Positions 1 to 64,000 of a stretch of DNA of 64,000 nucleotides are shown here, one piece after another. The DNA comes from a virus. Each line of letters begins with the position of its first letter. Position 1 is the stretch's first letter. Position numbers and translations under genes: made by a program. The DNA lies in the IMG/VR virus record IMGVR_UViG_3300047157_000073, positions 59,704 through 123,703 of that record. The stretch is one strand, 5' to 3'. The notes under the pieces were generated by a model. That model did not search any database and had not been told where the DNA came from. It saw only the letters and a program-made list of their open reading frames with translations.

Positions 1-1507
1 ACTTGGTTCAGTTAAATATTGGGATATATTAATTTACAACGAACTTCGAAAGAAAGGTATTGTTATACCACAAAAAATTCAAAGAAACAAAACTGAAAAG
101 TTTGAAGGTGCATATGTAAAAGAGCCACAAGTTGGTTTACATAATTGGGTTATGTCTTTTGATTTAAATTCACTATACCCACATCTGATTATGCAATATA
201 ATATTTCACCAGAAACATTAGTTGCAAATGAAAAAGTTAAAAACATGTCTGTTGAGAAAATGCTAAATAAAAGTGTAGATACATCTGTTTTAAAAGATGC
301 GACTATGACACCAAATGGTGCTTTGTTTAAAACAACTCAAAAAGGATTTCTACCTGAACTCATGCAAAAGATGTATGATGACAGAGTAAAATTCAAACAG
401 TTAATGTTGGAGGCAAAGAAAGATTATGAAAGAACTAAAGACCCAAAACTTAAAAAAACGATTGCAAAATTTAACAACATCCAAATGGCTAAAAAGATTT
501 CTCTTAATAGTGCGTATGGTGCTATTGGTAATAACTGGTTTAGGTATTATAATATTTTGGTTGCTGAAGCAATTACTACCAGTGGTCAATTTGCTATTAG
601 ATATATTGAACATTCTCTTAACGGGTATCTTAATAAAATACTTGAAACCAATGGAGAGGATTACATTATTGCATCAGATACGGACTCGGTGTATATTTGT
701 TTTGACAAACTTGTCAGCAAAGTATTCAAAGGAGAACAAGATAAAAGAAAAATCGTTGACTTCTTGGACAAGGTCGCTACAGATAAAATCGAACCTTTTA
801 TTGATAAGTCTTATCAAGAACTTGCTGAATATGTAAATGCCTATGAACAAAAGATGCAGATGAAAAGAGAAGTGATTGCAGACAAAGGTATTTGGGTTGC
901 AAAGAAAAGATATATTTTAAATACACATGATGTTGAAGGTGTTCGTTATAAAGAACCTAAATTAAAAATTATGGGTGTTGAAGCTGTGAAGTCATCAACC
1001 CCTGCACCTTGTCGTGAAAAAATTAAACAAGCATTAACAATTATAATGAATGAAGATTCAAAAGTGCTAAATAGTTTTATACAAGATTTTAGAAAAGAAT
1101 TTATGACATTAAAACCAGAACTAGTTGCGTATCCACGCTCTGTAAATGGATTAAACAAATGGACTGAATCACATAATCTATTTAAGAAAGGAGCACCGAT
1201 ACATTGTAAAGGTGCAATATTATATAATCATCTTTTAAAGGAGAAAAAATTACAAGGTAAGTATCCTTTTATACAAGAAGGTGATAAGATTAAATTTTTA
1301 CATATGAAAATACCAAACACATATCAATCAACATCTATATCATTTATGACTAAGTTACCAAAAGAATTAAACTTACATAGTATAGTAGATTATGATATGC
1401 AATTTGAAAAGTCATTTATAGAACCATTAAAATTTATTACAGGTATTATACAATGGCAGATAGATGGTAGTTATGGAACACAAGGAACATTAGAGGAGTT
1501 TTTCTAA
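1..1507 (+). CDS. 43: Family B DNA polymerase (T4 gp43-like), 5'-truncated by the window
   Basis: SFDLNSLYPH, KISLNSAYG, ASDTDS and KKRY motifs; C-terminal clamp-binding TLEEFF. Confidence 0.97.
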   Translation, partial: LGSVKYWDILIYNELRKKGIVIPQKIQRNKTEKFEGAYVKEPQVGLHNWVMSFDLNSLYPHLIMQYNISPETLVANEKVKNMSVEKMLNKSVDTSVLKDATMTPNGALFKTTQKGFLPELMQKMYDDRVKFKQLMLEAKKDYERTKDPKLKKTIAKFNNIQMAKKISLNSAYGAIGNNWFRYYNILVAEAITTSGQFAIRYIEHSLNGYLNKILETNGEDYIIASDTDSVYICFDKLVSKVFKGEQDKRKIVDFLDKVATDKIEPFIDKSYQELAEYVNAYEQKMQMKREVIADKGIWVAKKRYILNTHDVEGVRYKEPKLKIMGVEAVKSSTPAPCREKIKQALTIIMNEDSKVLNSFIQDFRKEFMTLKPELVAYPRSVNGLNKWTESHNLFKKGAPIHCKGAILYNHLLKEKKLQGKYPFIQEGDKIKFLHMKIPNTYQSTSISFMTKLPKELNLHSIVDYDMQFEKSFIEPLKFITGIIQWQIDGSYGTQGTLEEFF

Positions 1508-1611
1508 TGGCAGGTAAAGGAGATAAAAGAAGACCAATGAAAGTACCACAAGATGATTATGAAAAAAATTGGAATAGAATATTTGAAAAGAAAAAGAAAG
1601 AAAAAAAATGA
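1507..1611 (+). CDS. Small basic hypothetical protein, 34 aa (MAGKGDKRRP...NWNRIF)
   Basis: ORF read from sequence; ATG overlaps the gp43 stop and its stop overlaps the next ATG. Confidence 0.6.
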   Translation: MAGKGDKRRPMKVPQDDYEKNWNRIFEKKKKEKK

Positions 1612-2798
1612 AATATAAACCATATAATTTAAAAGATGTTGTTAAGGCTTCTGAACAAGAAAAGTTTACAGTAGTATCTACCTTTGCTGGTGGCGGTGGT
1701 AGTTCCACAGGTTATCGTTTGGCTGGTGGTAAGATATTATGTGTGAATGAATTCGTTGAACAAGCCATAAACACATATAAAGAAAACTACCCAGACACAC
1801 CTGTACTACCAGATGATATAAAAAAACTTACTGCAGAAGATTTTAACAAGTATGGTGACATAGATATCTTTGATGGTTCACCACCATGTTCAGCATTCTC
1901 TGTATCTGGTGCAATGGTACAAGGCGGACACTCTAAAGGTTGGGGTCAAACTAAGAACTATTCTGATGGTAAGAAGATTGAGAATATAGAAGATTTATTT
2001 TTTGAGTTTTTAAGAGTTGCAAAAGATTTAAGACCTAAAGTTATTGTTGCTGAAAATGTAAAAGGATTAACTGTAGGAGAGGCAAAGAAATATTATTATA
2101 AAATTACAAATACATTTGAAGAAATAGGATATGATGTATCATCTAAAGTTTTAAATTCTGTTCACTATGGTGTTCCACAAACTAGACAAAGAACTATCTT
2201 TATTGCTGTTCGTGAAGATGTAACACAAGAGATAGGACTAACATTTATGAATATTGCTAGTATCTTCCCAGATGAAAGTAAAGATGTTGTCACACTAGAA
2301 GATTGTTTAAGTGATGTAGAAGTAGATAGAAAAGAAGCAGATGAACTAACAGAAAAATTTAAAAATAAATCTCATTATGAAACTTGGTTGAAAATGCCAG
2401 ATGACCCAGACAAGGTTGAAACAGGTTGTGATTATCATCCTAAAGGTCATCACTTTAATATGAAAAAAACATCTAGACATAAACCTGCTCCAACAATTAC
2501 AGCAACAGGTGGGGCTATGCATTGGACTGAACCTAGACCATTTACAATTAAAGAAACAAAAAGAATAATGTCATTACCTGATGATTTTAAATTAACAGGT
2601 AGTCATAGTCAACAGTCAGAAAGATGTGGCAGAATGGTACCACCTCTAATGATGAAAGCAATTGCAGAATCAATTTATGAAAAAGTATTGAAACCATACT
2701 ATAAAAAAAAACCTAAAGAAATAGGTGGAAGAAAAGATGGTTTAGAACCCACTCGATATAATGATTGGGAATCGAAAGGAAGATGTATAGATTTTTAA
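1608..2798 (+). CDS. C5-cytosine DNA methyltransferase-family protein, predicted carboxymethyltransferase, with C-terminal DUF1674/SDHAF4-like peptide
   Basis: Motifs FAGGGG, GSPPC, ENV, PQTRQR; motif X reads CGRMVPP instead of GN(A/S)VP; tail GGRKDGLEPTRYNDWESKGRCIDF. Confidence 0.9.
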   Translation: MKYKPYNLKDVVKASEQEKFTVVSTFAGGGGSSTGYRLAGGKILCVNEFVEQAINTYKENYPDTPVLPDDIKKLTAEDFNKYGDIDIFDGSPPCSAFSVSGAMVQGGHSKGWGQTKNYSDGKKIENIEDLFFEFLRVAKDLRPKVIVAENVKGLTVGEAKKYYYKITNTFEEIGYDVSSKVLNSVHYGVPQTRQRTIFIAVREDVTQEIGLTFMNIASIFPDESKDVVTLEDCLSDVEVDRKEADELTEKFKNKSHYETWLKMPDDPDKVETGCDYHPKGHHFNMKKTSRHKPAPTITATGGAMHWTEPRPFTIKETKRIMSLPDDFKLTGSHSQQSERCGRMVPPLMMKAIAESIYEKVLKPYYKKKPKEIGGRKDGLEPTRYNDWESKGRCIDF

Positions 2799-2799
2799 T

Positions 2800-3939
2800 A
2801 TGAAATATTCAAAGTATAATTTAAAAGATGTAAAAGAAGCATCGGCACAAAATAAGTTTAGTGTCATATCTACCTTTGCAGGTGGTGGTGGTTCATCTAC
2901 AGGTTATAGACTTGCAGGTGGAAATATACTTTGTGTAAATGAGTTTGTAGAACAAGCAAGAATTACATATAAAGAAAATTACCCAGATACAAAAATACTA
3001 CCTGATGATATAAAACAACTAACAGGTAAAGACTTTTTAAAAACTGCTGGAATACAAAAAGGTGAACTAGATATATTAGATGGCTCACCACCATGTTCTG
3101 CTTTTTCAATGTGTGGAACACTAGGACAGTCTGGTTCTAAACATTCTGATGGTTGGGGTAAAACTAAAAAGTATTCAGACAATAAAATAGTAGAAAATAT
3201 AGAAGACTTATTTTTTGAGTATCTTAGAGTTGCAGAAGAAATAAAACCAAAAGTAATCATAGGAGAAAATGTTGCAGGTCTTCTCGCAGGCGAAGCAAAA
3301 TTAAAGCTAAATGAGATTGTAAACACATTTGAAAAAATTGGTTATGATGTATCATATAAGATTTTGAATGCATCACATTTTGGAGTACCACAGTCTAGAA
3401 GGCGAGTTATCTTTATAGCAGTCCGTGAGGATGTCACAGAGGCCATAGGATTGACATTTATGAACATTGCTAGTATCTTTCCACAAGAGAATAAAGAAGT
3501 AGTAACAGCAGGAGAGGCACTAGAGGATTTAGAATTAGATAAAGAAGAAGTTAAATGGTGTACAGATACATGGTTAAGTTCCGCACATTACAAGGATACA
3601 GCATCTTTAATGCCAGATGACCCAGATAAAGTATTAGGTGGAAATGACTTTCATCCTAAAGGATGGCATTTCAATGTTAAGAAAATGTCTAGACATCATC
3701 CAGCCCCAACAATTACGACAAATGCAGATGTTTGTCACTTTATTGAAAAAAGGCGGTTGACAATTCGTGAAATAAAGCGTATAATGGCTTTACCAGATGA
3801 TTTTATAGTGACTGGTTCTATGTCACAGAAAATAGAAAGATGTGGTAGAATGGTACCCTCATTAATGATGAAGGCCATTGCTGAATCTGTCTATAAAAAT
3901 GTAATACAACCTTATAATTGGGTTTGTGGAATGGAGTAA
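2800..3939 (+). CDS. Second C5-cytosine DNA methyltransferase paralog, predicted carboxymethyltransferase
   Basis: Same motifs (FAGGGG, GSPPC, ENV, PQSRRR, CGRMVPS); clear paralog of the upstream gene. Confidence 0.9.
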   Translation: MKYSKYNLKDVKEASAQNKFSVISTFAGGGGSSTGYRLAGGNILCVNEFVEQARITYKENYPDTKILPDDIKQLTGKDFLKTAGIQKGELDILDGSPPCSAFSMCGTLGQSGSKHSDGWGKTKKYSDNKIVENIEDLFFEYLRVAEEIKPKVIIGENVAGLLAGEAKLKLNEIVNTFEKIGYDVSYKILNASHFGVPQSRRRVIFIAVREDVTEAIGLTFMNIASIFPQENKEVVTAGEALEDLELDKEEVKWCTDTWLSSAHYKDTASLMPDDPDKVLGGNDFHPKGWHFNVKKMSRHHPAPTITTNADVCHFIEKRRLTIREIKRIMALPDDFIVTGSMSQKIERCGRMVPSLMMKAIAESVYKNVIQPYNWVCGME

Positions 3940-3944
3940 AAATT

Positions 3945-4649
3945 ATGTCTAAAAATTATGACTTTACCTTTGCCCAACGGGAAGAAGGTTTTGATGACCA
4001 TATAGAACATTCGATTCGTGGATATACAAACTTACTAGAAGATGTAATTAGTCTATCTAGAAACTTTGTAGAAGATGAAACAAATGTTGTTGATATTGGT
4101 TGTTCAACAGGAAAATTAACAGAGGCCTTTGTAAAAGGTAATCAATCATTTTGTAAGTATGCTAATTATGTTGGTATAGAACTTGCTCCTAGTTTCTTCA
4201 CAGAACTTGACGCAAGACATGAAAGAATGAAAAATGAATACTATTGGGCAAATGTTAATTTTGAAAAGAAAGATGTTCGTAATTACAAATTTGAAAATTG
4301 TAGTTTAGTAACATCAATATTTACATTACAATTTATGCCTAGAAAAGATAGATTTAATGTATTACAAAATATATACAATGGACTAAATCATGGTGGTGCT
4401 TTTATCTTCGCAGAAAAAACAGTTTGTGATGATTCAAGATTACAAGAAATGATAACTTTTAATTTTTATGATTATAAAAGAAAACATTTCGAAGCATCAG
4501 ATATTTTAGAAAAAGAAAAAACATTAAGGAACATGTTAAAACCTAATACTTGGAAAGAGTTAGAAGGTATGTTAGAATGTGCTGGATTTAAAACTGCACA
4601 ACCATTCTGGCGTAATCATATGTTCGTTGGTGCAATTGCAATTAAGTAG
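3945..4649 (+). CDS. cmoA: CmoA-like carboxy-S-adenosyl-L-methionine synthase
   Basis: FDDHIEHSIRGY, DIGCSTG, FTLQFM, GAFIFAEK and K..LRNML match the CmoA pattern. Confidence 0.85.
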   Translation: MSKNYDFTFAQREEGFDDHIEHSIRGYTNLLEDVISLSRNFVEDETNVVDIGCSTGKLTEAFVKGNQSFCKYANYVGIELAPSFFTELDARHERMKNEYYWANVNFEKKDVRNYKFENCSLVTSIFTLQFMPRKDRFNVLQNIYNGLNHGGAFIFAEKTVCDDSRLQEMITFNFYDYKRKHFEASDILEKEKTLRNMLKPNTWKELEGMLECAGFKTAQPFWRNHMFVGAIAIK

Positions 4650-4658
4650 GGTACAATT

Positions 4659-5677
4659 ATGAATGACTTTTTAAAAGATGTTATCAAAGAAACGGGTAAC
4701 GAATATGCAGGAATAGTTTCAGATGGTGTAGAGGCTGGAGATGTAGAGAACTTTATAGATACAGGTTCTCATATATTTAATGGATTAATCTCTGGTTCAC
4801 TCTATGGTGGACTTCCACAAAATAAGATTACTGCTCTGGCAGGAGAAAGTGCAACAGGTAAAACTTTCTTTCTCATGGGTATGGTTAAAAACTTTCTAGA
4901 CCAAAATCCAAACTCTGGTGTTGTATACTTTGAATCAGAAAGTGCAATCACAAAACAGATGGTTGTTGATAGAGGTATAGATGCAAATAGAATGGTGATA
5001 ATGCCAGTAACAACTGTACAAGAGTTTAGACATCAAGCATTAAAAGTATTAGATAGATACATGCAACAAGATGTAGATATCGAAGACCACTCTTTATATG
5101 TTTAGATTCACTTGGTATGTTATCAACTACAAAAGAAGTAGAAGATACAGAGGCAGGAAAAGAAACTAGAGATATGTCAAGAGCACAAATACTCAAAGCT
5201 GCATTTAGAGTTTTAACTTTAAAACTTGGAAAAGCAAAAGTACCAATGGTTGTAACCAATCATACATATGATGTAATTGGTTCAATGTTCCCAACTAAAG
5301 AAATGGGTGGTGGTAGTGGATTGAAGTATGCTGCTTCAAGTATCATATATCTTTCAAAGAAAAAATTTAAAGATGGTACAGAAGTAATTGGTAATATCAT
5401 TCATTGTAAGAATCATAAGTCAAGATTGACTATGGAAAATAAAATGGTTGATGTTTTACTAACTTATGACAAAGGACTTGATAAGTATTATGGACTACTT
5501 GACTTGGCAGTGGCACATGGAATATTTAAACAAGTATCCACTCGTATTGAATTACCAGATGGTACTAAACAATATGCTAAAACAATTAACAATGACCCAG
5601 AAAAATATTTCACAAAAGAGGTTATGGAAAAATTAGAAGAAGCTGCATTAAAAGAATTTAAATATGGAAACGAATGA
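4659..5677 (+). CDS. uvsX: UvsX/RecA-like recombinase (frameshift near 5085)
   Basis: Walker [21 protein letters not shown]; two fragments joined. Confidence 0.93.
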
Positions 5678-6219
5678 TAGGTTTAATTAAAACATATGAT
5701 AATACACTTGATACTCAATCTTGTAATAATTTAATAGATAAGTTTGAACAATTTAAAAATCAACATGAATCATTTGATGATAGAGGAATAGTCTTTACAC
5801 AACTGAATATGGCAAAGGCATCTCAGATTTGGAAAACAGAAATAGAAAAATATACAGAAATTTTTCAAAATAGTTTTACAACTTATTTGACAGACTTAGA
5901 AATTTCACCACAACAAATGCCAAGTAAATATATGTGGGAACCTATTCGAATAAAAAGATATTTACCGAATGACCATGATGAATTTAAACCACATGTAGAT
6001 GTAAATTCAAAACAAACATCTACAAGATTTTTAGTTTTCTTTATATATCTTTCAGATAATGAAGAAGGCAAAACTACTTTTCCACAATTAGATAGTTATG
6101 CTGAATGTAAGAAAGGTAGTTTATTAATGTTTCCACCTATGTGGCCATGGCTACATGCTGGAACAAAACCAATAAAGGAAGCAAAATATATAATGCAGAC
6201 TTATTTACACTATGTCTAA
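5674..6219 (+). CDS. 2OG-Fe(II) oxygenase
   Basis: HVD, FFIYL, G.T.F, FPP.W...HAG..P...KY motifs. Confidence 0.88.
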
Positions 6220-6511
6220 TATTAAAGAATCATATGTTTTTGTAGAAAGTAAAGCACAAGACCAAACTTGTATTGGTATCAAGGGTGGAAAGTTTGCTGG
6301 TGTAATTTATAAGTATGGAAAAGTTTCACTTGGTGAAGAAACAGAAGATGGTAATATGCCATTTAAATTTGAATTTGATATCATAGATAATAATTCAGTG
6401 CCGAGAGAAAATTTTGGAGATGATTGGTCAAATTTAATAGGTGATATTTTAATAGATATAATTGAGGAACAATATGCAGAATCAGACAATAGAAAGGACA
6501 ACTCTAACTAA
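6212..6511 (+). CDS. Conserved T4-like hypothetical protein upstream of the helicase (gp40 position)
   Basis: ORF, synteny uvsX-x-gp41, GKFAGVIYKYGKV block. Confidence 0.55.
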   Translation: MSNIKESYVFVESKAQDQTCIGIKGGKFAGVIYKYGKVSLGEETEDGNMPFKFEFDIIDNNSVPRENFGDDWSNLIGDILIDIIEEQYAESDNRKDNSN

Positions 6512-7851
6512 TCTTCTAAACAACGAAGAATATTCTAGAAAGGTTTTACCATTTATAAAACCAGAATACTTTGATGTTAAAGAAGAAAGAATAATCTTTG
6601 ATGAGATACAAAAGTTTGTAGACAAGTATAATAAGATACCAACTCAAACATCATTAGAAATAGAAGTTAGTACAAGGAAAGATTTAAATGATGTAGAACA
6701 TAAAAAGATTGTTGAGATAATTAAAACTCTCAAAAAAGAAACTATAGATTTTGATTGGTTAGTAGATACAACAGAAAAGTTTGTCAAAGATAAAGCAATC
6801 TATAATGCAATCGTAGAAGGTGTTGGTATTATAGATGGTAAGTCTAAAGATAAAACACCAGAAGCAATCCCACACATTTTAACAGAGGCACTTGCAGTAT
6901 CTTTTGACAATTCTGTTGGACATGATTATCTAGAAGATTCTGAATCAAGATTTGATTACTATCATCATAAAGAAGAAAGGATACCATTTGATTTAGAATT
7001 CTTTAACAAGATTACTAAAGGTGGACTTCCACCAAAGACTTTAAATATTGCATTGGCAGGAACAGGTGTAGGTAAATCATTGTTCATGTGTCATCAAGCT
7101 GCAAACTGTTTATCACAAGGAAAGAATGTTTTATATATTTCATTAGAAATGGCAGAAGAAAGAATTGCAGAAAGAATAGATGCCAATATGATGAATATCA
7201 GTATACCAGATTTACATGACTTACCTAAGAAAATGTTTGATGATAAGATTACAAGATTACAAAAGAAAGCAAAAGGTAAATTAATTATCAAAGAGTATCC
7301 AACTGCATCCGCACATAGTGGTCACTTTCAGAGGACTACTGAAAGAACTTGCAATTAAGAAATCTTTCAAACCAGATATTATCTTTATTGATTATTTAAA
7401 CATCTGTGCATCAAGTAGATTTAAGGCAGGCAGTTCTATGAACTCTTATACAATCATTAAATCTATTGCAGAAGAACTCAGAGGACTTGCAGTAGAAACA
7501 AATGTACCTATTATGTCTGCAACACAAACGACAAGAAGTGGATTCTCTAATACAGATGTTGGACTAGAAGATACATCAGAAAGTTTTGGATTACCTGCAA
7601 CGGCTGACTTAATGTTTGCATTGATATCTACAGATGAACTAGAAGAACTGAATCAAATCTGTGTCAAACAATTAAAGAACAGATACAATGACCCTACAAT
7701 GAATAAGAGATTCATCATTGGAATAGATAGAAACAAAATGAAACTATTTGATGTAGAACTCAAAGCACAAGATGAACTTGTAGACCATGGTCAATATGTT
7801 ACACCTATTGCAGATAAAGGACAAGGATTCGGTAAAGGACACAGGCCCTAA
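6474..7851 (+). CDS. 41: DnaB-like replicative helicase gp41 (frameshift near 7325)
   Basis: AGTGVGKS, SLEMAE, IDYLNI, SATQTTR, SESFGLPATAD. Confidence 0.96.
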
Positions 7852-8009
7852 TCTATCTGGTAGACCAGATGATGTAAATCCATTCTCAAAAACAGGTCAA
7901 GAACAATCCAAAGAAGACAAATATGACAAATTCTCTAAGTTAAAAGTTTGATAAATAGAAACATATAACTATATTTAAATGGAGAAATTGATGTCATTAC
8001 AGACGCTCT

Positions 8010-9476
8010 ATGGAGCAGTTAAGACCTGCTCGTACTCAAAAGATAGACTTACAAGAAAAGGTTCAAATACTTTTAACAGAGGAATCTGAAAAGTTTTCTA
8101 CTGCTATGGAAAATGTCATTGGTGCATGTTACGAGGCAGCATCTCAACCTGCCAATCAAAAAGAGGCTAAAATGAACGCCTTGATAAAAAAATTTAGTAA
8201 AGATTTTAATAATACCAGCACTGTTCATAAGGGAGAAGACCAAGTAAAAAATTGTCTTGCGTTTGGAGAAAAAATTAAAAATGCACTGCCTGGTAAGGGT
8301 GACGGAAAATTTGCGGTACAAACAAAAGGAACAATTACAGCAGATTGGAAAAAATGGGGTGGTAAAAACAATACATCTAAAACAGACATAGTGATAGGTA
8401 AATTTAAATGTTCAGTAAAAAATGCAGATGGTGCTCAACTTATGAGTGCAAAGTCTGGTGAATCTATTGCTACTGCTGAAGCTGCAGCAGAAGAAATAAA
8501 TGGAACTAAAAATCCAATACCTGCAAAAACATTAAGTGGTTTAACAGCTGCTATGGATGAGTTGGCACAATTTACATCAGAAGGTTATTATGCATCTATG
8601 GATAATTTAAGAGCATTAAAAGAGAAAGGACAAGGTAAAACATTAATAAAATATTTAGAAAAAAAACAAAAAGATTATGAAAAAGATTTAGAAAAATGGG
8701 AAAATAGTGGTGGATTAAAAAAAGATAAACCTAAAGGTTTAACTGCAACAGAAAAGAAAATATTGGCAAATAAAGAAAAGGCATCAGAATATAAAACTGT
8801 TTTAAAAGGTATAAATGCTGAATTTATGGAAAATGTAGATGGTATCTTTAAACAAAATCAAGATAAAGTTAAAAAATTATTAATAAAAGCATTTGATACT
8901 AAAGGTGATTATAAATTAGCATTTGTTCACGAGGCAGCAACAGGTAAAAGAAAGTTTGGAACTGATACAGTACAATATGCAGATTACTTATTAAGTTGGA
9001 GAAAAAAATCAAATATTGCTGATTTTGATGTTGATGTTGAAAGTGTTGGAAAAAGAACAGATTCTTTAATCAAAAAATATGCAAAACAAATAGATTTACA
9101 AGTAAATTGGAAGTCATCATCTACAACAAAACATGATGGTTATAATTTATATCAAAATGTCCGTCTAGGAGTAAAATCAGCACAAAGTAAAGTAGAAAAA
9201 CAAGAAGAAAGTTTTCATCAAAAGATAGATGAATATCAAATGCAATTAAATGAAGGTTTAATAACCGAAGTTTGGTTATGGGATAAGATAAAAGAATTAA
9301 CTCAAAAATTCATGGAAAATATCAAAGGAATATGGAATGGTATTAAAAAATATTTACAACAGGTATTTGAAAAAATTACAGAATTTGCTAGTGAGGGTAT
9401 AGAAGCTTTATCAAATGGATTAGGATTTGAAATAGAAACTAATGAACCACTTGAAGGTGTAAATTTAAAACTGTGA
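8010..9476 (+). CDS. Hypothetical protein, 488 aa, possible PD-(D/E)xK-like segment
   Basis: Long ORF; SKTDIVI...CSVK..G.QLMS segment; late-promoter-like ATAAATA at 7951. Confidence 0.55.
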   Translation: MEQLRPARTQKIDLQEKVQILLTEESEKFSTAMENVIGACYEAASQPANQKEAKMNALIKKFSKDFNNTSTVHKGEDQVKNCLAFGEKIKNALPGKGDGKFAVQTKGTITADWKKWGGKNNTSKTDIVIGKFKCSVKNADGAQLMSAKSGESIATAEAAAEEINGTKNPIPAKTLSGLTAAMDELAQFTSEGYYASMDNLRALKEKGQGKTLIKYLEKKQKDYEKDLEKWENSGGLKKDKPKGLTATEKKILANKEKASEYKTVLKGINAEFMENVDGIFKQNQDKVKKLLIKAFDTKGDYKLAFVHEAATGKRKFGTDTVQYADYLLSWRKKSNIADFDVDVESVGKRTDSLIKKYAKQIDLQVNWKSSSTTKHDGYNLYQNVRLGVKSAQSKVEKQEESFHQKIDEYQMQLNEGLITEVWLWDKIKELTQKFMENIKGIWNGIKKYLQQVFEKITEFASEGIEALSNGLGFEIETNEPLEGVNLKL

Positions 9477-10722
9477 ATAATCTAGCAGAACAATTATTAT
9501 TCGAAGATAAAGGTGGAAAGAACCTTCATCTAGAACACATAGAAGATGAGATACTTAACTATGGTATCACAGGTGGTCGTGCATCTATAAACTTTATACA
9601 GTCACTAAGAGATATGTTTGCTGGTGCAAGTCGTTCATCTATTAACATGACAGTTAAGTGGGATGGTGCTCCTGCAGTCTTTGCTGGAGTAGACCCAGCA
9701 GATGGTAAGTTTTTTGTAGGAAAGAAATCAGTCTTTAATGTAGAACCACAACTCTATAAAACAGATGCAGATGTAGACAAATACACATCTGGTGATTTAA
9801 ATAAAAAACTTAAAGTTGCTTTATCAGAGTTTTCAAAATTAGGTATCAAAGGAGTTTTACAAGGTGACTTAATGTTTACAGATGATGTATCTACAGATAC
9901 TATAGATGGTAAGAAGTATTATACATTCCAACCAAACACTATTGTTTACGCAGTAGATGTTGATTCAGATTTTGGAAGTCAAATTAAAAAAGCAAAGATT
10001 GGTGTGGTATGGCATACAACATATACAGGTAAAGAATTACAAGATATGAAAGCATCTTTTGGAGTAAACATATCAGGTCTTAAATGATGTATCTAGTGTA
10101 TGGCAAGATGATGCAACATTTAAAGATGTATCAGGTAGTGCAACAATGACAGAAAAAGAAACAGCAGCTATAACTGCTGAGTTATCCACTGCTGGTAAAA
10201 CATTTCAAAAAATTAACTCATCTATGTTAACTAAGTTTTTAAATTTACAAAATAGTTTTACTGGTGCAATGGTATCAGCAGGATTAAAGACATATAATAA
10301 TATTAGTGTTAGACAAGGTAAACCAATAAACAAATCCTAAGGCACATGCTCAAGGTTATGTTAAACATGTAGTATGATAAGTACAAGACAAAGTAAAAGA
10401 TTCAAAAAGTAAAGCTGGAAAAGACAAATATAAAAACTTACAAAAAGAGTATACTAGAGAAGTAAATAAACATGTTAAAAACTTAACAGAAATAATTACA
10501 TTTCAAAATGCGATTGTAAAAGCAAAAATGTTAATAGTAAAAAAATTAAATCGTGTTAAAAGTATTGGAACATTTATTAAAACAGATAATGGATTTAAAG
10601 TATCAAACCCAGAGGGGTATGTTGCAATAGATAGAGTGTCTGGTAATGCTGTAAAATTAGTAGATAGAATGGAGTTTAGTTATAATAACTTTACTGCTAT
10701 CAAAGCATGGGATAAGTCATAA
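9473..10722 (+). CDS. Conserved T4-like hypothetical protein (DUF6267-like), several frameshifts
   Basis: HLEHIED, TVKWDGAPA, QGDLMF, FQPNTI, PEGYV, KLVDRMEFS fragments in order. Confidence 0.75.
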
Positions 10723-11102
10723 TGAAAAAATTTAAAGAACATCTACAAGAAAAAGCAACATATGAATTTGGTGGAATTTATGAACCTAAAGGTATCAAAG
10801 ATATCAAAACATATGAAAATCCAAATATTAATATAACTGGTATGGCAACATATGATTTAGAAACTATAACAAATATGATAACAAGAAAACTTTTAGAATT
10901 AACTAAAGAGGCAAGAACATTAGAAAAGGATGCTAAAAAAGATGCCAAACTTTTTAGATATGGTTCATATAGAACTATGCAAAATAAAATAGAGAGTAAT
11001 TTAAAATACTTTATTGGAGCTATGGCTGATGTTGAAAGTCAAATGACAACACCAGCAATGAAAGCAAAAGGAACTAAACTAGGGTCTAAAAAATACAAAT
11101 GA
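10722..11102 (+). CDS. Hypothetical protein with capsid-targeting-like N-terminus
   Basis: Starts MKKFKEHLQE. Confidence 0.6.
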   Translation: MKKFKEHLQEKATYEFGGIYEPKGIKDIKTYENPNINITGMATYDLETITNMITRKLLELTKEARTLEKDAKKDAKLFRYGSYRTMQNKIESNLKYFIGAMADVESQMTTPAMKAKGTKLGSKKYK

Positions 11103-12480
11103 AGAGATTTATAGATTTACAAGAAGCAACAGGAACAGTATCATTTACTTTTGGTAGATTTAATCCACCAACGACTGGTCATGAAAAACTATGTGATGCT
11201 GTAAAGAAAGCAAATCCTAGTGATTATAAAATCTTTGCTTCTCAATCACAGAATCCTAAGAAAGACCCATTACAATATGCAAAGAAAATTGCATATATGA
11301 AAAAGTCATTTCCTAAACATAAAAGAAATATTGTAGTATCAAAGTCTAGAAACATTTTTGAAATACTAGTAGAACTAAACAGTTATGAAAATCTTATTAT
11401 GGTTGTAGGTTCTGATAGAGTGGCAGAATTTAAAAAAATAATTGACACATATAATGGTGTTAAAGCAAGACATGGATTCTATGAATATAAAACAGTAAAA
11501 GTATTAAGTGCTGGAGAAAGGGACCCAGATGCTGAAGGTGTAGAGGAATGTCTGCATCTAAAATGAGAGCAGCTGCAGTCGATAGTGATTTTGATTCTTT
11601 TAAATTAGGAACACCATTAAACGATACACAGGCTAAAAAATTATATTTTGATGTTCGTAAGTCTATGGGTATCAGAGAAGAATTAAATTTATCTGATTTA
11701 GAAACACTAAGAGAATTATATCTTTCAGAGCAAATTTGGAATGTTGGTGATTTAATAGAGTAAAAGGTAAAAATGATAATACATATCCAACATGGGAAAT
11801 TATTCGTAGAGGTACAAACTATGTAACTATTATAGATGAGAATTACAAATCTCATAAAGTATGGTTACATGATATAGACATTACAGAAGTTAAACAAGAT
11901 AAAGAAATTAAAGATAGAGATGGCACTCAACCTGCTAAGTATTATGGAAGTAAGATTGCAAAATCTACAAAAACTAAAAGAGCAGCTCAGTTTAAGAAAC
12001 AGACTAAAATGGATGATGATGACCCAGATGCTTACAAACCAGCACCAGGCGATGCAACAGGAAAAACTAAACCATCTAAACATACTAAAAAGTTTAAACA
12101 GATGTTTGGTGAAGATGGTCCATGTTGGGATTCACATAAACAAGTAGGTACTAAAATGAAAAAATGGTAAGAGAGTACCTAACTGTGTTCCAAAAGAAGA
12201 CAATGCTAGAATTCCTAGAAAGAAAGGACAACCAGCAGGAAGTGATAAACATTCAGACTTGTATACAGATGAGAACCCAGAGGGTACAATTCAAGGACTA
12301 GGATTTAAAGATGTAGAAACTGCAAAGTCAAGTGTTGCAAAGATTGAAAGGTCTGATAGAACACATGCACATAAAATACAAGCTGCAGTTGCAATGGAAC
12401 AGAGAGCAAAAGAAATGGGTAAGAACTGCTGAAGCTGCAATCTATCGTACATACATTGAGAAGATGAAAAAGAAAACTAA
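11099..12480 (+). CDS. Cytidyltransferase-like (HxGH nucleotidyltransferase) modular protein, several frameshifts
   Basis: FGRFNPPTTGHEKL, MVVGSDR, SAGERDPD, MSASKMR, then short modules (PAPGD..KPSKHT, PCW...VPNCVP). Confidence 0.8.
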
Positions 12481-12484
12481 AAGA

Positions 12485-13255
12485 ATGAGAGAGTTTACAG
12501 AGTTTATGTATGAGAAGGCACCTGATACAGCAGATGCAATGAAAAGATATAAAGCAGGAAAGGCTGGATTTACAGATATCGCACATCTCAAAGCAAAAGG
12601 ATTAATTAAGAGGGCCGATGGTACAAAAAGAAAATCTGAAATGAAAGAGGAGTTTCAATTCTATCCAAAAGATTTAGAAGACTATATTCAAATACCAGAC
12701 TTTCCTAAAGATGATATGCAAAGAGAAATGTCAATTATTAGAAAAGCAATAAACACAAGAACTGATAAAGATGTAGAGAGTGTTGCAAACAATGATGAAG
12801 ATTCTTTCTACTCAATCAAAAAGTATCTGAAAAAAATGAAAGTAGAATTTCATGAGAACGAGTTAAGAGATATTGTACAACAAGCAGTTCCTACAATTAG
12901 ATATTTTAAAAACAAGTTTAATCGTAAAAGACCTTTTGAGATAGATGGTAATCTAGATGTATTAGGAAGTAAGACAAATAAAACTAGGTCATATCCTAGT
13001 GGACATTCTACACAGGCAATGATTGTTGCTTTATATGTGGCAAGAAAGTTTCCAAAACATAGAGATGGTCTTATGGAGGCTGCAAAAGAAGTTGGAATGG
13101 GTAGAGTAAAAGCTGGATTCCATTTTATATCTGACCATGTTGCTGGCCAGATGTTAGGAACAAAAATGTTTGAGATGATGAACAAAGCAGATTATGGAAA
13201 GTCTTTAAGAGAATATTATCTAATGGGAACACCTGAGTATGATGAAGTATCTTAA
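12485..13255 (+). CDS. PAP2-family phosphatase domain protein or module
   Basis: K..FNRKRP, SYPSGHS, R..AGFHFISD. Confidence 0.85.
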   Translation: MREFTEFMYEKAPDTADAMKRYKAGKAGFTDIAHLKAKGLIKRADGTKRKSEMKEEFQFYPKDLEDYIQIPDFPKDDMQREMSIIRKAINTRTDKDVESVANNDEDSFYSIKKYLKKMKVEFHENELRDIVQQAVPTIRYFKNKFNRKRPFEIDGNLDVLGSKTNKTRSYPSGHSTQAMIVALYVARKFPKHRDGLMEAAKEVGMGRVKAGFHFISDHVAGQMLGTKMFEMMNKADYGKSLREYYLMGTPEYDEVS

Positions 13256-13270
13256 GAAAGTTAACACCAG

Positions 13271-13594
13271 GTGAAAAGGCAGAAGAAAATACTAAATGAG
13301 TGGGGTGAAATAGATGAGGATGCTGAGTATCAAGGAAGAAAAGTCAAACTAAATAATCCAACAAAAGGTGATATCAAAAAATTTAAAGTATATGTGAGAA
13401 ATGATAAGGGTAATGTAATCAAAGTAGAGTTTGGTGACCCTAATATGGATATCAAAAGAGATAGCCCAGAAAGACTTAAAGCATTCAGAGCAAGACATAA
13501 TTGTGACCAAAAGAAAGATAAGACCACGGCAGGATATTGGTCTTGTAAGTTTTGGGAGAAAGGAAAAACTGTGACAGACTTAATGAAAGGATAA
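13271..13594 (+). CDS. Conserved phage module (DUF6321-like), probably C-terminus of the upstream protein
   Basis: AEYQGRKVKL...KVEFGD...FRARHNC...AGYWSC. Confidence 0.65.
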   Translation: MKRQKKILNEWGEIDEDAEYQGRKVKLNNPTKGDIKKFKVYVRNDKGNVIKVEFGDPNMDIKRDSPERLKAFRARHNCDQKKDKTTAGYWSCKFWEKGKTVTDLMKG

Positions 13595-13602
13595 ATACTA
13601 TA

Positions 13603-15685
13603 ATGGATACATTAAACGAAAAAATTGAAGGATTAGTCAAGAAAGCTGAGAAGTCTAAAATGCCATATGGTATACTCAAAAAAGTATATGATAGAGGTAT
13701 GGCTGCTTGGAAAACGGGGCATAGACCTGGTACAACCCCACAACAATGGGCCTTTGCAAGAGTGAATTCGTTTATTACAAAATCATCTGGTACATGGGGT
13801 AAGGCAGATGCAGATTTAGCAAAACAAGTTAGAGGTGAAGAAGTGGAAAAAAGAACAACTGCAAAAAGTATGTTAGGACAAGTTAAAGAAGCCAGATATG
13901 AAATGAATTTGACAAAGGTGATTTTGGACAAGATAGCAGACCGACCTTATTACTTGCAGATGAAATTCAAAGGTGAATTAGATAGTAAGAAGAATTAGAG
14001 CAAAAGTTAAATCAACTGGTAGTAAAAATATAGAATTTAATACAATATTCCTCAAAGAAAAATGTTAAAAATATTGAAAGATAAATTAGACCTAGACTGT
14101 TTTTAGAAAAGAAGATATATCAGAAAAACTACCTAAAGATGCTGACGCTGGTGACTATGTAAAAGATTTTAGAAAATCAGATGCTCCACAATTCAAAGGA
14201 AAGTCAGATAAGAAGAAACAGAAGATGGCAATCGCAGCATATCTAGATTCTAAAGAAGAAGTCAAAGAAGAAAAAAGACAACTGAAAGACCCAAAGAAAG
14301 AAACAATGGTTATGAAAGTAAAAGATGCTGGTAGTATACAGGTCATAGATAAAAAAGATTTAGAAAAATTTTTAAGAAAAGGTTACATACAAGTAGAAGA
14401 TAATATACAAGAAGAAAATTGCCCAGACTGTAATGAAGACCCATGTAAATGTAAACCATTACAAGAATCAGGTCATACAGATGTGGCATCTATGAAAACA
14501 CAAGTACAGATTGCTAAAGATGCATTAGAAAAAATGAATATAGAATTAGGAAAACTAAGTGATGAAGAAGACCTTCCAACTTGGTGGACAAACAAAGTTG
14601 CAACAGCAGTGGGTAAACTAGATGGGATGGCAGACTACATTGATGCAAAATCAGACCAGGGGCAAAAAATGAATGAAAGTAATTTAACAGAAGAAAAAGT
14701 ATTTGTAGTAAGATTTGAAAAGGAAGGCATGAGATTTGCTGTACCATTTAGTGATATGAAAAGGGCAAAGGATGGTGAGAAGATATTAAAAAAATCTGCT
14801 GGAGTTAGTAATGTTAGTGTAACAAAAGATATACTAAAGCCTGGTGTCAGTATGTCTAAATTCAGAACACAACAAGAGGGTAAAATAGTGAAAGAAAGTA
14901 AAATGGGTGAGTTATTCTTAGATATGCAAATGGATGCTCAAGAAATGAGTGAAAGAGATTTCATTAAAACATACTCTAAACAAGGATTCCAAGCAGCAGA
15001 ACTAAAAAGAATGCATAAAGAATTCAATGAGGAAGTAGTAAAAGAAGCTGTCGCACAAAATGATGCTTTTATTGTAACTGGTGGACCAGGTGATAATGCT
15101 CAAAAAGTTATTGCTGTATTTAAAGATAAAGGTAATGGATTAAAGGATGCGAAGAAAGCAAGAGATGATTATAATAAAAAGAATAAACCTACTAAAAAAT
15201 CACACTTCGCAAGAATATACAGACAGACTAGATTATCTCAAGCAGGTCAAAGATTAAAACCTGGTGAAAAAATAATGTATTCTACATTTGGTAACAAACA
15301 ACAATTCACTAAAGTAAAAGAAGACATACAAGTAGAAGAAGTAGATAACAGTCTAATGGCACAAGCAACTAGAGTGATATCTCATACATCTATCAAAGAA
15401 AAGATAGACCCTGCTGATGTAGATAATATAGCAACTGCTGATGATAGAAAGGCAGCAGATAAGAATATTATCATTCAATTAAGAAGAGCACAGGATATGC
15501 AAGGAAAGGCAGATGTTACTTTTAAGGATAAACCTAATAAAAAAGAGAAAATAGATATAAAAGTTATAAATAAAGCTTTAGATATGTTTGATAAAATGAG
15601 ACCAAACGATAAAGCAAAAATGCAAACAACAATAGGTAAGTCATACAGAGATTTACTCAAAACTGTACAAAGGGGGCGAATATGA
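13603..15685 (+). CDS. Modular hypothetical protein with N-terminal DUF5824-like domain (frameshifted fragments)
   Basis: ILKKVYDRGMAAW..GHRPG.TPQQWA.ARV; acidic modules separated by (L/V/I)xE sites. Confidence 0.6.
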
Positions 15686-16605
15686 AATACTTTGACACAA
15701 AAAAAGACAGTCTTGAAGAAGCAATCTCTAAGGCTATAAACGAAGACAATAAACCAAGTGCTAAAGAATTAGTAGATGAAGGTGGTAAGTATCTAAAGTA
15801 CTCTGATTTACTTCTACAAAAAGGTAGACTAATGGCAAAAAACCAAAGTACTGCTATGATTGATAAAGAGATTTCTAAAGAAATGAAAAAACTTGGAATC
15901 AAAGAAGCAACAGGTGATAAAGAAAAATATGAAAAATTCTTTAAAGCTGCACTTAAAAAGTTTGGTGCAGATAGTCCTGCTGACTTAGATGGTGAAAAGA
16001 AGAAAGAATTCTTTAATTATATAGATAAAAACTATAAAGGTGACCATGAAGAATCAGTTGACTTAGAAGAAGTTAATGCTAAAGTTATTATGGATAAAGA
16101 CACAGGTAATAGAGATTTACAAAAACTTCTAAAAAAACATAAATTAAAAATGAAAACACTTCAACCAAATGTAAACCCTGGTTATGATGAAGTTGAAATT
16201 TCTGGTGATAAAAGAGATATGGAAAAAATGATGAAAACCACTGGTGATGATGACATGTATAAGTTTAATCCAAGAACAAAAGAGTTTGAATTAGATGAAT
16301 CTAAAAAGTTAGAATCAAAAACTGCAAAAGATGTAGATGAAACTCTAGATAAAATCAGAGAAGCAAACATTCAGAAAGGAAAATCAATGAGAAGTATTCT
16401 TGCTGATATATGGAAAATGAATGAAGGTAAAAATCCTTTTGAAAAAGAAGAAGGTTTTTCTAGTGATGCACAAAGAAAAGCTGCATTTGCAAGTGGATAC
16501 AAAGAGAAAGGTAAGAAAGGTAAGAAAGAAGAAGATGAAAAATCTTCTAAAACTGCAACAGGACAGAAACCTACTAAAATTGAAATTGAACCTGAAGTAA
16601 AATGA
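15682..16605 (+). CDS. Charged hypothetical protein, candidate internal head protein
   Basis: 307 aa ORF; KKEFFNYIDKNY and SDAQRKAAFA modules. Confidence 0.6.
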   Translation: MKYFDTKKDSLEEAISKAINEDNKPSAKELVDEGGKYLKYSDLLLQKGRLMAKNQSTAMIDKEISKEMKKLGIKEATGDKEKYEKFFKAALKKFGADSPADLDGEKKKEFFNYIDKNYKGDHEESVDLEEVNAKVIMDKDTGNRDLQKLLKKHKLKMKTLQPNVNPGYDEVEISGDKRDMEKMMKTTGDDDMYKFNPRTKEFELDESKKLESKTAKDVDETLDKIREANIQKGKSMRSILADIWKMNEGKNPFEKEEGFSSDAQRKAAFASGYKEKGKKGKKEEDEKSSKTATGQKPTKIEIEPEVK

Positions 16606-17121
16606 ATGAAAGATATAAGAGAACTTTTGAAGGTAAACGAAGAAAGTTTACCTAGAATTTATTGTGATATGGACCAAGTTCTTGTTGCCTTTTTAGCTGG
16701 TACAAAAAAAATTACTGGTCAAGACTTTAGGAAAATGGATAGAGATTCTCGTTGGAAGGCTGTATCCAATACACCAAAGTTTTGGGAAAACTTAGAATTC
16801 ATGCCAGGTGCAAGAAGATTACTTCAAAGGATTCAAAAGTATGACCCCTACATATTGTCTGCTTTTACAGACAGAGATAGTAGTTCAAAGGCTGGTAAGT
16901 TTAAGTGGGTTCAGAAGAATACTAAGATTCCAAAGTCACGAACATTAGTCGTAAAAAGGGCCCAGAAACAGGCTTACGCCACTCATAATGGACAAGCTTC
17001 AGTTTTGATAGATGATTATATCAAAAATATCAAGGAGTGGGAAAATAAGGGTGGTATAGGAATACATCATACAGATGTGAGTAAAACATTAAATGAACTC
17101 TCAAAATTAGGGTTCAAATAA
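16606..17121 (+). CDS. HAD-family 5'(3')-nucleotidase
   Basis: IYCDMDQVL, ILSA, LIDD...NI.EW...GG.GI. Confidence 0.85.
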   Translation: MKDIRELLKVNEESLPRIYCDMDQVLVAFLAGTKKITGQDFRKMDRDSRWKAVSNTPKFWENLEFMPGARRLLQRIQKYDPYILSAFTDRDSSSKAGKFKWVQKNTKIPKSRTLVVKRAQKQAYATHNGQASVLIDDYIKNIKEWENKGGIGIHHTDVSKTLNELSKLGFK

Positions 17122-17122
17122 T

Positions 17123-17130
17123 TATAAATA
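17123..17130 (+). promoter_or_regulatory. T4-type late promoter; other copies at 18725, 23513, 29884, 42950, 48374, 49389, 53219, 58613, 62861 (+) and 53245 (-)
   Basis: TATAAATA, mostly intergenic upstream of genes; gp33 is present. Confidence 0.85.
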
Positions 17131-17176
17131 GTATCAAAGTTTTTGAATTAGTTTATTTTAAAAAAGGAGAACGAAT

Positions 17177-18685
17177 ATGAGTGCTTGGAATATGAATGAT
17201 GGTAGTGCTTTAACTGGCACCCATACATTTACAAATGGTAGTGCAGTTGTCAATGGCAATGCATCTGCCGTGTATAAATCAGAAGTAAAAATCGGAGATG
17301 TTGTCACATCTGCTGCTGGAGAGAGTTTAAGAGTTAAAAACTTAGCACCAGCTAGAACAGTTGCAACCTCTGGTGTCAATGCTAGTACAAATGTAATTAC
17401 ATTTACCGCACATGGTTATGTGGACACACAAGAAGTTACATATAATGCTGGTGGGGGAACTGTCATGGCTGGATTGGCTGATGGCACAACATACTTTATC
17501 AGAGATAAAGCAGATGATACTTTTAAACTTGCTGCTACCTCTGGTGGTACTGCAATAGATATCACTGGTACAGGAAATAATGCACAGAATTTTGTTGGTG
17601 AAACTAACACAGGTATGACAATGACATCTAATATGTCAGGTAGTACTGAATCTGGTGCTGCTGCAAATGTTTCAAGACCACCTGTAGATTTTGCAGCTGG
17701 TGACCCACAAATTAACTCTAATATTTTAGGTATTACAAATGCTGAATCTGTTGCTGGTGTTGATAACATTACTAACATCGCAGTAAATGTTGCTGGTGCA
17801 AGATATGTTCAGGCACCAACTGTAACTGTTGCTGCTCCAACTGCAAGAACTATTGCAACTGCAAAAGTTTCTACATCAGATAATACAATTACTGTAGATG
17901 CTGGACACAATATGAGAACTGGTACTAAGTTAACTTATACCTCTGGTGGAACAAATATGCAAATTGCAAGTTCTGATATTGATGATGATGATGCTGTATT
18001 TGTAATCAATACTGGTTCTAGTACTGTATTCAAGATTGCAACATCACTTTCAAATGCACAAGCTGGTACAGCTGCTAATATTAGTGGAGCTGGTAATAAC
18101 TCACAAACTTTTGTGGGTGATACTGCTACAGGAACTGCATCTATATCTGGTGGTGTCGTAACAGGCATTGCAGTAACAGCTGTTGGTTCTGATTATCAAG
18201 CAGTTCCTGCTGTTACAGTTGAAGTACCAAAGATGACTATTCCTACAAGTGCAGTTAATGCTAGTACGAATGTTATTACTTTTGCTGGACATGGATTATC
18301 TGATACTGACCAAATTACATACAACCAAGTTGGTGGTGGTACTTTAATGACTAATGTTGCAGATGATGCAACTGTTTTCGCAAGAGATGTGACTACTAAT
18401 ACATTTAAGATTGCTGCTACTTCAGGTGGTACTGCAATTAATATAGGTACAGGACACAGTGCTCAAACTTTCACAATCGTAACTGATGCTGTACAGTCAA
18501 CTGCTGTTGCAACTCAAGGTCTTGGTGATGATGGTGATACTAACCAAAGAGAAATCGCACATGTCGGTTGGGTTAAGAAAACTGTAGGTTCTGGTGGTCG
18601 TGCTGGTAGAGTTCATTATGAAACTCTAGTTGCCGCATCAAGTATGTCTGGTGACGCAGAAGATATCGCAACACCTGATAGTTAA
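17177..18685 (+). CDS. Virion structural/fibre protein with three internal beta-rich repeats
   Basis: Thr/Ala/Gly-rich; repeats VNASTNVITF..HG...TY...GG...FK.A.TSGGTAI; late promoter. Confidence 0.75.
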   Translation: MSAWNMNDGSALTGTHTFTNGSAVVNGNASAVYKSEVKIGDVVTSAAGESLRVKNLAPARTVATSGVNASTNVITFTAHGYVDTQEVTYNAGGGTVMAGLADGTTYFIRDKADDTFKLAATSGGTAIDITGTGNNAQNFVGETNTGMTMTSNMSGSTESGAAANVSRPPVDFAAGDPQINSNILGITNAESVAGVDNITNIAVNVAGARYVQAPTVTVAAPTARTIATAKVSTSDNTITVDAGHNMRTGTKLTYTSGGTNMQIASSDIDDDDAVFVINTGSSTVFKIATSLSNAQAGTAANISGAGNNSQTFVGDTATGTASISGGVVTGIAVTAVGSDYQAVPAVTVEVPKMTIPTSAVNASTNVITFAGHGLSDTDQITYNQVGGGTLMTNVADDATVFARDVTTNTFKIAATSGGTAINIGTGHSAQTFTIVTDAVQSTAVATQGLGDDGDTNQREIAHVGWVKKTVGSGGRAGRVHYETLVAASSMSGDAEDIATPDS

Positions 18686-18694
18686 GATATTATC

Positions 18695-18715
18695 GAGGGA
18701 ACTTAGGTTCCCTCA
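18695..18715 (+). terminator. Hairpin, probable terminator
   Basis: GAGGGAAC-TTAG-GTTCCCTC after the stop codon. Confidence 0.65.
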
Positions 18716-18753
18716 AATATTTTGTATAAATAGTTTAAATATTGGAGTATATT

Positions 18754-18972
18754 ATGGCAGAAATTGACAAAGATAATTTAGAAGAAAAGATTAAAGTTTT
18801 AGATGAAGACATACAAAAGGTTAGTGACCGATTAGTCGAACTAGAACGAGAAAAAGTTAATACATTGGCGACAATGAATGCACTACAAGGTGCCAAGTCA
18901 CAATGTGTTACTTTAATAAAAGAATTACATAATGATGAAGACCAGTCAAATGGTTCTGGTGATGATAGTTAA
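18754..18972 (+). CDS. Small coiled-coil hypothetical protein
   Basis: ORF with GGAG RBS and late promoter. Confidence 0.6.
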   Translation: MAEIDKDNLEEKIKVLDEDIQKVSDRLVELEREKVNTLATMNALQGAKSQCVTLIKELHNDEDQSNGSGDDS

Positions 18973-19061
18973 TACTATCAGTAACATTCCCCTAATATAA
19001 TTGGGGTTTATATAAACAGAGAAAGAATGAATAATTCTTACTCACAAACAGGAGAAGCCAA

Positions 19062-19544
19062 ATGGCAGATAAGAAAATAACAGCACTGACTGATTTATCA
19101 ACAGGTGTTGCTGGTGCTGATTTACTTCATGTTGTGGATGACCCTACAGGTACACCCATTAACAAGAAAGTTTCAGTAACAAACTTTATCAACAACCTAC
19201 CATCGTTTATCGGTTTTAGTAACTCAACAGAAGATATATCTTCTGCTACTCAAACTGCTATCTCTGTTGCAACAGCAATTACATTCCTTGAAACAACAGG
19301 TACAAATGCTGCTACAACACTCGCTGATGGTACAGTTGTAGGTCAAATCAAAATTATCGTTCACGATACAGCTGGAGGTACATCTGAGATGACACCTGCT
19401 GACCCACTAGGGTTTGTTGATATGGACTTTGTAACTGCTGGTGATACAGCTATGCTTATGTGGACAGGTACAAAATGGGTTGCTCTAGCATCTCATGCTG
19501 CAGCTGCTGACACTGGTGTAGTTGAGGTAACAGCAACTGACTAA
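19062..19544 (+). CDS. Virion structural protein
   Basis: MADKKITALTDL N-terminus; L.DGT..GQIKII. Confidence 0.7.
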   Translation: MADKKITALTDLSTGVAGADLLHVVDDPTGTPINKKVSVTNFINNLPSFIGFSNSTEDISSATQTAISVATAITFLETTGTNAATTLADGTVVGQIKIIVHDTAGGTSEMTPADPLGFVDMDFVTAGDTAMLMWTGTKWVALASHAAAADTGVVEVTATD

Positions 19545-19585
19545 TAATCAGTTAAGTTATCGCACTATAACAGTACGACACGGAT

Positions 19586-19614
19586 TTGGGGGGATGAACT
19601 TCCCCCCAAGTTTT
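19586..19614 (+). terminator. Rho-independent terminator
   Basis: TTGGGGGGA...TCCCCCCAA followed by GTTTT. Confidence 0.8.
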
Positions 19615-19632
19615 AATTAAAGGAAAAGAATT

Positions 19633-20088
19633 ATGAAAACATTTAAAAAGTACATAAAAGAAGCAAGTGGATTTCCAACAGGACCTGTTGGTGAAAATCC
19701 AAATAACTTGGCTGGAGAAGTTACCGATACACTAGGGTCTGATGTATTCAACCCACAGAATTTGAAAAGAATAAATGCTATCATAGGTGCTATTTCCAAC
19801 ATGGAATATCTTTTACCTGAACACGCAATTACAAGATTGAGAGGTTCATTAGATAAGATTCATTTAACATTCCCACAGGTACCTACAATGGAAGGTTCTA
19901 GTGGAGAGTTTGATTTACCACTTACACTATTTGGTGGAAGATATGGAAAGACTGGTTCAGAAGCACCAGATGAAATAACAAATGATGACGGAATTTCACA
20001 TATGGTTGAAGGTGGATTATCACTTAAACTAAGATATGAAATGATGCCTAATAACAGCTCTTGTAAAATATTCGCAAAGATTGAGTAA
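19633..20088 (+). CDS. Hypothetical protein with capsid-targeting-like N-terminus
   Basis: Starts MKTFKKYIKE. Confidence 0.65.
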   Translation: MKTFKKYIKEASGFPTGPVGENPNNLAGEVTDTLGSDVFNPQNLKRINAIIGAISNMEYLLPEHAITRLRGSLDKIHLTFPQVPTMEGSSGEFDLPLTLFGGRYGKTGSEAPDEITNDDGISHMVEGGLSLKLRYEMMPNNSSCKIFAKIE

Positions 20089-20090
20089 AA

Positions 20091-20453
20091 ATGTACGAAA
20101 AGATAACACCTCAAAATGTTGTCATGTATGCTATTAAAAACTACGACAATCCGCAATGTGAGGGTGAAAAAGAATTTGAAGATGATTTAAAACGATTCAA
20201 GTATATCAAAAGATTACTGAGGCGTTATTATGATACGGGTGTCTTAAAAGAAAGACTTCTACTTAATCATCTTATTGTTTTAAATAATGTGTTCAGTATG
20301 GAAGCTGCAACCACATTACTACTCTATAAAATTCAACCTAATTACTGGCCTGCATTAAAGTCATTTTTAATCTTCCTAAATAGTATATCAGACAATGATT
20401 TAACAGAAATAGAACATGATAATGATGTTCTAGAAACATTAGGAAAGATATAA
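20091..20453 (+). CDS. Conserved T4-like hypothetical protein
   Basis: Y.NPQC...EF..DLKRFKYIKRL...ERLLLNH block. Confidence 0.75.
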   Translation: MYEKITPQNVVMYAIKNYDNPQCEGEKEFEDDLKRFKYIKRLLRRYYDTGVLKERLLLNHLIVLNNVFSMEAATTLLLYKIQPNYWPALKSFLIFLNSISDNDLTEIEHDNDVLETLGKI

Positions 20454-21069
20454 TGGGTAGTGCCATAGATTTATTTGTATCATACAGATTTTTAAAGTTG
20501 TTAACAACACCTTTTGAAAAAACTGATGCCTTTAAATTAGGAATCATTGATAAGAAAGGTCATAGAATTATGAAAACAGGTGTCTGATGCAACCAGAAGT
20601 TGAATTATCAACATCTCAATTAAAAAATGCATATACAATACTACATAAGTTAGTATTCAATATTAAGAAACTATTCAACAAAGTACCAGGTCTAAGAACA
20701 AAGGTTGGTACATATGCAGCTGCATTATTCCTATTAAAAGATACATTTAAAGAACATGTTGAAAACCCAGACTTCTTTGAATCAGAATTAGTCAAGTATT
20801 TAAAAGAAAATAACATAGAATTTGATAATGAGATATCAGAGGAAGTAATAGGATTTGGAGAGATTTTACCCAAAGGTAACTATGTGCTAGTCAATGATAT
20901 CCTAAATAAAGAAGATGAAGCAATAACTGCTACAAAAGGAGATTTGGTCATGACTTTTGAAGACCAATCACCAGTGGATACAATATTAGGAATAGATATA
21001 TTTCCTGTAATACATATTGCATCTGGAGAAAAAATATTTGTATCACTAGAGGATATTAAAGATGAGTAA
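20453..21069 (+). CDS. Conserved T4-like hypothetical protein (frameshift near 20580)
   Basis: YRFLKLLTTPF..TDAFKLGIID..G then AYT.LHKLVFNIK. Confidence 0.7.
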
Positions 21070-22012
21070 ATGGAAAGAAATTAAATCATATATGGAAAGT
21101 AAATCTTTTCATGAAAGTAAATTTAATATCAATAAAAAACAAGCACAGATGATTCTTGACTTGAAAAAAGATGAACTCAAAAAAATGAGATTTCTTGCTA
21201 TGTTAGATATCGACAAAGATGAACTTAAACAATTAGCAAAGAAAGACCCTTCTATTGTAAGAGCAATAGGAAAACAAGGTGGAAGTTTCAGAACAGCAAT
21301 GGTAAGAAAAAGAGCAAATGAGGAATTAGATGTGAATGAAAGTAATACTAAAAAATACATAGAATTTTTAAAAAGAAAAGGTTTTGCTGATGTTGACAAA
21401 ATGGTTGGTCAAGCTAAAAGATTGAAATTGAAAGATAGAGAATTAACAGATTACATAGATAAAGAAATTAATAAAAAAAGAAATCCATTTGTACCAAACA
21501 TTCAAAAAAGATTTATGGCAGGTGAATTTAAAAAAGAAGATGCACCAACTAACTCAAATGCTGCTGGTGGAGTAGACATGAATCCAACAGGCCTATCTAT
21601 GAAGAAGAAAAGAGAATTAGATGCTAGAACAAAAGAGTATAGATTACACAGAAGAAAACTAGAAGCACAAAGAGAGAGAAGAAAACTCAAAGCACAAAAA
21701 AATATTTGTGGAAGTTTCAGAAAAAATGTAAAAGAAAATACTGATAACTTTGTTAGAGAAGAATTTATTCAAGAAGACAATGTGGCAATACTTAGAAAAA
21801 TTGTTAAGGACAAAAGGAATATGCCTATAAAACTTAAAGATGGTCAAATGAAAGTAGATTTATATACTGCCAGTGCCTTTGTTCAAACATTAGATAATAA
21901 AAGTATAAAATCAGCTACTAAAAAGAAATTAGAATTTTTAATTAACAAAGGTTCAAAATCACAATTTTTAAGAACTGTAGATGCTGTTTTTAGACAGTCA
22001 TCAAATGTTTAA
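21062..22012 (+). CDS. Modular hypothetical protein
   Basis: 316 aa; EDAPTNS and LKDGQMKVDLYTASA modules. Confidence 0.6.
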   Translation: MSKWKEIKSYMESKSFHESKFNINKKQAQMILDLKKDELKKMRFLAMLDIDKDELKQLAKKDPSIVRAIGKQGGSFRTAMVRKRANEELDVNESNTKKYIEFLKRKGFADVDKMVGQAKRLKLKDRELTDYIDKEINKKRNPFVPNIQKRFMAGEFKKEDAPTNSNAAGGVDMNPTGLSMKKKRELDARTKEYRLHRRKLEAQRERRKLKAQKNICGSFRKNVKENTDNFVREEFIQEDNVAILRKIVKDKRNMPIKLKDGQMKVDLYTASAFVQTLDNKSIKSATKKKLEFLINKGSKSQFLRTVDAVFRQSSNV

Positions 22013-22025
22013 ATAGGATTCAATC

Positions 22026-22526
22026 ATGAAAACTTACAGAATGTTCACAGAAGATTATGTAGATTCATATGCACTACACAGAACAACCACAGGACCTGGT
22101 TTGGATGGTTATGTGCCTACGGCAAACTTAAATGCATCTACAAAAGAATATGGAAAATCTTTAGAAAAAATTGCAAAAGATAGAGCATTAAAAGCACTTA
22201 GTAGAAAAGATAGAGAAACATTAATGAAGATTGCTAATATGTTAGATAAGGAAAGAAAAAACTTTTCTAGAAGAAAAGAAGAAGTTAAAATAACTGAATC
22301 ACCATTACAAATGAAACATGGTGATGCTATAGATTTAGTGCTTGATAAAATAAAAGATGTTATTAGAAAAGATTTAGAGAGAGGAAAGGTTGATTCACTA
22401 AACAAACTTGGTAAAATGGTAAAAGTAAAAGCAAGTGGTGTAGAGAATAAACCAGGTAGACATATAGTAACTCTCAATCAAGAATTTACTATGGAAGAGC
22501 GAGAAGATACAACAACAAAGGAGTAA
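22026..22526 (+). CDS. Hypothetical protein with capsid-targeting-like N-terminus
   Basis: Starts MKTYRMFTE. Confidence 0.6.
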   Translation: MKTYRMFTEDYVDSYALHRTTTGPGLDGYVPTANLNASTKEYGKSLEKIAKDRALKALSRKDRETLMKIANMLDKERKNFSRRKEEVKITESPLQMKHGDAIDLVLDKIKDVIRKDLERGKVDSLNKLGKMVKVKASGVENKPGRHIVTLNQEFTMEEREDTTTKE

Positions 22527-22529
22527 ACT

Positions 22530-22703
22530 ATGTTAAGTATGTTAATAGAATCAATAAAAGAAAAACTATCTGAGGTATCATCTTGGAATGGTGGAATGTT
22601 TATTGGAACAGGAGTACTAATTATGATTGGTAGTCCAATACTTCACTTAGTAGCTTATGCTGCTATAATTTATGGTATATATTTAATTCTCAAAAAAGGA
22701 TAA
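22530..22703 (+). CDS. Small two-TM membrane protein (holin candidate)
   Basis: 57 aa ORF read from sequence with GGAG RBS; directly precedes spanin-like genes. Confidence 0.5.
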   Translation: MLSMLIESIKEKLSEVSSWNGGMFIGTGVLIMIGSPILHLVAYAAIIYGIYLILKKG

Positions 22704-22710
22704 GTGATTT

Positions 22711-23181
22711 ATGTTTGGTAGTGTTAGAGTGATAATCATGGCAGTAGTATTCATTGGCATCTCTGGTGTTGGTGTATATGTCATGAAATTACGCTCTGAC
22801 AATGCCATTCTACAAGCCAATCAAATTAAATTAGAAATGTCAATCGAATCACAAAAAAAAGTGATTCAAAAACAAAAAGAAGATTTTAGTAAAATTCTTG
22901 CGGCAAACAAGAAGATGAATACTCTTGTCAATAATTTACAAAAAGATATTGATGCATTAGATAAAAGATTTAACAAGGGTGCAAGAGATTTTGGTAAACT
23001 TGCAAATGAGAAACCAAAACTTGTAGAAAAATTAGTCAACAGAGGTAGTGATAGAGCAGGAAGATGTATTGAAATTGCTGGTGGTTCACCTTTAACAGAA
23101 AAGGAAATCAAAGCAACAAAGAAAAGTGAAATCAATACAGAATGTCCTAGTATAGCAAATCCAAATTATGTCGTATATTAG
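22711..23181 (+). CDS. i-spanin (Rz-like)
   Basis: N-terminal TM, long coiled coil, C-terminal Cys; overlaps a lipoprotein gene. Confidence 0.65.
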   Translation: MFGSVRVIIMAVVFIGISGVGVYVMKLRSDNAILQANQIKLEMSIESQKKVIQKQKEDFSKILAANKKMNTLVNNLQKDIDALDKRFNKGARDFGKLANEKPKLVEKLVNRGSDRAGRCIEIAGGSPLTEKEIKATKKSEINTECPSIANPNYVVY

Positions 23182-23552
23182 TATCATATTTTTAGCAGGT
23201 ATTTTAACATTGTCTGGTTGTAGTTCAATCAAACAGTTAGATATTTTTAGTTTAGATTTTGAAAGAGAACCTCTTGCATTAGAAAAACCAACAATTCAAG
23301 AGTTAGAAAAATTAAAATGGATTAATCATTACATCTGAAAATGCAGATGAAGTATTTAAAAAAATGAAAGAACAAGGACTTGACCCTGTTATATTTGGAT
23401 TAAGTGATAATGACTTTAAATTACTTGCAAAAAACTTTGCACAAATTAGAGCTCACATGATGAAATTAAATGTTATGATAGATGAATACAAAGATTACTA
23501 CGAACCTGATGTTATAAATAAAGATAAAGAATCAACAGAGGATAAAAAATAA
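23168..23552 (+). CDS. o-spanin-like lipoprotein (frameshift near 23325)
   Basis: MSYISIIFLAGILTLSGC lipobox read from sequence; continues into 23364..23552. Confidence 0.65.
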
Positions 23553-24031
23553 TGGGTTCATTTAACGGATTTTTAGATGCAAAATTTATACCACCAAGAA
23601 ATTGGTCACTAGATGCTCCGCTCAAATTTAAATCTACACTTCTTACTAAAGAAGAAAGAGAATTATTAGTTGAGTGTGGAATACAAGTAACAAAAACAAC
23701 AAACACAATTACAGTTCCAAAAGGATATGTTACAGACTTAGCTTCTGTACCTAGAGTTTGTTGGTCATTTATAGCACCCTTTGATGTTGCTCGTGCAGCA
23801 GTAGTACATGATATCATGTATGAAAAAATAAATGGTGCGTTTAAAAAAGGAATTATTGAATCTAAAAAAGAGAGAGAGATTTATAGAAAAATTGCAGATA
23901 CAACATTCTTAGAAGGTATGATATCTGCAGAACCAGAAGTGTCTAAATGGAAAATATGGTCTGCATATTATGCAGTAAGAATGTTTGGTCGTTGGGCAAT
24001 CAATAGTTCAGCACCTAGAAAAGGTATTTAA
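23552..24031 (+). CDS. DUF1353-family protein
   Basis: VPKGYVTDLASVPR, AAVVHD.MY, AD..F, Y.AVR.FG. Confidence 0.85.
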   Translation: MGSFNGFLDAKFIPPRNWSLDAPLKFKSTLLTKEERELLVECGIQVTKTTNTITVPKGYVTDLASVPRVCWSFIAPFDVARAAVVHDIMYEKINGAFKKGIIESKKEREIYRKIADTTFLEGMISAEPEVSKWKIWSAYYAVRMFGRWAINSSAPRKGI

Positions 24032-24033
24032 AA

Positions 24034-24318
24034 ATGTGGGAAATGATAGAAAGAATGGCGGATGACCGCCTATGGATTTATACTGCTATTGTTGGAGCAT
24101 TACTCGGTGCTGCTTTCCTAGCATATTTCAAAGACACAAGAATGGGATTATGGATGTATTCCAAGTTTGATGCAACTCTAGACTTCTTAGTTGACAGGTG
24201 GGGTTGGACTTGGTTCAAACAAGATGATAATGCTTGGCGTAAAAGATATCCAAAGATTACAAAAAAAATAGATGAAATGGAAAAAGAAATAAAATCTCTT
24301 AAAAGGAAAATAAAATAA
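24034..24318 (+). CDS. Membrane-anchored hypothetical protein
   Basis: One TM segment. Confidence 0.6.
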   Translation: MWEMIERMADDRLWIYTAIVGALLGAAFLAYFKDTRMGLWMYSKFDATLDFLVDRWGWTWFKQDDNAWRKRYPKITKKIDEMEKEIKSLKRKIK

Positions 24319-24737
24319 TGGCTGTAACAGATATAGAATTAGATGTAGAGCTTCTTAAAAAAGAAGTATCAGACATGAAACAAATTCATGGTCGTTTAGA
24401 TACTGCTATCACAAAGATAACAGATGTATCTAATTGTATTAATCGTATGTTAGCAGTTCATGAAGAAAAGATATCTCAACAAGAAGAAGTTCAAGTTAGA
24501 CAGGCCTCAGAGTTCTCAAATGATGTAAAAGAGTTACACTCTAGAATCACTACAAGTACAAAAGAATTAACAGAGTTAATGACTAAACAACACTATGAAG
24601 CAGATGCTGAAATGAGAAGAATGAGAATGGATATCTCTGAAAGAGTAGTTGTCTTAGAAAAATGGAAGTATCTAATTGTTGGGGGTTCTATAGTAGTAGG
24701 ATTTATTATTTCATCTTATCTTAGATATTTCATGTAA
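24318..24737 (+). CDS. Coiled-coil protein with C-terminal TM, conserved upstream of primase
   Basis: MLAVHEEKI, LEKWKY plus TM. Confidence 0.65.
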   Translation: MAVTDIELDVELLKKEVSDMKQIHGRLDTAITKITDVSNCINRMLAVHEEKISQQEEVQVRQASEFSNDVKELHSRITTSTKELTELMTKQHYEADAEMRRMRMDISERVVVLEKWKYLIVGGSIVVGFIISSYLRYFM

Positions 24738-24741
24738 ACCC

Positions 24742-24771
24742 TTGACATTCTATGTTTAGACCTGTTATTAT
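24742..24771 (+). promoter_or_regulatory. sigma70-like promoter for primase, probably leaderless
   Basis: TTGACA-18-TATTAT with extended TG; ATG 6 nt after the -10 box, no SD. Confidence 0.7.
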
Positions 24772-24777
24772 GGCGAC

Positions 24778-25818
24778 ATGTATTATATTGACCAAAAGTA
24801 TCTTCTTTTAATATCATCACAATTAAAATTATTTAAGAAAAAGAATGACGGATTGTACAATTTTCGTTGTCCTTACTGTGGTGATTCTCAGAAATCTCAA
24901 ACTAAGGCAAGAGGTTTCATGTTTCGTAAAGAAAATACTATGATATATAAGTGTCATAATTGTGGAGTTGGAGCCAGTTTCAAGAACTTTTTAAAACAAG
25001 TTGATTCAAAAATTCACAATGAATATATATTAGAAAGGTACAAGAAAAAAGAGTTTGAACCAGACATAAGTCAGTTTAAACAACCTAAATTTTTAGTAAA
25101 AGATTCACCATTAAAATCTCTTATTAAGATATCAACATTGGAGCATACACACCCTGTAAAGAAATACATAGAGAGTAGACAAATACCAAGTCATACTCAT
25201 CATGAACTATTTCTAGCCCCAAAGTTTTACGAATGGGTTAATTCTTTAGTACCAAATAAGTTTCCTAGTCTAGATGGTGACCATCCAAGATTAGTGATAC
25301 CATTTTTTGATGAACAGAATAAGATGTTTGCTTTTCAAGGAAGAGCATTTGGAAAAGAGATTCCAAAATACATAACTATTATTCTTGATTCAGAGAAAGA
25401 TAAAATTTATGGTCTTAATAATGTAGATTGGAATAAAAAAGTTTATGTTGTTGAAGGCCCGATTGATAGTTTGTTTTTAGAAAACTGTATTGCAACAGCT
25501 CAATCAGATTTAAGAATTAAAAATAAAAAAGAAAATGTAATTCTTATACCTGATAACGAACCTCGTAATAAAGAAATTGTAAAACAGATTGAAAGATTTA
25601 TAAATGATGGTTACTCTGTTGTATTATGGCCAGAGTATGTGAAAGAAAAAGATATTAATGAAATGGTGTTGTCTGGTAAAACAGACACAGAGATTAAAAC
25701 AATTATAAATGAACATGTGTATTCTGGCATTGAAGCCAAAACACAATTTGTTTTTTGGAAAAAGGTAGAATTAAAAAATGAAAAAAACTTATCTCGGAAT
25801 CAGTATAGACACAGATAA
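24778..25818 (+). CDS. 61: DNA primase gp61
   Basis: CPYCGDS..CHNC zinc finger; EGPIDS, DNEPRN, KDINEM. Confidence 0.96.
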   Translation: MYYIDQKYLLLISSQLKLFKKKNDGLYNFRCPYCGDSQKSQTKARGFMFRKENTMIYKCHNCGVGASFKNFLKQVDSKIHNEYILERYKKKEFEPDISQFKQPKFLVKDSPLKSLIKISTLEHTHPVKKYIESRQIPSHTHHELFLAPKFYEWVNSLVPNKFPSLDGDHPRLVIPFFDEQNKMFAFQGRAFGKEIPKYITIILDSEKDKIYGLNNVDWNKKVYVVEGPIDSLFLENCIATAQSDLRIKNKKENVILIPDNEPRNKEIVKQIERFINDGYSVVLWPEYVKEKDINEMVLSGKTDTEIKTIINEHVYSGIEAKTQFVFWKKVELKNEKNLSRNQYRHR

Positions 25819-27547
25819 AGACAAATTACTTTCAACACAAGCTGCAAAACTATTAAAAGATTATTATTGTATAGAGGGAGAAGATTCACCACAGATGGCA
25901 TATGCTCGTGCAGCTAAGGCATATTGTTATGGTGACTTAAAACTTGCACAAAGAATTTATAATTATGTTTCTAACAAATGGTTTATGTTTGCATCACCTG
26001 TATTATCAAATGCACCTAAACCAAATGCTAAAGTAAAAGCATTACCGATATCATGTTTTCTATCCTATGTACCAGACACTCTCGAAGGTTTGATTGACCA
26101 CACATCAGAATTAAGATGGTTATCAGTTAAAGGCGGGGGTGTTGGTGGACATTGGTCAGATGTTCGTTCAGTATCAGACATAGCCCCTGGCCCTGTTCCA
26201 TTTTTACATACAGTAGATGCCGATATGACAGCCTATCGACAAGGAAAGACTAGAAAGGGTTCATATGCCGCCTATATGGATGTATCACACCCCGATATTC
26301 TAGAGTTTTTAACTATAAGGATACCAACAGGGGATGTGGGTAGAAAGTGTCTTAACATGCATCACGCAGTCAATGTGACAGATGATTTTATGACTGCAGT
26401 AGAAGATAATGAAGATTGGAATTTACTAGACCCAAATGAGGATACAATTAGAGAAACACATAAGGCTCGTAAAATTTGGGAGGCAATATTAGAAACAAGA
26501 TTTAGAACAGGTGAACCATATATTAATTTTATTGATACTGCAAATCGTTATCTACCAAAACCAATGAAGAAAAAAGGATTAAAAATTCATGGTTCAAATT
26601 TATGTAATGAAATACATCTTCCAACAAACGAAGAAAGAACAGCAGTTTGTTGTCTATCATCTTTAAATTTAGAATTGTATGATGAATGGAAAGACACAGA
26701 TGTTGTAAAAGATTTAATTACATTTTTAGATAATGTATTACAATTCTTTATAGACAATGCACCAGACTATATTAGTCGTGCAAGATACTCTGCAACACAA
26801 GAAAGGTCATTAGGATTGGGTGCAATGGGATTACATTCATTATATCAAAAACATAATATGCCATTTGATTCACTTAGGGCAAGAACATTGAATGAAGAAA
26901 TATTTAAAAAGATAAAAGAAGATTCTTTAGAACAAACTCTTATACTTGGTAAAGAAAGAGGTGAGGCACCAGACATGAAAGGAACAGGTAAAAGAAATGC
27001 ACATTTACTTGCCATTGCTCCAAATGCAAACAGTTCTATGATTACAGGATGTTCACCATCTATTGAACCACATAAGGCCAATGCATATACACACAGAACA
27101 AGAGCAGGGTCACATTTAATTAAAAATAGATATTTAAGAGAAGAATTACAAAAACTAAATATGGATACACCAGAAGTATGGACATCAATAATTACTAATG
27201 GTGGTTCGGTTCAGCATTTAGATTTTATAAATGATAATATCAAGGAAGTTTTTAAAACTGCAATAGAGATAAATCAAAGAGAAATAATAACACAAGGTGG
27301 TGACAGACAACAATATTTATGTCAAGGTCAATCACTCAATATATTCTTTCCTGCAGGAGCTTCTAAAAAATATTTACATGATGTTCACATGCAGGCATGG
27401 AAAGATGAATGCAAAGGATTATATTATTTAAGGACAGAAACATCTCACAGAGCAGAGAATGTTGCTGAAAAAGTTAAGTTAAACAAATTAAAAGATTACT
27501 CAGAAGATGCACAGACAGAAGAAGACTGTGAAGCTTGTCAAGGTTAA
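25778..27547 (+). CDS. nrdA: Class Ia ribonucleotide reductase alpha subunit
   Basis: SCF, SNLCNE, VCCLSS, APNANSS, GLYYLR, C-terminal CEACQG. Confidence 0.96.
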   Translation: MKKTYLGISIDTDKDKLLSTQAAKLLKDYYCIEGEDSPQMAYARAAKAYCYGDLKLAQRIYNYVSNKWFMFASPVLSNAPKPNAKVKALPISCFLSYVPDTLEGLIDHTSELRWLSVKGGGVGGHWSDVRSVSDIAPGPVPFLHTVDADMTAYRQGKTRKGSYAAYMDVSHPDILEFLTIRIPTGDVGRKCLNMHHAVNVTDDFMTAVEDNEDWNLLDPNEDTIRETHKARKIWEAILETRFRTGEPYINFIDTANRYLPKPMKKKGLKIHGSNLCNEIHLPTNEERTAVCCLSSLNLELYDEWKDTDVVKDLITFLDNVLQFFIDNAPDYISRARYSATQERSLGLGAMGLHSLYQKHNMPFDSLRARTLNEEIFKKIKEDSLEQTLILGKERGEAPDMKGTGKRNAHLLAIAPNANSSMITGCSPSIEPHKANAYTHRTRAGSHLIKNRYLREELQKLNMDTPEVWTSIITNGGSVQHLDFINDNIKEVFKTAIEINQREIITQGGDRQQYLCQGQSLNIFFPAGASKKYLHDVHMQAWKDECKGLYYLRTETSHRAENVAEKVKLNKLKDYSEDAQTEEDCEACQG

Positions 27548-27557
27548 GGAGAGAATA

Positions 27558-28790
27558 ATGGAAGTACAAATTTATACAAAAACAGATTGCCCATTTTGCG
27601 TTCAAGCAAAACAATGGTTCAAAGAATTTAACATAGATGTTATTGAACATTGTATGGATGTAGAAGAAGATAGATTATCATTCTTTCAAAGAATCAATCA
27701 TAATCAAGAACAGTTGGGTGAGAAGTTACCACAGATTAATACTGTACCTCAAATATTTGTAGATGGTAATCGTATTGGTGGATATGCAGAGTTACTTAAA
27801 AAACAAGAAACAATTTTAAAAAATAGAGGTGGGTCTCTTACTAAGTTATCAGAAACTTATAAACCATTTTACTATCCATTTGCTGTTGACTTAACAATTA
27901 AACATGAGAAGGCACATTGGATTGAGGATGAAGTTGATTTATCAGAAGATGTTACAGATTGGAAGATGAATAAAATATCAAAAGTTGAAAAAGATTACAT
28001 CACAAATATATTAAGATTATTCACACAGTCAGATGTTGCAGTCGGTCAAAACTATTATGACCAATTTATTCCTAAATTTAAAAACAATGAAGTTAGAAAT
28101 ATGTTAGGTTCATTTGCAAATAGAGAAGGTGTACATCAAAGAGCATATGCATTATTAAATGATACACTAGGATTACCAGATAGTGAATATCATGCATTCT
28201 TAGAATATAAAGAGATGGCAAATAAAATAGAGTACATGCAAAAGTCAGATAACTCTACACACAGAGGACTTGCACTTGCATTGGCAAAATCTGTATTCAA
28301 TGAAGGTGTTGCTTTGTTTGCATCATTTGTTATGTTACTTAACTTCCAAAGATTTGGTAAGATGAAAGGAATGGGTAAAGTAGTTGAATGGTCTATTCGT
28401 GATGAATCTATGCATGTTGAGGGTAACTCTAATTTATTTAAATCATTCTGTGCAGAACATCCTAAACTTGTAGATGATAGTTTTAAAAAAGAAATCTACA
28501 TGATGGCTACAGAGATTGTAAAACTAGAAGACAAATTTATTGACTTGGCATACAGTCTAGGTGATATAGAAGGTCTATCTGCTGATGATGTTAAAAAATA
28601 TATCAGATATATAACAGATAGAAGATTATTACAATTAGGACTAAAAACAACATTTAAAGTAAAAGAAAATCCATTGTCATGGTTAGAATGGGTACTCAAT
28701 GGTGCAGACCATACAAACTTCTTTGAGAATCGTGTAACTGAATATGAAGTTGCAGGACTATCAGGTAATTGGGAAACTGCATATAACTAA
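27558..28790 (+). CDS. nrdB: Glutaredoxin fused to ribonucleotide reductase beta subunit
   Basis: CPFC and TVPQIF..IGG, then E.VH..AY, DESMH, NFFE. Confidence 0.93.
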   Translation: MEVQIYTKTDCPFCVQAKQWFKEFNIDVIEHCMDVEEDRLSFFQRINHNQEQLGEKLPQINTVPQIFVDGNRIGGYAELLKKQETILKNRGGSLTKLSETYKPFYYPFAVDLTIKHEKAHWIEDEVDLSEDVTDWKMNKISKVEKDYITNILRLFTQSDVAVGQNYYDQFIPKFKNNEVRNMLGSFANREGVHQRAYALLNDTLGLPDSEYHAFLEYKEMANKIEYMQKSDNSTHRGLALALAKSVFNEGVALFASFVMLLNFQRFGKMKGMGKVVEWSIRDESMHVEGNSNLFKSFCAEHPKLVDDSFKKEIYMMATEIVKLEDKFIDLAYSLGDIEGLSADDVKKYIRYITDRRLLQLGLKTTFKVKENPLSWLEWVLNGADHTNFFENRVTEYEVAGLSGNWETAYN

Positions 28791-28972
28791 TAAGGACATT
28801 TATGCCAATTAAAGAAATAGTATGTGAATCATGCGAAGCATCATTTACAATAGAATATGAAATGTTAGGAACGACAATATCTAGTTAGATTTTGCCCATT
28901 TTGTAATGAAGAATTAACAGAAGAATTCACTCGTGAAGTTGAAGAATTGAATGATGATGAACCTTATGATAT

Positions 28973-29305
28973 ATGAAAACAAGTTCAGCAAAAGCAAAAG
29001 GTAGAAAACTACAACAATGGATGAGAAATCTTTTAATTGAAAAATTAGAAGTACACCCAGAAGATATTGAATCTAGAAGTATGGGTGCTGGTGGTGAAGA
29101 CTTAATCATGGCAAGAGCTGCCAGAGAAAAGTTTCCATTATCAATCGAATGCAAAAATCAAGAAGCAGTAAATGTTTGGAAATCTTACGAACAGGCTGCT
29201 GAAAATTCTGGTAAGTATGAACCTGTAGTTGTAATCAAAAGAAATAAATCAAAACCTTTAGTTGTCATTGATGCTGAATACTTTGTTTCTTTGTTCGATA
29301 AATAA
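28973..29305 (+). CDS. Putative Holliday-junction-resolvase-like nuclease
   Basis: KAKGR.LQ, G.D, IECKNQE PD-(D/E)xK pattern. Confidence 0.7.
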   Translation: MKTSSAKAKGRKLQQWMRNLLIEKLEVHPEDIESRSMGAGGEDLIMARAAREKFPLSIECKNQEAVNVWKSYEQAAENSGKYEPVVVIKRNKSKPLVVIDAEYFVSLFDK

Positions 29306-29311
29306 TAGACT

Positions 29312-29593
29312 ATGAAATTATTTTTTACAATATTAACAGAGTTTGGTTTACCAGTTGCAGCTGCATTGATAATGGGTTTTTTTATTTACCTAATTATTAA
29401 ATACATTTTAGAATCTGTTATTGGTCAAGTTAAAACTATGCACGCCATAATTACTATGTTAGACAACAGAGTTAAAACTATGAATCACGATATGATAAGA
29501 TTGGATTTACTTATATCACATTCACTAAATCTAAAACCAGATGAAGATAGAATATCTAGAGCAGATGGTAAAAATGATGCGAGGCGTGACTAA
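29312..29593 (+). CDS. Small membrane protein
   Basis: FGLPVAAA TM then coiled coil LDNRVKTMNHDMIR. Confidence 0.7.
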   Translation: MKLFFTILTEFGLPVAAALIMGFFIYLIIKYILESVIGQVKTMHAIITMLDNRVKTMNHDMIRLDLLISHSLNLKPDEDRISRADGKNDARRD

Positions 29594-29874
29594 TGCAAAA
29601 TGCTACAGTAATTGATTTACTAAACCAATATGGATTTGCAACAATAGCTGCAATCGGTATGGGTTGGTTTATATATTTTATCTACAAATATATAACAACA
29701 GAAATTAAAGTAAAACTAGGCGAGATGAATGTTGTGCTCATTGCACTCATTGATAGAGTAAGAATGTTAGATAATGATATCATAAGATTAAAAAGTAAAG
29801 TTAATACTGTTCTTGAATTAAGAGAAAAAGAACAAAACCCCCCTAAGACACCCTCAAAAAAGAGAAATACATAA
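29593..29874 (+). CDS. Small membrane protein, paralog-like to the preceding gene
   Basis: YGFATIAA TM then LIDRVRMLDNDIIR. Confidence 0.7.
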   Translation: MQNATVIDLLNQYGFATIAAIGMGWFIYFIYKYITTEIKVKLGEMNVVLIALIDRVRMLDNDIIRLKSKVNTVLELREKEQNPPKTPSKKRNT

Positions 29875-29896
29875 GTCAATTCTTATAAATACAGAT

Positions 29897-30379
29897 ATGA
29901 TAACACTAGAATTTAAAAAGATAGTGTTAGTATTCTACGCATTATGTATTTCCTTGATTAATACTAGCACAGCAAGTGAGTTAACTCACAAGTTTGGTAA
30001 TCCTGCTTTTAGTAAAGAGGGTTATTCTCAACATGCATTATCAATAGAACAATTACAATACACTAGAGAAAATGATAGAATTAAAGATGAGAAGTCTGCA
30101 ATATCACAAGCAGAAAGAGATGAGAAGAATAAAACAATTAATAAATTTATTGCCAATGTAGAAAGTCGTATCTATGCTAACTTATCTAAACAGTTAGTAG
30201 ACAATATGTTTGGTACAAGTTGTACATCTAATTGTGCAACAAGTGGAACAGCAGAAGTAGAAGGTTCTCAAATATATTGGGTAAAAGATTCATCAACAGA
30301 TGTTATAACATTGACAATAACAGACACAACAGGAACAGTATCAACAATGTCTGTACCAGTTGGTGATTTTATTTTTTAG
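29897..30379 (+). CDS. csgF: CsgF-like curli assembly protein
   Basis: Signal peptide, then LTHKFGNPAFS (cf. CsgF F.F.NP.FG); F..N.ESRI...LSKQL. Confidence 0.75.
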   Translation: MITLEFKKIVLVFYALCISLINTSTASELTHKFGNPAFSKEGYSQHALSIEQLQYTRENDRIKDEKSAISQAERDEKNKTINKFIANVESRIYANLSKQLVDNMFGTSCTSNCATSGTAEVEGSQIYWVKDSSTDVITLTITDTTGTVSTMSVPVGDFIF

Positions 30380-30387
30380 GATAGATT

Positions 30388-31203
30388 ATGTCTTGGACTT
30401 ATATATTAATATTTTTAATGGGAATGTGCCTGTCAGGTTGTTCAACAACAATGGGAAACTATGTTGAATATTCTGATAAACCTTTTACACAAGTTACCCC
30501 AACAGGTGACTTGTTAAGGAATGTACCTGATTTAGGGCAAGAGAAAATAACTATTGCCATTTATGATTTTCCTGATAGAACAGGACAGAGAAAACCAAGT
30601 ACTAATTTTTCTCAATTAAGTACGGCAGTTACACAAGGGCCTGAAGTGTATTTAATACAGGCACTTAAAATGGTAAGTGAGGGAGATTGGTTTACAGTAG
30701 TAGAGAGAAAAGGATTAAGTAGTCTAGTCAAAGAAAGACAATTGGTTAGGTCTACAAGAGAATTATATGATGGTGAAAAATCTGCAAACACAGTATTGAA
30801 ACCACTGATATTTGCAGGTCTTATTATAGAGGGTGGAGTTGTTAGTTATGATTCAAATATGATAAGTGGTGGTGAGGGTGCAAGGGTATTTGGTATTGGA
30901 GCTTCCAAACAATATCGAACAGACCAAGTAACTATTAGTATGAGAATAATTGCAGTGCAAACAGGAGAAGTATTGATGACAATATCAGCAAGTAAAACTA
31001 TTGCAAGTCATCAAGCAGGTGCAGATGTATTTAGATTCTTTGATTTAAGGACTAAAGCATTAGAAGTAGAATCTGGCGCAGCTGTCAATGAACCGACAGA
31101 CTATGCCATTCGTTCTGCTATAGAGTATGGTGTTTTAAAAATGGTTGAGAAAGGTGAGAAACTAGGGTATTGGAAGTTTAAGAAATGGAGAGTAGAAGAA
31201 TGA
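30388..31203 (+). CDS. csgG: CsgG curli secretion channel lipoprotein
   Basis: Lipobox LSGC; YDFPDRTGQRKP, STAVTQG, WFTVVERKGL..L.KERQ, IIEGG. Confidence 0.92.
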   Translation: MSWTYILIFLMGMCLSGCSTTMGNYVEYSDKPFTQVTPTGDLLRNVPDLGQEKITIAIYDFPDRTGQRKPSTNFSQLSTAVTQGPEVYLIQALKMVSEGDWFTVVERKGLSSLVKERQLVRSTRELYDGEKSANTVLKPLIFAGLIIEGGVVSYDSNMISGGEGARVFGIGASKQYRTDQVTISMRIIAVQTGEVLMTISASKTIASHQAGADVFRFFDLRTKALEVESGAAVNEPTDYAIRSAIEYGVLKMVEKGEKLGYWKFKKWRVEE

Positions 31204-31883
31204 AAAAAATAATATCAATAATGATGTTGATGATTATTTCGTTATCGGTTTATGCTAATGATATCTACATAAACCAATCTGGTGCTACACTAGATTTAGA
31301 TATCACACAAGATGGCCAGAATAACACAGTAGGAAGTTCTAGTACAGCTTCTAGTGTGATTGGTGCGACAACAAACTTGGCAATTACACAAGTAGGTGAT
31401 AATAATGTCATGACTTTTGATGTTAATGGTGCAACCTATACAGGTACATATTCTGTAACAGGTAACTCAAACAACATAGACTTTAATTGTGATAGTGGTG
31501 GAAGTAATTCAAGTTGTGGTACTGCTACTGCATCTATCGTTTGGGTAGGTTCATCTAATGATATTGACATAGACATAGGTGAAACATCATCTGCTACAGG
31601 TGCAACAGTATCTATTACTGGTGCAAGTGGTAGTGATAGTAATACAGTCTTAGGTACAATAGATGGTAATTCAGCAATACTAACATTGTCAATTAATGGA
31701 GATACAAATAACTTCTTAGTTGATATAGATGGTAATGGAGATAGTGTTGGACATACTTACATACACACTCATACAGGTTCTATCGCAGATGTAGATATAA
31801 CTCAAAGTGGTATCTATGATAACATGATAACATTAACAACATCTGGTGATAATCACGATATAGATATAATACAACGAGATTAA
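31200..31883 (+). CDS. Curlin-like secreted beta-solenoid protein
   Basis: Signal peptide; about nine I.(Q/x).G..N repeats of roughly 22-25 aa. Confidence 0.75.
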   Translation: MKKIISIMMLMIISLSVYANDIYINQSGATLDLDITQDGQNNTVGSSSTASSVIGATTNLAITQVGDNNVMTFDVNGATYTGTYSVTGNSNNIDFNCDSGGSNSSCGTATASIVWVGSSNDIDIDIGETSSATGATVSITGASGSDSNTVLGTIDGNSAILTLSINGDTNNFLVDIDGNGDSVGHTYIHTHTGSIADVDITQSGIYDNMITLTTSGDNHDIDIIQRD

Positions 31884-31884
31884 A

Positions 31885-32979
31885 ATGAAAAAGTTTTTTA
31901 TTATGATTTTGTTGTTTAGCACTAATGCCTTCAGTGCATCTATTGGTGATGTAATATTACAAGAAGGCAATGGTGTTGTAGAGAGAAAAGAGGGTGATGA
32001 GTTTGAAAGTAAGAAAGACTTAGACATTTTTTCTTATGACACAGTTAGAACAGGCAAAGGTAAAACTGCCATTGAGTTTGTTGATGATACTAGAGTAGAT
32101 GTAACAGAACATTCTAAACTAGTAATTGATGAATTTGTTTATGACCCAAATACAAAAACAGGTGCCTTATCTCTAAAGGCATCTTTGGGTACAGTAAGAT
32201 ATGCATCTGGTCAGATTGCAAAAAACTCAAAACAAAATGTAAAGATAAAAACACCAACAGCAACAATCGGTGTTCGTGGAACAGACTTTACAATGACTAT
32301 AGATGAAACAGGTAGTTCTACAATTATACTATTACCATCATGTGATACAAATGGTAATTGTTATGTAGGAGAAATTGATGTAACATCAGATGCTGGACAA
32401 GTTATCATGAATCAAGCATTTCAAGCCACAGTTGTTGAAACAGTTGCAAGTAATCCTATGAAACCTGTCATTCTAGATTTAGATGAAAAACTAATTGGTA
32501 ATTTATTAATTATATCTAAACCAAAAGAAATACAAGAACAACAAAACAAAGAAGACTATGTAAAAATTGCCAATGCATTAGAGATTGACTTTTTAGAATT
32601 TGATGATTTAGAAATAGATTATCTAGAAGAAGAAACAGAGAATTGGGCAACAGGATTAGATATAGATTTTTTAGAACAAAACTTCTTAGTAAACATTCTA
32701 GACCAAATCAATGCTGAGTTGGCAAAGGCAATGAGAAGTGAATTTGATAAAGGTCAAGATGGTATAAGATTAGGTAAAGACCCAGAAACAGGTATTACAG
32801 TATTAGATGAAGACCCCGATTGGGTGTGGAGTAGAGAGGATGCTGCTGGTAATTATATTGAATTAAGACTTAATAAAGAATATGGTTATGTTCTAAATAT
32901 AACACAAGGTGATTATGAAATTATTGATTACGAATTAGGGGGAGTAGAAAATGCAATTACAATTAATCAAATTCAGTAG
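31885..32979 (+). CDS. FecR-domain periplasmic protein with acidic C-terminal extension
   Basis: D.VRTG...I.F.D.T, TPTATIGVRGTDF, GEI.V; signal peptide. Confidence 0.88.
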   Translation: MKKFFIMILLFSTNAFSASIGDVILQEGNGVVERKEGDEFESKKDLDIFSYDTVRTGKGKTAIEFVDDTRVDVTEHSKLVIDEFVYDPNTKTGALSLKASLGTVRYASGQIAKNSKQNVKIKTPTATIGVRGTDFTMTIDETGSSTIILLPSCDTNGNCYVGEIDVTSDAGQVIMNQAFQATVVETVASNPMKPVILDLDEKLIGNLLIISKPKEIQEQQNKEDYVKIANALEIDFLEFDDLEIDYLEEETENWATGLDIDFLEQNFLVNILDQINAELAKAMRSEFDKGQDGIRLGKDPETGITVLDEDPDWVWSREDAAGNYIELRLNKEYGYVLNITQGDYEIIDYELGGVENAITINQIQ

Positions 32980-33292
32980 TATATTATTATTACTACTAAG
33001 TTTTTCAGTATATGCAAATGATGTAAACTTAACAGTTATCACATCAGAGGGTGGTACTTTTGATGTACTACAAGATGGTGAAGATAATGACATTGATTTT
33101 GACATACAAAGTATGGATGGTTTTGTTATTAATCTAGACCAGATTGGTGATAATAATGCCATTGATATAGATGTTGATGGTAGGACTAGTAATGGTTCTT
33201 CAATGACTATTAACCAAAGTGGTAATAACAAAAGTTATTCAGGTAGTTTTTGGTGTGGTGGTGCATATTGTTCAATGACAGTTACTCAATGA
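32951..33292 (+). CDS. Second, short curlin-like secreted protein
   Basis: Signal peptide; QDGEDN, QIGDNN, QSGNN repeats. Confidence 0.72.
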   Translation: MQLQLIKFSSILLLLLSFSVYANDVNLTVITSEGGTFDVLQDGEDNDIDFDIQSMDGFVINLDQIGDNNAIDIDVDGRTSNGSSMTINQSGNNKSYSGSFWCGGAYCSMTVTQ

Positions 33293-35138
33293 AAAAATTT
33301 ATAACTCATTGGACATTCGCATTTGTAACTTTAGTCGTTCATTAACATTCTATAGGTTTACAAGAACCATATGTCAAAGAAATATTAAAGTTAAAATCAT
33401 TTGACATTCTCATACAACAAGAAGAAAAAGAATTATCAAAAGACATTGGTATAGTTACAATAGATGAAAAGTCTATTGAGAAGTATGGACAATGGCCATG
33501 GAAAAGAGATGTAATTGCAGAAGTCATATCTAATTTAAGACAATCAGGTGCTGGTGTAATATTATGATACCTATACTATTTTCAGAAGAAGATAGATTAG
33601 GTGGTGATGATATACTATCACAAACATTGATAGATAATGGAGTTGTAATTGCACAAGTTGGTACATCTCAAATCAATAAAAACTCTGTTCCAAGAGGAGT
33701 TGCAAAAATAGGAAATCCATTACCATATCTTTTTGAATGGGATGGTATGTTAGGCCCAATCCCAATGCTAGGTCAAAATGCAAATGGAGTTGGTGTAATT
33801 AATACTGCACCAGAAATAGATGGTGTTGTAAGAAGAATACCATTGATAATGAGAATAGGACAAGATACTTATCCTACAATGGCAGTAGAAGTCATTAGAG
33901 TTGCAACAGGTAATCCAAGTTATCAAGTCAAGGCAGGTGATGGCGGAGTTCAAGCAATAAGAGTACCAGGTTTTCCTATTATTAATACAGACCCAAATGC
34001 TAGAATCTGGTTGCATTGGAATAAAGACTTTTGAAACTATATCAGCTTCAGAAAATGACTTTTCAAAATTTAAGGTCGTACTGTAATTATAGGAATGACT
34101 GCTGAAGGTCTAGGTGGAATTATTGCAACACCAGTCGGTGAACAATATGATTATATGTTATCGGCATCTACATTACAAACTATGATAGATGGTAAACAAA
34201 TTAATCGTTATGATGTAAGTTCATTTCTAGAATTAGTTTTATCTTTTGTATTAGGTATTGTAGTTATACTGATTGCAAGATTCACACCTTATTGGTTTGT
34301 TGGTTTAAGTTTACTATCACTTTATGGAATAAGTGTCTATGGTTCTTATTATCTGTTTAACAACATTTAATATTATCAGATGTCAGTTGGATAATTATTG
34401 TAATTACCATAGTTGGTATGCATAGTATATTTAATAGATTTATTTTAGAGTTTAGATTAAAACAACAAATAAGAAAACAATTTGAAACATATCTAGACCC
34501 AAGACAAGTTGCATAGTTACAGAAAGACCCAAGTAAATTAAAACTAGGTGGTGATAGAAAAGAGATGAGTTTTCTGTTTATGGACATTGTAGGATTTACA
34601 CCAATATCAGAATACTATAAAAACAAAGATGACCCAGAGGGATTAGTTGAAGTTATCAATGACTATCTAAATCGTATGACTAAGATTGTTTTAGAGAATG
34701 GTGGAACAGTTGATAAGTACATGGGTGATTGTATTATGGCATTTTGGAATGCACCACTTGATTGTGAAGACCATGCAGAGATGGCTGTCAAGACTGCTAT
34801 AGAATGTGCAGATAGAAACAGAAAGACTAAAACAAGAATTCAAAGAAAGAGGACTACCAGATATCAATATAGGTTCTGGTGTCAATACAGGAACATGTAT
34901 AGTTGGTAATATGGGTAGTGATACTAGATTCGATTATTCAGTCATTGGAGATGCGGTAAACTTGGCCGCAAGATTAGAGGCAGCAACAAGAAATTACAAA
35001 GAAGAAAATGGTGGTATTGTATCTACCCTCTATTCTTCCTATACTATGGAAAAACTTAAAACTATCAAATCTGTAGAAGTTGATAAAATCAAAGTCAAAG
35101 GAAAAGAAGAATTAATCACTATCTACAAACCTAAATGA
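33289..35138 (+). CDS. CHASE2-domain class III adenylate cyclase (several indels, one in-frame TAG)
   Basis: IDEKS..KYGQWPW.R, DGVVRRIPL, TM helices, FMDIVGFT, DKYMGDCIMAFW, GNMGS..RFDYSVIGDAVNLAARLE, VKGK. Confidence 0.9.
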
Positions 35139-35169
35139 GAAATTCTCATATAAGGAAACTCATATACTC

Positions 35170-35188
35170 TATGAGAATGATTCTCATT
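35170..35188. promoter_or_regulatory. Fur-box-like palindrome
   Basis: TATGAGAATGATTCTCATT; a shortened copy lies at 35134-35150. Confidence 0.7.
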
Positions 35189-35218
35189 TGACCCCCTAAA
35201 ATAAGGCCAAATTAGGCC

Positions 35219-35247
35219 TTGACAATACTTGTTCCACCTGTCATAAT
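35219..35247 (+). promoter_or_regulatory. sigma70-like early promoter; family members near 35820, 40645, 45571, 48330, 57521, 59593, 60775, 63340
   Basis: TTGACA-17-CATAAT; several members share ACCTGT before the -10 box. Confidence 0.8.
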
Positions 35248-35781
35248 AGCTACATAATCATAGAAAGAGAGAGGAAATATGAGAGAAAAAAATCTAAATT
35301 TAAAACCAAGTGAAAATTTATATGTGACTACTTACGAAGACGGAGAAGTAGAATATATACCCTGTACACCAGATGAAATGAAAAAGAAGAAAAAAGATTA
35401 AGAAATCTTGGAGTGAAATTCACTACCGAAATAAGAAATGACTTAATAAAATATATAGATTACAAGAACAGAGGAATATAGAGAGAAAAATATGAGATAC
35501 ACAAGATTAACAGAAAAAGACAGAGAAATGATTGATTATGTCTTTTATAAGATAGTACAAAACCAGAATATGAAAATATAGAGTGTGGATACCCTTGGTA
35601 TGATATTTCAGTATTTTCATGGAATGACTTAAAAATTCAGATAGATTCTGATTTATTGATAAGAAACTATACTGAATATCAAATTTTCACCCTTTGGCCG
35701 TGATAATTGACTTATCATTGATTCAAGGATGGTGAATGAGAACATGTAGATGGCCAAATGAATAACGATTATTCAAGACTA

Positions 35782-35800
35782 AATGAGAATCATTCTCATT
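35782..35800. promoter_or_regulatory. Fur-box-like palindrome
   Basis: Perfect AATGAGAATCATTCTCATT, 19 bp upstream of TTGACA at 35820. Confidence 0.78.
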
Positions 35801-35880
35801 AACAACACCAAATTAACCCTTGACATATTCTGTATGGATATGTTAAGATGGTCATGTAAATTAAATAAAAGAGGTAAATT

Positions 35881-36129
35881 ATGAAAGAGAGTATGAGAAA
35901 AGAAATAATGAGTATGGATTTATCAGAGTTAAATAGTCTGATAGATTTTATTCGTGATGTACAAGTGATGAATGCAAAGTCATCATTACAAGAAGGTCAA
36001 CAAGTGTATGTAGTTCAAAAGACTAAAAGAGAGTTGGGTACACTTATCAAAATTAAACAAAAAAGATGTACAGTTGATATACAAGGTCGTAGATATTCTG
36101 TACCAATGTCAATGTTGGAGGTTGCTTAA
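35881..36129 (+). CDS. Small hypothetical protein with SH3/KOW-like C-terminus
   Basis: GQQVYV...GTLIKIKQKRCTV...YSVP..ML. Confidence 0.6.
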   Translation: MKESMRKEIMSMDLSELNSLIDFIRDVQVMNAKSSLQEGQQVYVVQKTKRELGTLIKIKQKRCTVDIQGRRYSVPMSMLEVA

Positions 36130-36131
36130 TT

Positions 36132-36347
36132 ATGGGTGCTGTAAAAGGAATGATAATGGATGATGCTGAAAATATTCTAAATGTTACTGCTGATAAACTA
36201 ATTGGTGGTGACATATCAGAAGATGATGCACTAGAAATTTTAGATAACAATTTAGACACATTAGGAATGTTAGGATTTGATAACAAGTATGATGCCTTGG
36301 CAGTTGTTTATCAAATGACTGACCAAATTTATAAAGAGAGGTATTAA
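36132..36347 (+). CDS. Hypothetical protein
   Basis: ORF in operon context. Confidence 0.55.
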   Translation: MGAVKGMIMDDAENILNVTADKLIGGDISEDDALEILDNNLDTLGMLGFDNKYDALAVVYQMTDQIYKERY

Positions 36348-36682
36348 TGAAAGGTAGTTCAGGTAAACCTAGACAAAATTTTCAAGTTCGAAATTTTGAA
36401 CAGAAAAGAAACTTTAAGAAAAAACAACCAGAAGAAAAAGTATCTGGGTTAGGTGTAAGAGTTCATGGTGATGATATAAGTAAAGCATTACGAATATTCA
36501 AAAAGAAAATTCTTAAAGCTGGAGTTCTTAACGAGGCAAACGAAAGACAATTTTACACTAAGAAAAGTGAAAAGAATAGATTGGCTAAGTCTGCAGGTAG
36601 ACAAAGATGGTTAAGGAAACTTAGAGAAACACCAGGGCCACACAATTATAAAAGAAACTATAGAAAAAAAACAGGAAGATAA
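36347..36682 (+). CDS. rpsU: Ribosomal protein bS21 homolog
   Basis: V.V..DDI.KALR.FKKK...G...E..ERQFY.K.SE. Confidence 0.85.
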   Translation: MKGSSGKPRQNFQVRNFEQKRNFKKKQPEEKVSGLGVRVHGDDISKALRIFKKKILKAGVLNEANERQFYTKKSEKNRLAKSAGRQRWLRKLRETPGPHNYKRNYRKKTGR

Positions 36683-36683
36683 A

Positions 36684-37004
36684 ATGACAGATGTAAAATT
36701 ATTACGCCTTACTACAGGCGAGGACATTGTAGCAGAAGTGACTAATCAACAATATTCAGATAATGATAAAACAGTCACTACAATAAAAAAACCTTTTGTA
36801 CTTATACCAATGCAACAAAATCAGAGTTCAGGTCAAGAGAGTAAATTATACTTTTCACCTTTCATACCATTTGCTGAGAATGAAGAATTTGATATTAAAG
36901 AAGAAAATATAATAACAGTCAATGAACCTAAGTCAGAAATTAGAGATAATTATTTACAATATATAGGTGCAGTTGTACCAGTCGAGAAAAAGATTATATC
37001 ATGA
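36684..37004 (+). CDS. Sm-like fold hypothetical protein
   Basis: KLLRLTTGEDIVA...P...F.PF.PF. Confidence 0.7.
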   Translation: MTDVKLLRLTTGEDIVAEVTNQQYSDNDKTVTTIKKPFVLIPMQQNQSSGQESKLYFSPFIPFAENEEFDIKEENIITVNEPKSEIRDNYLQYIGAVVPVEKKIIS

Positions 37005-37594
37005 CAGATAAAAAAGATGATAAAACAAATGTAGTAGTAGGCCCTTGGGGTGATGCACCAGTAGAAAATAATGGTGAGTGGGCAAAGAAAAAGTTAGATA
37101 AAGCTTTAGATAAAAATAATACTCACAAAAAATATCAAGAAAAACTTGATAGAGTAGAAATTATAACTGAAAAAATTATGGTACAATTAATTCATACGAT
37201 TAGTGAATATGGTTATGATATTACAGATGAAAGATTTAGTTTAGACATTGGATTTTTATCTGAAACAGTTAAAGGTACTATATCAAGACAAGAAAAATTA
37301 CCACATATCATACAAGGATTACTTGATAATATAATGGCACCATCACCTACTGAATCAGAAGATAACACAGATGTATATTATTCAAGATTTGATGCACCAT
37401 TATTATCAGAATTAGTTGGAATAGCAGAAGATATTAAAGATGATAATCAAACAGAGATATCATTTGAATCAGATTTAGAATTAGAAACTGACCCAGATGA
37501 AATATCAGATTGGGATAAGAATAAAGGTTCTTTACACAATTTGAGAACAGAAAAACTTCATGGTAAAGATGATGATGATGAAGATAAGGATTAA
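37001..37594 (+). CDS. Acidic hypothetical protein
   Basis: ORF; NVV.GPW motif. Confidence 0.6.
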   Translation: MTDKKDDKTNVVVGPWGDAPVENNGEWAKKKLDKALDKNNTHKKYQEKLDRVEIITEKIMVQLIHTISEYGYDITDERFSLDIGFLSETVKGTISRQEKLPHIIQGLLDNIMAPSPTESEDNTDVYYSRFDAPLLSELVGIAEDIKDDNQTEISFESDLELETDPDEISDWDKNKGSLHNLRTEKLHGKDDDDEDKD

Positions 37595-37680
37595 AAAGAA
37601 TTACAATAATGTAATAGCCGATATGACTATACGAGGCTCTAACTTAGTTATAAACAATAATAATCATAGGAGATTATAAT

Positions 37681-37998
37681 ATGGGTAGAAAGAAACTATC
37701 AAAAACACAAAGAGTAATTAATGCGTTCGAAAGAGGGGATGTAATTACATGGACACAATTAAGAACAACATTTGACTTAACTTCACCACAAGCAATGGTG
37801 GATAAATTAAGAAGTCAAGGTCACATGATATACATCAACAAAACTGCTGATGGTACATCATATCGTATGGGTGAACCAACACAAGCAATTATTAATGCTG
37901 GTGTAGGTGCAGTATTGATGAACGGCAGAGCAGATAAAACTATCGTGGCTGCTGGAATCAAAGCACTTTATGGTAATGGCGTAGGATACGCTTCTTAA
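37681..37998 (+). CDS. Winged HTH DNA-binding protein
   Basis: SKTQRVI...ITW.QL...F.L.SP.A.V..LR..G. Confidence 0.7.
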   Translation: MGRKKLSKTQRVINAFERGDVITWTQLRTTFDLTSPQAMVDKLRSQGHMIYINKTADGTSYRMGEPTQAIINAGVGAVLMNGRADKTIVAAGIKALYGNGVGYAS

Positions 37999-38013
37999 TT
38001 ATTTAAGAATTAG

Positions 38014-38039
38014 TGGGGTGACTTTCGGGTCACCCTTTC
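38014..38039 (+). terminator. Rho-independent terminator
   Basis: GGGTGAC-TTTCGG-GTCACCC-TTT. Confidence 0.8.
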
Positions 38040-38055
38040 TAAACAGGAATTTAAT

Positions 38056-39303
38056 ATGAATAATTACGAGGCATATGTATATAAAATAACAGTAAAAATT
38101 ATTGGAAAAATTTACATTGGTTATCATAAAGGTTTATTTAATGATTCATACTTTAATTCATCAGAAGATGAACAGATGAAAAAAGATTTATCAAAATATG
38201 ATTATGATATAGAATTAATAGCAACAGGTACAAAAGAAGATATGACATATTTAGAACATAAAATGTTAAAAGAGGTTGATGCAAAAAACAATCCTATGTA
38301 TTACAATAAAACAAATGGTGGTAGTAAATTTTTAAAAACAGACAATTTAGATTTACTCTATGAGGCAGTTGAAAGTGGAGAATATTTAAAAACTATTTCA
38401 TATAAAGAATTAAAAGAGAAAGAAAGATATCAAGTAAGAGAAAAAGAATTAGACCTTAGTCACGCCAGAGATTTAGGAGAAAAAATAGAAGAGCTTCGTG
38501 GTGATATGTCAGGTTGGACACCATTACTGATATTTGAAGGTATGGCTGATGATGGTGATGATACATTGGGAAATGGTAATCATACACTCTATGGTGCTGG
38601 TAGAGCATCTAAAAATTTTGATATATCAGATATTAAATGCCATGTGATACCTAAAAAAATATGGAGTAAATATGATGATTTAAGTCTAGAAACTTTTTGT
38701 GCCTCACAAAACCCAGCTGCATCTAAACCTAGTTTATCAATGCCAGATGATTATTATGTAAATTTATTAATTAGAAGAAAAGAAGAAAAAGATATTGATA
38801 TTCATTCTGATACTAACTATGATTTACTATGTGATAAATTTAATCTTACTAGAATAAAAGCAACAAATAGGATGAAAAAGGCCACAAGTAATTTCAAAGC
38901 TAAACAAATACTTCCACCAGGTCATATAATTATATCATATTCTAAAGAAAATAATTCAGAAGAATATAGAGAGTTGAAAGATGCAGTGCAACAAGGTCGC
39001 ACAGATTCAACATGGGCCACAAGTTTTTCATCAGGTCATTTTAAATGGCAAGATTTATTTCAAAGAGATTTTCTTAAATTAGACTTTGATAAAATAAAGT
39101 ATATTAAATTTTACATATATCATAATTCAGCTGAATATAAACAGAGATGGGATGACTTGTCTGGTGATAATCCTTATCAAACAAGTATTAGAAATGGATT
39201 AGATTTATTATTTAAAGATTTAGGTTCAGAAAAAGAAGTCCAATATGATATCGAAGTATTATCTTTTTCAAAACCTAATCCTATTTTGAGTAAAGCTTCA
39301 TGA
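38056..39303 (+). CDS. Protein with GIY-YIG-like N-terminus and ParB-like central domain
   Basis: YVYKIT...YIGYH...Y.NSS...E...YYN; central LGNGNHT. Confidence 0.6.
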   Translation: MNNYEAYVYKITVKIIGKIYIGYHKGLFNDSYFNSSEDEQMKKDLSKYDYDIELIATGTKEDMTYLEHKMLKEVDAKNNPMYYNKTNGGSKFLKTDNLDLLYEAVESGEYLKTISYKELKEKERYQVREKELDLSHARDLGEKIEELRGDMSGWTPLLIFEGMADDGDDTLGNGNHTLYGAGRASKNFDISDIKCHVIPKKIWSKYDDLSLETFCASQNPAASKPSLSMPDDYYVNLLIRRKEEKDIDIHSDTNYDLLCDKFNLTRIKATNRMKKATSNFKAKQILPPGHIIISYSKENNSEEYRELKDAVQQGRTDSTWATSFSSGHFKWQDLFQRDFLKLDFDKIKYIKFYIYHNSAEYKQRWDDLSGDNPYQTSIRNGLDLLFKDLGSEKEVQYDIEVLSFSKPNPILSKAS

Positions 39304-40140
39304 TATTAGTTGACATGAATCAAATCTCTTTAGCATCTTTAATGATGCACTTGCACATGAATAAAGGTGAGTTAGATGATGAAATGGTCAGACATATGAT
39401 ATTAAATTCTGTACGAATGTATAGAACAATGTTTAATGAAGACTATGGTGAAATAGTTCTTACTTACGATTCAAGAGCATATTGGCGTAGAGAAGTATTT
39501 CCACAATATAAACATAGTCGTAGAAAAAGTAGAGAAGCAGATAGTAAAGATTGGGATTCAATATTTGGAGTTCTGAATCAGATTAAAGATGAGATAAAAG
39601 AATTTCTACCCTACAAAGTTGTAGAAACTCATGGGGCAGAAGCAGATGATGTAATTGCAATATTATGTAAACATTATCAAAGTGAAAAAATCATGATTGT
39701 ATCAGGTGATAAAGACTTTATACAATTACAAAAGTATGACAATGTAAGACAATACAGTCCAATTACGAAAAAAACATGTAAATGGCATTGACGCGGTTGT
39801 CTATATAAAAGAACATATACTAAAAGGTGATAAATCAGATGGTGTTCCAAATGTATTATCACCAGACCATACTTTTACAGATGATTTAAGGCAAAGACCC
39901 TTGACATCTAAAAAGATGCAGAGTATATTGGCTCAAGACATTGATGATTTAAATGATGAAGTGAAAAGAAATTATCAAAGGAATGACAAACTAATTAATT
40001 TGGATAATATACCAGAGGAATTAGAAGGCGATATCTTAGATGATTTTAAGAGTGCTACTTGTGGTGACAGAAGTAAACTATTAAATTATTTTATAGATAA
40101 AAGACTGAAAAGTCTAACTGAACAAATTGGAGAATTTTAA
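39300..40140 (+). CDS. rnh: T4 RNase H / 5'-3' exonuclease (frameshift near 39775)
   Basis: ILVD, EADD, SGDKDFIQLQ, GDKSDGVPN. Confidence 0.93.
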
Positions 40141-40141
40141 A

Positions 40142-40639
40142 ATGGCAAATGGTAATTATACATTATTGTTTTCAGAAGTGCTTGATAAAGTACATAAAGC
40201 AAAAACAAAATCAGAAAAGGTAGCAATACTCATAGTGAATGATAACAGTTCATTAAGAATGTTATTGAAAGCATCTTTTGACCCTACTAAAGAATGGGTG
40301 ATACCAACAGGTGAAGTACCGTACAAAAAAAATGATGCACCTATGGGAACAGAACATACTGTTCTTCAAAGTGAAGCAAGAAAGTTATGGCACTTTATTA
40401 AAGGTGCAGACAATGATACAACCCAACATCAAAAAGAAAACATGTTTATTCAAATGTGTGAAGGTCTTCATGAAAGTGAAGCACAATTATTGTGTGATGC
40501 AAAAGATAAAAAATTACATCAAGTATATAAAGGTTTATCGAAAGATGTAGTAAGAGAGGCTTTTAAATGGGATGAAAATTTCATGCAAGTAGAAGCACCA
40601 AAATATCCACAAGCACCTGGCAGTGCATCTGGTGTATAA
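40142..40639 (+). CDS. Conserved T4-like hypothetical protein (DUF6433-like)
   Basis: P.GEVPY, E.MFIQ..EGLH..EA. Confidence 0.7.
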   Translation: MANGNYTLLFSEVLDKVHKAKTKSEKVAILIVNDNSSLRMLLKASFDPTKEWVIPTGEVPYKKNDAPMGTEHTVLQSEARKLWHFIKGADNDTTQHQKENMFIQMCEGLHESEAQLLCDAKDKKLHQVYKGLSKDVVREAFKWDENFMQVEAPKYPQAPGSASGV

Positions 40640-40679
40640 AGTTCTTGACAAGTCTTGTAAGACCTGTCATAATAGCTGG

Positions 40680-40762
40680 AAAGATGAGGATAGATTATAA
40701 GTTCCCGTTCATATCGACCCACTCTCTCTCGACCTCATCATAGGGTCGGTATGAACACCAGA
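40680..40762 (+). ncRNA. Candidate structured RNA or leader (14-bp stem, CU-rich loop, possible pseudoknot)
   Basis: 40707-40720 pairs with 40743-40756; loop CCTCATC complements GATGAGG 40683-40689; promoter at 40645-40673. Confidence 0.55.
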
Positions 40763-40773
40763 GGTTATGTATT

Positions 40774-41046
40774 ATGAGTAGAGCAATCAAAAAGATACCC
40801 TACAAATTTGTTCATGTATATTGGATTGATATCACATCAGATTCATCATGGCAAAGTATAGAAGATGTAAAAGAAAGTAAATTACCTAGATGTTTAAGTA
40901 CAGGTTTTTTAGTTAGTGAAGATGATGATGATATTGTTAGAATCGTTTCAGATTTTAATTTTAAAGAAGATGGCAGCATTGATGACTGTGGTAATTCTAC
41001 AATCATACCAAAATGTGTTGTTCAAGAAATTAAAGAAGTCAAATGA
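40774..41046 (+). CDS. Conserved phage hypothetical protein
   Basis: V.W.DI....W...C.STGFL...IP..VV. Confidence 0.7.
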   Translation: MSRAIKKIPYKFVHVYWIDITSDSSWQSIEDVKESKLPRCLSTGFLVSEDDDDIVRIVSDFNFKEDGSIDDCGNSTIIPKCVVQEIKEVK

Positions 41047-41160
41047 ATTTTTACATCCCAGAAATTATTGTATATATGATTGGTGTAATATCAATCATAA
41101 TAGTATTAATTGATTTATCAAAAATAGAAAAAAAGAGAGAGCAAGAAGAAAAGAATTATA

Positions 41161-41937
41161 GTGATGTTTGAACATGTAATCAGAAACCCTTTTGATATGA
41201 AGCCAGTTTTCAATCCTTGTGAAAACCCTAAGTTCAATGCAAATGAAACTGACCTAGAAATACAAAACCAAAAACTAATTGAGTTAAATAATCTAGGTGA
41301 CAACATTTGGTTTGAAACAGAGATTGCACAAAAAGAAAAACTAGTTGAAAAGACAGCCGCAAAATTAGGACTTTTTAATGAACATGATAATTATCAATTA
41401 TTTACTGAATGTGATGATGTAAAACAATTAGGTATGGTAATTGAAGATGATGTGGTTATTATGCATAATGGTAAATTAGAAGCATGTTTCGTAGCCTTTC
41501 CGTCATCATGGAATGCTGGTGAAAAGGTTGGTAAAAGTTTAGAAGAATTACATGAACCGATTGCAGATAATGAAGCATTACTTCGTGCATCAAATGGCAT
41601 AATGAGAGCCATGACAAGTGGACAATCTTATCATAGATATACTTGGGGTATATCATCATTAAATGGATACAGTAATCATCCATTATATGAGAAACCAGAG
41701 TTTGATTCATTAGATGATTTGACATTCAGAGTAGAACATGAAAGGACTGCGACAGTCACAGAGGGCACCACAGCAGTCTTCTTAATACATGTTGATACAT
41801 ATCCATTAAAAGAGGTATTAAAGACTGATTTTGGACTGATTAAGGGGGCTATTGACAGTATGACAGATAGTGTATTAGAGTATAAGAATCTATTTAAAGT
41901 AAAGGAGTTGATGAATGAATATCTTTTATCTACATGA
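41161..41937 (+). CDS. DUF3445 / heme-dependent oxidative N-demethylase alpha-like protein
   Basis: ED.VIM, FPSSW...EK.G..L.E.H.P, R..W, FRVE, VF.I. Confidence 0.75.
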   Translation: MMFEHVIRNPFDMKPVFNPCENPKFNANETDLEIQNQKLIELNNLGDNIWFETEIAQKEKLVEKTAAKLGLFNEHDNYQLFTECDDVKQLGMVIEDDVVIMHNGKLEACFVAFPSSWNAGEKVGKSLEELHEPIADNEALLRASNGIMRAMTSGQSYHRYTWGISSLNGYSNHPLYEKPEFDSLDDLTFRVEHERTATVTEGTTAVFLIHVDTYPLKEVLKTDFGLIKGAIDSMTDSVLEYKNLFKVKELMNEYLLST

Positions 41938-42454
41938 AGACCCAATACAGAATATCAAATGGCATGTTGATAAACATGTTGTAAAGATGGCAACAGAATA
42001 TGCACAATTACTATCTACTGCACACAGGTTTTTAGATGGTGAATTGTACGAAGACAGAACAAAAAATAATCATAGAATTAAAAGGTGGAAACTACCTGAT
42101 AATAGGGAAAGTATACTTTATAAAGCAAGTCATGTGAATCATCCTTGTAATGTGTGGGTGCGTGAAAGTAAATCAAATTATCGTTTGATGTACCAGATTT
42201 ACATGGCTTGTCTATCAGAGTATACATATAGATATGGAAAAATACATGGTGCATCGAAACCATCTATTAGTCTACTTAGGACACCAAACAATATTAAAGA
42301 CATTGGATTAACAGAGTTACCTCAAGCAATGCCTGATTATTGTAAGGTGGTAGGCAATCCAATTCAGGCATATAAAAATTATTATATAAATGAAAAGAAT
42401 GGATTTGCTAATTGGAAAAATAGAACGAGGCCAGAATGGTATGGAAATATTTAA
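41915..42454 (+). CDS. Pyrimidine-dimer glycosylase/DenV-like family protein
   Basis: MNIFYL, DKHVVKM..EYAQLLSTAH, NHP...W, EYT.RYGK.H, PQAMP. Confidence 0.75.
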   Translation: MNIFYLHEDPIQNIKWHVDKHVVKMATEYAQLLSTAHRFLDGELYEDRTKNNHRIKRWKLPDNRESILYKASHVNHPCNVWVRESKSNYRLMYQIYMACLSEYTYRYGKIHGASKPSISLLRTPNNIKDIGLTELPQAMPDYCKVVGNPIQAYKNYYINEKNGFANWKNRTRPEWYGNI

Positions 42455-42671
42455 TAGTAAAGACTTAGCAGAAGATGTTGAGTTTTTAAAAATGACAATT
42501 AAAAATTTAGAAAAAACAGTTAGTGACTTAGAAAAGAAAATTGTATCACTAGAATATTCATGTGACACAAACAGTAATGAAATAGAAGCAGTAAATGCTG
42601 CCATAGATGATTTAGAACCAGATATATCAGAAGTAGAGTATCCAAAGTATAATGCCAACATATACATTTGA
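42441..42671 (+). CDS. Coiled-coil hypothetical protein
   Basis: ORF in operon context. Confidence 0.5.
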   Translation: MEIFNSKDLAEDVEFLKMTIKNLEKTVSDLEKKIVSLEYSCDTNSNEIEAVNAAIDDLEPDISEVEYPKYNANIYI

Positions 42672-42954
42672 AATAATAGAAACAGGTGAACAGTATGATG
42701 AGATTATGAAAATCTCTGAAAAAGATGATTATCTAAAAAATAATCCACAAGTTAAACCAGTATTTACAGCACCTAATTTTGTAGGTGACCATATTATTAA
42801 AAAAATGGATGGTGGTATGAAAGAAACTTTACAGAAAATTGCAGACAAGAATCCAAATACACCTCTTTCAGACAGATTTTCTAGAAGGTCTTCAAAGGAT
42901 ATACAGAAAGAAAAAGTCGTTAAGAAGTATAATTTAAAAGACACCATAGTATAA
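42652..42954 (+). CDS. FmdB-like protein lacking the zinc-binding cysteines
   Basis: MPTYTF...TGE...YLKNNP. Confidence 0.6.
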   Translation: MPTYTFEIIETGEQYDEIMKISEKDDYLKNNPQVKPVFTAPNFVGDHIIKKMDGGMKETLQKIADKNPNTPLSDRFSRRSSKDIQKEKVVKKYNLKDTIV

Positions 42955-43360
42955 ATAGTGTTGTGATATAACCAATTTAATAGATTATACACAGGGGATT
43001 AACTTATGGATTAGTTAATCCCTACTTTTATAGGTTAGTATTATGAAAATGAGAAATTTTGTACAAAAATATTTGAAAAAATTCTGTAAATCAAAAGTTG
43101 AAAAAGACAGAAAAAAAGAATTTAAAAAAGGTTATGTAAAACACAAAGGTATGGCAGATGGCTAAACCAGAAGTGAATGATATGATTGAACACTCTGAAC
43201 CTACATTTGATAGAGTGGTCACAGGAAAAGGTGACTGAATTATTAGATTCACAGTTCATTTATGAAGTTCATAAGGTGTAGAAAAAGGTAGAGAAAAAAT
43301 ACCTGTTGATAAAACAAGCACAAGAATGTGTATGTTTGATGAAATATGGAGTAAGATTTA

Positions 43361-44069
43361 ATGTCTAAAAAGAAAGAGATACATTCTGGTGATTTGGTAA
43401 AAATTGAACCAATCACAGATAATCAAAAATTAGTATTTGAAGGTAACAAAGCAGGAAAGAATGGTTTCTTCTTTGGATGTGCTGGAACAGGTAAAACATT
43501 TGTGTCATTATACTTGGCACTACAAGATGTTCTTAAACATGGAACATCATTTGATAGAGTTGTAATAGTTCGTTCACTCATACCGACAAGAGAAATAGGA
43601 TTTCTTGCCAGGTGATGAAGAAGACAAGGCAGCATTATATCAAGTGCCATATGCAAACATGGTACAGTTCATGTTCAAACAACCTAATGAAGATGCATTC
43701 AGAGGATTGTATGATGCACTTAAAAGACAAGGAAGTCTACATTTTGTTTCTACTTCATTTTTGAGAGGTTTAACTTTTGATAACTCAATCATTATAGTTG
43801 ATGAATGTCAAAACTTAAACTTTCATGAATTAGATACTATCATCACAAGAGTTGGACAAGATTCAAAAATAGTTTTCTGTGGTGATTTTAGTCAAACAGA
43901 TTTAACTAAAACAAATGAAAGAAATGGACTACATGACTTTTTAAGAATACTAGAAAACATGAATGAGTTTAATTGTGTAGAATTTGAGATACCAGATATT
44001 GTAAGGTCAGGTTTTGTAAGAAATTATTTAATTGAAAAAACTAAACTTGGTATAGGTGTGGACTTGTAA
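43361..44069 (+). CDS. phoH: PhoH-like ATPase (frameshift near 43605)
   Basis: GCAGTGKT, IGFL/PG, RGLTF, DECQN, GD..QTDL, DIVRSG. Confidence 0.93.
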
Positions 44070-44070
44070 A

Positions 44071-44515
44071 ATGAAAATTAGTCAAGAGGGATTGGCTCTC
44101 ATTAAAAAGATTTGAAGGTTGTAGATTAGAAGCATACAAATGTTCTGCAAATGTATTGACTATAGGTTATGGACATACTGGTGGAGTAAAAGAAACTGAT
44201 ACTATAACACAAGAAGAAGCTGATGAATTATTAGAAAAGGATGTTTTAAAATTTGAAGAATATGTAGAAGACAATGTAATCGTTGAATTAGACCAAAGTC
44301 AGTTTGACGCATTAGTTGCATGGACATTTAATTTAGGCCCTGGTAATCTAAGAGAATCAACAATGCTAAAAAAATTAAATGATTCTGATTATGCATCAGT
44401 TCCTAGTGAAATGAAAAGGTGGAATAAAGCAGGTGGTAAAACATTAGATGGTTTAATTAGAAGACGCAATGCAGAGGCATTATTATTTCAAAGTAAAGAG
44501 TGGCATCAAGTATAA
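44071..44515 (+). CDS. GH24 lysozyme/endolysin (frameshift near 44108)
   Basis: FEG.RL.AY.C....TIGYGHT, QFDALV...FN.G, GL.RRR.AE. Confidence 0.92.
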
Positions 44516-44518
44516 ATT

Positions 44519-45163
44519 ATGACATTATTAGATTTTCCTGTTTTAAGTACAAAAACAGTTGACAAAAAAAGATTTTATGTGACACCAGAGGGTAATGAAT
44601 ATCCCTCTATCACTACAGTTCTATCACCTAGAAACAAAGAGGGTTTGATGAAGTGGAGAAAGAGAGTTGGTGAAAAGGTTGCAAATCACATATGCAATAA
44701 GGCTGCAACTAGAGGAACAAAAGTTCACAAAATGTGTGAAGATTATCTAAATGGATTAGATATGGAACATCACAAAAAAGATTTTTTACCATATTGTTTG
44801 TTTAATGAGTTGAAAGATAAGACTTTTGACAATATAAATGAGGTAATTGCACAAGAGGTAACTTTATATTCTGATAAATATAAAGTAGCAGGAAGAACAG
44901 ATTTGATAGCAAATTATAGACATGAGTTATCAATCGTAGATTTTAAAACATCTACAAATGAGAGAAAGGATTCTTATAATGAAAATTATTATATTCAAAC
45001 TGCAGCATATGCTGAGATGTTTGAGGAGTTGACAGGTCAACCTATCAATCAAATAGTAATTTTAGTTGTAACAGAGAATGGTACAGTACAAGAGTTTATA
45101 AAAGATAAACAAGAATACTTACCATTATTAGAAGAAACATTAGAGGAGTGGTATCAATCATGA
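44519..45163 (+). CDS. PD-(D/E)xK exonuclease
   Basis: YPSITTVL, RGT.VH, AGRTD, DFKTS, Q..AYA. Confidence 0.9.
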   Translation: MTLLDFPVLSTKTVDKKRFYVTPEGNEYPSITTVLSPRNKEGLMKWRKRVGEKVANHICNKAATRGTKVHKMCEDYLNGLDMEHHKKDFLPYCLFNELKDKTFDNINEVIAQEVTLYSDKYKVAGRTDLIANYRHELSIVDFKTSTNERKDSYNENYYIQTAAYAEMFEELTGQPINQIVILVVTENGTVQEFIKDKQEYLPLLEETLEEWYQS

Positions 45164-45486
45164 ATGTAACTTGGACAGAAAGTGCGGCAAATCAAGCAAA
45201 GGTAATTTTGGCAGGTGAAGGAGATGATAAATTAAATGTTCGTTGTTTCATACAAGGCGGCGGTTGCTCTGGTTTTCAATATGGTTTCACATTAGATGAA
45301 CAGAAAGAAGATGATTGGGTATTCGAAACAAATGGTGCCAAACTATTGATAGACCCATTGTCTGGTGTTTATTTTAAAGATGCAACCATTGATTATGTAA
45401 ATGACCCATTACAAGGTTCTATGTTTACAATAAACAATCCAAATGCAAAATCAACCTGTGGTTGTGGAAGTAGTGCAGCATTCTAA
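45160..45486 (+). CDS. erpA: A-type Fe-S carrier (ErpA/IscA/HesB)
   Basis: GGGCSGFQYGF, NPNAKSTCGCGSS. Confidence 0.92.
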   Translation: MNVTWTESAANQAKVILAGEGDDKLNVRCFIQGGGCSGFQYGFTLDEQKEDDWVFETNGAKLLIDPLSGVYFKDATIDYVNDPLQGSMFTINNPNAKSTCGCGSSAAF

Positions 45487-45623
45487 ATATGCGATTAGTA
45501 ATATCATTACTAGATGTCCTATTAATTATCTTTCTCTTAGTGATGATGATGCAATACATGTAGATAATACTTGACAAACAATGTTATACCTAGTATAATG
45601 GTTTTAAATAATTGGAGTATATT

Positions 45624-45920
45624 ATGGAATTAAATAGAGATGGCGATGGGTTTCTCATCAACACTAGTGACTGGTCAGAAGAAGTCATGTATCAAATGGC
45701 AGAATCTGATGGCATGGAAATCACCGAAGAAATCAAAACTTACATAGACAGAGCAAGAGAAATGTACAATGAAACAGGTACAGTTCCTGCTGTTCGTAAT
45801 TTTGCAAAAGAATTTGGAATGGATAGAAAGGCAAGTAAATTATATGATGTCTTTAAATCAGGCCCAATGAAAAAGATTGCAAAATATGGGGGATTACCAA
45901 AACCAACAGGTTGTGTCTAA
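45624..45920 (+). CDS. tusE: TusE/DsrC-family sulfur relay protein (single C-terminal Cys)
   Basis: DGDGFL...DWS, GP...AK..GLPKPTGCV. Confidence 0.88.
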   Translation: MELNRDGDGFLINTSDWSEEVMYQMAESDGMEITEEIKTYIDRAREMYNETGTVPAVRNFAKEFGMDRKASKLYDVFKSGPMKKIAKYGGLPKPTGCV

Positions 45921-46153
45921 TGGCAGATGATAAAAACACAGTACACACACCTAAAACATTTTCACTAGAAATAGAAAAAATTGCATTTAATAAAAGATGT
46001 ACACATCTTGATGCAATATCTATCTATTGTGAGAAGGTAGGTATTGAACCTGTATCAGTCGCAAAATTATTAACAAAAAGTTTAAAAGAAAAAATAGAGG
46101 CAAATGCCAGAGATTTAAATTATCTTCCTAAGGCAGCAAAATTACCTATGTAA
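45920..46153 (+). CDS. 33: Late transcription coactivator gp33
   Basis: F..EIE, DAI..YCE, L.K.LKEKI..A..LNYL; synteny with gp59. Confidence 0.88.
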   Translation: MADDKNTVHTPKTFSLEIEKIAFNKRCTHLDAISIYCEKVGIEPVSVAKLLTKSLKEKIEANARDLNYLPKAAKLPM

Positions 46154-46719
46154 TGCAACCAATAGATGCGTATTTAATGTATTGTGCTATGAAAGCACAT
46201 TTTGATAAAAGTGATTATGACTTTGTAAAGTACAATGGTAAATCTAAAGTATCAAGAGATTCATTCTATAAAAGAAATGATAGAATTTTTTTTGTTAAAT
46301 TAACTCGTAAGTATAAAAGTAAACAAGATATACAAGACTACTTACTGGCTAATTTCTTAGTTCATCCAAAAGGTTGGGTAGGTAAGTTTGATGAAGATAA
46401 TTATATACAATGGCAAAAGAAAATACAAAGTTTAAGTTATACATTTAAATCAGAGATTGAACCTATATTAGATTCAAAACTTATTGCGGTATCTAAAAAT
46501 ACACATCCTAAATTACTAAAAGAATATCTAGGTAAAAGAATATCACTAGAGAGCATGGTAATATTAGATTCAATACTAGGATTTAGTCATGTATGGAATG
46601 TTAAACTTGAAGAAGACTATGCATGGAAAGATGTATATAAACTTATGGATAATTACAAAAGTTTTTTAAAATTTGATACAACAAAATTTAAATTTGTTTT
46701 AAAACAATTAATGTTATGA
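46153..46719 (+). CDS. 59: Helicase loader gp59
   Basis: Y.A.K.HF...YDF.KY.GK, F.KR.D..FF.KL. Confidence 0.9.
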   Translation: MQPIDAYLMYCAMKAHFDKSDYDFVKYNGKSKVSRDSFYKRNDRIFFVKLTRKYKSKQDIQDYLLANFLVHPKGWVGKFDEDNYIQWQKKIQSLSYTFKSEIEPILDSKLIAVSKNTHPKLLKEYLGKRISLESMVILDSILGFSHVWNVKLEEDYAWKDVYKLMDNYKSFLKFDTTKFKFVLKQLML

Positions 46720-47267
46720 GTAAAAAATATATAGATTTATATAAACAGTATCATCAAGAACACACAGAATATGGAAGTGGTGGTGGACTAAAATTTTATT
46801 TAAATTATGTGGTTGATTTAGTTCGTGATACTAAATCAGAAACTATACTTGATTATGGTTGCGGTAAGGCAGAGGGTTATCTAAAATATAATCATCATAA
46901 ACATTGGGGAATTATGCCAGAGTTATATGACCCTGCAGTAGAAGAATTTAGTAAATTACCAGAGGGTAATTTTGATGGTATAATATCTTTTGATGTATTA
47001 GAACATATACCAGAAGAAGAAGTACCACAAGTAATTAAAGAAATATTTGAAAGAGCAAATAAGTTTGTTTTTTTAGGAATAGATACAAGTCCTGCTGAAG
47101 ACATATTACCAAATGGAGAAAATGCACATTGCACACAAAAACCATTAGAGTGGTGGGTGGACATGATTAAAACACATGGTAAAAAAGTTTACACTCATGT
47201 TATGACAAATGGTCAGTATGAGGGATACGAAATATTAAATGATGAATTATATTTTGAAATGTTATGA
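46716..47267 (+). CDS. Class I SAM-dependent methyltransferase
   Basis: LDYGCGK, YDP, DVLEHIP, NAH.T....WW. Confidence 0.82.
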   Translation: MSKKYIDLYKQYHQEHTEYGSGGGLKFYLNYVVDLVRDTKSETILDYGCGKAEGYLKYNHHKHWGIMPELYDPAVEEFSKLPEGNFDGIISFDVLEHIPEEEVPQVIKEIFERANKFVFLGIDTSPAEDILPNGENAHCTQKPLEWWVDMIKTHGKKVYTHVMTNGQYEGYEILNDELYFEML

Positions 47268-47548
47268 AAAGACCTGACGGAATAGATTGGTACATAAAAT
47301 GGTTTGCAAGTATAGTCTTAATTATAGGTGCTGCCACTACGGCTATGGATATGTATCCATATAATATGTATTTTCAATTTACAGGTATTACGGGTTGGTT
47401 AATAGTGGGCTGGATATGGAAAGACTGGTCATTGATAGTTGTTAACATAGTAGGTTCATTAATACTACTTGCTGGAATTATACATTATCATTTTTATACA
47501 GATTGGATGTTAAAAGTTTATGAATATCATTTGGAGGCCTTATTATGA
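47264..47548 (+). CDS. Small membrane protein (DUF6552-like)
   Basis: WYIKW.AS, YP.N, GW..VG..W.D..L...N. Confidence 0.65.
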   Translation: MKRPDGIDWYIKWFASIVLIIGAATTAMDMYPYNMYFQFTGITGWLIVGWIWKDWSLIVVNIVGSLILLAGIIHYHFYTDWMLKVYEYHLEALL

Positions 47549-48352
47549 AAGCATTAGTTTATGGAAATGGTGAATCTAGAAAAGATTGGAATGTAAATAA
47601 ATCTTACAAGGGATTTACTACATGGGGATGTAATGCAATTTACAGAGATTGTAAAGTTGACAATTTAGTTGCTATTGATTATGAGATACAACAAGAAATA
47701 TACAAGTCTGGTTATCCAATTAAAAACAAATGTCATTTTGCAGATTGGTCAATACTAGAGGGTTTTGACCCAGAGTTTATAAAAGAAGGTTTTTCACCAT
47801 TAAACATATTTGAAACACCAAAAAGAAATGATGGTGGTGGTTATGGTTGGTATGATAGGAAAAATTGTGTAGTTCAAGGAAAAGAATATGAAACTGCAGA
47901 AAAAAATTATCAACAAATGATTAATCAATTTCCACATTTAGATAAAGAAGATGTAAAAAGAAAATGTTTTAAAAATGTAGGTCTTTACATTACATGGGTA
48001 GAAGATAAAGATAAAGTAAACAATATAGAATTTCCTAGAAATTGGTGTGCAGGAGCAACTGCATGTACATTTAACATGTCAAGAAGGTGCTGATGAAGTA
48101 TACATGTTAGGATTTGACCTGAGTGATTATGATGAACCTATTAACAATATTTACAAAGGAACAGATAATTACTTATCATCTGATTCAAAAGGATTTAATA
48201 CTGATAAGTGGGTAAGTCAATTAATACAAGTGTTTAAAGAATTTGATGAAACACAATTCTATTGGGTAGTAAATGAAGATGCTAGTCCTTTAGTTTGTAA
48301 TAATGTGCAAAGTATTACCTATAAAGACCTTGACAAAAGATGTCAAATATAG
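47545..48352 (+). CDS. Conserved hypothetical protein upstream of gp32 (frameshift near 48065)
   Basis: GNGESR, GCNAIYRD, Y.LGFD, NN.YKGT.NY. Confidence 0.7.
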
Positions 48353-48444
48353 TATAGTAGCAAGATTAACTATTATAAATAGTTATGTATTGAAAGATAC
48401 ACATATAAACATACGATAATATAATAACATACGGAGAAAAAATT

Positions 48445-49330
48445 ATGTCATTAGATAGTCTAAAAAGCAGTGGGTCACTTAATAAGTTGTTAGATGCAGC
48501 AAAAGGTGAATCTGCTCCCCAAGAGAAAAAATCATATGTAGATGAAAGGTTGTGGAAACCAGAACTAGATAAGTCTGGTAATGGATACGCAGTCATTCGT
48601 TTTCTACCTGCCATTAGTGGCGAAGACCTACCATGGGCAAAAGTATGGAATCATGCTTTTCAAGGCCCAACAGGTCAATGGTATATTGAAAACTCTCTTA
48701 CAACACTCAATCAGAAAGACCCTGTATCAGAACACAATACAGCATTGTGGAATACAGGTTTAGAATCTGACAAAGAGATTGCTCGTAAACAGAAAAGAAA
48801 ATTACAATACTTCTCAAACATTTATGTAGTAAGTGATACGAAACACCCAGAGAACGAAGGTAAAGTATTCTTGTTCCGTTACGGAAAGAAAATCTTTGAT
48901 AAGGTAACTGCAGCAATGTCACCAGAGTTTGAAGATGAAAAGGCAATCAACCCATTTGATTTTTGGGAAGGTGCTAACTTCAAACTTAAAAATCAGAAAA
49001 GTAGATGGTTATTGGAACTATGATAAATCAGAGTTTGAAGATACATCAAAACTTTTTGAGGATGATTCTGAAGCAGATAAAGTTTGGCAAGCACAACACT
49101 CTCTTAAAGAGTTTACTGCGGCTTCAAACTTCAAATCTTATGATGAGTTAAAAACCAGACTAGATGCAGTGCTTTCTGGTACTGTAAAAGTTGGTAATGT
49201 TGCTGATGATTTAGATGATGCACCTGTTGCAAAACCTAAAGTTGATACAAAACCTGTGGCTACAAAAGTGGAAACACCTGTAGTTGAGGAAGATGATACA
49301 TTAGCATACTTTGAAAAACTAGCTGAGTAA
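48445..49330 (+). CDS. 32: ssDNA-binding protein gp32 (frameshift near 48990)
   Basis: D.R.WKP..DK.GNG.AVIRFLP, YGKKIFDK, NYD.S.F, acidic tail. Confidence 0.96.
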
Positions 49331-49338
49331 TCTATCGA

Positions 49339-49368
49339 GTGCCTCTATTCTATAGGGGCACTTTTCTT
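49339..49368 (+). terminator. Rho-independent terminator
   Basis: GTGCCTCTAT...ATAGGGGCAC then TTTTCTT. Confidence 0.8.
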
Positions 49369-49401
49369 GTATAATTCTATACAATCCTTATAAATACATA
49401 C

Positions 49402-49959
49402 ATGGCAAGAAGTAAATATATCCAAAGTGTCTTAAAGGCAGCAGGTGGTAGACCTAAATCAACACAATGGTTTCGTGATAAAATCAAAGAGTTTGGTACC
49501 CCAAAGTCTGCTGATTTGATTCGTGATGGTAAAAGAACATCAACACCTACCTTTGGTCTACTAAATATGTTTGTATATGACCCTAAACTAAAAGAGAAAT
49601 TACCATATTATGATACATTTCCTTTAGTATTACCTATTGAAAAATATAGTAATGGATTCTTAGGAATCAATATGCACTATCTGTCTATGCCTATAAGAAT
49701 TAGATTATTAGATAGATTAGTGGATTATAGTAATAATGATAAGTTTGATACTTCTACAAAATTAAATGTAGATTATAGTCGATTAAAAAAGATAGACTTA
49801 ATTAAACCTTGTTTAAAAAGATATTTAGCAAGTAATGTTAAGACACAATTTAGAAAAGTAGAGGCAGATGAATTTATGGTTGCAACACTATTACCTGTAC
49901 AGAGATTTAAGAAACAGTCTGATAGTCATGTATTTGCAAAATCAAGAGGAATGATATAA
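49402..49959 (+). CDS. 2: DNA end protector gp2
   Basis: YDPK.K..LPYYD.FPL, G.N.HYL. Confidence 0.88.
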   Translation: MARSKYIQSVLKAAGGRPKSTQWFRDKIKEFGTPKSADLIRDGKRTSTPTFGLLNMFVYDPKLKEKLPYYDTFPLVLPIEKYSNGFLGINMHYLSMPIRIRLLDRLVDYSNNDKFDTSTKLNVDYSRLKKIDLIKPCLKRYLASNVKTQFRKVEADEFMVATLLPVQRFKKQSDSHVFAKSRGMI

Positions 49960-50689
49960 TGGCATTTTGGAAACAGTTTAATAGAGGCAGGTACTTCATC
50001 AGTATTAAATGAATTACTTGCACCTTTACGAGATGACAATGGAATGGCAATGCCATCTAGGTATGAAGTATTATTTTTACCACCATCAGGGACTAGAGGA
50101 ACATCAACAGGTGCTTCTACAAATCTATTCTCACAAGTATTGCTTGGACAAGTAGGTGGACAAGAACAAAGAGAAGTAGGATATCAATGTAGTTCGATAG
50201 CATTTCCACCTCGTGGTATCGACACAACACCAGATGAAAACATTTATGGCCCTGTAAGAAAAATTGCAAATGGTGGATACACCTATGGTAAATTACTGGT
50301 AAGTTTTATTGTCATAATGACATGAGAGAAAAGATATTTTTTGAAACATGGCAAAGACTTGCTTATAACCCACAAACATTTGCTGCTGGTTATTATGATG
50401 ATTATGTTGGTACTATACAAATATATTCTTTAGACCAAGATGGTAACAGAAGATATGGATGCGAATTAGTCGAGTGTTTCCCAACAGATATCGCTGAACA
50501 AGCATTAGATGCTAGTCCAGCAACTACGGCACAAGAGTAGATGTAACTTTTAGTTATAGATATTGGAAGAATTTAACAGATGAAGGTTCTCTACCGAAAC
50601 CTTTATTAGATAGATTGCAAGGAGTACTTGCAAATCAGGTAGAAAGACAACTACTAAATAGAATACCAAAAGTATTAAGAAAATTATAA
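49959..50689 (+). CDS. Tail-tube-fold protein (gp19/gp54-like), frameshifted
   Basis: RYEV, ER.FFE.WQ, YYDDY.G.I.I..LD, L.ECFP, V.FSYRYW. Confidence 0.75.
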
Positions 50690-50706
50690 TTAAGGAGTGA
50701 AAAATT

Positions 50707-51413
50707 ATGGCTTTACCTAAACTTGAAACACCAGTTTATACTTTAAACATGCCTTCAACAGATGAAGAAGTGAAGTATAGACCTTTCCTAGTGAAAGAAC
50801 AAAAAAGAATGATGATGGCAGAAGAATCTAAAAATATCAAAGAGATTGTTGATGCAGTAAATCAATTAATAAGCTGATTGTACTTTTAATAAAGTAGATA
50901 CTAAAAAGATTCCTATGTTTGATGCAGAGTATATCTTTTTAAAAATAAGAAGTAAATCTGTAGGTTCAAAAATAGATATAAAAGTAACTTGCCCAGATGA
51001 CAAAAAAACACAAGTTCCTGTTAGTATTGATTTAGATGATATTAATGTTGGTATGGTGGAAGAACATTCAAATGAAGTACAACTTACAGATGAATTAAAA
51101 TAGTTTTTAAATATCCACTTTTAAATACATTTGCAAAGTATACAAGTGGAAGTGATGCTACTAAAATGATTTTTGATTTAACAGCAGATTGTATTGAAGA
51201 AGTGCATTTCAAAGAAGAAATAACTCACAAGGTTGATATGTCAAAGAAAGACTTAGATGAGTTTATTGAATCACTTTCTACAGAACAATTTACAACATTA
51301 GCAAAATTCTTTGAAACTATGCCAAGACTTAGACATAGAATAGAGGTAACTAACCCAAAAACAGAAGTCACTAGTGAGTTATGTTAGAGGGTATAGAAAG
51401 TTTTTTAGAATAG
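50707..51413 (+). CDS. 26: gp26-like baseplate hub assembly protein (indels)
   Basis: MALPKL.TP.Y.L..PST...YRPFLVKE, FD.EYIFL.IR.KSVG, FFETMP.L, LEG..SF. Confidence 0.88.
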
Positions 51414-51431
51414 GGCTCTCTCACGAGAGCC
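51401..51431 (+). other. Predicted -1 ribosomal frameshift signal
   Basis: T TTT TTA heptamer in the gp26 frame, 6-nt spacer, hairpin GGCTCTC-TCAC-GAGAGCC. Confidence 0.7.
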
Positions 51432-51600
51432 TAAAAAATTACTACGAAAGTAATTTTGCACTCATGCAACATCATAAATACTCTTTAACAGAGTTAGAAA
51501 ATATGATACCTATGAAAGAGAAATATATATAGGTTTATTAATAAAACATATTAAGGAAGAAAACGAAAGAATAGAGAAAGAGAATGCAAAACGAAACTAA
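51407..51600 (+). CDS. 51: gp51-like module in the -1 frame relative to gp26
   Basis: LSHESLKNYYESNFALMQHHKYSLTELENMIP..REIY. Confidence 0.8.
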
Positions 51601-51879
51601 AAAAGTAAACATAGAACTAGAAGTAGACACAAATGTTGTAGATTCTAGTAAAAACAAATATCAATCATGGATAGATATGGCAAAAGCTGTGGATGCATGG
51701 AGAATATTCCCACGACTATTTTTAACAGTATATATTATATTGTTATACAAATGTGTTATTTGGTATATGAATCTTGGAGCTCTGCTCCAACTATGGAACA
51801 ATCTGGGACTTTAATAAGTATCGTTGTAGGTGCTGGTGCAGCATGGTTTGGACTATACACAGGAACAAGTAAAAAATAA
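51584..51879 (+). CDS. Small two-TM membrane protein (frameshifted)
   Basis: DAWRIFPR.F, W.M.L..PT.EQ.G, VVGAGAAWFGLY. Confidence 0.65.
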
Positions 51880-52779
51880 TGGCTGATGATGATACACCGC
51901 CATCAGCTAAGGCAGAAAAAGAAGATGATAAGAAAAAAAATCAACAAACATTAGTAGAATTACTTGGTGGTATAGGTGATGGTATAAACAATTTATTTGA
52001 TAATGCCAAGAATTTTATAAAAGACCAATCTATGGTCAGTCAGGGAGTACTTGCTGGACTAGGACTTTATGCACTTTCAGAATTTATACAATCAGACTTT
52101 GCTCTAGACATGATAACCACTGTTATTTCTTCACTAACAGCGTTATTTGGTGACATAGAAGAATTATCAAAAGATTTTACAGTAGGTGGATTAATTGATG
52201 TAGTTAAGAATAATTTCCTTACACTTATTGGTATACTTACAGCATTAGCACCTAAATCAATGTTTAATTTAGCAAAAAAAGCAATTATGGGAACAGCAGG
52301 ATTTTTTGATAAATCAATAAAATTTTATAAAGATGATGGTATTAAAAAGTCTTTTGCAAATATTGGCACACAATTTGAAAGTTTTAAAGATGGTCTTAAA
52401 TCATTTGGTAAAAATATAAAAAATGGTCTTAAATTTATAAGGAGAGGTGGTCTTGATGCAATGATAAAAAGAACTTATACTAGTATGGCTACAAGTATGG
52501 GTGGTGCATTTAAATATATTAGAGTTATGACTAAATTAATGTTTAAAAAATTAAGAATATTAAAGAAAATGATTGCAACTAAAGGATTTTTTCCAATGTT
52601 AAATTCAATATGGTTATCAGCATTAAAAAAGTGTTGCATTATTGGCAAAGGGATTAACTAGTTTGATAATTACACCAATTAAATTTTTGGCGGCCGCAAT
52701 TTTTGCAAATCCAATCGCAGCTGCAATTCTTGCTGTTGTTGGATTATTTACTTACATTGCAGCCAAGCTGGCTAACTAG
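51879..52779 (+). CDS. Tape-measure-like (gp29 position) helical protein, unusually short
   Basis: Amphipathic Gly/Phe-rich helices, ANPIAAAILAVVG; position after gp26/gp51. Confidence 0.5.
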
Positions 52780-53212
52780 GATTTAGATGGTCTTCGGTTA
52801 GTATTTTAAATTCCATATTGTGGTCTAAACAAAATTCAGTTGCTGACTTCCATTTGGCCTTGTTTATACCCCATGTTTTGACTTTGTTATACCAAACACC
52901 TGTTCTTCTTTTAGGATTCCTTTCTGGTGGTGTACATTGATTCTTAGGTTTAACTTCAATGATATACTTTTTGACACTACCATTTTTAGTACGAACTTTG
53001 ACATAGAAATCAGGGAAATATCTATGATAACGACCATCCCATGGTGATACATATGGTATTACCAATTCTTCACTACCCCATTCTATAATAGATTTAGTAG
53101 TATCACAATACTTCATCATCTTCAATTCCCATGATGAACGATACACTATTTCCTTAATATCACCTTGATACTTGGTAGGATATTTGGGTTTAAACTTTCC
53201 TTTATATGTCAT
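52772..53212 (-). CDS. 4: Head completion nuclease gp4
   Basis: YKGKFKP..P.KY.GD, YRSSWE, YFPDF, IEVKP, N.AKW..A. Confidence 0.93.
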   Translation of the reverse strand: MTYKGKFKPKYPTKYQGDIKEIVYRSSWELKMMKYCDTTKSIIEWGSEELVIPYVSPWDGRYHRYFPDFYVKVRTKNGSVKKYIIEVKPKNQCTPPERNPKRRTGVWYNKVKTWGINKAKWKSATEFCLDHNMEFKILTEDHLNPS

Positions 53213-53253
53213 AATCGTTATAAATACTTTAAATTATATAGGACTATTTATAC

Positions 53254-54465
53254 ATGGCAATAGATGTATTCAAACGACAAGGCAAATCTGCCGTTACAGG
53301 ATTACTAGGTAAAAATCTCAGAAGAATTGCTGGTAATGTTGGTAGTGTACTTCGTGGTGACATAGGAAGTGATTCTTCTGAAACAGCACCACTTAATCGT
53401 AGTAAACAATCAACAAAGATGTTATCCTTTCCCATTGATGTAGGTGCAGACCCTGGCATAGGTAATCATGGACACTACATTATGTTTTTTATCAATGAAC
53501 AAAAAAATGCTAAACTAAAATTCGGTGAAGAAGTAGGTCCTAATGGTATAGACACATTAGTTAATGAGGCAGAAAGGAGAGGAATTGGTGGTGTAACTAA
53601 AGAATATGATAGTAAAAAAGAAAAAAATATAGAAAAATCAAATGAAGCTACTCGATATCTTTTCGATTCTGCTGGCAATGCTACAGAAGCTAATTTAAAA
53701 ATTCAAAAAGATGCTAAAAAACATGAGAATAAAGAATCACATAAAATAGATACCACAGTTGCAATACAAAGGGCACCAACAACAAGATTAGATACAGCAA
53801 TAAGTATGTATATGCCGGCGCAAGTATCAGTTAAGTATAACGCTAAATACACAGACACAGAGATAGGAGTATTGACTGGTAGTGCTGTTGATGTTGTAGA
53901 AGCTTTAATGGCTGGTAAAGATGTGGATATGGAAAAATTAGGAAAAGATGTAAAAGATGCTGGAGTAGCGATGGAAAAAACTGCTATAGGTATGGTGGGT
54001 GATTTAGGGCCTGGATTAGGTGGATTAAAAGAAGCAGCAGAAATGAAGAAAGGTGTTATTTCAAGTGATAGAATGGAGTTAGCATTTAAAGGTATAGACA
54101 AAAGAAGTTTTAGTTATGAATTTAAAATGATACCTAGAAGTCAAGCAGAAGCTGATGAAATAAAAAAAATAATAAATGCATTTAAATTTAATATGTTACC
54201 AGAAATGCCAAACGGTCTTGGTGGTAGACAAATGACAGTGCCAAATACTTTTGATATACAATACATGTATCAAAATGCTCAAAATAATTATTTACATAAA
54301 ATATCAACATGTTTCTTAGAAAGTATGGATGTAAAATATGGTGGTAGTAGATACAAAACATTTGATGGTAATGCTGACGGTGCTCCACCAGTTGAAACAT
54401 CATTATCATTAGAATTTAAAGAGATAGAACTCATTACAAGAGAAAGAGCACAAGAGGGTTTCTAA
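53254..54465 (+). CDS. 48: Baseplate tail-tube cap gp48-like
   Basis: MYMP, F.G...R.F.Y.FKM.PRS..EA, P..F.I.Y, L.F.E.E. Confidence 0.82.
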   Translation: MAIDVFKRQGKSAVTGLLGKNLRRIAGNVGSVLRGDIGSDSSETAPLNRSKQSTKMLSFPIDVGADPGIGNHGHYIMFFINEQKNAKLKFGEEVGPNGIDTLVNEAERRGIGGVTKEYDSKKEKNIEKSNEATRYLFDSAGNATEANLKIQKDAKKHENKESHKIDTTVAIQRAPTTRLDTAISMYMPAQVSVKYNAKYTDTEIGVLTGSAVDVVEALMAGKDVDMEKLGKDVKDAGVAMEKTAIGMVGDLGPGLGGLKEAAEMKKGVISSDRMELAFKGIDKRSFSYEFKMIPRSQAEADEIKKIINAFKFNMLPEMPNGLGGRQMTVPNTFDIQYMYQNAQNNYLHKISTCFLESMDVKYGGSRYKTFDGNADGAPPVETSLSLEFKEIELITRERAQEGF

Positions 54466-54466
54466 T

Positions 54467-54994
54467 ATGTATTTTAATAATTTCCCAACAATACCATATG
54501 ATTCTAAAGGAACAGGTGAGTTTAAGGATGTAAAGAATCTACTTAGGCGTGTAGGTATTAGAGCAAAAGTAAAATCTAATACAATGTTGTATGATACCTA
54601 TGATGTAAAGAATGGTGAAACACCAGAATCTATTGCATTTAAATTATATGATGATGCTGAATTACATTGGATAGTTATGTTGGTTAATAATATTACAGAT
54701 AGATTTCACGATTGGCCTTTATCAGAGGCACAATTTTTAAATTTTGTAAATGAAAAGTATTCAAATCCAAATGCAATACATCATTATGAGATAGAACAAG
54801 AATCTGGTGATACATCAATTAAGATTGATATTGGAACTAGTAATGCAGACTATCCTACAGCAACTGCTATAACTAATTATGAATACGAACAAGAAGAACA
54901 AGACAACAAAAGAAAAATAAGACTATTAGACCCTAGTTTTATAGATAGTTTTGTTGATGAATTTAAAATATTAATGAAAGAAAGTAGTATATAA
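54467..54994 (+). CDS. 53: Baseplate wedge gp53
   Basis: MYF..FP...Y, GETPE.IA..LY, HW, WP, HHYE, TNYEYE...KR.I.L. Confidence 0.9.
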   Translation: MYFNNFPTIPYDSKGTGEFKDVKNLLRRVGIRAKVKSNTMLYDTYDVKNGETPESIAFKLYDDAELHWIVMLVNNITDRFHDWPLSEAQFLNFVNEKYSNPNAIHHYEIEQESGDTSIKIDIGTSNADYPTATAITNYEYEQEEQDNKRKIRLLDPSFIDSFVDEFKILMKESSI

Positions 54995-56418
54995 TGGCAG
55001 GTAGAGGAATACAATTTGCTGGCGACTATAATATAAAAGAGATAAAATTATTTACATCTTCTGGTAATGTAATTGATTTGTCTGAGGCAGTTATAACAAT
55101 GAATATTTACGAAGATATATTCTCACCATCTATAACTGGTACTCTTGGTATTGTTGATACAAATGCAATTATTATGAATGCACCAATCACAGGTCAAGAT
55201 TATCTTTCTTTTAAAATAACCACACCTGGATTAGAAAATCAATCAATAGACTTTACTGAAAATGTAATGTCAATTTACAGAATTGATACTAGAGTATCTG
55301 TATCATCAGGCACAGAAGTTTTTACATTACATTTTTGTTCACCAGAGGGATTAAGAGATAATCGTGTAAGGGTTTCAAAAAGTTATACAAAAAGTATAGA
55401 CAATATTGTTAAAGATGTATTAACTAGTAAATTTTATATAAATTCTAATAAAGATTTATTTATAGAGCCAACTGTTGGAATTAAGAAAATGGTTGTACCA
55501 AACATGCATCCATTTAAATTAATTAATCAACTTAAAAGAGAAGCACAAGCAGAATATAATGGTTCACCACATTATTTGTTTTATGAAAATATAAATGGAA
55601 TACACTTTAGAAGTTTAGATAGTTTGTATGCACAAAAAGAAATTGGTACATATCATTCTGGTGATGCTGGAACAATAGATTTTAAAAAAGGTGGATTTGG
55701 TAATGTAGAATATGAATTAAAAAGAGTATTAGACTATCAATTCAATTCAAATAATGACACACTTAAAAACATAGCAGGTGGTATGTTGGCATCAAGTATA
55801 TTATCTCATGACATATATAATAAATCTTACAGTTATAATGATTTTGATTATATAAATGAATTTCAAGAATATGATAGAGTAAATGGAAATGCTCTACAAG
55901 ATAATTATCCAATATATAATGAAGTTGCTCTAGATGAATTTGATAATACGATTAGTCAATTCCCAGATTCTAGAATACATTTACATCCAACATCAACAGT
56001 AAATGGAGCTGATGCACAACATTATGATTATCAAACAAATACTTATCCATATACACCAAATAAAATAGATGAAACATATCTATCAAGACAATCTAAGTTT
56101 ATGGAACTAAATGATGGTGCAAGTATCACTATGGAAATCAATGGAACAACCACAGTATATGCAGGTTCCATAATAAACTTTGATATGCCTATAAATGGAA
56201 CAGACCATGAGGGTGATAAAACTGATAAATACTATAGTGGAAGATACTTAATACAATCCACTAGACATATGTTTGACCAGAAAGATAAAAGACATACAAT
56301 CATGATGAATCTAGTTAAAGATTCATTAAATTCAGAATTACCAATTAACCAATTAGCAATAGAACCTAAAGGAAAAAAAGGTATTGTTGTTAATGATTTT
56401 TATAACAAATTCATATAA
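54994..56418 (+). CDS. Baseplate hub protein (gp27-like)
   Basis: IYEDIF...TG...I.D, FYEN..G.HFRSLD.L, SGRYLI..RH. Confidence 0.7.
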   Translation: MAGRGIQFAGDYNIKEIKLFTSSGNVIDLSEAVITMNIYEDIFSPSITGTLGIVDTNAIIMNAPITGQDYLSFKITTPGLENQSIDFTENVMSIYRIDTRVSVSSGTEVFTLHFCSPEGLRDNRVRVSKSYTKSIDNIVKDVLTSKFYINSNKDLFIEPTVGIKKMVVPNMHPFKLINQLKREAQAEYNGSPHYLFYENINGIHFRSLDSLYAQKEIGTYHSGDAGTIDFKKGGFGNVEYELKRVLDYQFNSNNDTLKNIAGGMLASSILSHDIYNKSYSYNDFDYINEFQEYDRVNGNALQDNYPIYNEVALDEFDNTISQFPDSRIHLHPTSTVNGADAQHYDYQTNTYPYTPNKIDETYLSRQSKFMELNDGASITMEINGTTTVYAGSIINFDMPINGTDHEGDKTDKYYSGRYLIQSTRHMFDQKDKRHTIMMNLVKDSLNSELPINQLAIEPKGKKGIVVNDFYNKFI

Positions 56419-56602
56419 AGGAGGGTAACTATAGTAAAATATATCATGTATAATTAATTAACAATTTGGAGTTTTAGAATGACAAATAAATATAAGAACA
56501 AAATTAAAAACATGAACTTTTTGAGCCAAACAAGAACAAGGATGACACCTGAGAAACTTGACATAAATAAGATTAAAGAAAACTATAGAGAAAAAGAAGC
56601 CG

Positions 56603-57297
56603 ATGAAGAGCTATACAGAACTATTAGAGGGGGTCTATGACCCAAACATATTTAAGGCCTTTTTCATGGCTGGTGGGCCAGGTAGTGGTAAATCATTATG
56701 CTGTACAAAAAGGTATAGGACAAGCACAGAAAGGAGTAAAAGTTACAGCACAAGGATTAAAGGTTGTAAATTCAGATGATGTGTTTGAAAAATATCTAAA
56801 AGATGCACAACTTAATTTTAAAATGGATGCCAATCAAGGTAAGCAAAGAGATGTACTTAGAACTAGAGCAAAAGTTGTAACTAAAAAAAGACAAGACAAT
56901 TATATTGAAGGTCGTTTAGGTATGGTCATTGATGGCACAGGAAAAGACTATAGTAAAATCACAACACAGGCAGCAACATCTAAAACAACTAGGTTATGAT
57001 GTACATATGATATTTGTAAATACAAGTCTAGATGTTGCACTTGAAAGAAATGCTAAAAGACCTAGAAGTGTACCAGAGGACATTGTAAAAAAATCATGGA
57101 ATCAAGTACAACAAAACATAGGTAAGTTTCAACAATTCTTTGGTAATAAGAACTTTATCATTGTGGATAACAATGACATAAATGATAATGTTTTTGATAT
57201 GGTAGGAAAACAAGTAAGAACAATGTTATCTAAAAAAGTAAACAATCCTATTGCACAGAAATGGATTGATACCGAACTTGCAAGAAAGGCTAGATAA
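56603..57297 (+). CDS. Zeta-toxin-like P-loop kinase (frameshifted)
   Basis: MKSYTELLE-GVYDP..FKA.FMAGGPGSGKS, NSDD, IDGTG, ALERN..R.R. Confidence 0.8.
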
Positions 57298-57299
57298 TT

Positions 57300-57491
57300 A
57301 TGGAAATGTTGACAATTATATTATTCCTTATTGTAGGATTTGTTATAGTTATGCATAATCGCCCAGATTGGTGGTCTTCACTTACTCATTGGTTGCATAT
57401 CAGAACTTCTATGTTAAGGCCAGAGGTAAGTGTATGTGAACTAATAATATTGATTTGTGTACTTGCCATAGTCTTCAAATTATACTTCTAA
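57300..57491 (+). CDS. Small membrane protein
   Basis: Two hydrophobic segments. Confidence 0.5.
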   Translation: MEMLTIILFLIVGFVIVMHNRPDWWSSLTHWLHIRTSMLRPEVSVCELIILICVLAIVFKLYF

Positions 57492-57509
57492 ATGAGAATC
57501 ATTCTCATT
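57491..57509. promoter_or_regulatory. Fur-box-like palindrome
   Basis: Perfect AATGAGAATCATTCTCATT, 11 bp upstream of TTGACA at 57521. Confidence 0.78.
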
Positions 57510-57555
57510 TAAAATAACCCTTGACAATACTTGTATGACCTGTCATAATGGTGTC

Positions 57556-57747
57556 ATGATTGAAGAATTAGAGTTTATAGAACAGTTACAGAATGTCAAG
57601 AAACTAGTGGCTGTATCATCCAAAAACCACCCAAATCAACATGTTTTGAGATATCTTGATATATTGATTGATATCCACGAAAAGAAGTTTAATCAGTTTC
57701 AAAGAGATATGGAGAAAGAATTTATAGATAGGAGAAATGATGCCTAA
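57556..57747 (+). CDS. Hypothetical early protein, probably leaderless
   Basis: ATG 6 nt after CATAAT at 57544-57549. Confidence 0.55.
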   Translation: MIEELEFIEQLQNVKKLVAVSSKNHPNQHVLRYLDILIDIHEKKFNQFQRDMEKEFIDRRNDA

Positions 57748-58180
57748 AGGAATGCACCTAGTCTTAGGATTGACTTCACTAAATACAAGTAGAAAAAAGA
57801 AACCTAAGATTACAAAAAAGAGAATGGAACAGTTGGTTGAAGAGCATAGACTATATAATAAGAAAATGAAACAAACCAATAATCGTAAAGACATGATATC
57901 ATTTGATGATTATCTCAAAAGACAATTTGGTCAAGTGAAATACAAACCTAAAAAGACAGGTACATATCAACCTAAAGATATGATTATTACTAAAACTACA
58001 AGTATACCAAATCGTACAATAGATGTAAAAGATTTACAACATGCTTGTACTAAACCAAATGATGATTACAAAAAAGAAATCAGTAGTCAATATGTGATAG
58101 GTCAGGCTTACAATAAATCAGGTCTACAAGTTTTGACTAAGAGAGAAACACAAGACCCAGCAACAGGTAAAAGAAGATGA
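57737..58180 (+). CDS. Basic hypothetical protein
   Basis: C-terminal IGQAYNKSGLQVL block. Confidence 0.65.
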   Translation: MMPKGMHLVLGLTSLNTSRKKKPKITKKRMEQLVEEHRLYNKKMKQTNNRKDMISFDDYLKRQFGQVKYKPKKTGTYQPKDMIITKTTSIPNRTIDVKDLQHACTKPNDDYKKEISSQYVIGQAYNKSGLQVLTKRETQDPATGKRR

Positions 58181-58395
58181 AAGAATTAGATACATCAGGT
58201 TTTAATTGTCCAATACCAATAATTAAAGCAAAGAAAGAATTAAATGGAATGGAAATAGGTGAAACTTTAAAACTTATTAGTACTGACCCAGGTGCAGTTA
58301 TGGATATAGAATCACTTTGTAATTCACTAAATCACAAATTAATGAAAAGTGAAGAAAAAGATGGTAAATTCCATTTTGAGATAGTAAAACAGTAA
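58177..58395 (+). CDS. tusA: TusA/SirA-family sulfurtransferase
   Basis: LD.SG..CPIP..K.KK.L..M..GE.L....TDPG...DI. Confidence 0.92.
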   Translation: MKELDTSGFNCPIPIIKAKKELNGMEIGETLKLISTDPGAVMDIESLCNSLNHKLMKSEEKDGKFHFEIVKQ

Positions 58396-58538
58396 ATTTT
58401 AACACTTTTACTAAAAAACAAAGACGCTAGGCCACCTAAAAATCCATTTTTATTGGTCGGGTGATACTATCACTCATGGAAAATATAGGTCTTTATATAT
58501 CCTCGATTAGATACTCTATAGAGGATTTTATTATATAA

Positions 58539-58610
58539 GCCACTTTAGCTCAGTGGTAGAGCAGCTGTTTTGTAAACAGCAGGTCATCTGTTCGAATCAG
58601 ATAAGTGGCT
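58539..58610 (+). tRNA. tRNA-Thr (UGU)
   Basis: Cloverleaf: GCCACTT/AAGTGGC, GCTC/GAGC, GCTGT-TT TGT AA-ACAGC, ATCTG-TTCGAAT-CAGAT. Confidence 0.95.
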
Positions 58611-58624
58611 CATATAAATAATAG

Positions 58625-59596
58625 ATGAAAAATCATAAATTATCAATATTGACTTTTGTCACATCACTAGCAATTGCTGCTGTCGCCGCATGGTATTCTA
58701 TTATCGGATTGACTACAATATTTTCTGCAGCAGTCATTCCAATAATTATCATGGGTATAGTTTTAGAAGTTGGAAAGTTAGTATCTGCAGCATGGGTTTA
58801 TAATCATTGGAAAGAAACAAGTATATTGTTACGAACATATCTAGTTTCTGCCATTGTAGTTTTGATGTTAATCACAAGTATGGGTATCTATGGATTTTTA
58901 TCTAAGTCACATATTGATGCTGGAATTAACACAGGTGAAATATCAGTCAAGATAGAAAGAGTTGATAATCGTATTGCAAGTGAACAAAGACAAATAGACA
59001 GAGCAGAAAAGAATATTCTAGAAATGGATACAACACTAGAGAAAACTGAATATGGATTTTTTGATGATTCTAGATTAGAGGAAAGAAAAAGACAATCTGT
59101 AGAGAGAGAACAATTAAACAACATCATCAACAAAGCAGAGAAAAATATTGATGGTTTACTAGACAAGAAATCAGAGTACGAATTAGAGGTTAAGAACTTT
59201 GAAGTAGAAGTAGGGCCTATCAAGTATATTGCAGCATTGATATATGGTGATGAGGCTAAGAATTATCTTGACAATACTGTACGATATGTGATACTATTGC
59301 TTATATTTGTATTTGACCCATTGGCAGTGCTGTTATTGATATCTGCTAATATGTCATACAGAAAAGAGTTAGAACTTTATGAACCAAAGAAGAAAGAGTT
59401 TGTAGAAACTAAGGAAGAATTACCAGTAGAAGTAGAAGTAGAAGAAAAAGGAATACCAGTCAATGACAGTAATTGGACTACTATTTTGGGTAAGACAGTT
59501 AGGAGTGCAACTGTAAACAGAGGAGTTAAGAAAGTCACTAAAGAAAAGGATGGTGTTAAAATACATTTTTACGAGGAAGATGACGGAAAAGGTTGA
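58625..59596 (+). CDS. Multi-TM coiled-coil membrane protein conserved in large phages
   Basis: YSI.GL, LE.GKLV, TSMGIYGFLSK.H, EVGP.KY, IFVFDPLAV. Confidence 0.75.
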   Translation: MKNHKLSILTFVTSLAIAAVAAWYSIIGLTTIFSAAVIPIIIMGIVLEVGKLVSAAWVYNHWKETSILLRTYLVSAIVVLMLITSMGIYGFLSKSHIDAGINTGEISVKIERVDNRIASEQRQIDRAEKNILEMDTTLEKTEYGFFDDSRLEERKRQSVEREQLNNIINKAEKNIDGLLDKKSEYELEVKNFEVEVGPIKYIAALIYGDEAKNYLDNTVRYVILLLIFVFDPLAVLLLISANMSYRKELELYEPKKKEFVETKEELPVEVEVEEKGIPVNDSNWTTILGKTVRSATVNRGVKKVTKEKDGVKIHFYEEDDGKG

Positions 59597-59645
59597 CAAT
59601 CATTGATAGACCTGTTAGAATGGTACAACAAATAGGAGTTATATA

Positions 59646-59945
59646 ATGGCAAAAGAAATAGATGCTGATTTACTACAGAAACAAAGAGATTCTCTTGTAC
59701 AAGACTTGACAAATGCTAAAGTTGCTGTAGAAACATCAAAAAACAGAGTACAACAAATACTCGGTGCAATACAAATGACTGATAATCTGATTGCAGTATC
59801 CAAAGAGGGTAACTACTCAAAGAGTAGAGCAAACTCAGAACAAGAGAACCCAGAGAATGCGACTGAAGTACAAAAGTCACTAGAGGAACATGCTAAGGAT
59901 ATGGTATCGGAACTTGGTGATGATAATTTAGGAAAGGTAGACTAA
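59646..59945 (+). CDS. Hypothetical protein
   Basis: ORF with AGGAG RBS and promoter near 59593. Confidence 0.6.
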   Translation: MAKEIDADLLQKQRDSLVQDLTNAKVAVETSKNRVQQILGAIQMTDNLIAVSKEGNYSKSRANSEQENPENATEVQKSLEEHAKDMVSELGDDNLGKVD

Positions 59946-60352
59946 TGTACGAATACAGATGTAAAATTAGAAGGGTTGTTGATGGTGATACAGTAGATAT
60001 AGACATAGACTTAGGATTTGGCGTATGGTTACACAAAGAAAGAGTAAGAATCTATGGTATAGATACACCAGAATCAAGAACTAGAGATAAAGAAGAAAAG
60101 AAATATGGATTGATGGCAAAAGAGTTTGTCAAACAATTTGTAAAAGGTGATAGTATAAAATTGACTACACAAAAGTACGATGCCAAAGGAAAGTTTGGTC
60201 GTATTCTTGGTGATATAATAGTAGATAATAAGTCATTGTCGGATACTATGATACAAGAACATCATGCTGTGATATATCATGGTCAAAGTAAGGAAGATAT
60301 ACAAAAGGCACATATGAATAATCGTAAATTTTTCAACGGAGAAACAATATGA
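59945..60352 (+). CDS. Thermonuclease (SNase-like)
   Basis: VVDGDT, R..GIDTPE, GKFGRILG. Confidence 0.9.
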   Translation: MYEYRCKIRRVVDGDTVDIDIDLGFGVWLHKERVRIYGIDTPESRTRDKEEKKYGLMAKEFVKQFVKGDSIKLTTQKYDAKGKFGRILGDIIVDNKSLSDTMIQEHHAVIYHGQSKEDIQKAHMNNRKFFNGETI

Positions 60353-60768
60353 GTATAAAAGGTACTAAAACAGAAGAAAATCTAAAAGATGCATTTGCTG
60401 GTGAATCACAGGCAAATCGTAGATATCTCTACTTTGCAGCAAAAGCAGATGTAGAAGGTGAGAATGATGTGGCAACAGTATTTCGTTCTACGGCAGAAGG
60501 TGAAACAGGTCATGCACATGGACATCTAGAATATCTTGAAAAAGATTGTGGTGACCCTGCAACAGGTGAACCTATCGGAGATACAAGAATGAATCTAAAG
60601 GCTGCTATTGCTGGAGAAACACATGAGTATACAGACATGTACCCAGGTATGGCAAAGACTGCTCGTGATGAGGGGTTTGATGAAGTAGCAGATTGGTTTG
60701 AAACTCTGGCAAAAGCCGAGAGAAGTCATGCTAACAGATTCACTAAAGCATTAGAAAATATGTCATAA
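60349..60768 (+). CDS. Rubrerythrin, short form without rubredoxin domain
   Basis: [31 protein letters not shown]. Confidence 0.93.
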
Positions 60769-60812
60769 TAAACCTTGACAATACTTGATACACCCTATAT
60801 AATGGCTCTAAT

Positions 60813-61067
60813 ATGACTAAAAATATAGATAAATTTACTACAATGGAACATAGAGTAATAGATGAACTCAAAGAAGTCTATGACCCTATAATCATGACAG
60901 AAGAAGAAATACATACTGAATTTGTAAGAATCAGTAATGCCATCGGAATAGAGGCATTTGAAGTCAAGGATATATGCGAAAGGTGGATGAGAGAGGAAGT
61001 CTTGAAATCACTAGAGCAAACTAATAGACATTTTTCTTCCGAGCATAAGAATGATATGTCTAAATAA
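60813..61067 (+). CDS. Hypothetical protein
   Basis: ORF behind the promoter at 60775-60803. Confidence 0.55.
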   Translation: MTKNIDKFTTMEHRVIDELKEVYDPIIMTEEEIHTEFVRISNAIGIEAFEVKDICERWMREEVLKSLEQTNRHFSSEHKNDMSK

Positions 61068-61187
61068 TAGTAGACTTAGACCCTCATGTCTTTAAACTGC
61101 GGTGAGGCCAGGGTAGAGCCAGTGAACGCGAGAACTAGGAAATCCGATTATGTTTATCCCGTCAACCAAATCTACCCACTAATTATT
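61063..61187 (+). ncRNA. Candidate structured intergenic RNA
   Basis: GC-rich intergenic tract; the two ends are complementary; inner CCTCA/TGAGG stem. Confidence 0.4.
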
Positions 61188-62182
61188 TACAAGTGAGGAC
61201 ATCATGAATAAAACATACAAATTGACGGACTTAACAGAAAAAGAAGTGAAAGAGCTTCAAAGCTGTGAAGACATAAAATTTGTATTAACAGAGCATCATG
61301 TGATACATAATCAGTCATGTGACAGATGATTTCGGAAATGAGATAGAACCTACTCAATACATGTACAATGTAATCGTAGAAATACTACCCTCAACAGAGG
61401 AAAGAGAATCAAAAGTAGAAACTTATATCTCATCACTTACACTACCTGGTAAGAATCACAGAATAGACCATTTCAGTCGTGAGTATAGTTATTTAAAAGA
61501 AGAATTAGGTATCAATCTAGACCATAAGAAAAGAAAGATACCATCAACATTAGGTGAATCATTAAACGAATTTGAGGAGAAGTATATAAATGAGTAAATC
61601 AGCAATACCATCAGCACCACAACCCAAAAAGAATGCAAGTGGTAAAATCATCAAACTGAGTAAGAACTCTAGTCATGGTACCTATCGTTGTAAAAGAAAA
61701 CCAAACAGTAAGAGGTGTAAAAATGTCTGAACCCCTAATGAACATAGTTAAAATATTCGTAATACTATTCGTATGTCTATTTGTATATAATACAGCATTC
61801 GGAAAGACTATTACAATGGAAGTAGATGGTAAGGAAATCATCACTATTACAGTCGCAGAGGAAGAAAAAGAATCAGAAACAGAGGAAGAACCAGATTGCG
61901 AGTAATATACTTATTTTTGAAAGGATTGATACTTGCCAATCCAATCACTACAAATATAATTCTAGCACTGATATTACTCATGATATTGACATCATGTGCT
62001 CATCATTCAGTCACATTAGGGCCAATGGAGATATGTGGAAGTAATGAACAATGTGTACCTGAACCAACAAAAAACTAAATTATGAATACAATCAACACAT
62101 TTATACTGAATTGGTGGCCGTTATGTACATTTTGTATATTCATAGCAGGTGTCATATACATTTACTTTACAGGTGAACTCGA

Positions 62183-62504
62183 ATGAAATACAATGAAGAT
62201 ATCATACTCAATCTAATCAAGGACTATATCAAGAATACCTATGGAGAACACTATTCTACAACAGAAGAAGGTTTTCAAGTCATGGATATACTACGCAATC
62301 TAGAGATAGACAAGAACTTTTGTCAAGCCAACGCAATCAAGTATCTCATGCGATATGGAAAGAAAGACGGATAGAAACGAAAAAGACTTATACAAGGCAA
62401 TACATTATATCGTATTACTCATTTCATCAGAAAGAAAGGATAAACACAAAGATACAACGATAGGCAAACTCGTACACCCCGAAGATAGTTTACATAGAAA
62501 ATAA
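62183..62504 (+). CDS. DUF3310-like protein (frameshift near 62372)
   Basis: TY..HY, FC..NAIKY..RYGKK.G / DL.KA.HY. Confidence 0.75.
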
Positions 62505-63243
62505 TCAGCAACAGGACGCGGCTTTTTCCAAGAGGACATACTCATGAGCAACTCAGACAATACTACTAAGAATCATCAAAAGAATATACAGTAAGAGAAA
62601 GACAAACAACCCTCTATTAGTCGTATATCCAAACGGCAAGGAAGTATGGTGTCAGTCTGCAGATATACATGAAAGCAGCTCAATGGAATGTAAGAACGGA
62701 ATACTCACTACTACTACAAAAGGACATGTAGTCACACACATCGCACTAGAGAAAGAAGAAAGAGAAAGAGTAAAGTATGAACCAGGTATGATATCGTGTG
62801 CGGGTGTAGAACATATTAACCCCGATACACAGGAAATAGACTTTGTAAATAGACTGAGTGTATAAATAAAACCAACAGAGTATAATCACAGAGTATCCGA
62901 ACCCGAAACCCCTTGTATTCCTTACCGAAATAAGACACAACACACCACGATTCACCACATAGTCACACATAGAGTAAAGCTTTAAAAGAAAGCTGGTTAG
63001 TGCGATATAAGTTTTCTCGGTATCGGTGCGAAATCTCAGAGATACTTCTCAGAAAAAATTCACAGTAGTCAGCTCCATCCCGCTTTGCCCAGGCTCTCTC
63101 ACTACACATGCGTACCTACGCTTCCTAGCGTGATAGGGGTTCGCATTTGATTTCGTCTGGAGTTTCTTGCTCCTTCGGTCGGTTCGGAGCGGGTGAAGTT
63201 GGAGTAGTAAGAGTAATATCGAGAGAATTCCTATCCAAATACG

Positions 63244-63262
63244 AATGAGAATCATTCTCATT
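63244..63262. promoter_or_regulatory. Fur-box-like palindrome overlapping the start of a minus-strand promoter
   Basis: Perfect AATGAGAATCATTCTCATT. Confidence 0.78.
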
Positions 63263-63267
63263 TAGAG

Positions 63268-63296
63268 CTTATAACATACTTTAGGTCATTTGTCAA
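63268..63296 (-). promoter_or_regulatory. sigma70-like promoter on the minus strand, divergent from the + promoter at 63340-63368
   Basis: Reverse complement reads TTGACA-17-TATAAG with extended TG. Confidence 0.7.
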
Positions 63297-63381
63297 GGGT
63301 TTTATTTGCTTTTTTGCTGCAGAATATCGGCGAATTTCCTTGACAATTCATGTTCAGCCCCCTATACTAGCTATGTAAACA

Positions 63382-63660
63382 ATGAAAAAGAGAGAGAAAA
63401 TGACAAAGTATATTGAAGATATTAACAACATAGGTTTTAACGAACTGAAAGTAAACATGAACTACGAAACAGGAACTAGAGGAGAGAATGCTTGTAGGAT
63501 AGTGAGTAAAGGTTCAGAACTAGACCAGATGTATGCTAGGACATATCATGAATACTTAAAGAAAACGAGAGAAGAAAGAATCAGAAAAGAGAAAGAGATA
63601 GACTATACTTTAGGATTCACAGAACAAGAACAGATTGATATAGAGAGAAAATTTGGATGA
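63382..63660 (+). CDS. Hypothetical early protein (likely start 63400)
   Basis: ORF behind TTGACA-17-TATACT; AGAGAGAG precedes the second ATG. Confidence 0.55.
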   Translation: MKKREKMTKYIEDINNIGFNELKVNMNYETGTRGENACRIVSKGSELDQMYARTYHEYLKKTREERIRKEKEIDYTLGFTEQEQIDIERKFG

Positions 63661-64000
63661 ATACAAAAGTAATAACAATGAATGAGGTAACAGAGATGAT
63701 TGAGATACAAATATTCGGTTCGCTATTCCTAATAGCAATAACAATTAAACTACTTGGTGAGGCATACCTATAATGAAGTACATATTATCAGTGATATAAA
63801 AAGAGGATTTAAGATTAAGACAATTATGAAGAGGCATGACATATCAGCTACACTAGTGATAGCTTGTATGAGAATCGTACAGAACTAATTTCTCTCTAGG
63901 ATGGCTCTACATGGATACATGATTCAGAGCCATCGCTCAGAGGACAACGGCCACCCCCTGCTATGTAGCGCTGAGTGACCCAATCTATAAATGTAATAAG

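What the first reader, a model, noticed from the sequence alone, without database searches (positions are those of the whole stretch)
1608..4649. Two tandem C5 methyltransferases with motif X Asn-to-Arg plus CmoA: predicted carboxymethylcytosine DNA modification
Seen: both MTases keep catalytic PC and ENV but read CGRMVP where the family has GN(A/S)VP, and they are followed directly by a CmoA homolog, between gp43 and uvsX. Known: CmoA makes carboxy-SAM; a basic residue at this Asn (engineered M.MpeI N374K) switches C5 MTases to carboxy-SAM and yields 5-carboxymethylcytosine; to my recollection a natural phage CmoA plus carboxymethyltransferase pair has been reported, so the chemistry is not wholly new. 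Unusual here: two paralogs that differ in the target-recognition region (ATGGAMHW vs TNADVCHF), implying two specificities or a heterodimer. No amide-ligase-type tailoring gene is visible in the window.
Basis: partly seen in the sequence, partly recalled or inferred. Interest (0 to 1): 0.78.

Follow-up and report, generated by a model that had tools for sequence, protein, structure and literature searches.

The report
Twin phage DNA carboxymethyltransferases plus CmoA
An uncultured marine T4-like phage carries a recently published kind of DNA-modification system that puts a carboxymethyl group on cytosine, here with two diverged copies of the transferase, no follow-up ligase, and an unexpected tail borrowed from a respiratory-enzyme assembly factor.

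Summary
Window 1608-2798 (X1) and 2800-3939 (X2) are C5-cytosine methyltransferase homologues. Both keep SPPC and ENV and have Arg where the family has Asn. A CmoA homologue follows (true start probably 3945), between DNA polymerase gp43 and uvsX.

This is the CmoA-CmoX system published for Synechococcus phage S-B43 (Yang et al. 2025, PMC12783734). X1 and X2 are 61% and 57.5% identical to SpCmoX (PDB 8YF3), and the CmoA is 58% identical to SpCmoA. So the chemistry (Cx-SAM, then 5-carboxymethylcytosine) is known.

Four things are new:
- **Tandem pair.** It is conserved in 48 of 48 related contigs that span both positions. Both copies are under purifying selection (dN/dS about 0.1), with fixed differences near motif IV and in the target-recognition region. 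It was absent from 40 more distant CmoX loci.
- **Missing ligase.** The CmoY ligase is cleanly absent here but present in 34 of 39 relatives.
- **X1 tail.** X1 ends in the SDHA-binding C-terminal peptide of SDHAF4 (DUF1674).
- **Split gene.** That tail and the 34-aa ORF upstream are the two halves of a small phage gene, which is intact in relatives without the cassette.

Target motifs, a heterodimer and SdhA binding remain untested.

The parts
2..1507 (+). C-terminal 501 aa of the T4-type DNA polymerase (gp43); left border of the slot
   Evidence: tblastn 65% aa identity to the DNA polymerase B of Methylophilales phage Melnitz and 57% to cyanomyophage polymerases. It is 88-100% identical in related contigs.
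1507..1611 (+). 34-aa ORF (MAGKGDKRRP...NWNRIFEKKKKEKK). It is the N-terminal half of a small phage gene that the cassette has split. It overlaps the gp43 stop (TAATG) and the X1 start (ATGA).
   Evidence: The same N-module heads free-standing 58-60-aa proteins that end in the SDHAF4 tail. In CmoY-bearing relatives it is fused in frame to CmoY. No Pfam or PHROG family matches it.
1608..2798 (+). cmoX1: DNA cytosine C5-carboxymethyltransferase paralogue 1 (396 aa). SPPC 1878-1889 (Cys94), ENV 2052-2060, CGRMVP 2625-2642 (Arg342 at 2631-2633), TRD string ATGGAMHW 2502-2525.
   Evidence: PF00145 E 1.5e-59. 8yf3 SpCmoX E 1e-147, 61% identity. Residue mapping. dN/dS 0.11-0.21 among orthologues.
2712..2795 (+). 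C-terminal tail of X1 (PKEIGGRKDGLEPTRYNDWESKGRCIDF, then stop). It equals the SDHA-binding C-terminal peptide of SDHAF4 (DUF1674).
   Evidence: PF07896 E 4.5e-14, 53 bits against a cut-off of 23.5. It aligns to the last 27 residues of human SDHAF4 (8dyd_C, E 5.4e-7) and to RhR2 (2k5k). The terminal D-F and the two Glu that were tested in PMC10784507 are kept. 21 of 42 X1 ORFs carry it. Tail dN 0.046 against dS 0.306.
2800..3939 (+). cmoX2: DNA cytosine C5-carboxymethyltransferase paralogue 2 (379 aa). SPPC 3085-3096 (Cys99), ENV 3265-3273, CGRMVP 3841-3858 (Arg350 at 3847-3849), TRD string TNADVCHF 3718-3741.
   Evidence: PF00145 E 2.8e-57. 8yf3 E 4e-138, 57.5% identity to SpCmoX and 65.6% to X1. 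dN/dS about 0.10.
3945..4649 (+). cmoA: carboxy-S-adenosyl-L-methionine synthase homologue (234 aa from ATG 3945; the open frame starts at TTG 3918)
   Evidence: 58% identity to the biochemically tested SpCmoA and 60% to the S-CRM01 homologue. TIGR00740 E 7.6e-36, 124 bits. E. coli CmoA 4gek E 2.6e-26. phrog_4752 E 8.5e-65.
4659..5677 (+). uvsX (RecA-like recombinase), right border of the slot. In this record it is split into 4659-5105 and 5117-5677 by a one-base deletion near 5081.
   Evidence: Pfam RecA on both pieces. All 10 relatives compared, and RNA-library contigs of 4 of 4 runs, carry one more base at 5080/5081.

Best explanation
The region is a CmoA-CmoX DNA hypermodification cassette of the kind described for Synechococcus phage S-B43. 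It sits in the replication-gene cluster of an uncultured marine T4-like myophage.

Proposed mechanism:
- CmoA converts SAM plus prephenate into carboxy-SAM (inferred from 58% identity to the tested SpCmoA).
- X1 and X2 each flip out a cytosine, attack C6 with the SPPC cysteine and transfer the carboxymethyl group of Cx-SAM to C5. The motif-X arginine holds the carboxylate (inferred from 57-61% identity to SpCmoX and from conservation of all residues named in its crystal structure).
- The record has no CmoY ligase, so the end product here is most likely 5-carboxymethylcytosine itself. Most relatives, which keep CmoY, should go on to an amide such as the glycine adduct.

The two paralogues are both maintained by selection. 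They differ by fixed changes beside the catalytic loop and in the target-recognition region. I therefore think it more likely than not (about 0.55) that they modify different sequence contexts, so that a larger share of the phage's cytosines is covered. A GpC-only enzyme could reach at most 15% of them.

Gene overlaps and very short spacers from gp43 through uvsX suggest expression together with the replication genes. The SDHAF4-like tail of X1 comes from a small phage gene that the cassette split. It is kept by selection in half of the lineage and probably still binds the host SdhA flavoprotein (inference only).
For: - **Homology to the solved, assayed enzyme.** 8yf3 gives E 1e-147 for X1 and 4e-138 for X2, covering residues 5-362 and 5-370. 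Identities are 61.2% and 57.5%.
- **Residues named in PMC12783734** (F25, E47, F48, D69, S95-P96-P97-C98, R350) plus ENV. They are kept in 42 of 42 X1 rows (F25 in 41, with one gap) and 42 of 42 X2 rows. Rows were picked by the presence of PPCS and GRMVP, so Cys98 and Arg350 are kept by construction; the others are not.
- **Asn to Arg.** Arg lies on the Asn of HaeIII's GNAVP.
- **CmoA.** It is 58% identical to SpCmoA, whose Cx-SAM synthase activity was measured.
- **No competing partner or ligase in the 123.7-kb record.** No CmoB (PF08003) for a tRNA role. No CmoY by PF00733 or by tblastn with SpCmoY, best E 4.7. The relatives' CmoY does hit PF00733 (E 2.3e-11), so the family search could have found it.
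- **Both copies maintained.** 48 of 48 lineage loci that span both positions carry X1 and X2 in tandem. Median dN/dS is 0.09-0.21.
- **Divergence.** There are 55 fixed differences. 17 lie in SpCmoX positions 76-125 (variable insert, motif IV, catalytic loop) and 18 in positions 216-330 (TRD).
- **Target share.** GpC context holds 15.0% of the record's cytosines.
- **Gene packing.** TAATG, ATGA, then 1-nt, 5-nt and 9-nt spacers.
- **Occurrence.** The stretch is near-identical in 14 DNA runs (at least 0.90 of sampled words) and occurs in 6 RNA-library runs (0.31-0.63). RNA-library contigs bridge X1/X2 (2774-3243) and X2/cmoA/uvsX (3809-4754).
Against: - No enzyme of this window has been assayed. 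Everything rests on homology at 57-61% identity.
- The CmoA scores 124 bits on TIGR00740, below NCBI's equivalog cut-off of 193.3. The validated SpCmoA also fails it (115.6 bits).
- The record is only 71% complete by CheckV, so a ligase or other tailoring enzyme could lie in the missing part.
- Different specificities are inferred from where the substitutions fall, not shown. The divergence is symmetric: 15 sites where X1 keeps the single-copy state, 16 where X2 does, and 24 ambiguous. So neither copy can be named as the one that keeps SpCmoX's GC motif.
- RNA libraries can hold DNA, and two of the four runs laid are oligo-dT libraries. No silent stretch was laid as a control, so transcription is not shown.
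- The record carries several split genes (uvsX, gp41, gp32), so its sequence quality is imperfect. X1 and X2 are nevertheless 100% and 99% identical to those of an independent contig.
Confidence: 0.85

Rival explanations
1. The two CmoX copies have the same target (GC, as SpCmoX). They are kept for dosage or kinetics, for example fast complete modification of replicating DNA, not for a second specificity.
For: Both keep the whole catalytic and cofactor set. In S-B43 only about 75% of GC sites are modified by a single enzyme (paper text), so more enzyme could help. Neither copy is clearly the 'ancestral-like' one.
Against: The copies share only 65.6% identity, with long stem branches (0.43-0.48 and 0.38-0.45 changes per site) followed by tight conservation within each clade. 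That is the pattern of functional divergence rather than dosage. The fixed differences concentrate in DNA-facing segments. 0 of 40 other CmoX loci needed a second copy.
Confidence: 0.25
2. X1 and X2 work as an obligate heterodimer, for example one catalytic subunit and one DNA-reading subunit, or each serving one strand of an asymmetric site.
For: They are always adjacent (48 of 48), with a 1-nt spacer in the window. That arrangement would favour equimolar synthesis.
Against: SpCmoX is a monomer in solution by SEC and is active alone (paper text). Both paralogues keep every catalytic and cofactor residue. In some relatives other genes sit between the two: a 75-aa ORF, a 168-aa NPPF-motif ORF, or an ammonium transporter. 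That loosens the coupling.
Confidence: 0.07
3. The carboxymethyl group is still amidated in this phage, by a ligase encoded in the unsequenced 29% of the genome or supplied by the host. The final base would then be an amide, as in S-B43, not 5cxmC.
For: The record is 71% complete. 34 of 39 relatives have CmoY. S-B43 virion DNA held only the glycine adduct (paper text).
Against: In relatives CmoY always sits in the cassette, directly before X1. Here, and in 5 other contigs, that 0.8-kb gene is cleanly missing, with the small ORF now abutting X1. No PF00733 or SpCmoY-like sequence occurs in 123.7 kb. S-CRM01 also has CmoA-CmoX without a CmoY beside them.
Confidence: 0.15
4. The enzymes are ordinary SAM-dependent 5mC methyltransferases (or one of them is). 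The phage CmoA would then serve another purpose, such as draining SAM or modifying host tRNA.
For: The paper itself raises SAM depletion by CmoA as a possible side effect (Discussion). No assay exists for these proteins.
Against: Wild-type SpCmoX accepted only Cx-SAM, and its R350N mutant accepted neither cofactor. Both window enzymes have the Arg. No CmoB was found in the record. All 39 further single-copy relatives examined also have the Arg.
Confidence: 0.03

Closest known systems
CmoA-CmoX-CmoY system of Synechococcus phage S-B43 (Yang et al., Nat Commun 2025, PMC12783734; SpCmoX structure PDB 8YF3)
   Same: It has a Cx-SAM synthase plus a C5-MTase homologue with SPPC and the Arg that binds the carboxymethyl group. 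Identities are 57-61% (CmoX) and 58% (CmoA). Both sit in a T4-like marine myophage.
   Different: The window has two CmoX paralogues instead of one, and the gene order X1-X2-CmoA instead of CmoA-CmoY-CmoX. It has no CmoY. X1 has a C-terminal SDHAF4-like tail. The phage lineage differs: its polymerase is closest to Methylophilales phage Melnitz (65%), not to cyanophages. The paper's main text holds no mention of paralogous or duplicated CmoX or of Pelagibacter. Its supplements were not seen.
CmoA-CmoX pair of Synechococcus phage S-CRM01 (annotated only as methyltransferases; not assayed to my knowledge)
   Same: It is a two-gene arrangement without an adjacent CmoY, in the replication-gene region. 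Identities are 57-59% (CmoX) and 60% (CmoA).
   Different: It has a single CmoX, the order CmoA-CmoX, and no tail.
Engineered M.MpeI N374K carboxymethyltransferase
   Same: A basic residue at the motif-X Asn position switches a C5-MTase to Cx-SAM and yields 5cxmC (as summarised in PMC12783734).
   Different: It is engineered, uses Lys rather than Arg, has CpG specificity and is only a distant relative. M.MpeI structures (4dkj, 8c56) match X1 at E about 2.5e-11.
Bacterial CmoA/CmoB (tRNA cmo5U34 pathway)
   Same: CmoA chemistry. E. coli CmoA structures 4gek/4iwn match at E 2.6e-26 and 2.9e-25.
   Different: No CmoB is present. The acceptor is DNA cytosine through CmoX, not tRNA uridine.
SDHAF4 (Sdh8, DUF1674): assembly factor of the succinate dehydrogenase flavoprotein
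   Same: The last 27-28 residues of X1 align with the C-terminus of human SDHAF4 right up to the terminal Asp-Phe. This is the segment that orders on SDHA and plugs its dicarboxylate site (PMC10784507 passages).
   Different: Here it is appended to a DNA-modifying enzyme of a phage. In related phages it is appended to a 30-aa N-module of unknown function. No binding has been tested.

Membership tests
CmoX (DNA cytosine C5-carboxymethyltransferase, Yang et al. 2025) | Full-length homology to SpCmoX / C5-MTase fold | tested here: met
   8yf3 E 1e-147 (X1, residues 5-362) and 4e-138 (X2, 5-370). PF00145 over the full profile.
CmoX (DNA cytosine C5-carboxymethyltransferase, Yang et al. 2025) | SPPC motif with the catalytic cysteine (S95-C98 of SpCmoX) | tested here: met
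   X1 aa 91-94 and X2 aa 96-99.
CmoX (DNA cytosine C5-carboxymethyltransferase, Yang et al. 2025) | Arg at the position of SpCmoX R350 (Asn in methyltransferases) | tested here: met
   X1 R342 and X2 R350. The Arg lies on the Asn of HaeIII GNAVP.
CmoX (DNA cytosine C5-carboxymethyltransferase, Yang et al. 2025) | Other Cx-SAM contacts named in the structure (F25, E47, F48, D69) | tested here: met
   F26, E48, F49 and D70 in both window proteins. They are kept in 41-42 of 42 X1 and 42 of 42 X2 orthologues.
CmoX (DNA cytosine C5-carboxymethyltransferase, Yang et al. 2025) | cmoA in the same gene neighbourhood | tested here: met
   cmoA starts 5 nt after the X2 stop.
CmoX (DNA cytosine C5-carboxymethyltransferase, Yang et al. 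2025) | Transfers carboxymethyl from Cx-SAM (not methyl from SAM) to DNA cytosine C5 | not testable with these tools
   Needs enzyme assay and LC-MS.
CmoX (DNA cytosine C5-carboxymethyltransferase, Yang et al. 2025) | GC target motif (shown for SpCmoX only) | not testable with these tools
   The TRD differs between X1, X2 and SpCmoX. No tool reads specificity from sequence.
CmoA (carboxy-SAM synthase) | Full-length homology to bacterial CmoA | tested here: met
   TIGR00740 E 7.6e-36 over profile positions 11-239 of 239. 4gek E 2.6e-26.
CmoA (carboxy-SAM synthase) | Score above NCBIfam's equivalog cut-off (193.3 bits) | tested here: not met
   124 bits. The biochemically validated phage SpCmoA also fails, with 115.6 bits. 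So the cut-off excludes the phage clade as a whole.
CmoA (carboxy-SAM synthase) | Close relationship to an assayed phage Cx-SAM synthase | tested here: met
   58.3% identity over 230 aa to SpCmoA. Activity is reported in PMC12783734.
CmoA (carboxy-SAM synthase) | Makes Cx-SAM from SAM and prephenate | not testable with these tools
   Needs assay.
CmoY (ATP-dependent 5cxmC amide ligase) | An asparagine-synthetase-like gene in the cassette or genome | tested here: not met
   None in the window or in the 123.7-kb record. Present in 34 of 39 relatives. The record is 71% complete.
SDHAF4 / DUF1674 (tail of X1 only) | Match to PF07896 above its cut-off | tested here: met
   53 bits against 23.5, E 4.5e-14, profile positions 21-50 of 50. 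55.7 bits in the genome search.
SDHAF4 / DUF1674 (tail of X1 only) | Strictly conserved Asp-Phe as the very last two residues | tested here: met
   X1 ends ...CIDF followed by the stop. All 10 distinct tail DNA variants keep it. Its role is described in PMC10784507.
SDHAF4 / DUF1674 (tail of X1 only) | Glu residues equivalent to human E84 and E92 | tested here: met
   The E of PKEIGG and the E of LEPTRY align with them (residue numbers counted back from F108 by me).
SDHAF4 / DUF1674 (tail of X1 only) | Binds the SDH flavoprotein | not tested
   The host is unknown. No complex job was sent, because the solved human complex would make a pass uninformative.

The most novel reading that the evidence does not exclude
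The cassette does two things at once. First, the two CmoX paralogues have different target motifs, so this phage lineage carboxymethylates cytosines in two sequence contexts, and natural variants with and without CmoY carry different final bases. Second, X1 is a bifunctional protein whose SDHAF4-mimic tail docks onto the host's free SdhA flavoprotein and plugs its dicarboxylate site. If so, the free-standing 58-aa versions in sister phages would be a so far undescribed class of phage peptide that manipulates host complex II.
Probability: 0.3. Interest if true: 0.7.

Novelty: new variant of a known kind. Interest (0 to 1): 0.45.

Why it matters
The chemistry is no longer new, but this locus offers natural experiments on it. 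One abundant marine phage population shows four states of the gp43-uvsX slot: no cassette; cassette with CmoY; cassette without CmoY; and cassette with or without the SDHAF4 tail. The stretch is near-identical in 14 DNA runs of more than ten studies.

- Comparing the two paralogues would give the first pair of natural carboxymethyltransferases with possibly different motifs. The authors of the founding paper name this as an open need. It would also be useful for sequencing and labelling tools built on 5cxmC.
- The CmoY-less variants predict phage DNA that carries the free carboxylate, which S-B43 virion DNA did not show.
- The SDHAF4-like peptide in phages is unreported in the literature I could search. 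It points to phage interference with, or support of, host succinate dehydrogenase.

Tried and rejected
- **Heterodimer job.** Complex prediction was not sent, because the report does not claim binding and SpCmoX is a monomer.
- **Structure prediction.** Not run. At 57-61% identity to a 1.9 A structure it would add little.
- **Tail with SdhA.** No complex job. The host is unknown, and the solved human SDHA-SDHAF4 complex would make a pass uninformative.
- **Origin of the pair.**
  - A first quick tree put X1 and X2 as sisters (SH-aLRT 87; 6 single-copy rows; the careful search did not finish).
  - With 41 single-copy rows the sisterhood is unresolved (65, drawn open).
  - So duplication in place versus a second acquisition stays open.
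- **Ancestral-like copy.** The attempt to tell which paralogue keeps the ancestral (GC-like) TRD gave 15 against 16 sites with 24 ambiguous.
- **Promoters and terminators.**
  - The scan of 1-8000 found 48 promoter-like sites against 43 +/- 6 expected, and 2 terminator-like sites against 2.3.
  - The one perfect TTGACA-17-TATAAT (3757-3785) lies in conserved X2 codons and is perfect in only 21 of 41 orthologous loci.
  - No T4-late TATAAATA lies within 1-15000.
- **Family and phage searches.** PHROGs has no family for the small ORF or for the 58-aa protein. tblastn of the tail against 50,697 cultured-phage records found nothing.
- **Literature.** 'DUF1674' gave 2 papers, both unrelated to phages. 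'SDHAF4' with 'phage' also gave 2 unrelated papers.
- **RNA libraries.** The contigs leave some bins uncovered, and two of the four runs are oligo-dT libraries. Nothing is concluded from gaps or depth.
- **Supplements.** Those of PMC12783734 were not opened. They may list tandem CmoX loci.

Full report
**What is there**

On the + strand the window reads as follows:
- the C-terminal 501 aa of a T4-type DNA polymerase (2-1507)
- a 34-aa ORF (1507-1611)
- a 396-aa ORF, X1 (1608-2798)
- a 379-aa ORF, X2 (2800-3939)
- a CmoA-like ORF (open frame from 3918, most likely start ATG 3945, to 4649)
- uvsX (4659-5677)

X1 and X2 match Pfam PF00145 end to end (E 1.5e-59 and 2.8e-57) and TIGR00675 dcm. In the alignment to M.HaeIII, the Arg of CGRMVP lies on the Asn of GNAVP. 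The genes are packed as TAATG, ATGA, then 1-nt, 5-nt and 9-nt spacers.

Three details need adding. There is a small ORF in front of X1. X1 has an extra C-terminal domain.

**What it is**

A full-text search found the system in print: Yang et al., Nat Commun 2025, PMC12783734 (I read the outline, Results and Discussion). In Synechococcus phage S-B43:
- SpCmoA makes carboxy-SAM.
- SpCmoX, a C5-MTase homologue, makes 5-carboxymethylcytosine at GC sites and accepts only Cx-SAM.
- Arg-350 contacts the carboxymethyl group, at the place of Asn-304 of M.HhaI.
- SpCmoY ligates glycine onto the carboxylate.

The authors collected 5,615 candidate CmoX sequences (SPPC plus R350) and 4,257 CmoA sequences from IMG/VR, UniProt and MGnify.

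The window's proteins are close relatives of the assayed ones. Against the PDB, the best match of both X1 and X2 is SpCmoX 8yf3 (E 1e-147 and 4e-138). The next best, HaeIII, is at 1e-23 to 1e-27. By BLASTP, X1 is 61.2% and X2 57.5% identical to SpCmoX, and the CmoA is 58.3% identical to SpCmoA. All residues that the paper names (F25, E47, F48, D69, SPPC, R350) are conserved in both window proteins.

The CmoA scores below NCBI's equivalog cut-off for bacterial CmoA (124 against 193.3 bits). The validated SpCmoA does too (115.6 bits), so that failure says nothing against function.

The 123.7-kb record (71% complete; the window is its last 64 kb) has no CmoB and no ParB_N protein. It has no CmoY by Pfam PF00733 or by tblastn with SpCmoY. 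The Pfam scan of 76 further window ORFs shows no ligase either.

**The phage**

The DNA polymerase is closest to that of Methylophilales phage Melnitz (65% aa), followed by cyanomyophages (57%). A short uvsX stretch matches Pelagibacter phage HTVC008M at 75% nucleotide identity. The host is unknown.

Among cultured phages, close CmoX homologues (57-63% identity) occur in five phages, held as six records: S-B43, S-B05, RB11-B, RN05-S and S-CRM01. Each has one copy. CmoA homologues occur in 66 records.

**The tandem pair is real, conserved and lineage-specific**

A scan of IMG/VR with X2 returned 71 loci:

| State | Loci |
|---|---|
| X1 and X2 in tandem | 48 |
| X2 only, with the contig starting in or just before X2 | 10 |
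| X1 only, with the contig ending there | 4 |
| More distant single-copy CmoX | 9 |

So 48 of 48 lineage loci that span both positions have both genes. These contigs come from many metagenomes but from one phage population, so they are not independent origins.

A second scan, with an alignment of diverse CmoX, added 40 loci at 62-68% identity. None shows a second CmoX in the DNA held. 24 of the 40 have cmoA directly downstream and 16 show none.

X1 and X2 are 65.6% identical. Median pairwise dN/dS among orthologues is 0.11-0.21 for X1 and 0.09-0.10 for X2. There are 55 columns fixed differently in the two groups. They cluster in the segment around motif IV and the catalytic loop (17 of 55; X1 has two short deletions there) and in the target-recognition region (18 of 55).

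Compared with single-copy relatives, the changes are split evenly: X1 keeps the outgroup state at 15 sites, X2 at 16, and 24 are ambiguous. So neither copy can be called the unchanged one.

Trees give each paralogue a clade with SH-aLRT 100 and a long stem. They do not settle whether the two are sisters: support was 87 with 6 single-copy rows and 65 with 41 (both are quick trees without bootstrap).

**CmoY is a recent, clean loss**

In 39 related loci that hold both the gp43 end and a full X1:
- 34 have a 0.9-1.0-kb gap holding a CmoY homologue. It is 44-48% identical to SpCmoY, with PF00733 E 2.3e-11 for the L010 copy.
- 5 have a gap of 100-104 nt, as the window does.

On the quick X1 tree the CmoY-less contigs fall in a clade of seven rows together with CmoY-bearing L007, whose X1 is 98% identical to the window's. 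I therefore expect this phage to stop at 5cxmC and most of its relatives to carry an amide. This is an inference. The missing 29% of the genome is the main caveat.

**The tail of X1 and the split small gene**

X1 residues 366-396 match DUF1674 (PF07896, E 4.5e-14). This segment aligns to the last 27 residues of human SDHAF4 (8dyd chain C, E 5.4e-7) and to the Rhodobacter protein RhR2 (2k5k).

Passages of PMC10784507 state the following:
- The C-terminal 34 residues of SDHAF4 become ordered on SDHA.
- The terminal D107-F108 are strictly conserved, also in proteobacterial homologues, and occupy the dicarboxylate site.
- E84 and E92 contact SDHA R171.

All four residues are present in the tail, which ends ...CIDF directly before the stop.

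The tail is found in 21 of 42 X1 ORFs. Across 10 distinct DNA variants it has dN 0.046 against dS 0.306, so it is no assembly artefact.

A search for short proteins sharing the tail found free-standing 58-aa proteins seen on 76, 127 and 154 contigs. They consist of the N-module MAGKGDKRRP...NWDxIFKKKK followed by the same tail.

In 10 close relatives (gp43 89-95% identical) this small gene lies intact between gp43 and uvsX, with no cmo cassette. 8 more have the N-module with a different C-end.

In the window the N-module is the 34-aa ORF in front of X1, and the tail is at the end of X1. In CmoY-bearing relatives the N-module is fused in frame to CmoY. So CmoY-X1 sits inside the split small gene, and both halves survive as fusions. 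How X2-cmoA came to lie behind the tail is not resolved.

No cultured-phage record holds the tail. The literature searches for DUF1674, and for SDHAF4 with 'phage', gave nothing on phages.

**Occurrence and expression**

The 3.2-kb stretch is held nearly intact (0.90-0.97 of sampled words) in 14 DNA runs of seawater or viral metagenomes. It is held in part (0.31-0.63) in 6 RNA-library runs.

Contigs of four RNA-library runs were laid on 1-6500. They cover most of it with few differences and bridge the X1/X2 and X2/cmoA/uvsX junctions. DNA can be present in such libraries, and no silent control was laid, so this is presence in RNA libraries, not proof of transcription.

**How it most likely works**

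- Shown by others for homologues: the CmoA and CmoX chemistry and the role of the Arg.
- Shown here: homology, residue conservation, gene order, conservation of both paralogues, and absence of CmoY and CmoB.
- Inferred: Cx-SAM synthesis by this CmoA; carboxymethyl transfer by both X1 and X2; 5cxmC as the end product; different target motifs; co-expression with replication genes; SdhA binding by the tail.

GpC context holds only 15.0% of the record's cytosines. A second specificity would therefore raise coverage substantially.

**Verdict**

What goes beyond the paper's main text is a variant architecture: twin diverged transferases, natural CmoY-plus and CmoY-minus forms, insertion into a small gene, and an SDHAF4-mimic tail.

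Interest is moderate (0.45). The most novel reading (dual specificity plus a functional SdhA-binding tail) has a probability of about 0.3.

Noticed in passing
window 4659-5677: uvsX is split in this record by a one-base deletion near 5081. All 10 relatives compared, and contigs of 4 of 4 RNA-library runs, have one more base there. The frameshift is therefore private to this record, either an assembly error or a rare variant.
   Followed up: yes
window 6462-7851; 34565-35138; 48445-49330: Other genes also look split into two overlapping ORFs: a DnaB/gp41-like helicase (my reading of the translations; it was not scanned), an adenylate/guanylate cyclase domain, and gp32. This suggests further frameshifts in the record.
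   Followed up: no
L132-L141 (for example L132:855-1028) and proteins P0010, P0014, P0016: These are free-standing 58-60-aa phage proteins made of the GDKRRP...NWDxIF N-module plus an SDHAF4 C-terminal peptide. They lie directly after gp43 in cassette-free relatives. Each cluster was seen on 76-154 contigs. No Pfam family covers the N-module and no PHROG matches.
   Followed up: partly
L076 (Methylophilales phage Melnitz) 4001-6185: The same slot after the DNA polymerase holds a C5-MTase with PPCP and Leu (GLMVAP) at the Asn/Arg position. The ORF after it is 328 aa and looks to me like a TET/JBP-type dioxygenase (by eye, not scanned). This would be a different cytosine-modification module at the same place.
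   Followed up: partly
L042:2503-2730; L045:3294-3800; L087:4284-5561; L089:3750-4022: In some relatives other genes are inserted between X1 and X2. They are a 75-aa ORF without a Pfam match, a 168-aa ORF with an NPPF motif (possibly an N6A/N4C methyltransferase; no Pfam hit), and an ammonium transporter (PF00909, E 9e-97).
   Followed up: partly
whole record G000 (123,703 bases): CpG is strongly depleted. Only 4.8% of cytosines are followed by G, which I compute as observed/expected about 0.30. GpC is near expectation at about 0.93 (counts; ratios by my arithmetic). The cause is unknown.
   Followed up: no
window 3757-3785: There is a perfect sigma-70 consensus (TTGACA-17-TATAAT) inside the 3' end of X2, 160 nt before cmoA. 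It lies in conserved codons and is perfect in 21 of 41 orthologous loci, so it is probably a by-product of coding.
   Followed up: yes
window 5674-6219: A 2OG-Fe(II) oxygenase (PF13640, phrog_61) lies directly after uvsX and overlaps its stop. It is conserved in relatives at 57-83% identity. Its function is unknown.
   Followed up: no
window 29897-35138; 36347-36682; 45148-45920; 60349-60768: The window holds an unusual cargo for a phage: CsgF and CsgG curli secretion homologues, a FecR domain protein, CHASE2 plus cyclase fragments, ribosomal protein S21, an Fe-S assembly protein, DsrC and rubrerythrin.
   Followed up: no
window 52772-53212 (- strand): This is the only sizeable minus-strand gene, a TnsA-like endonuclease N-terminal domain protein (PF08722, E 8.6e-23). 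It is possibly a homing-type endonuclease.
   Followed up: no
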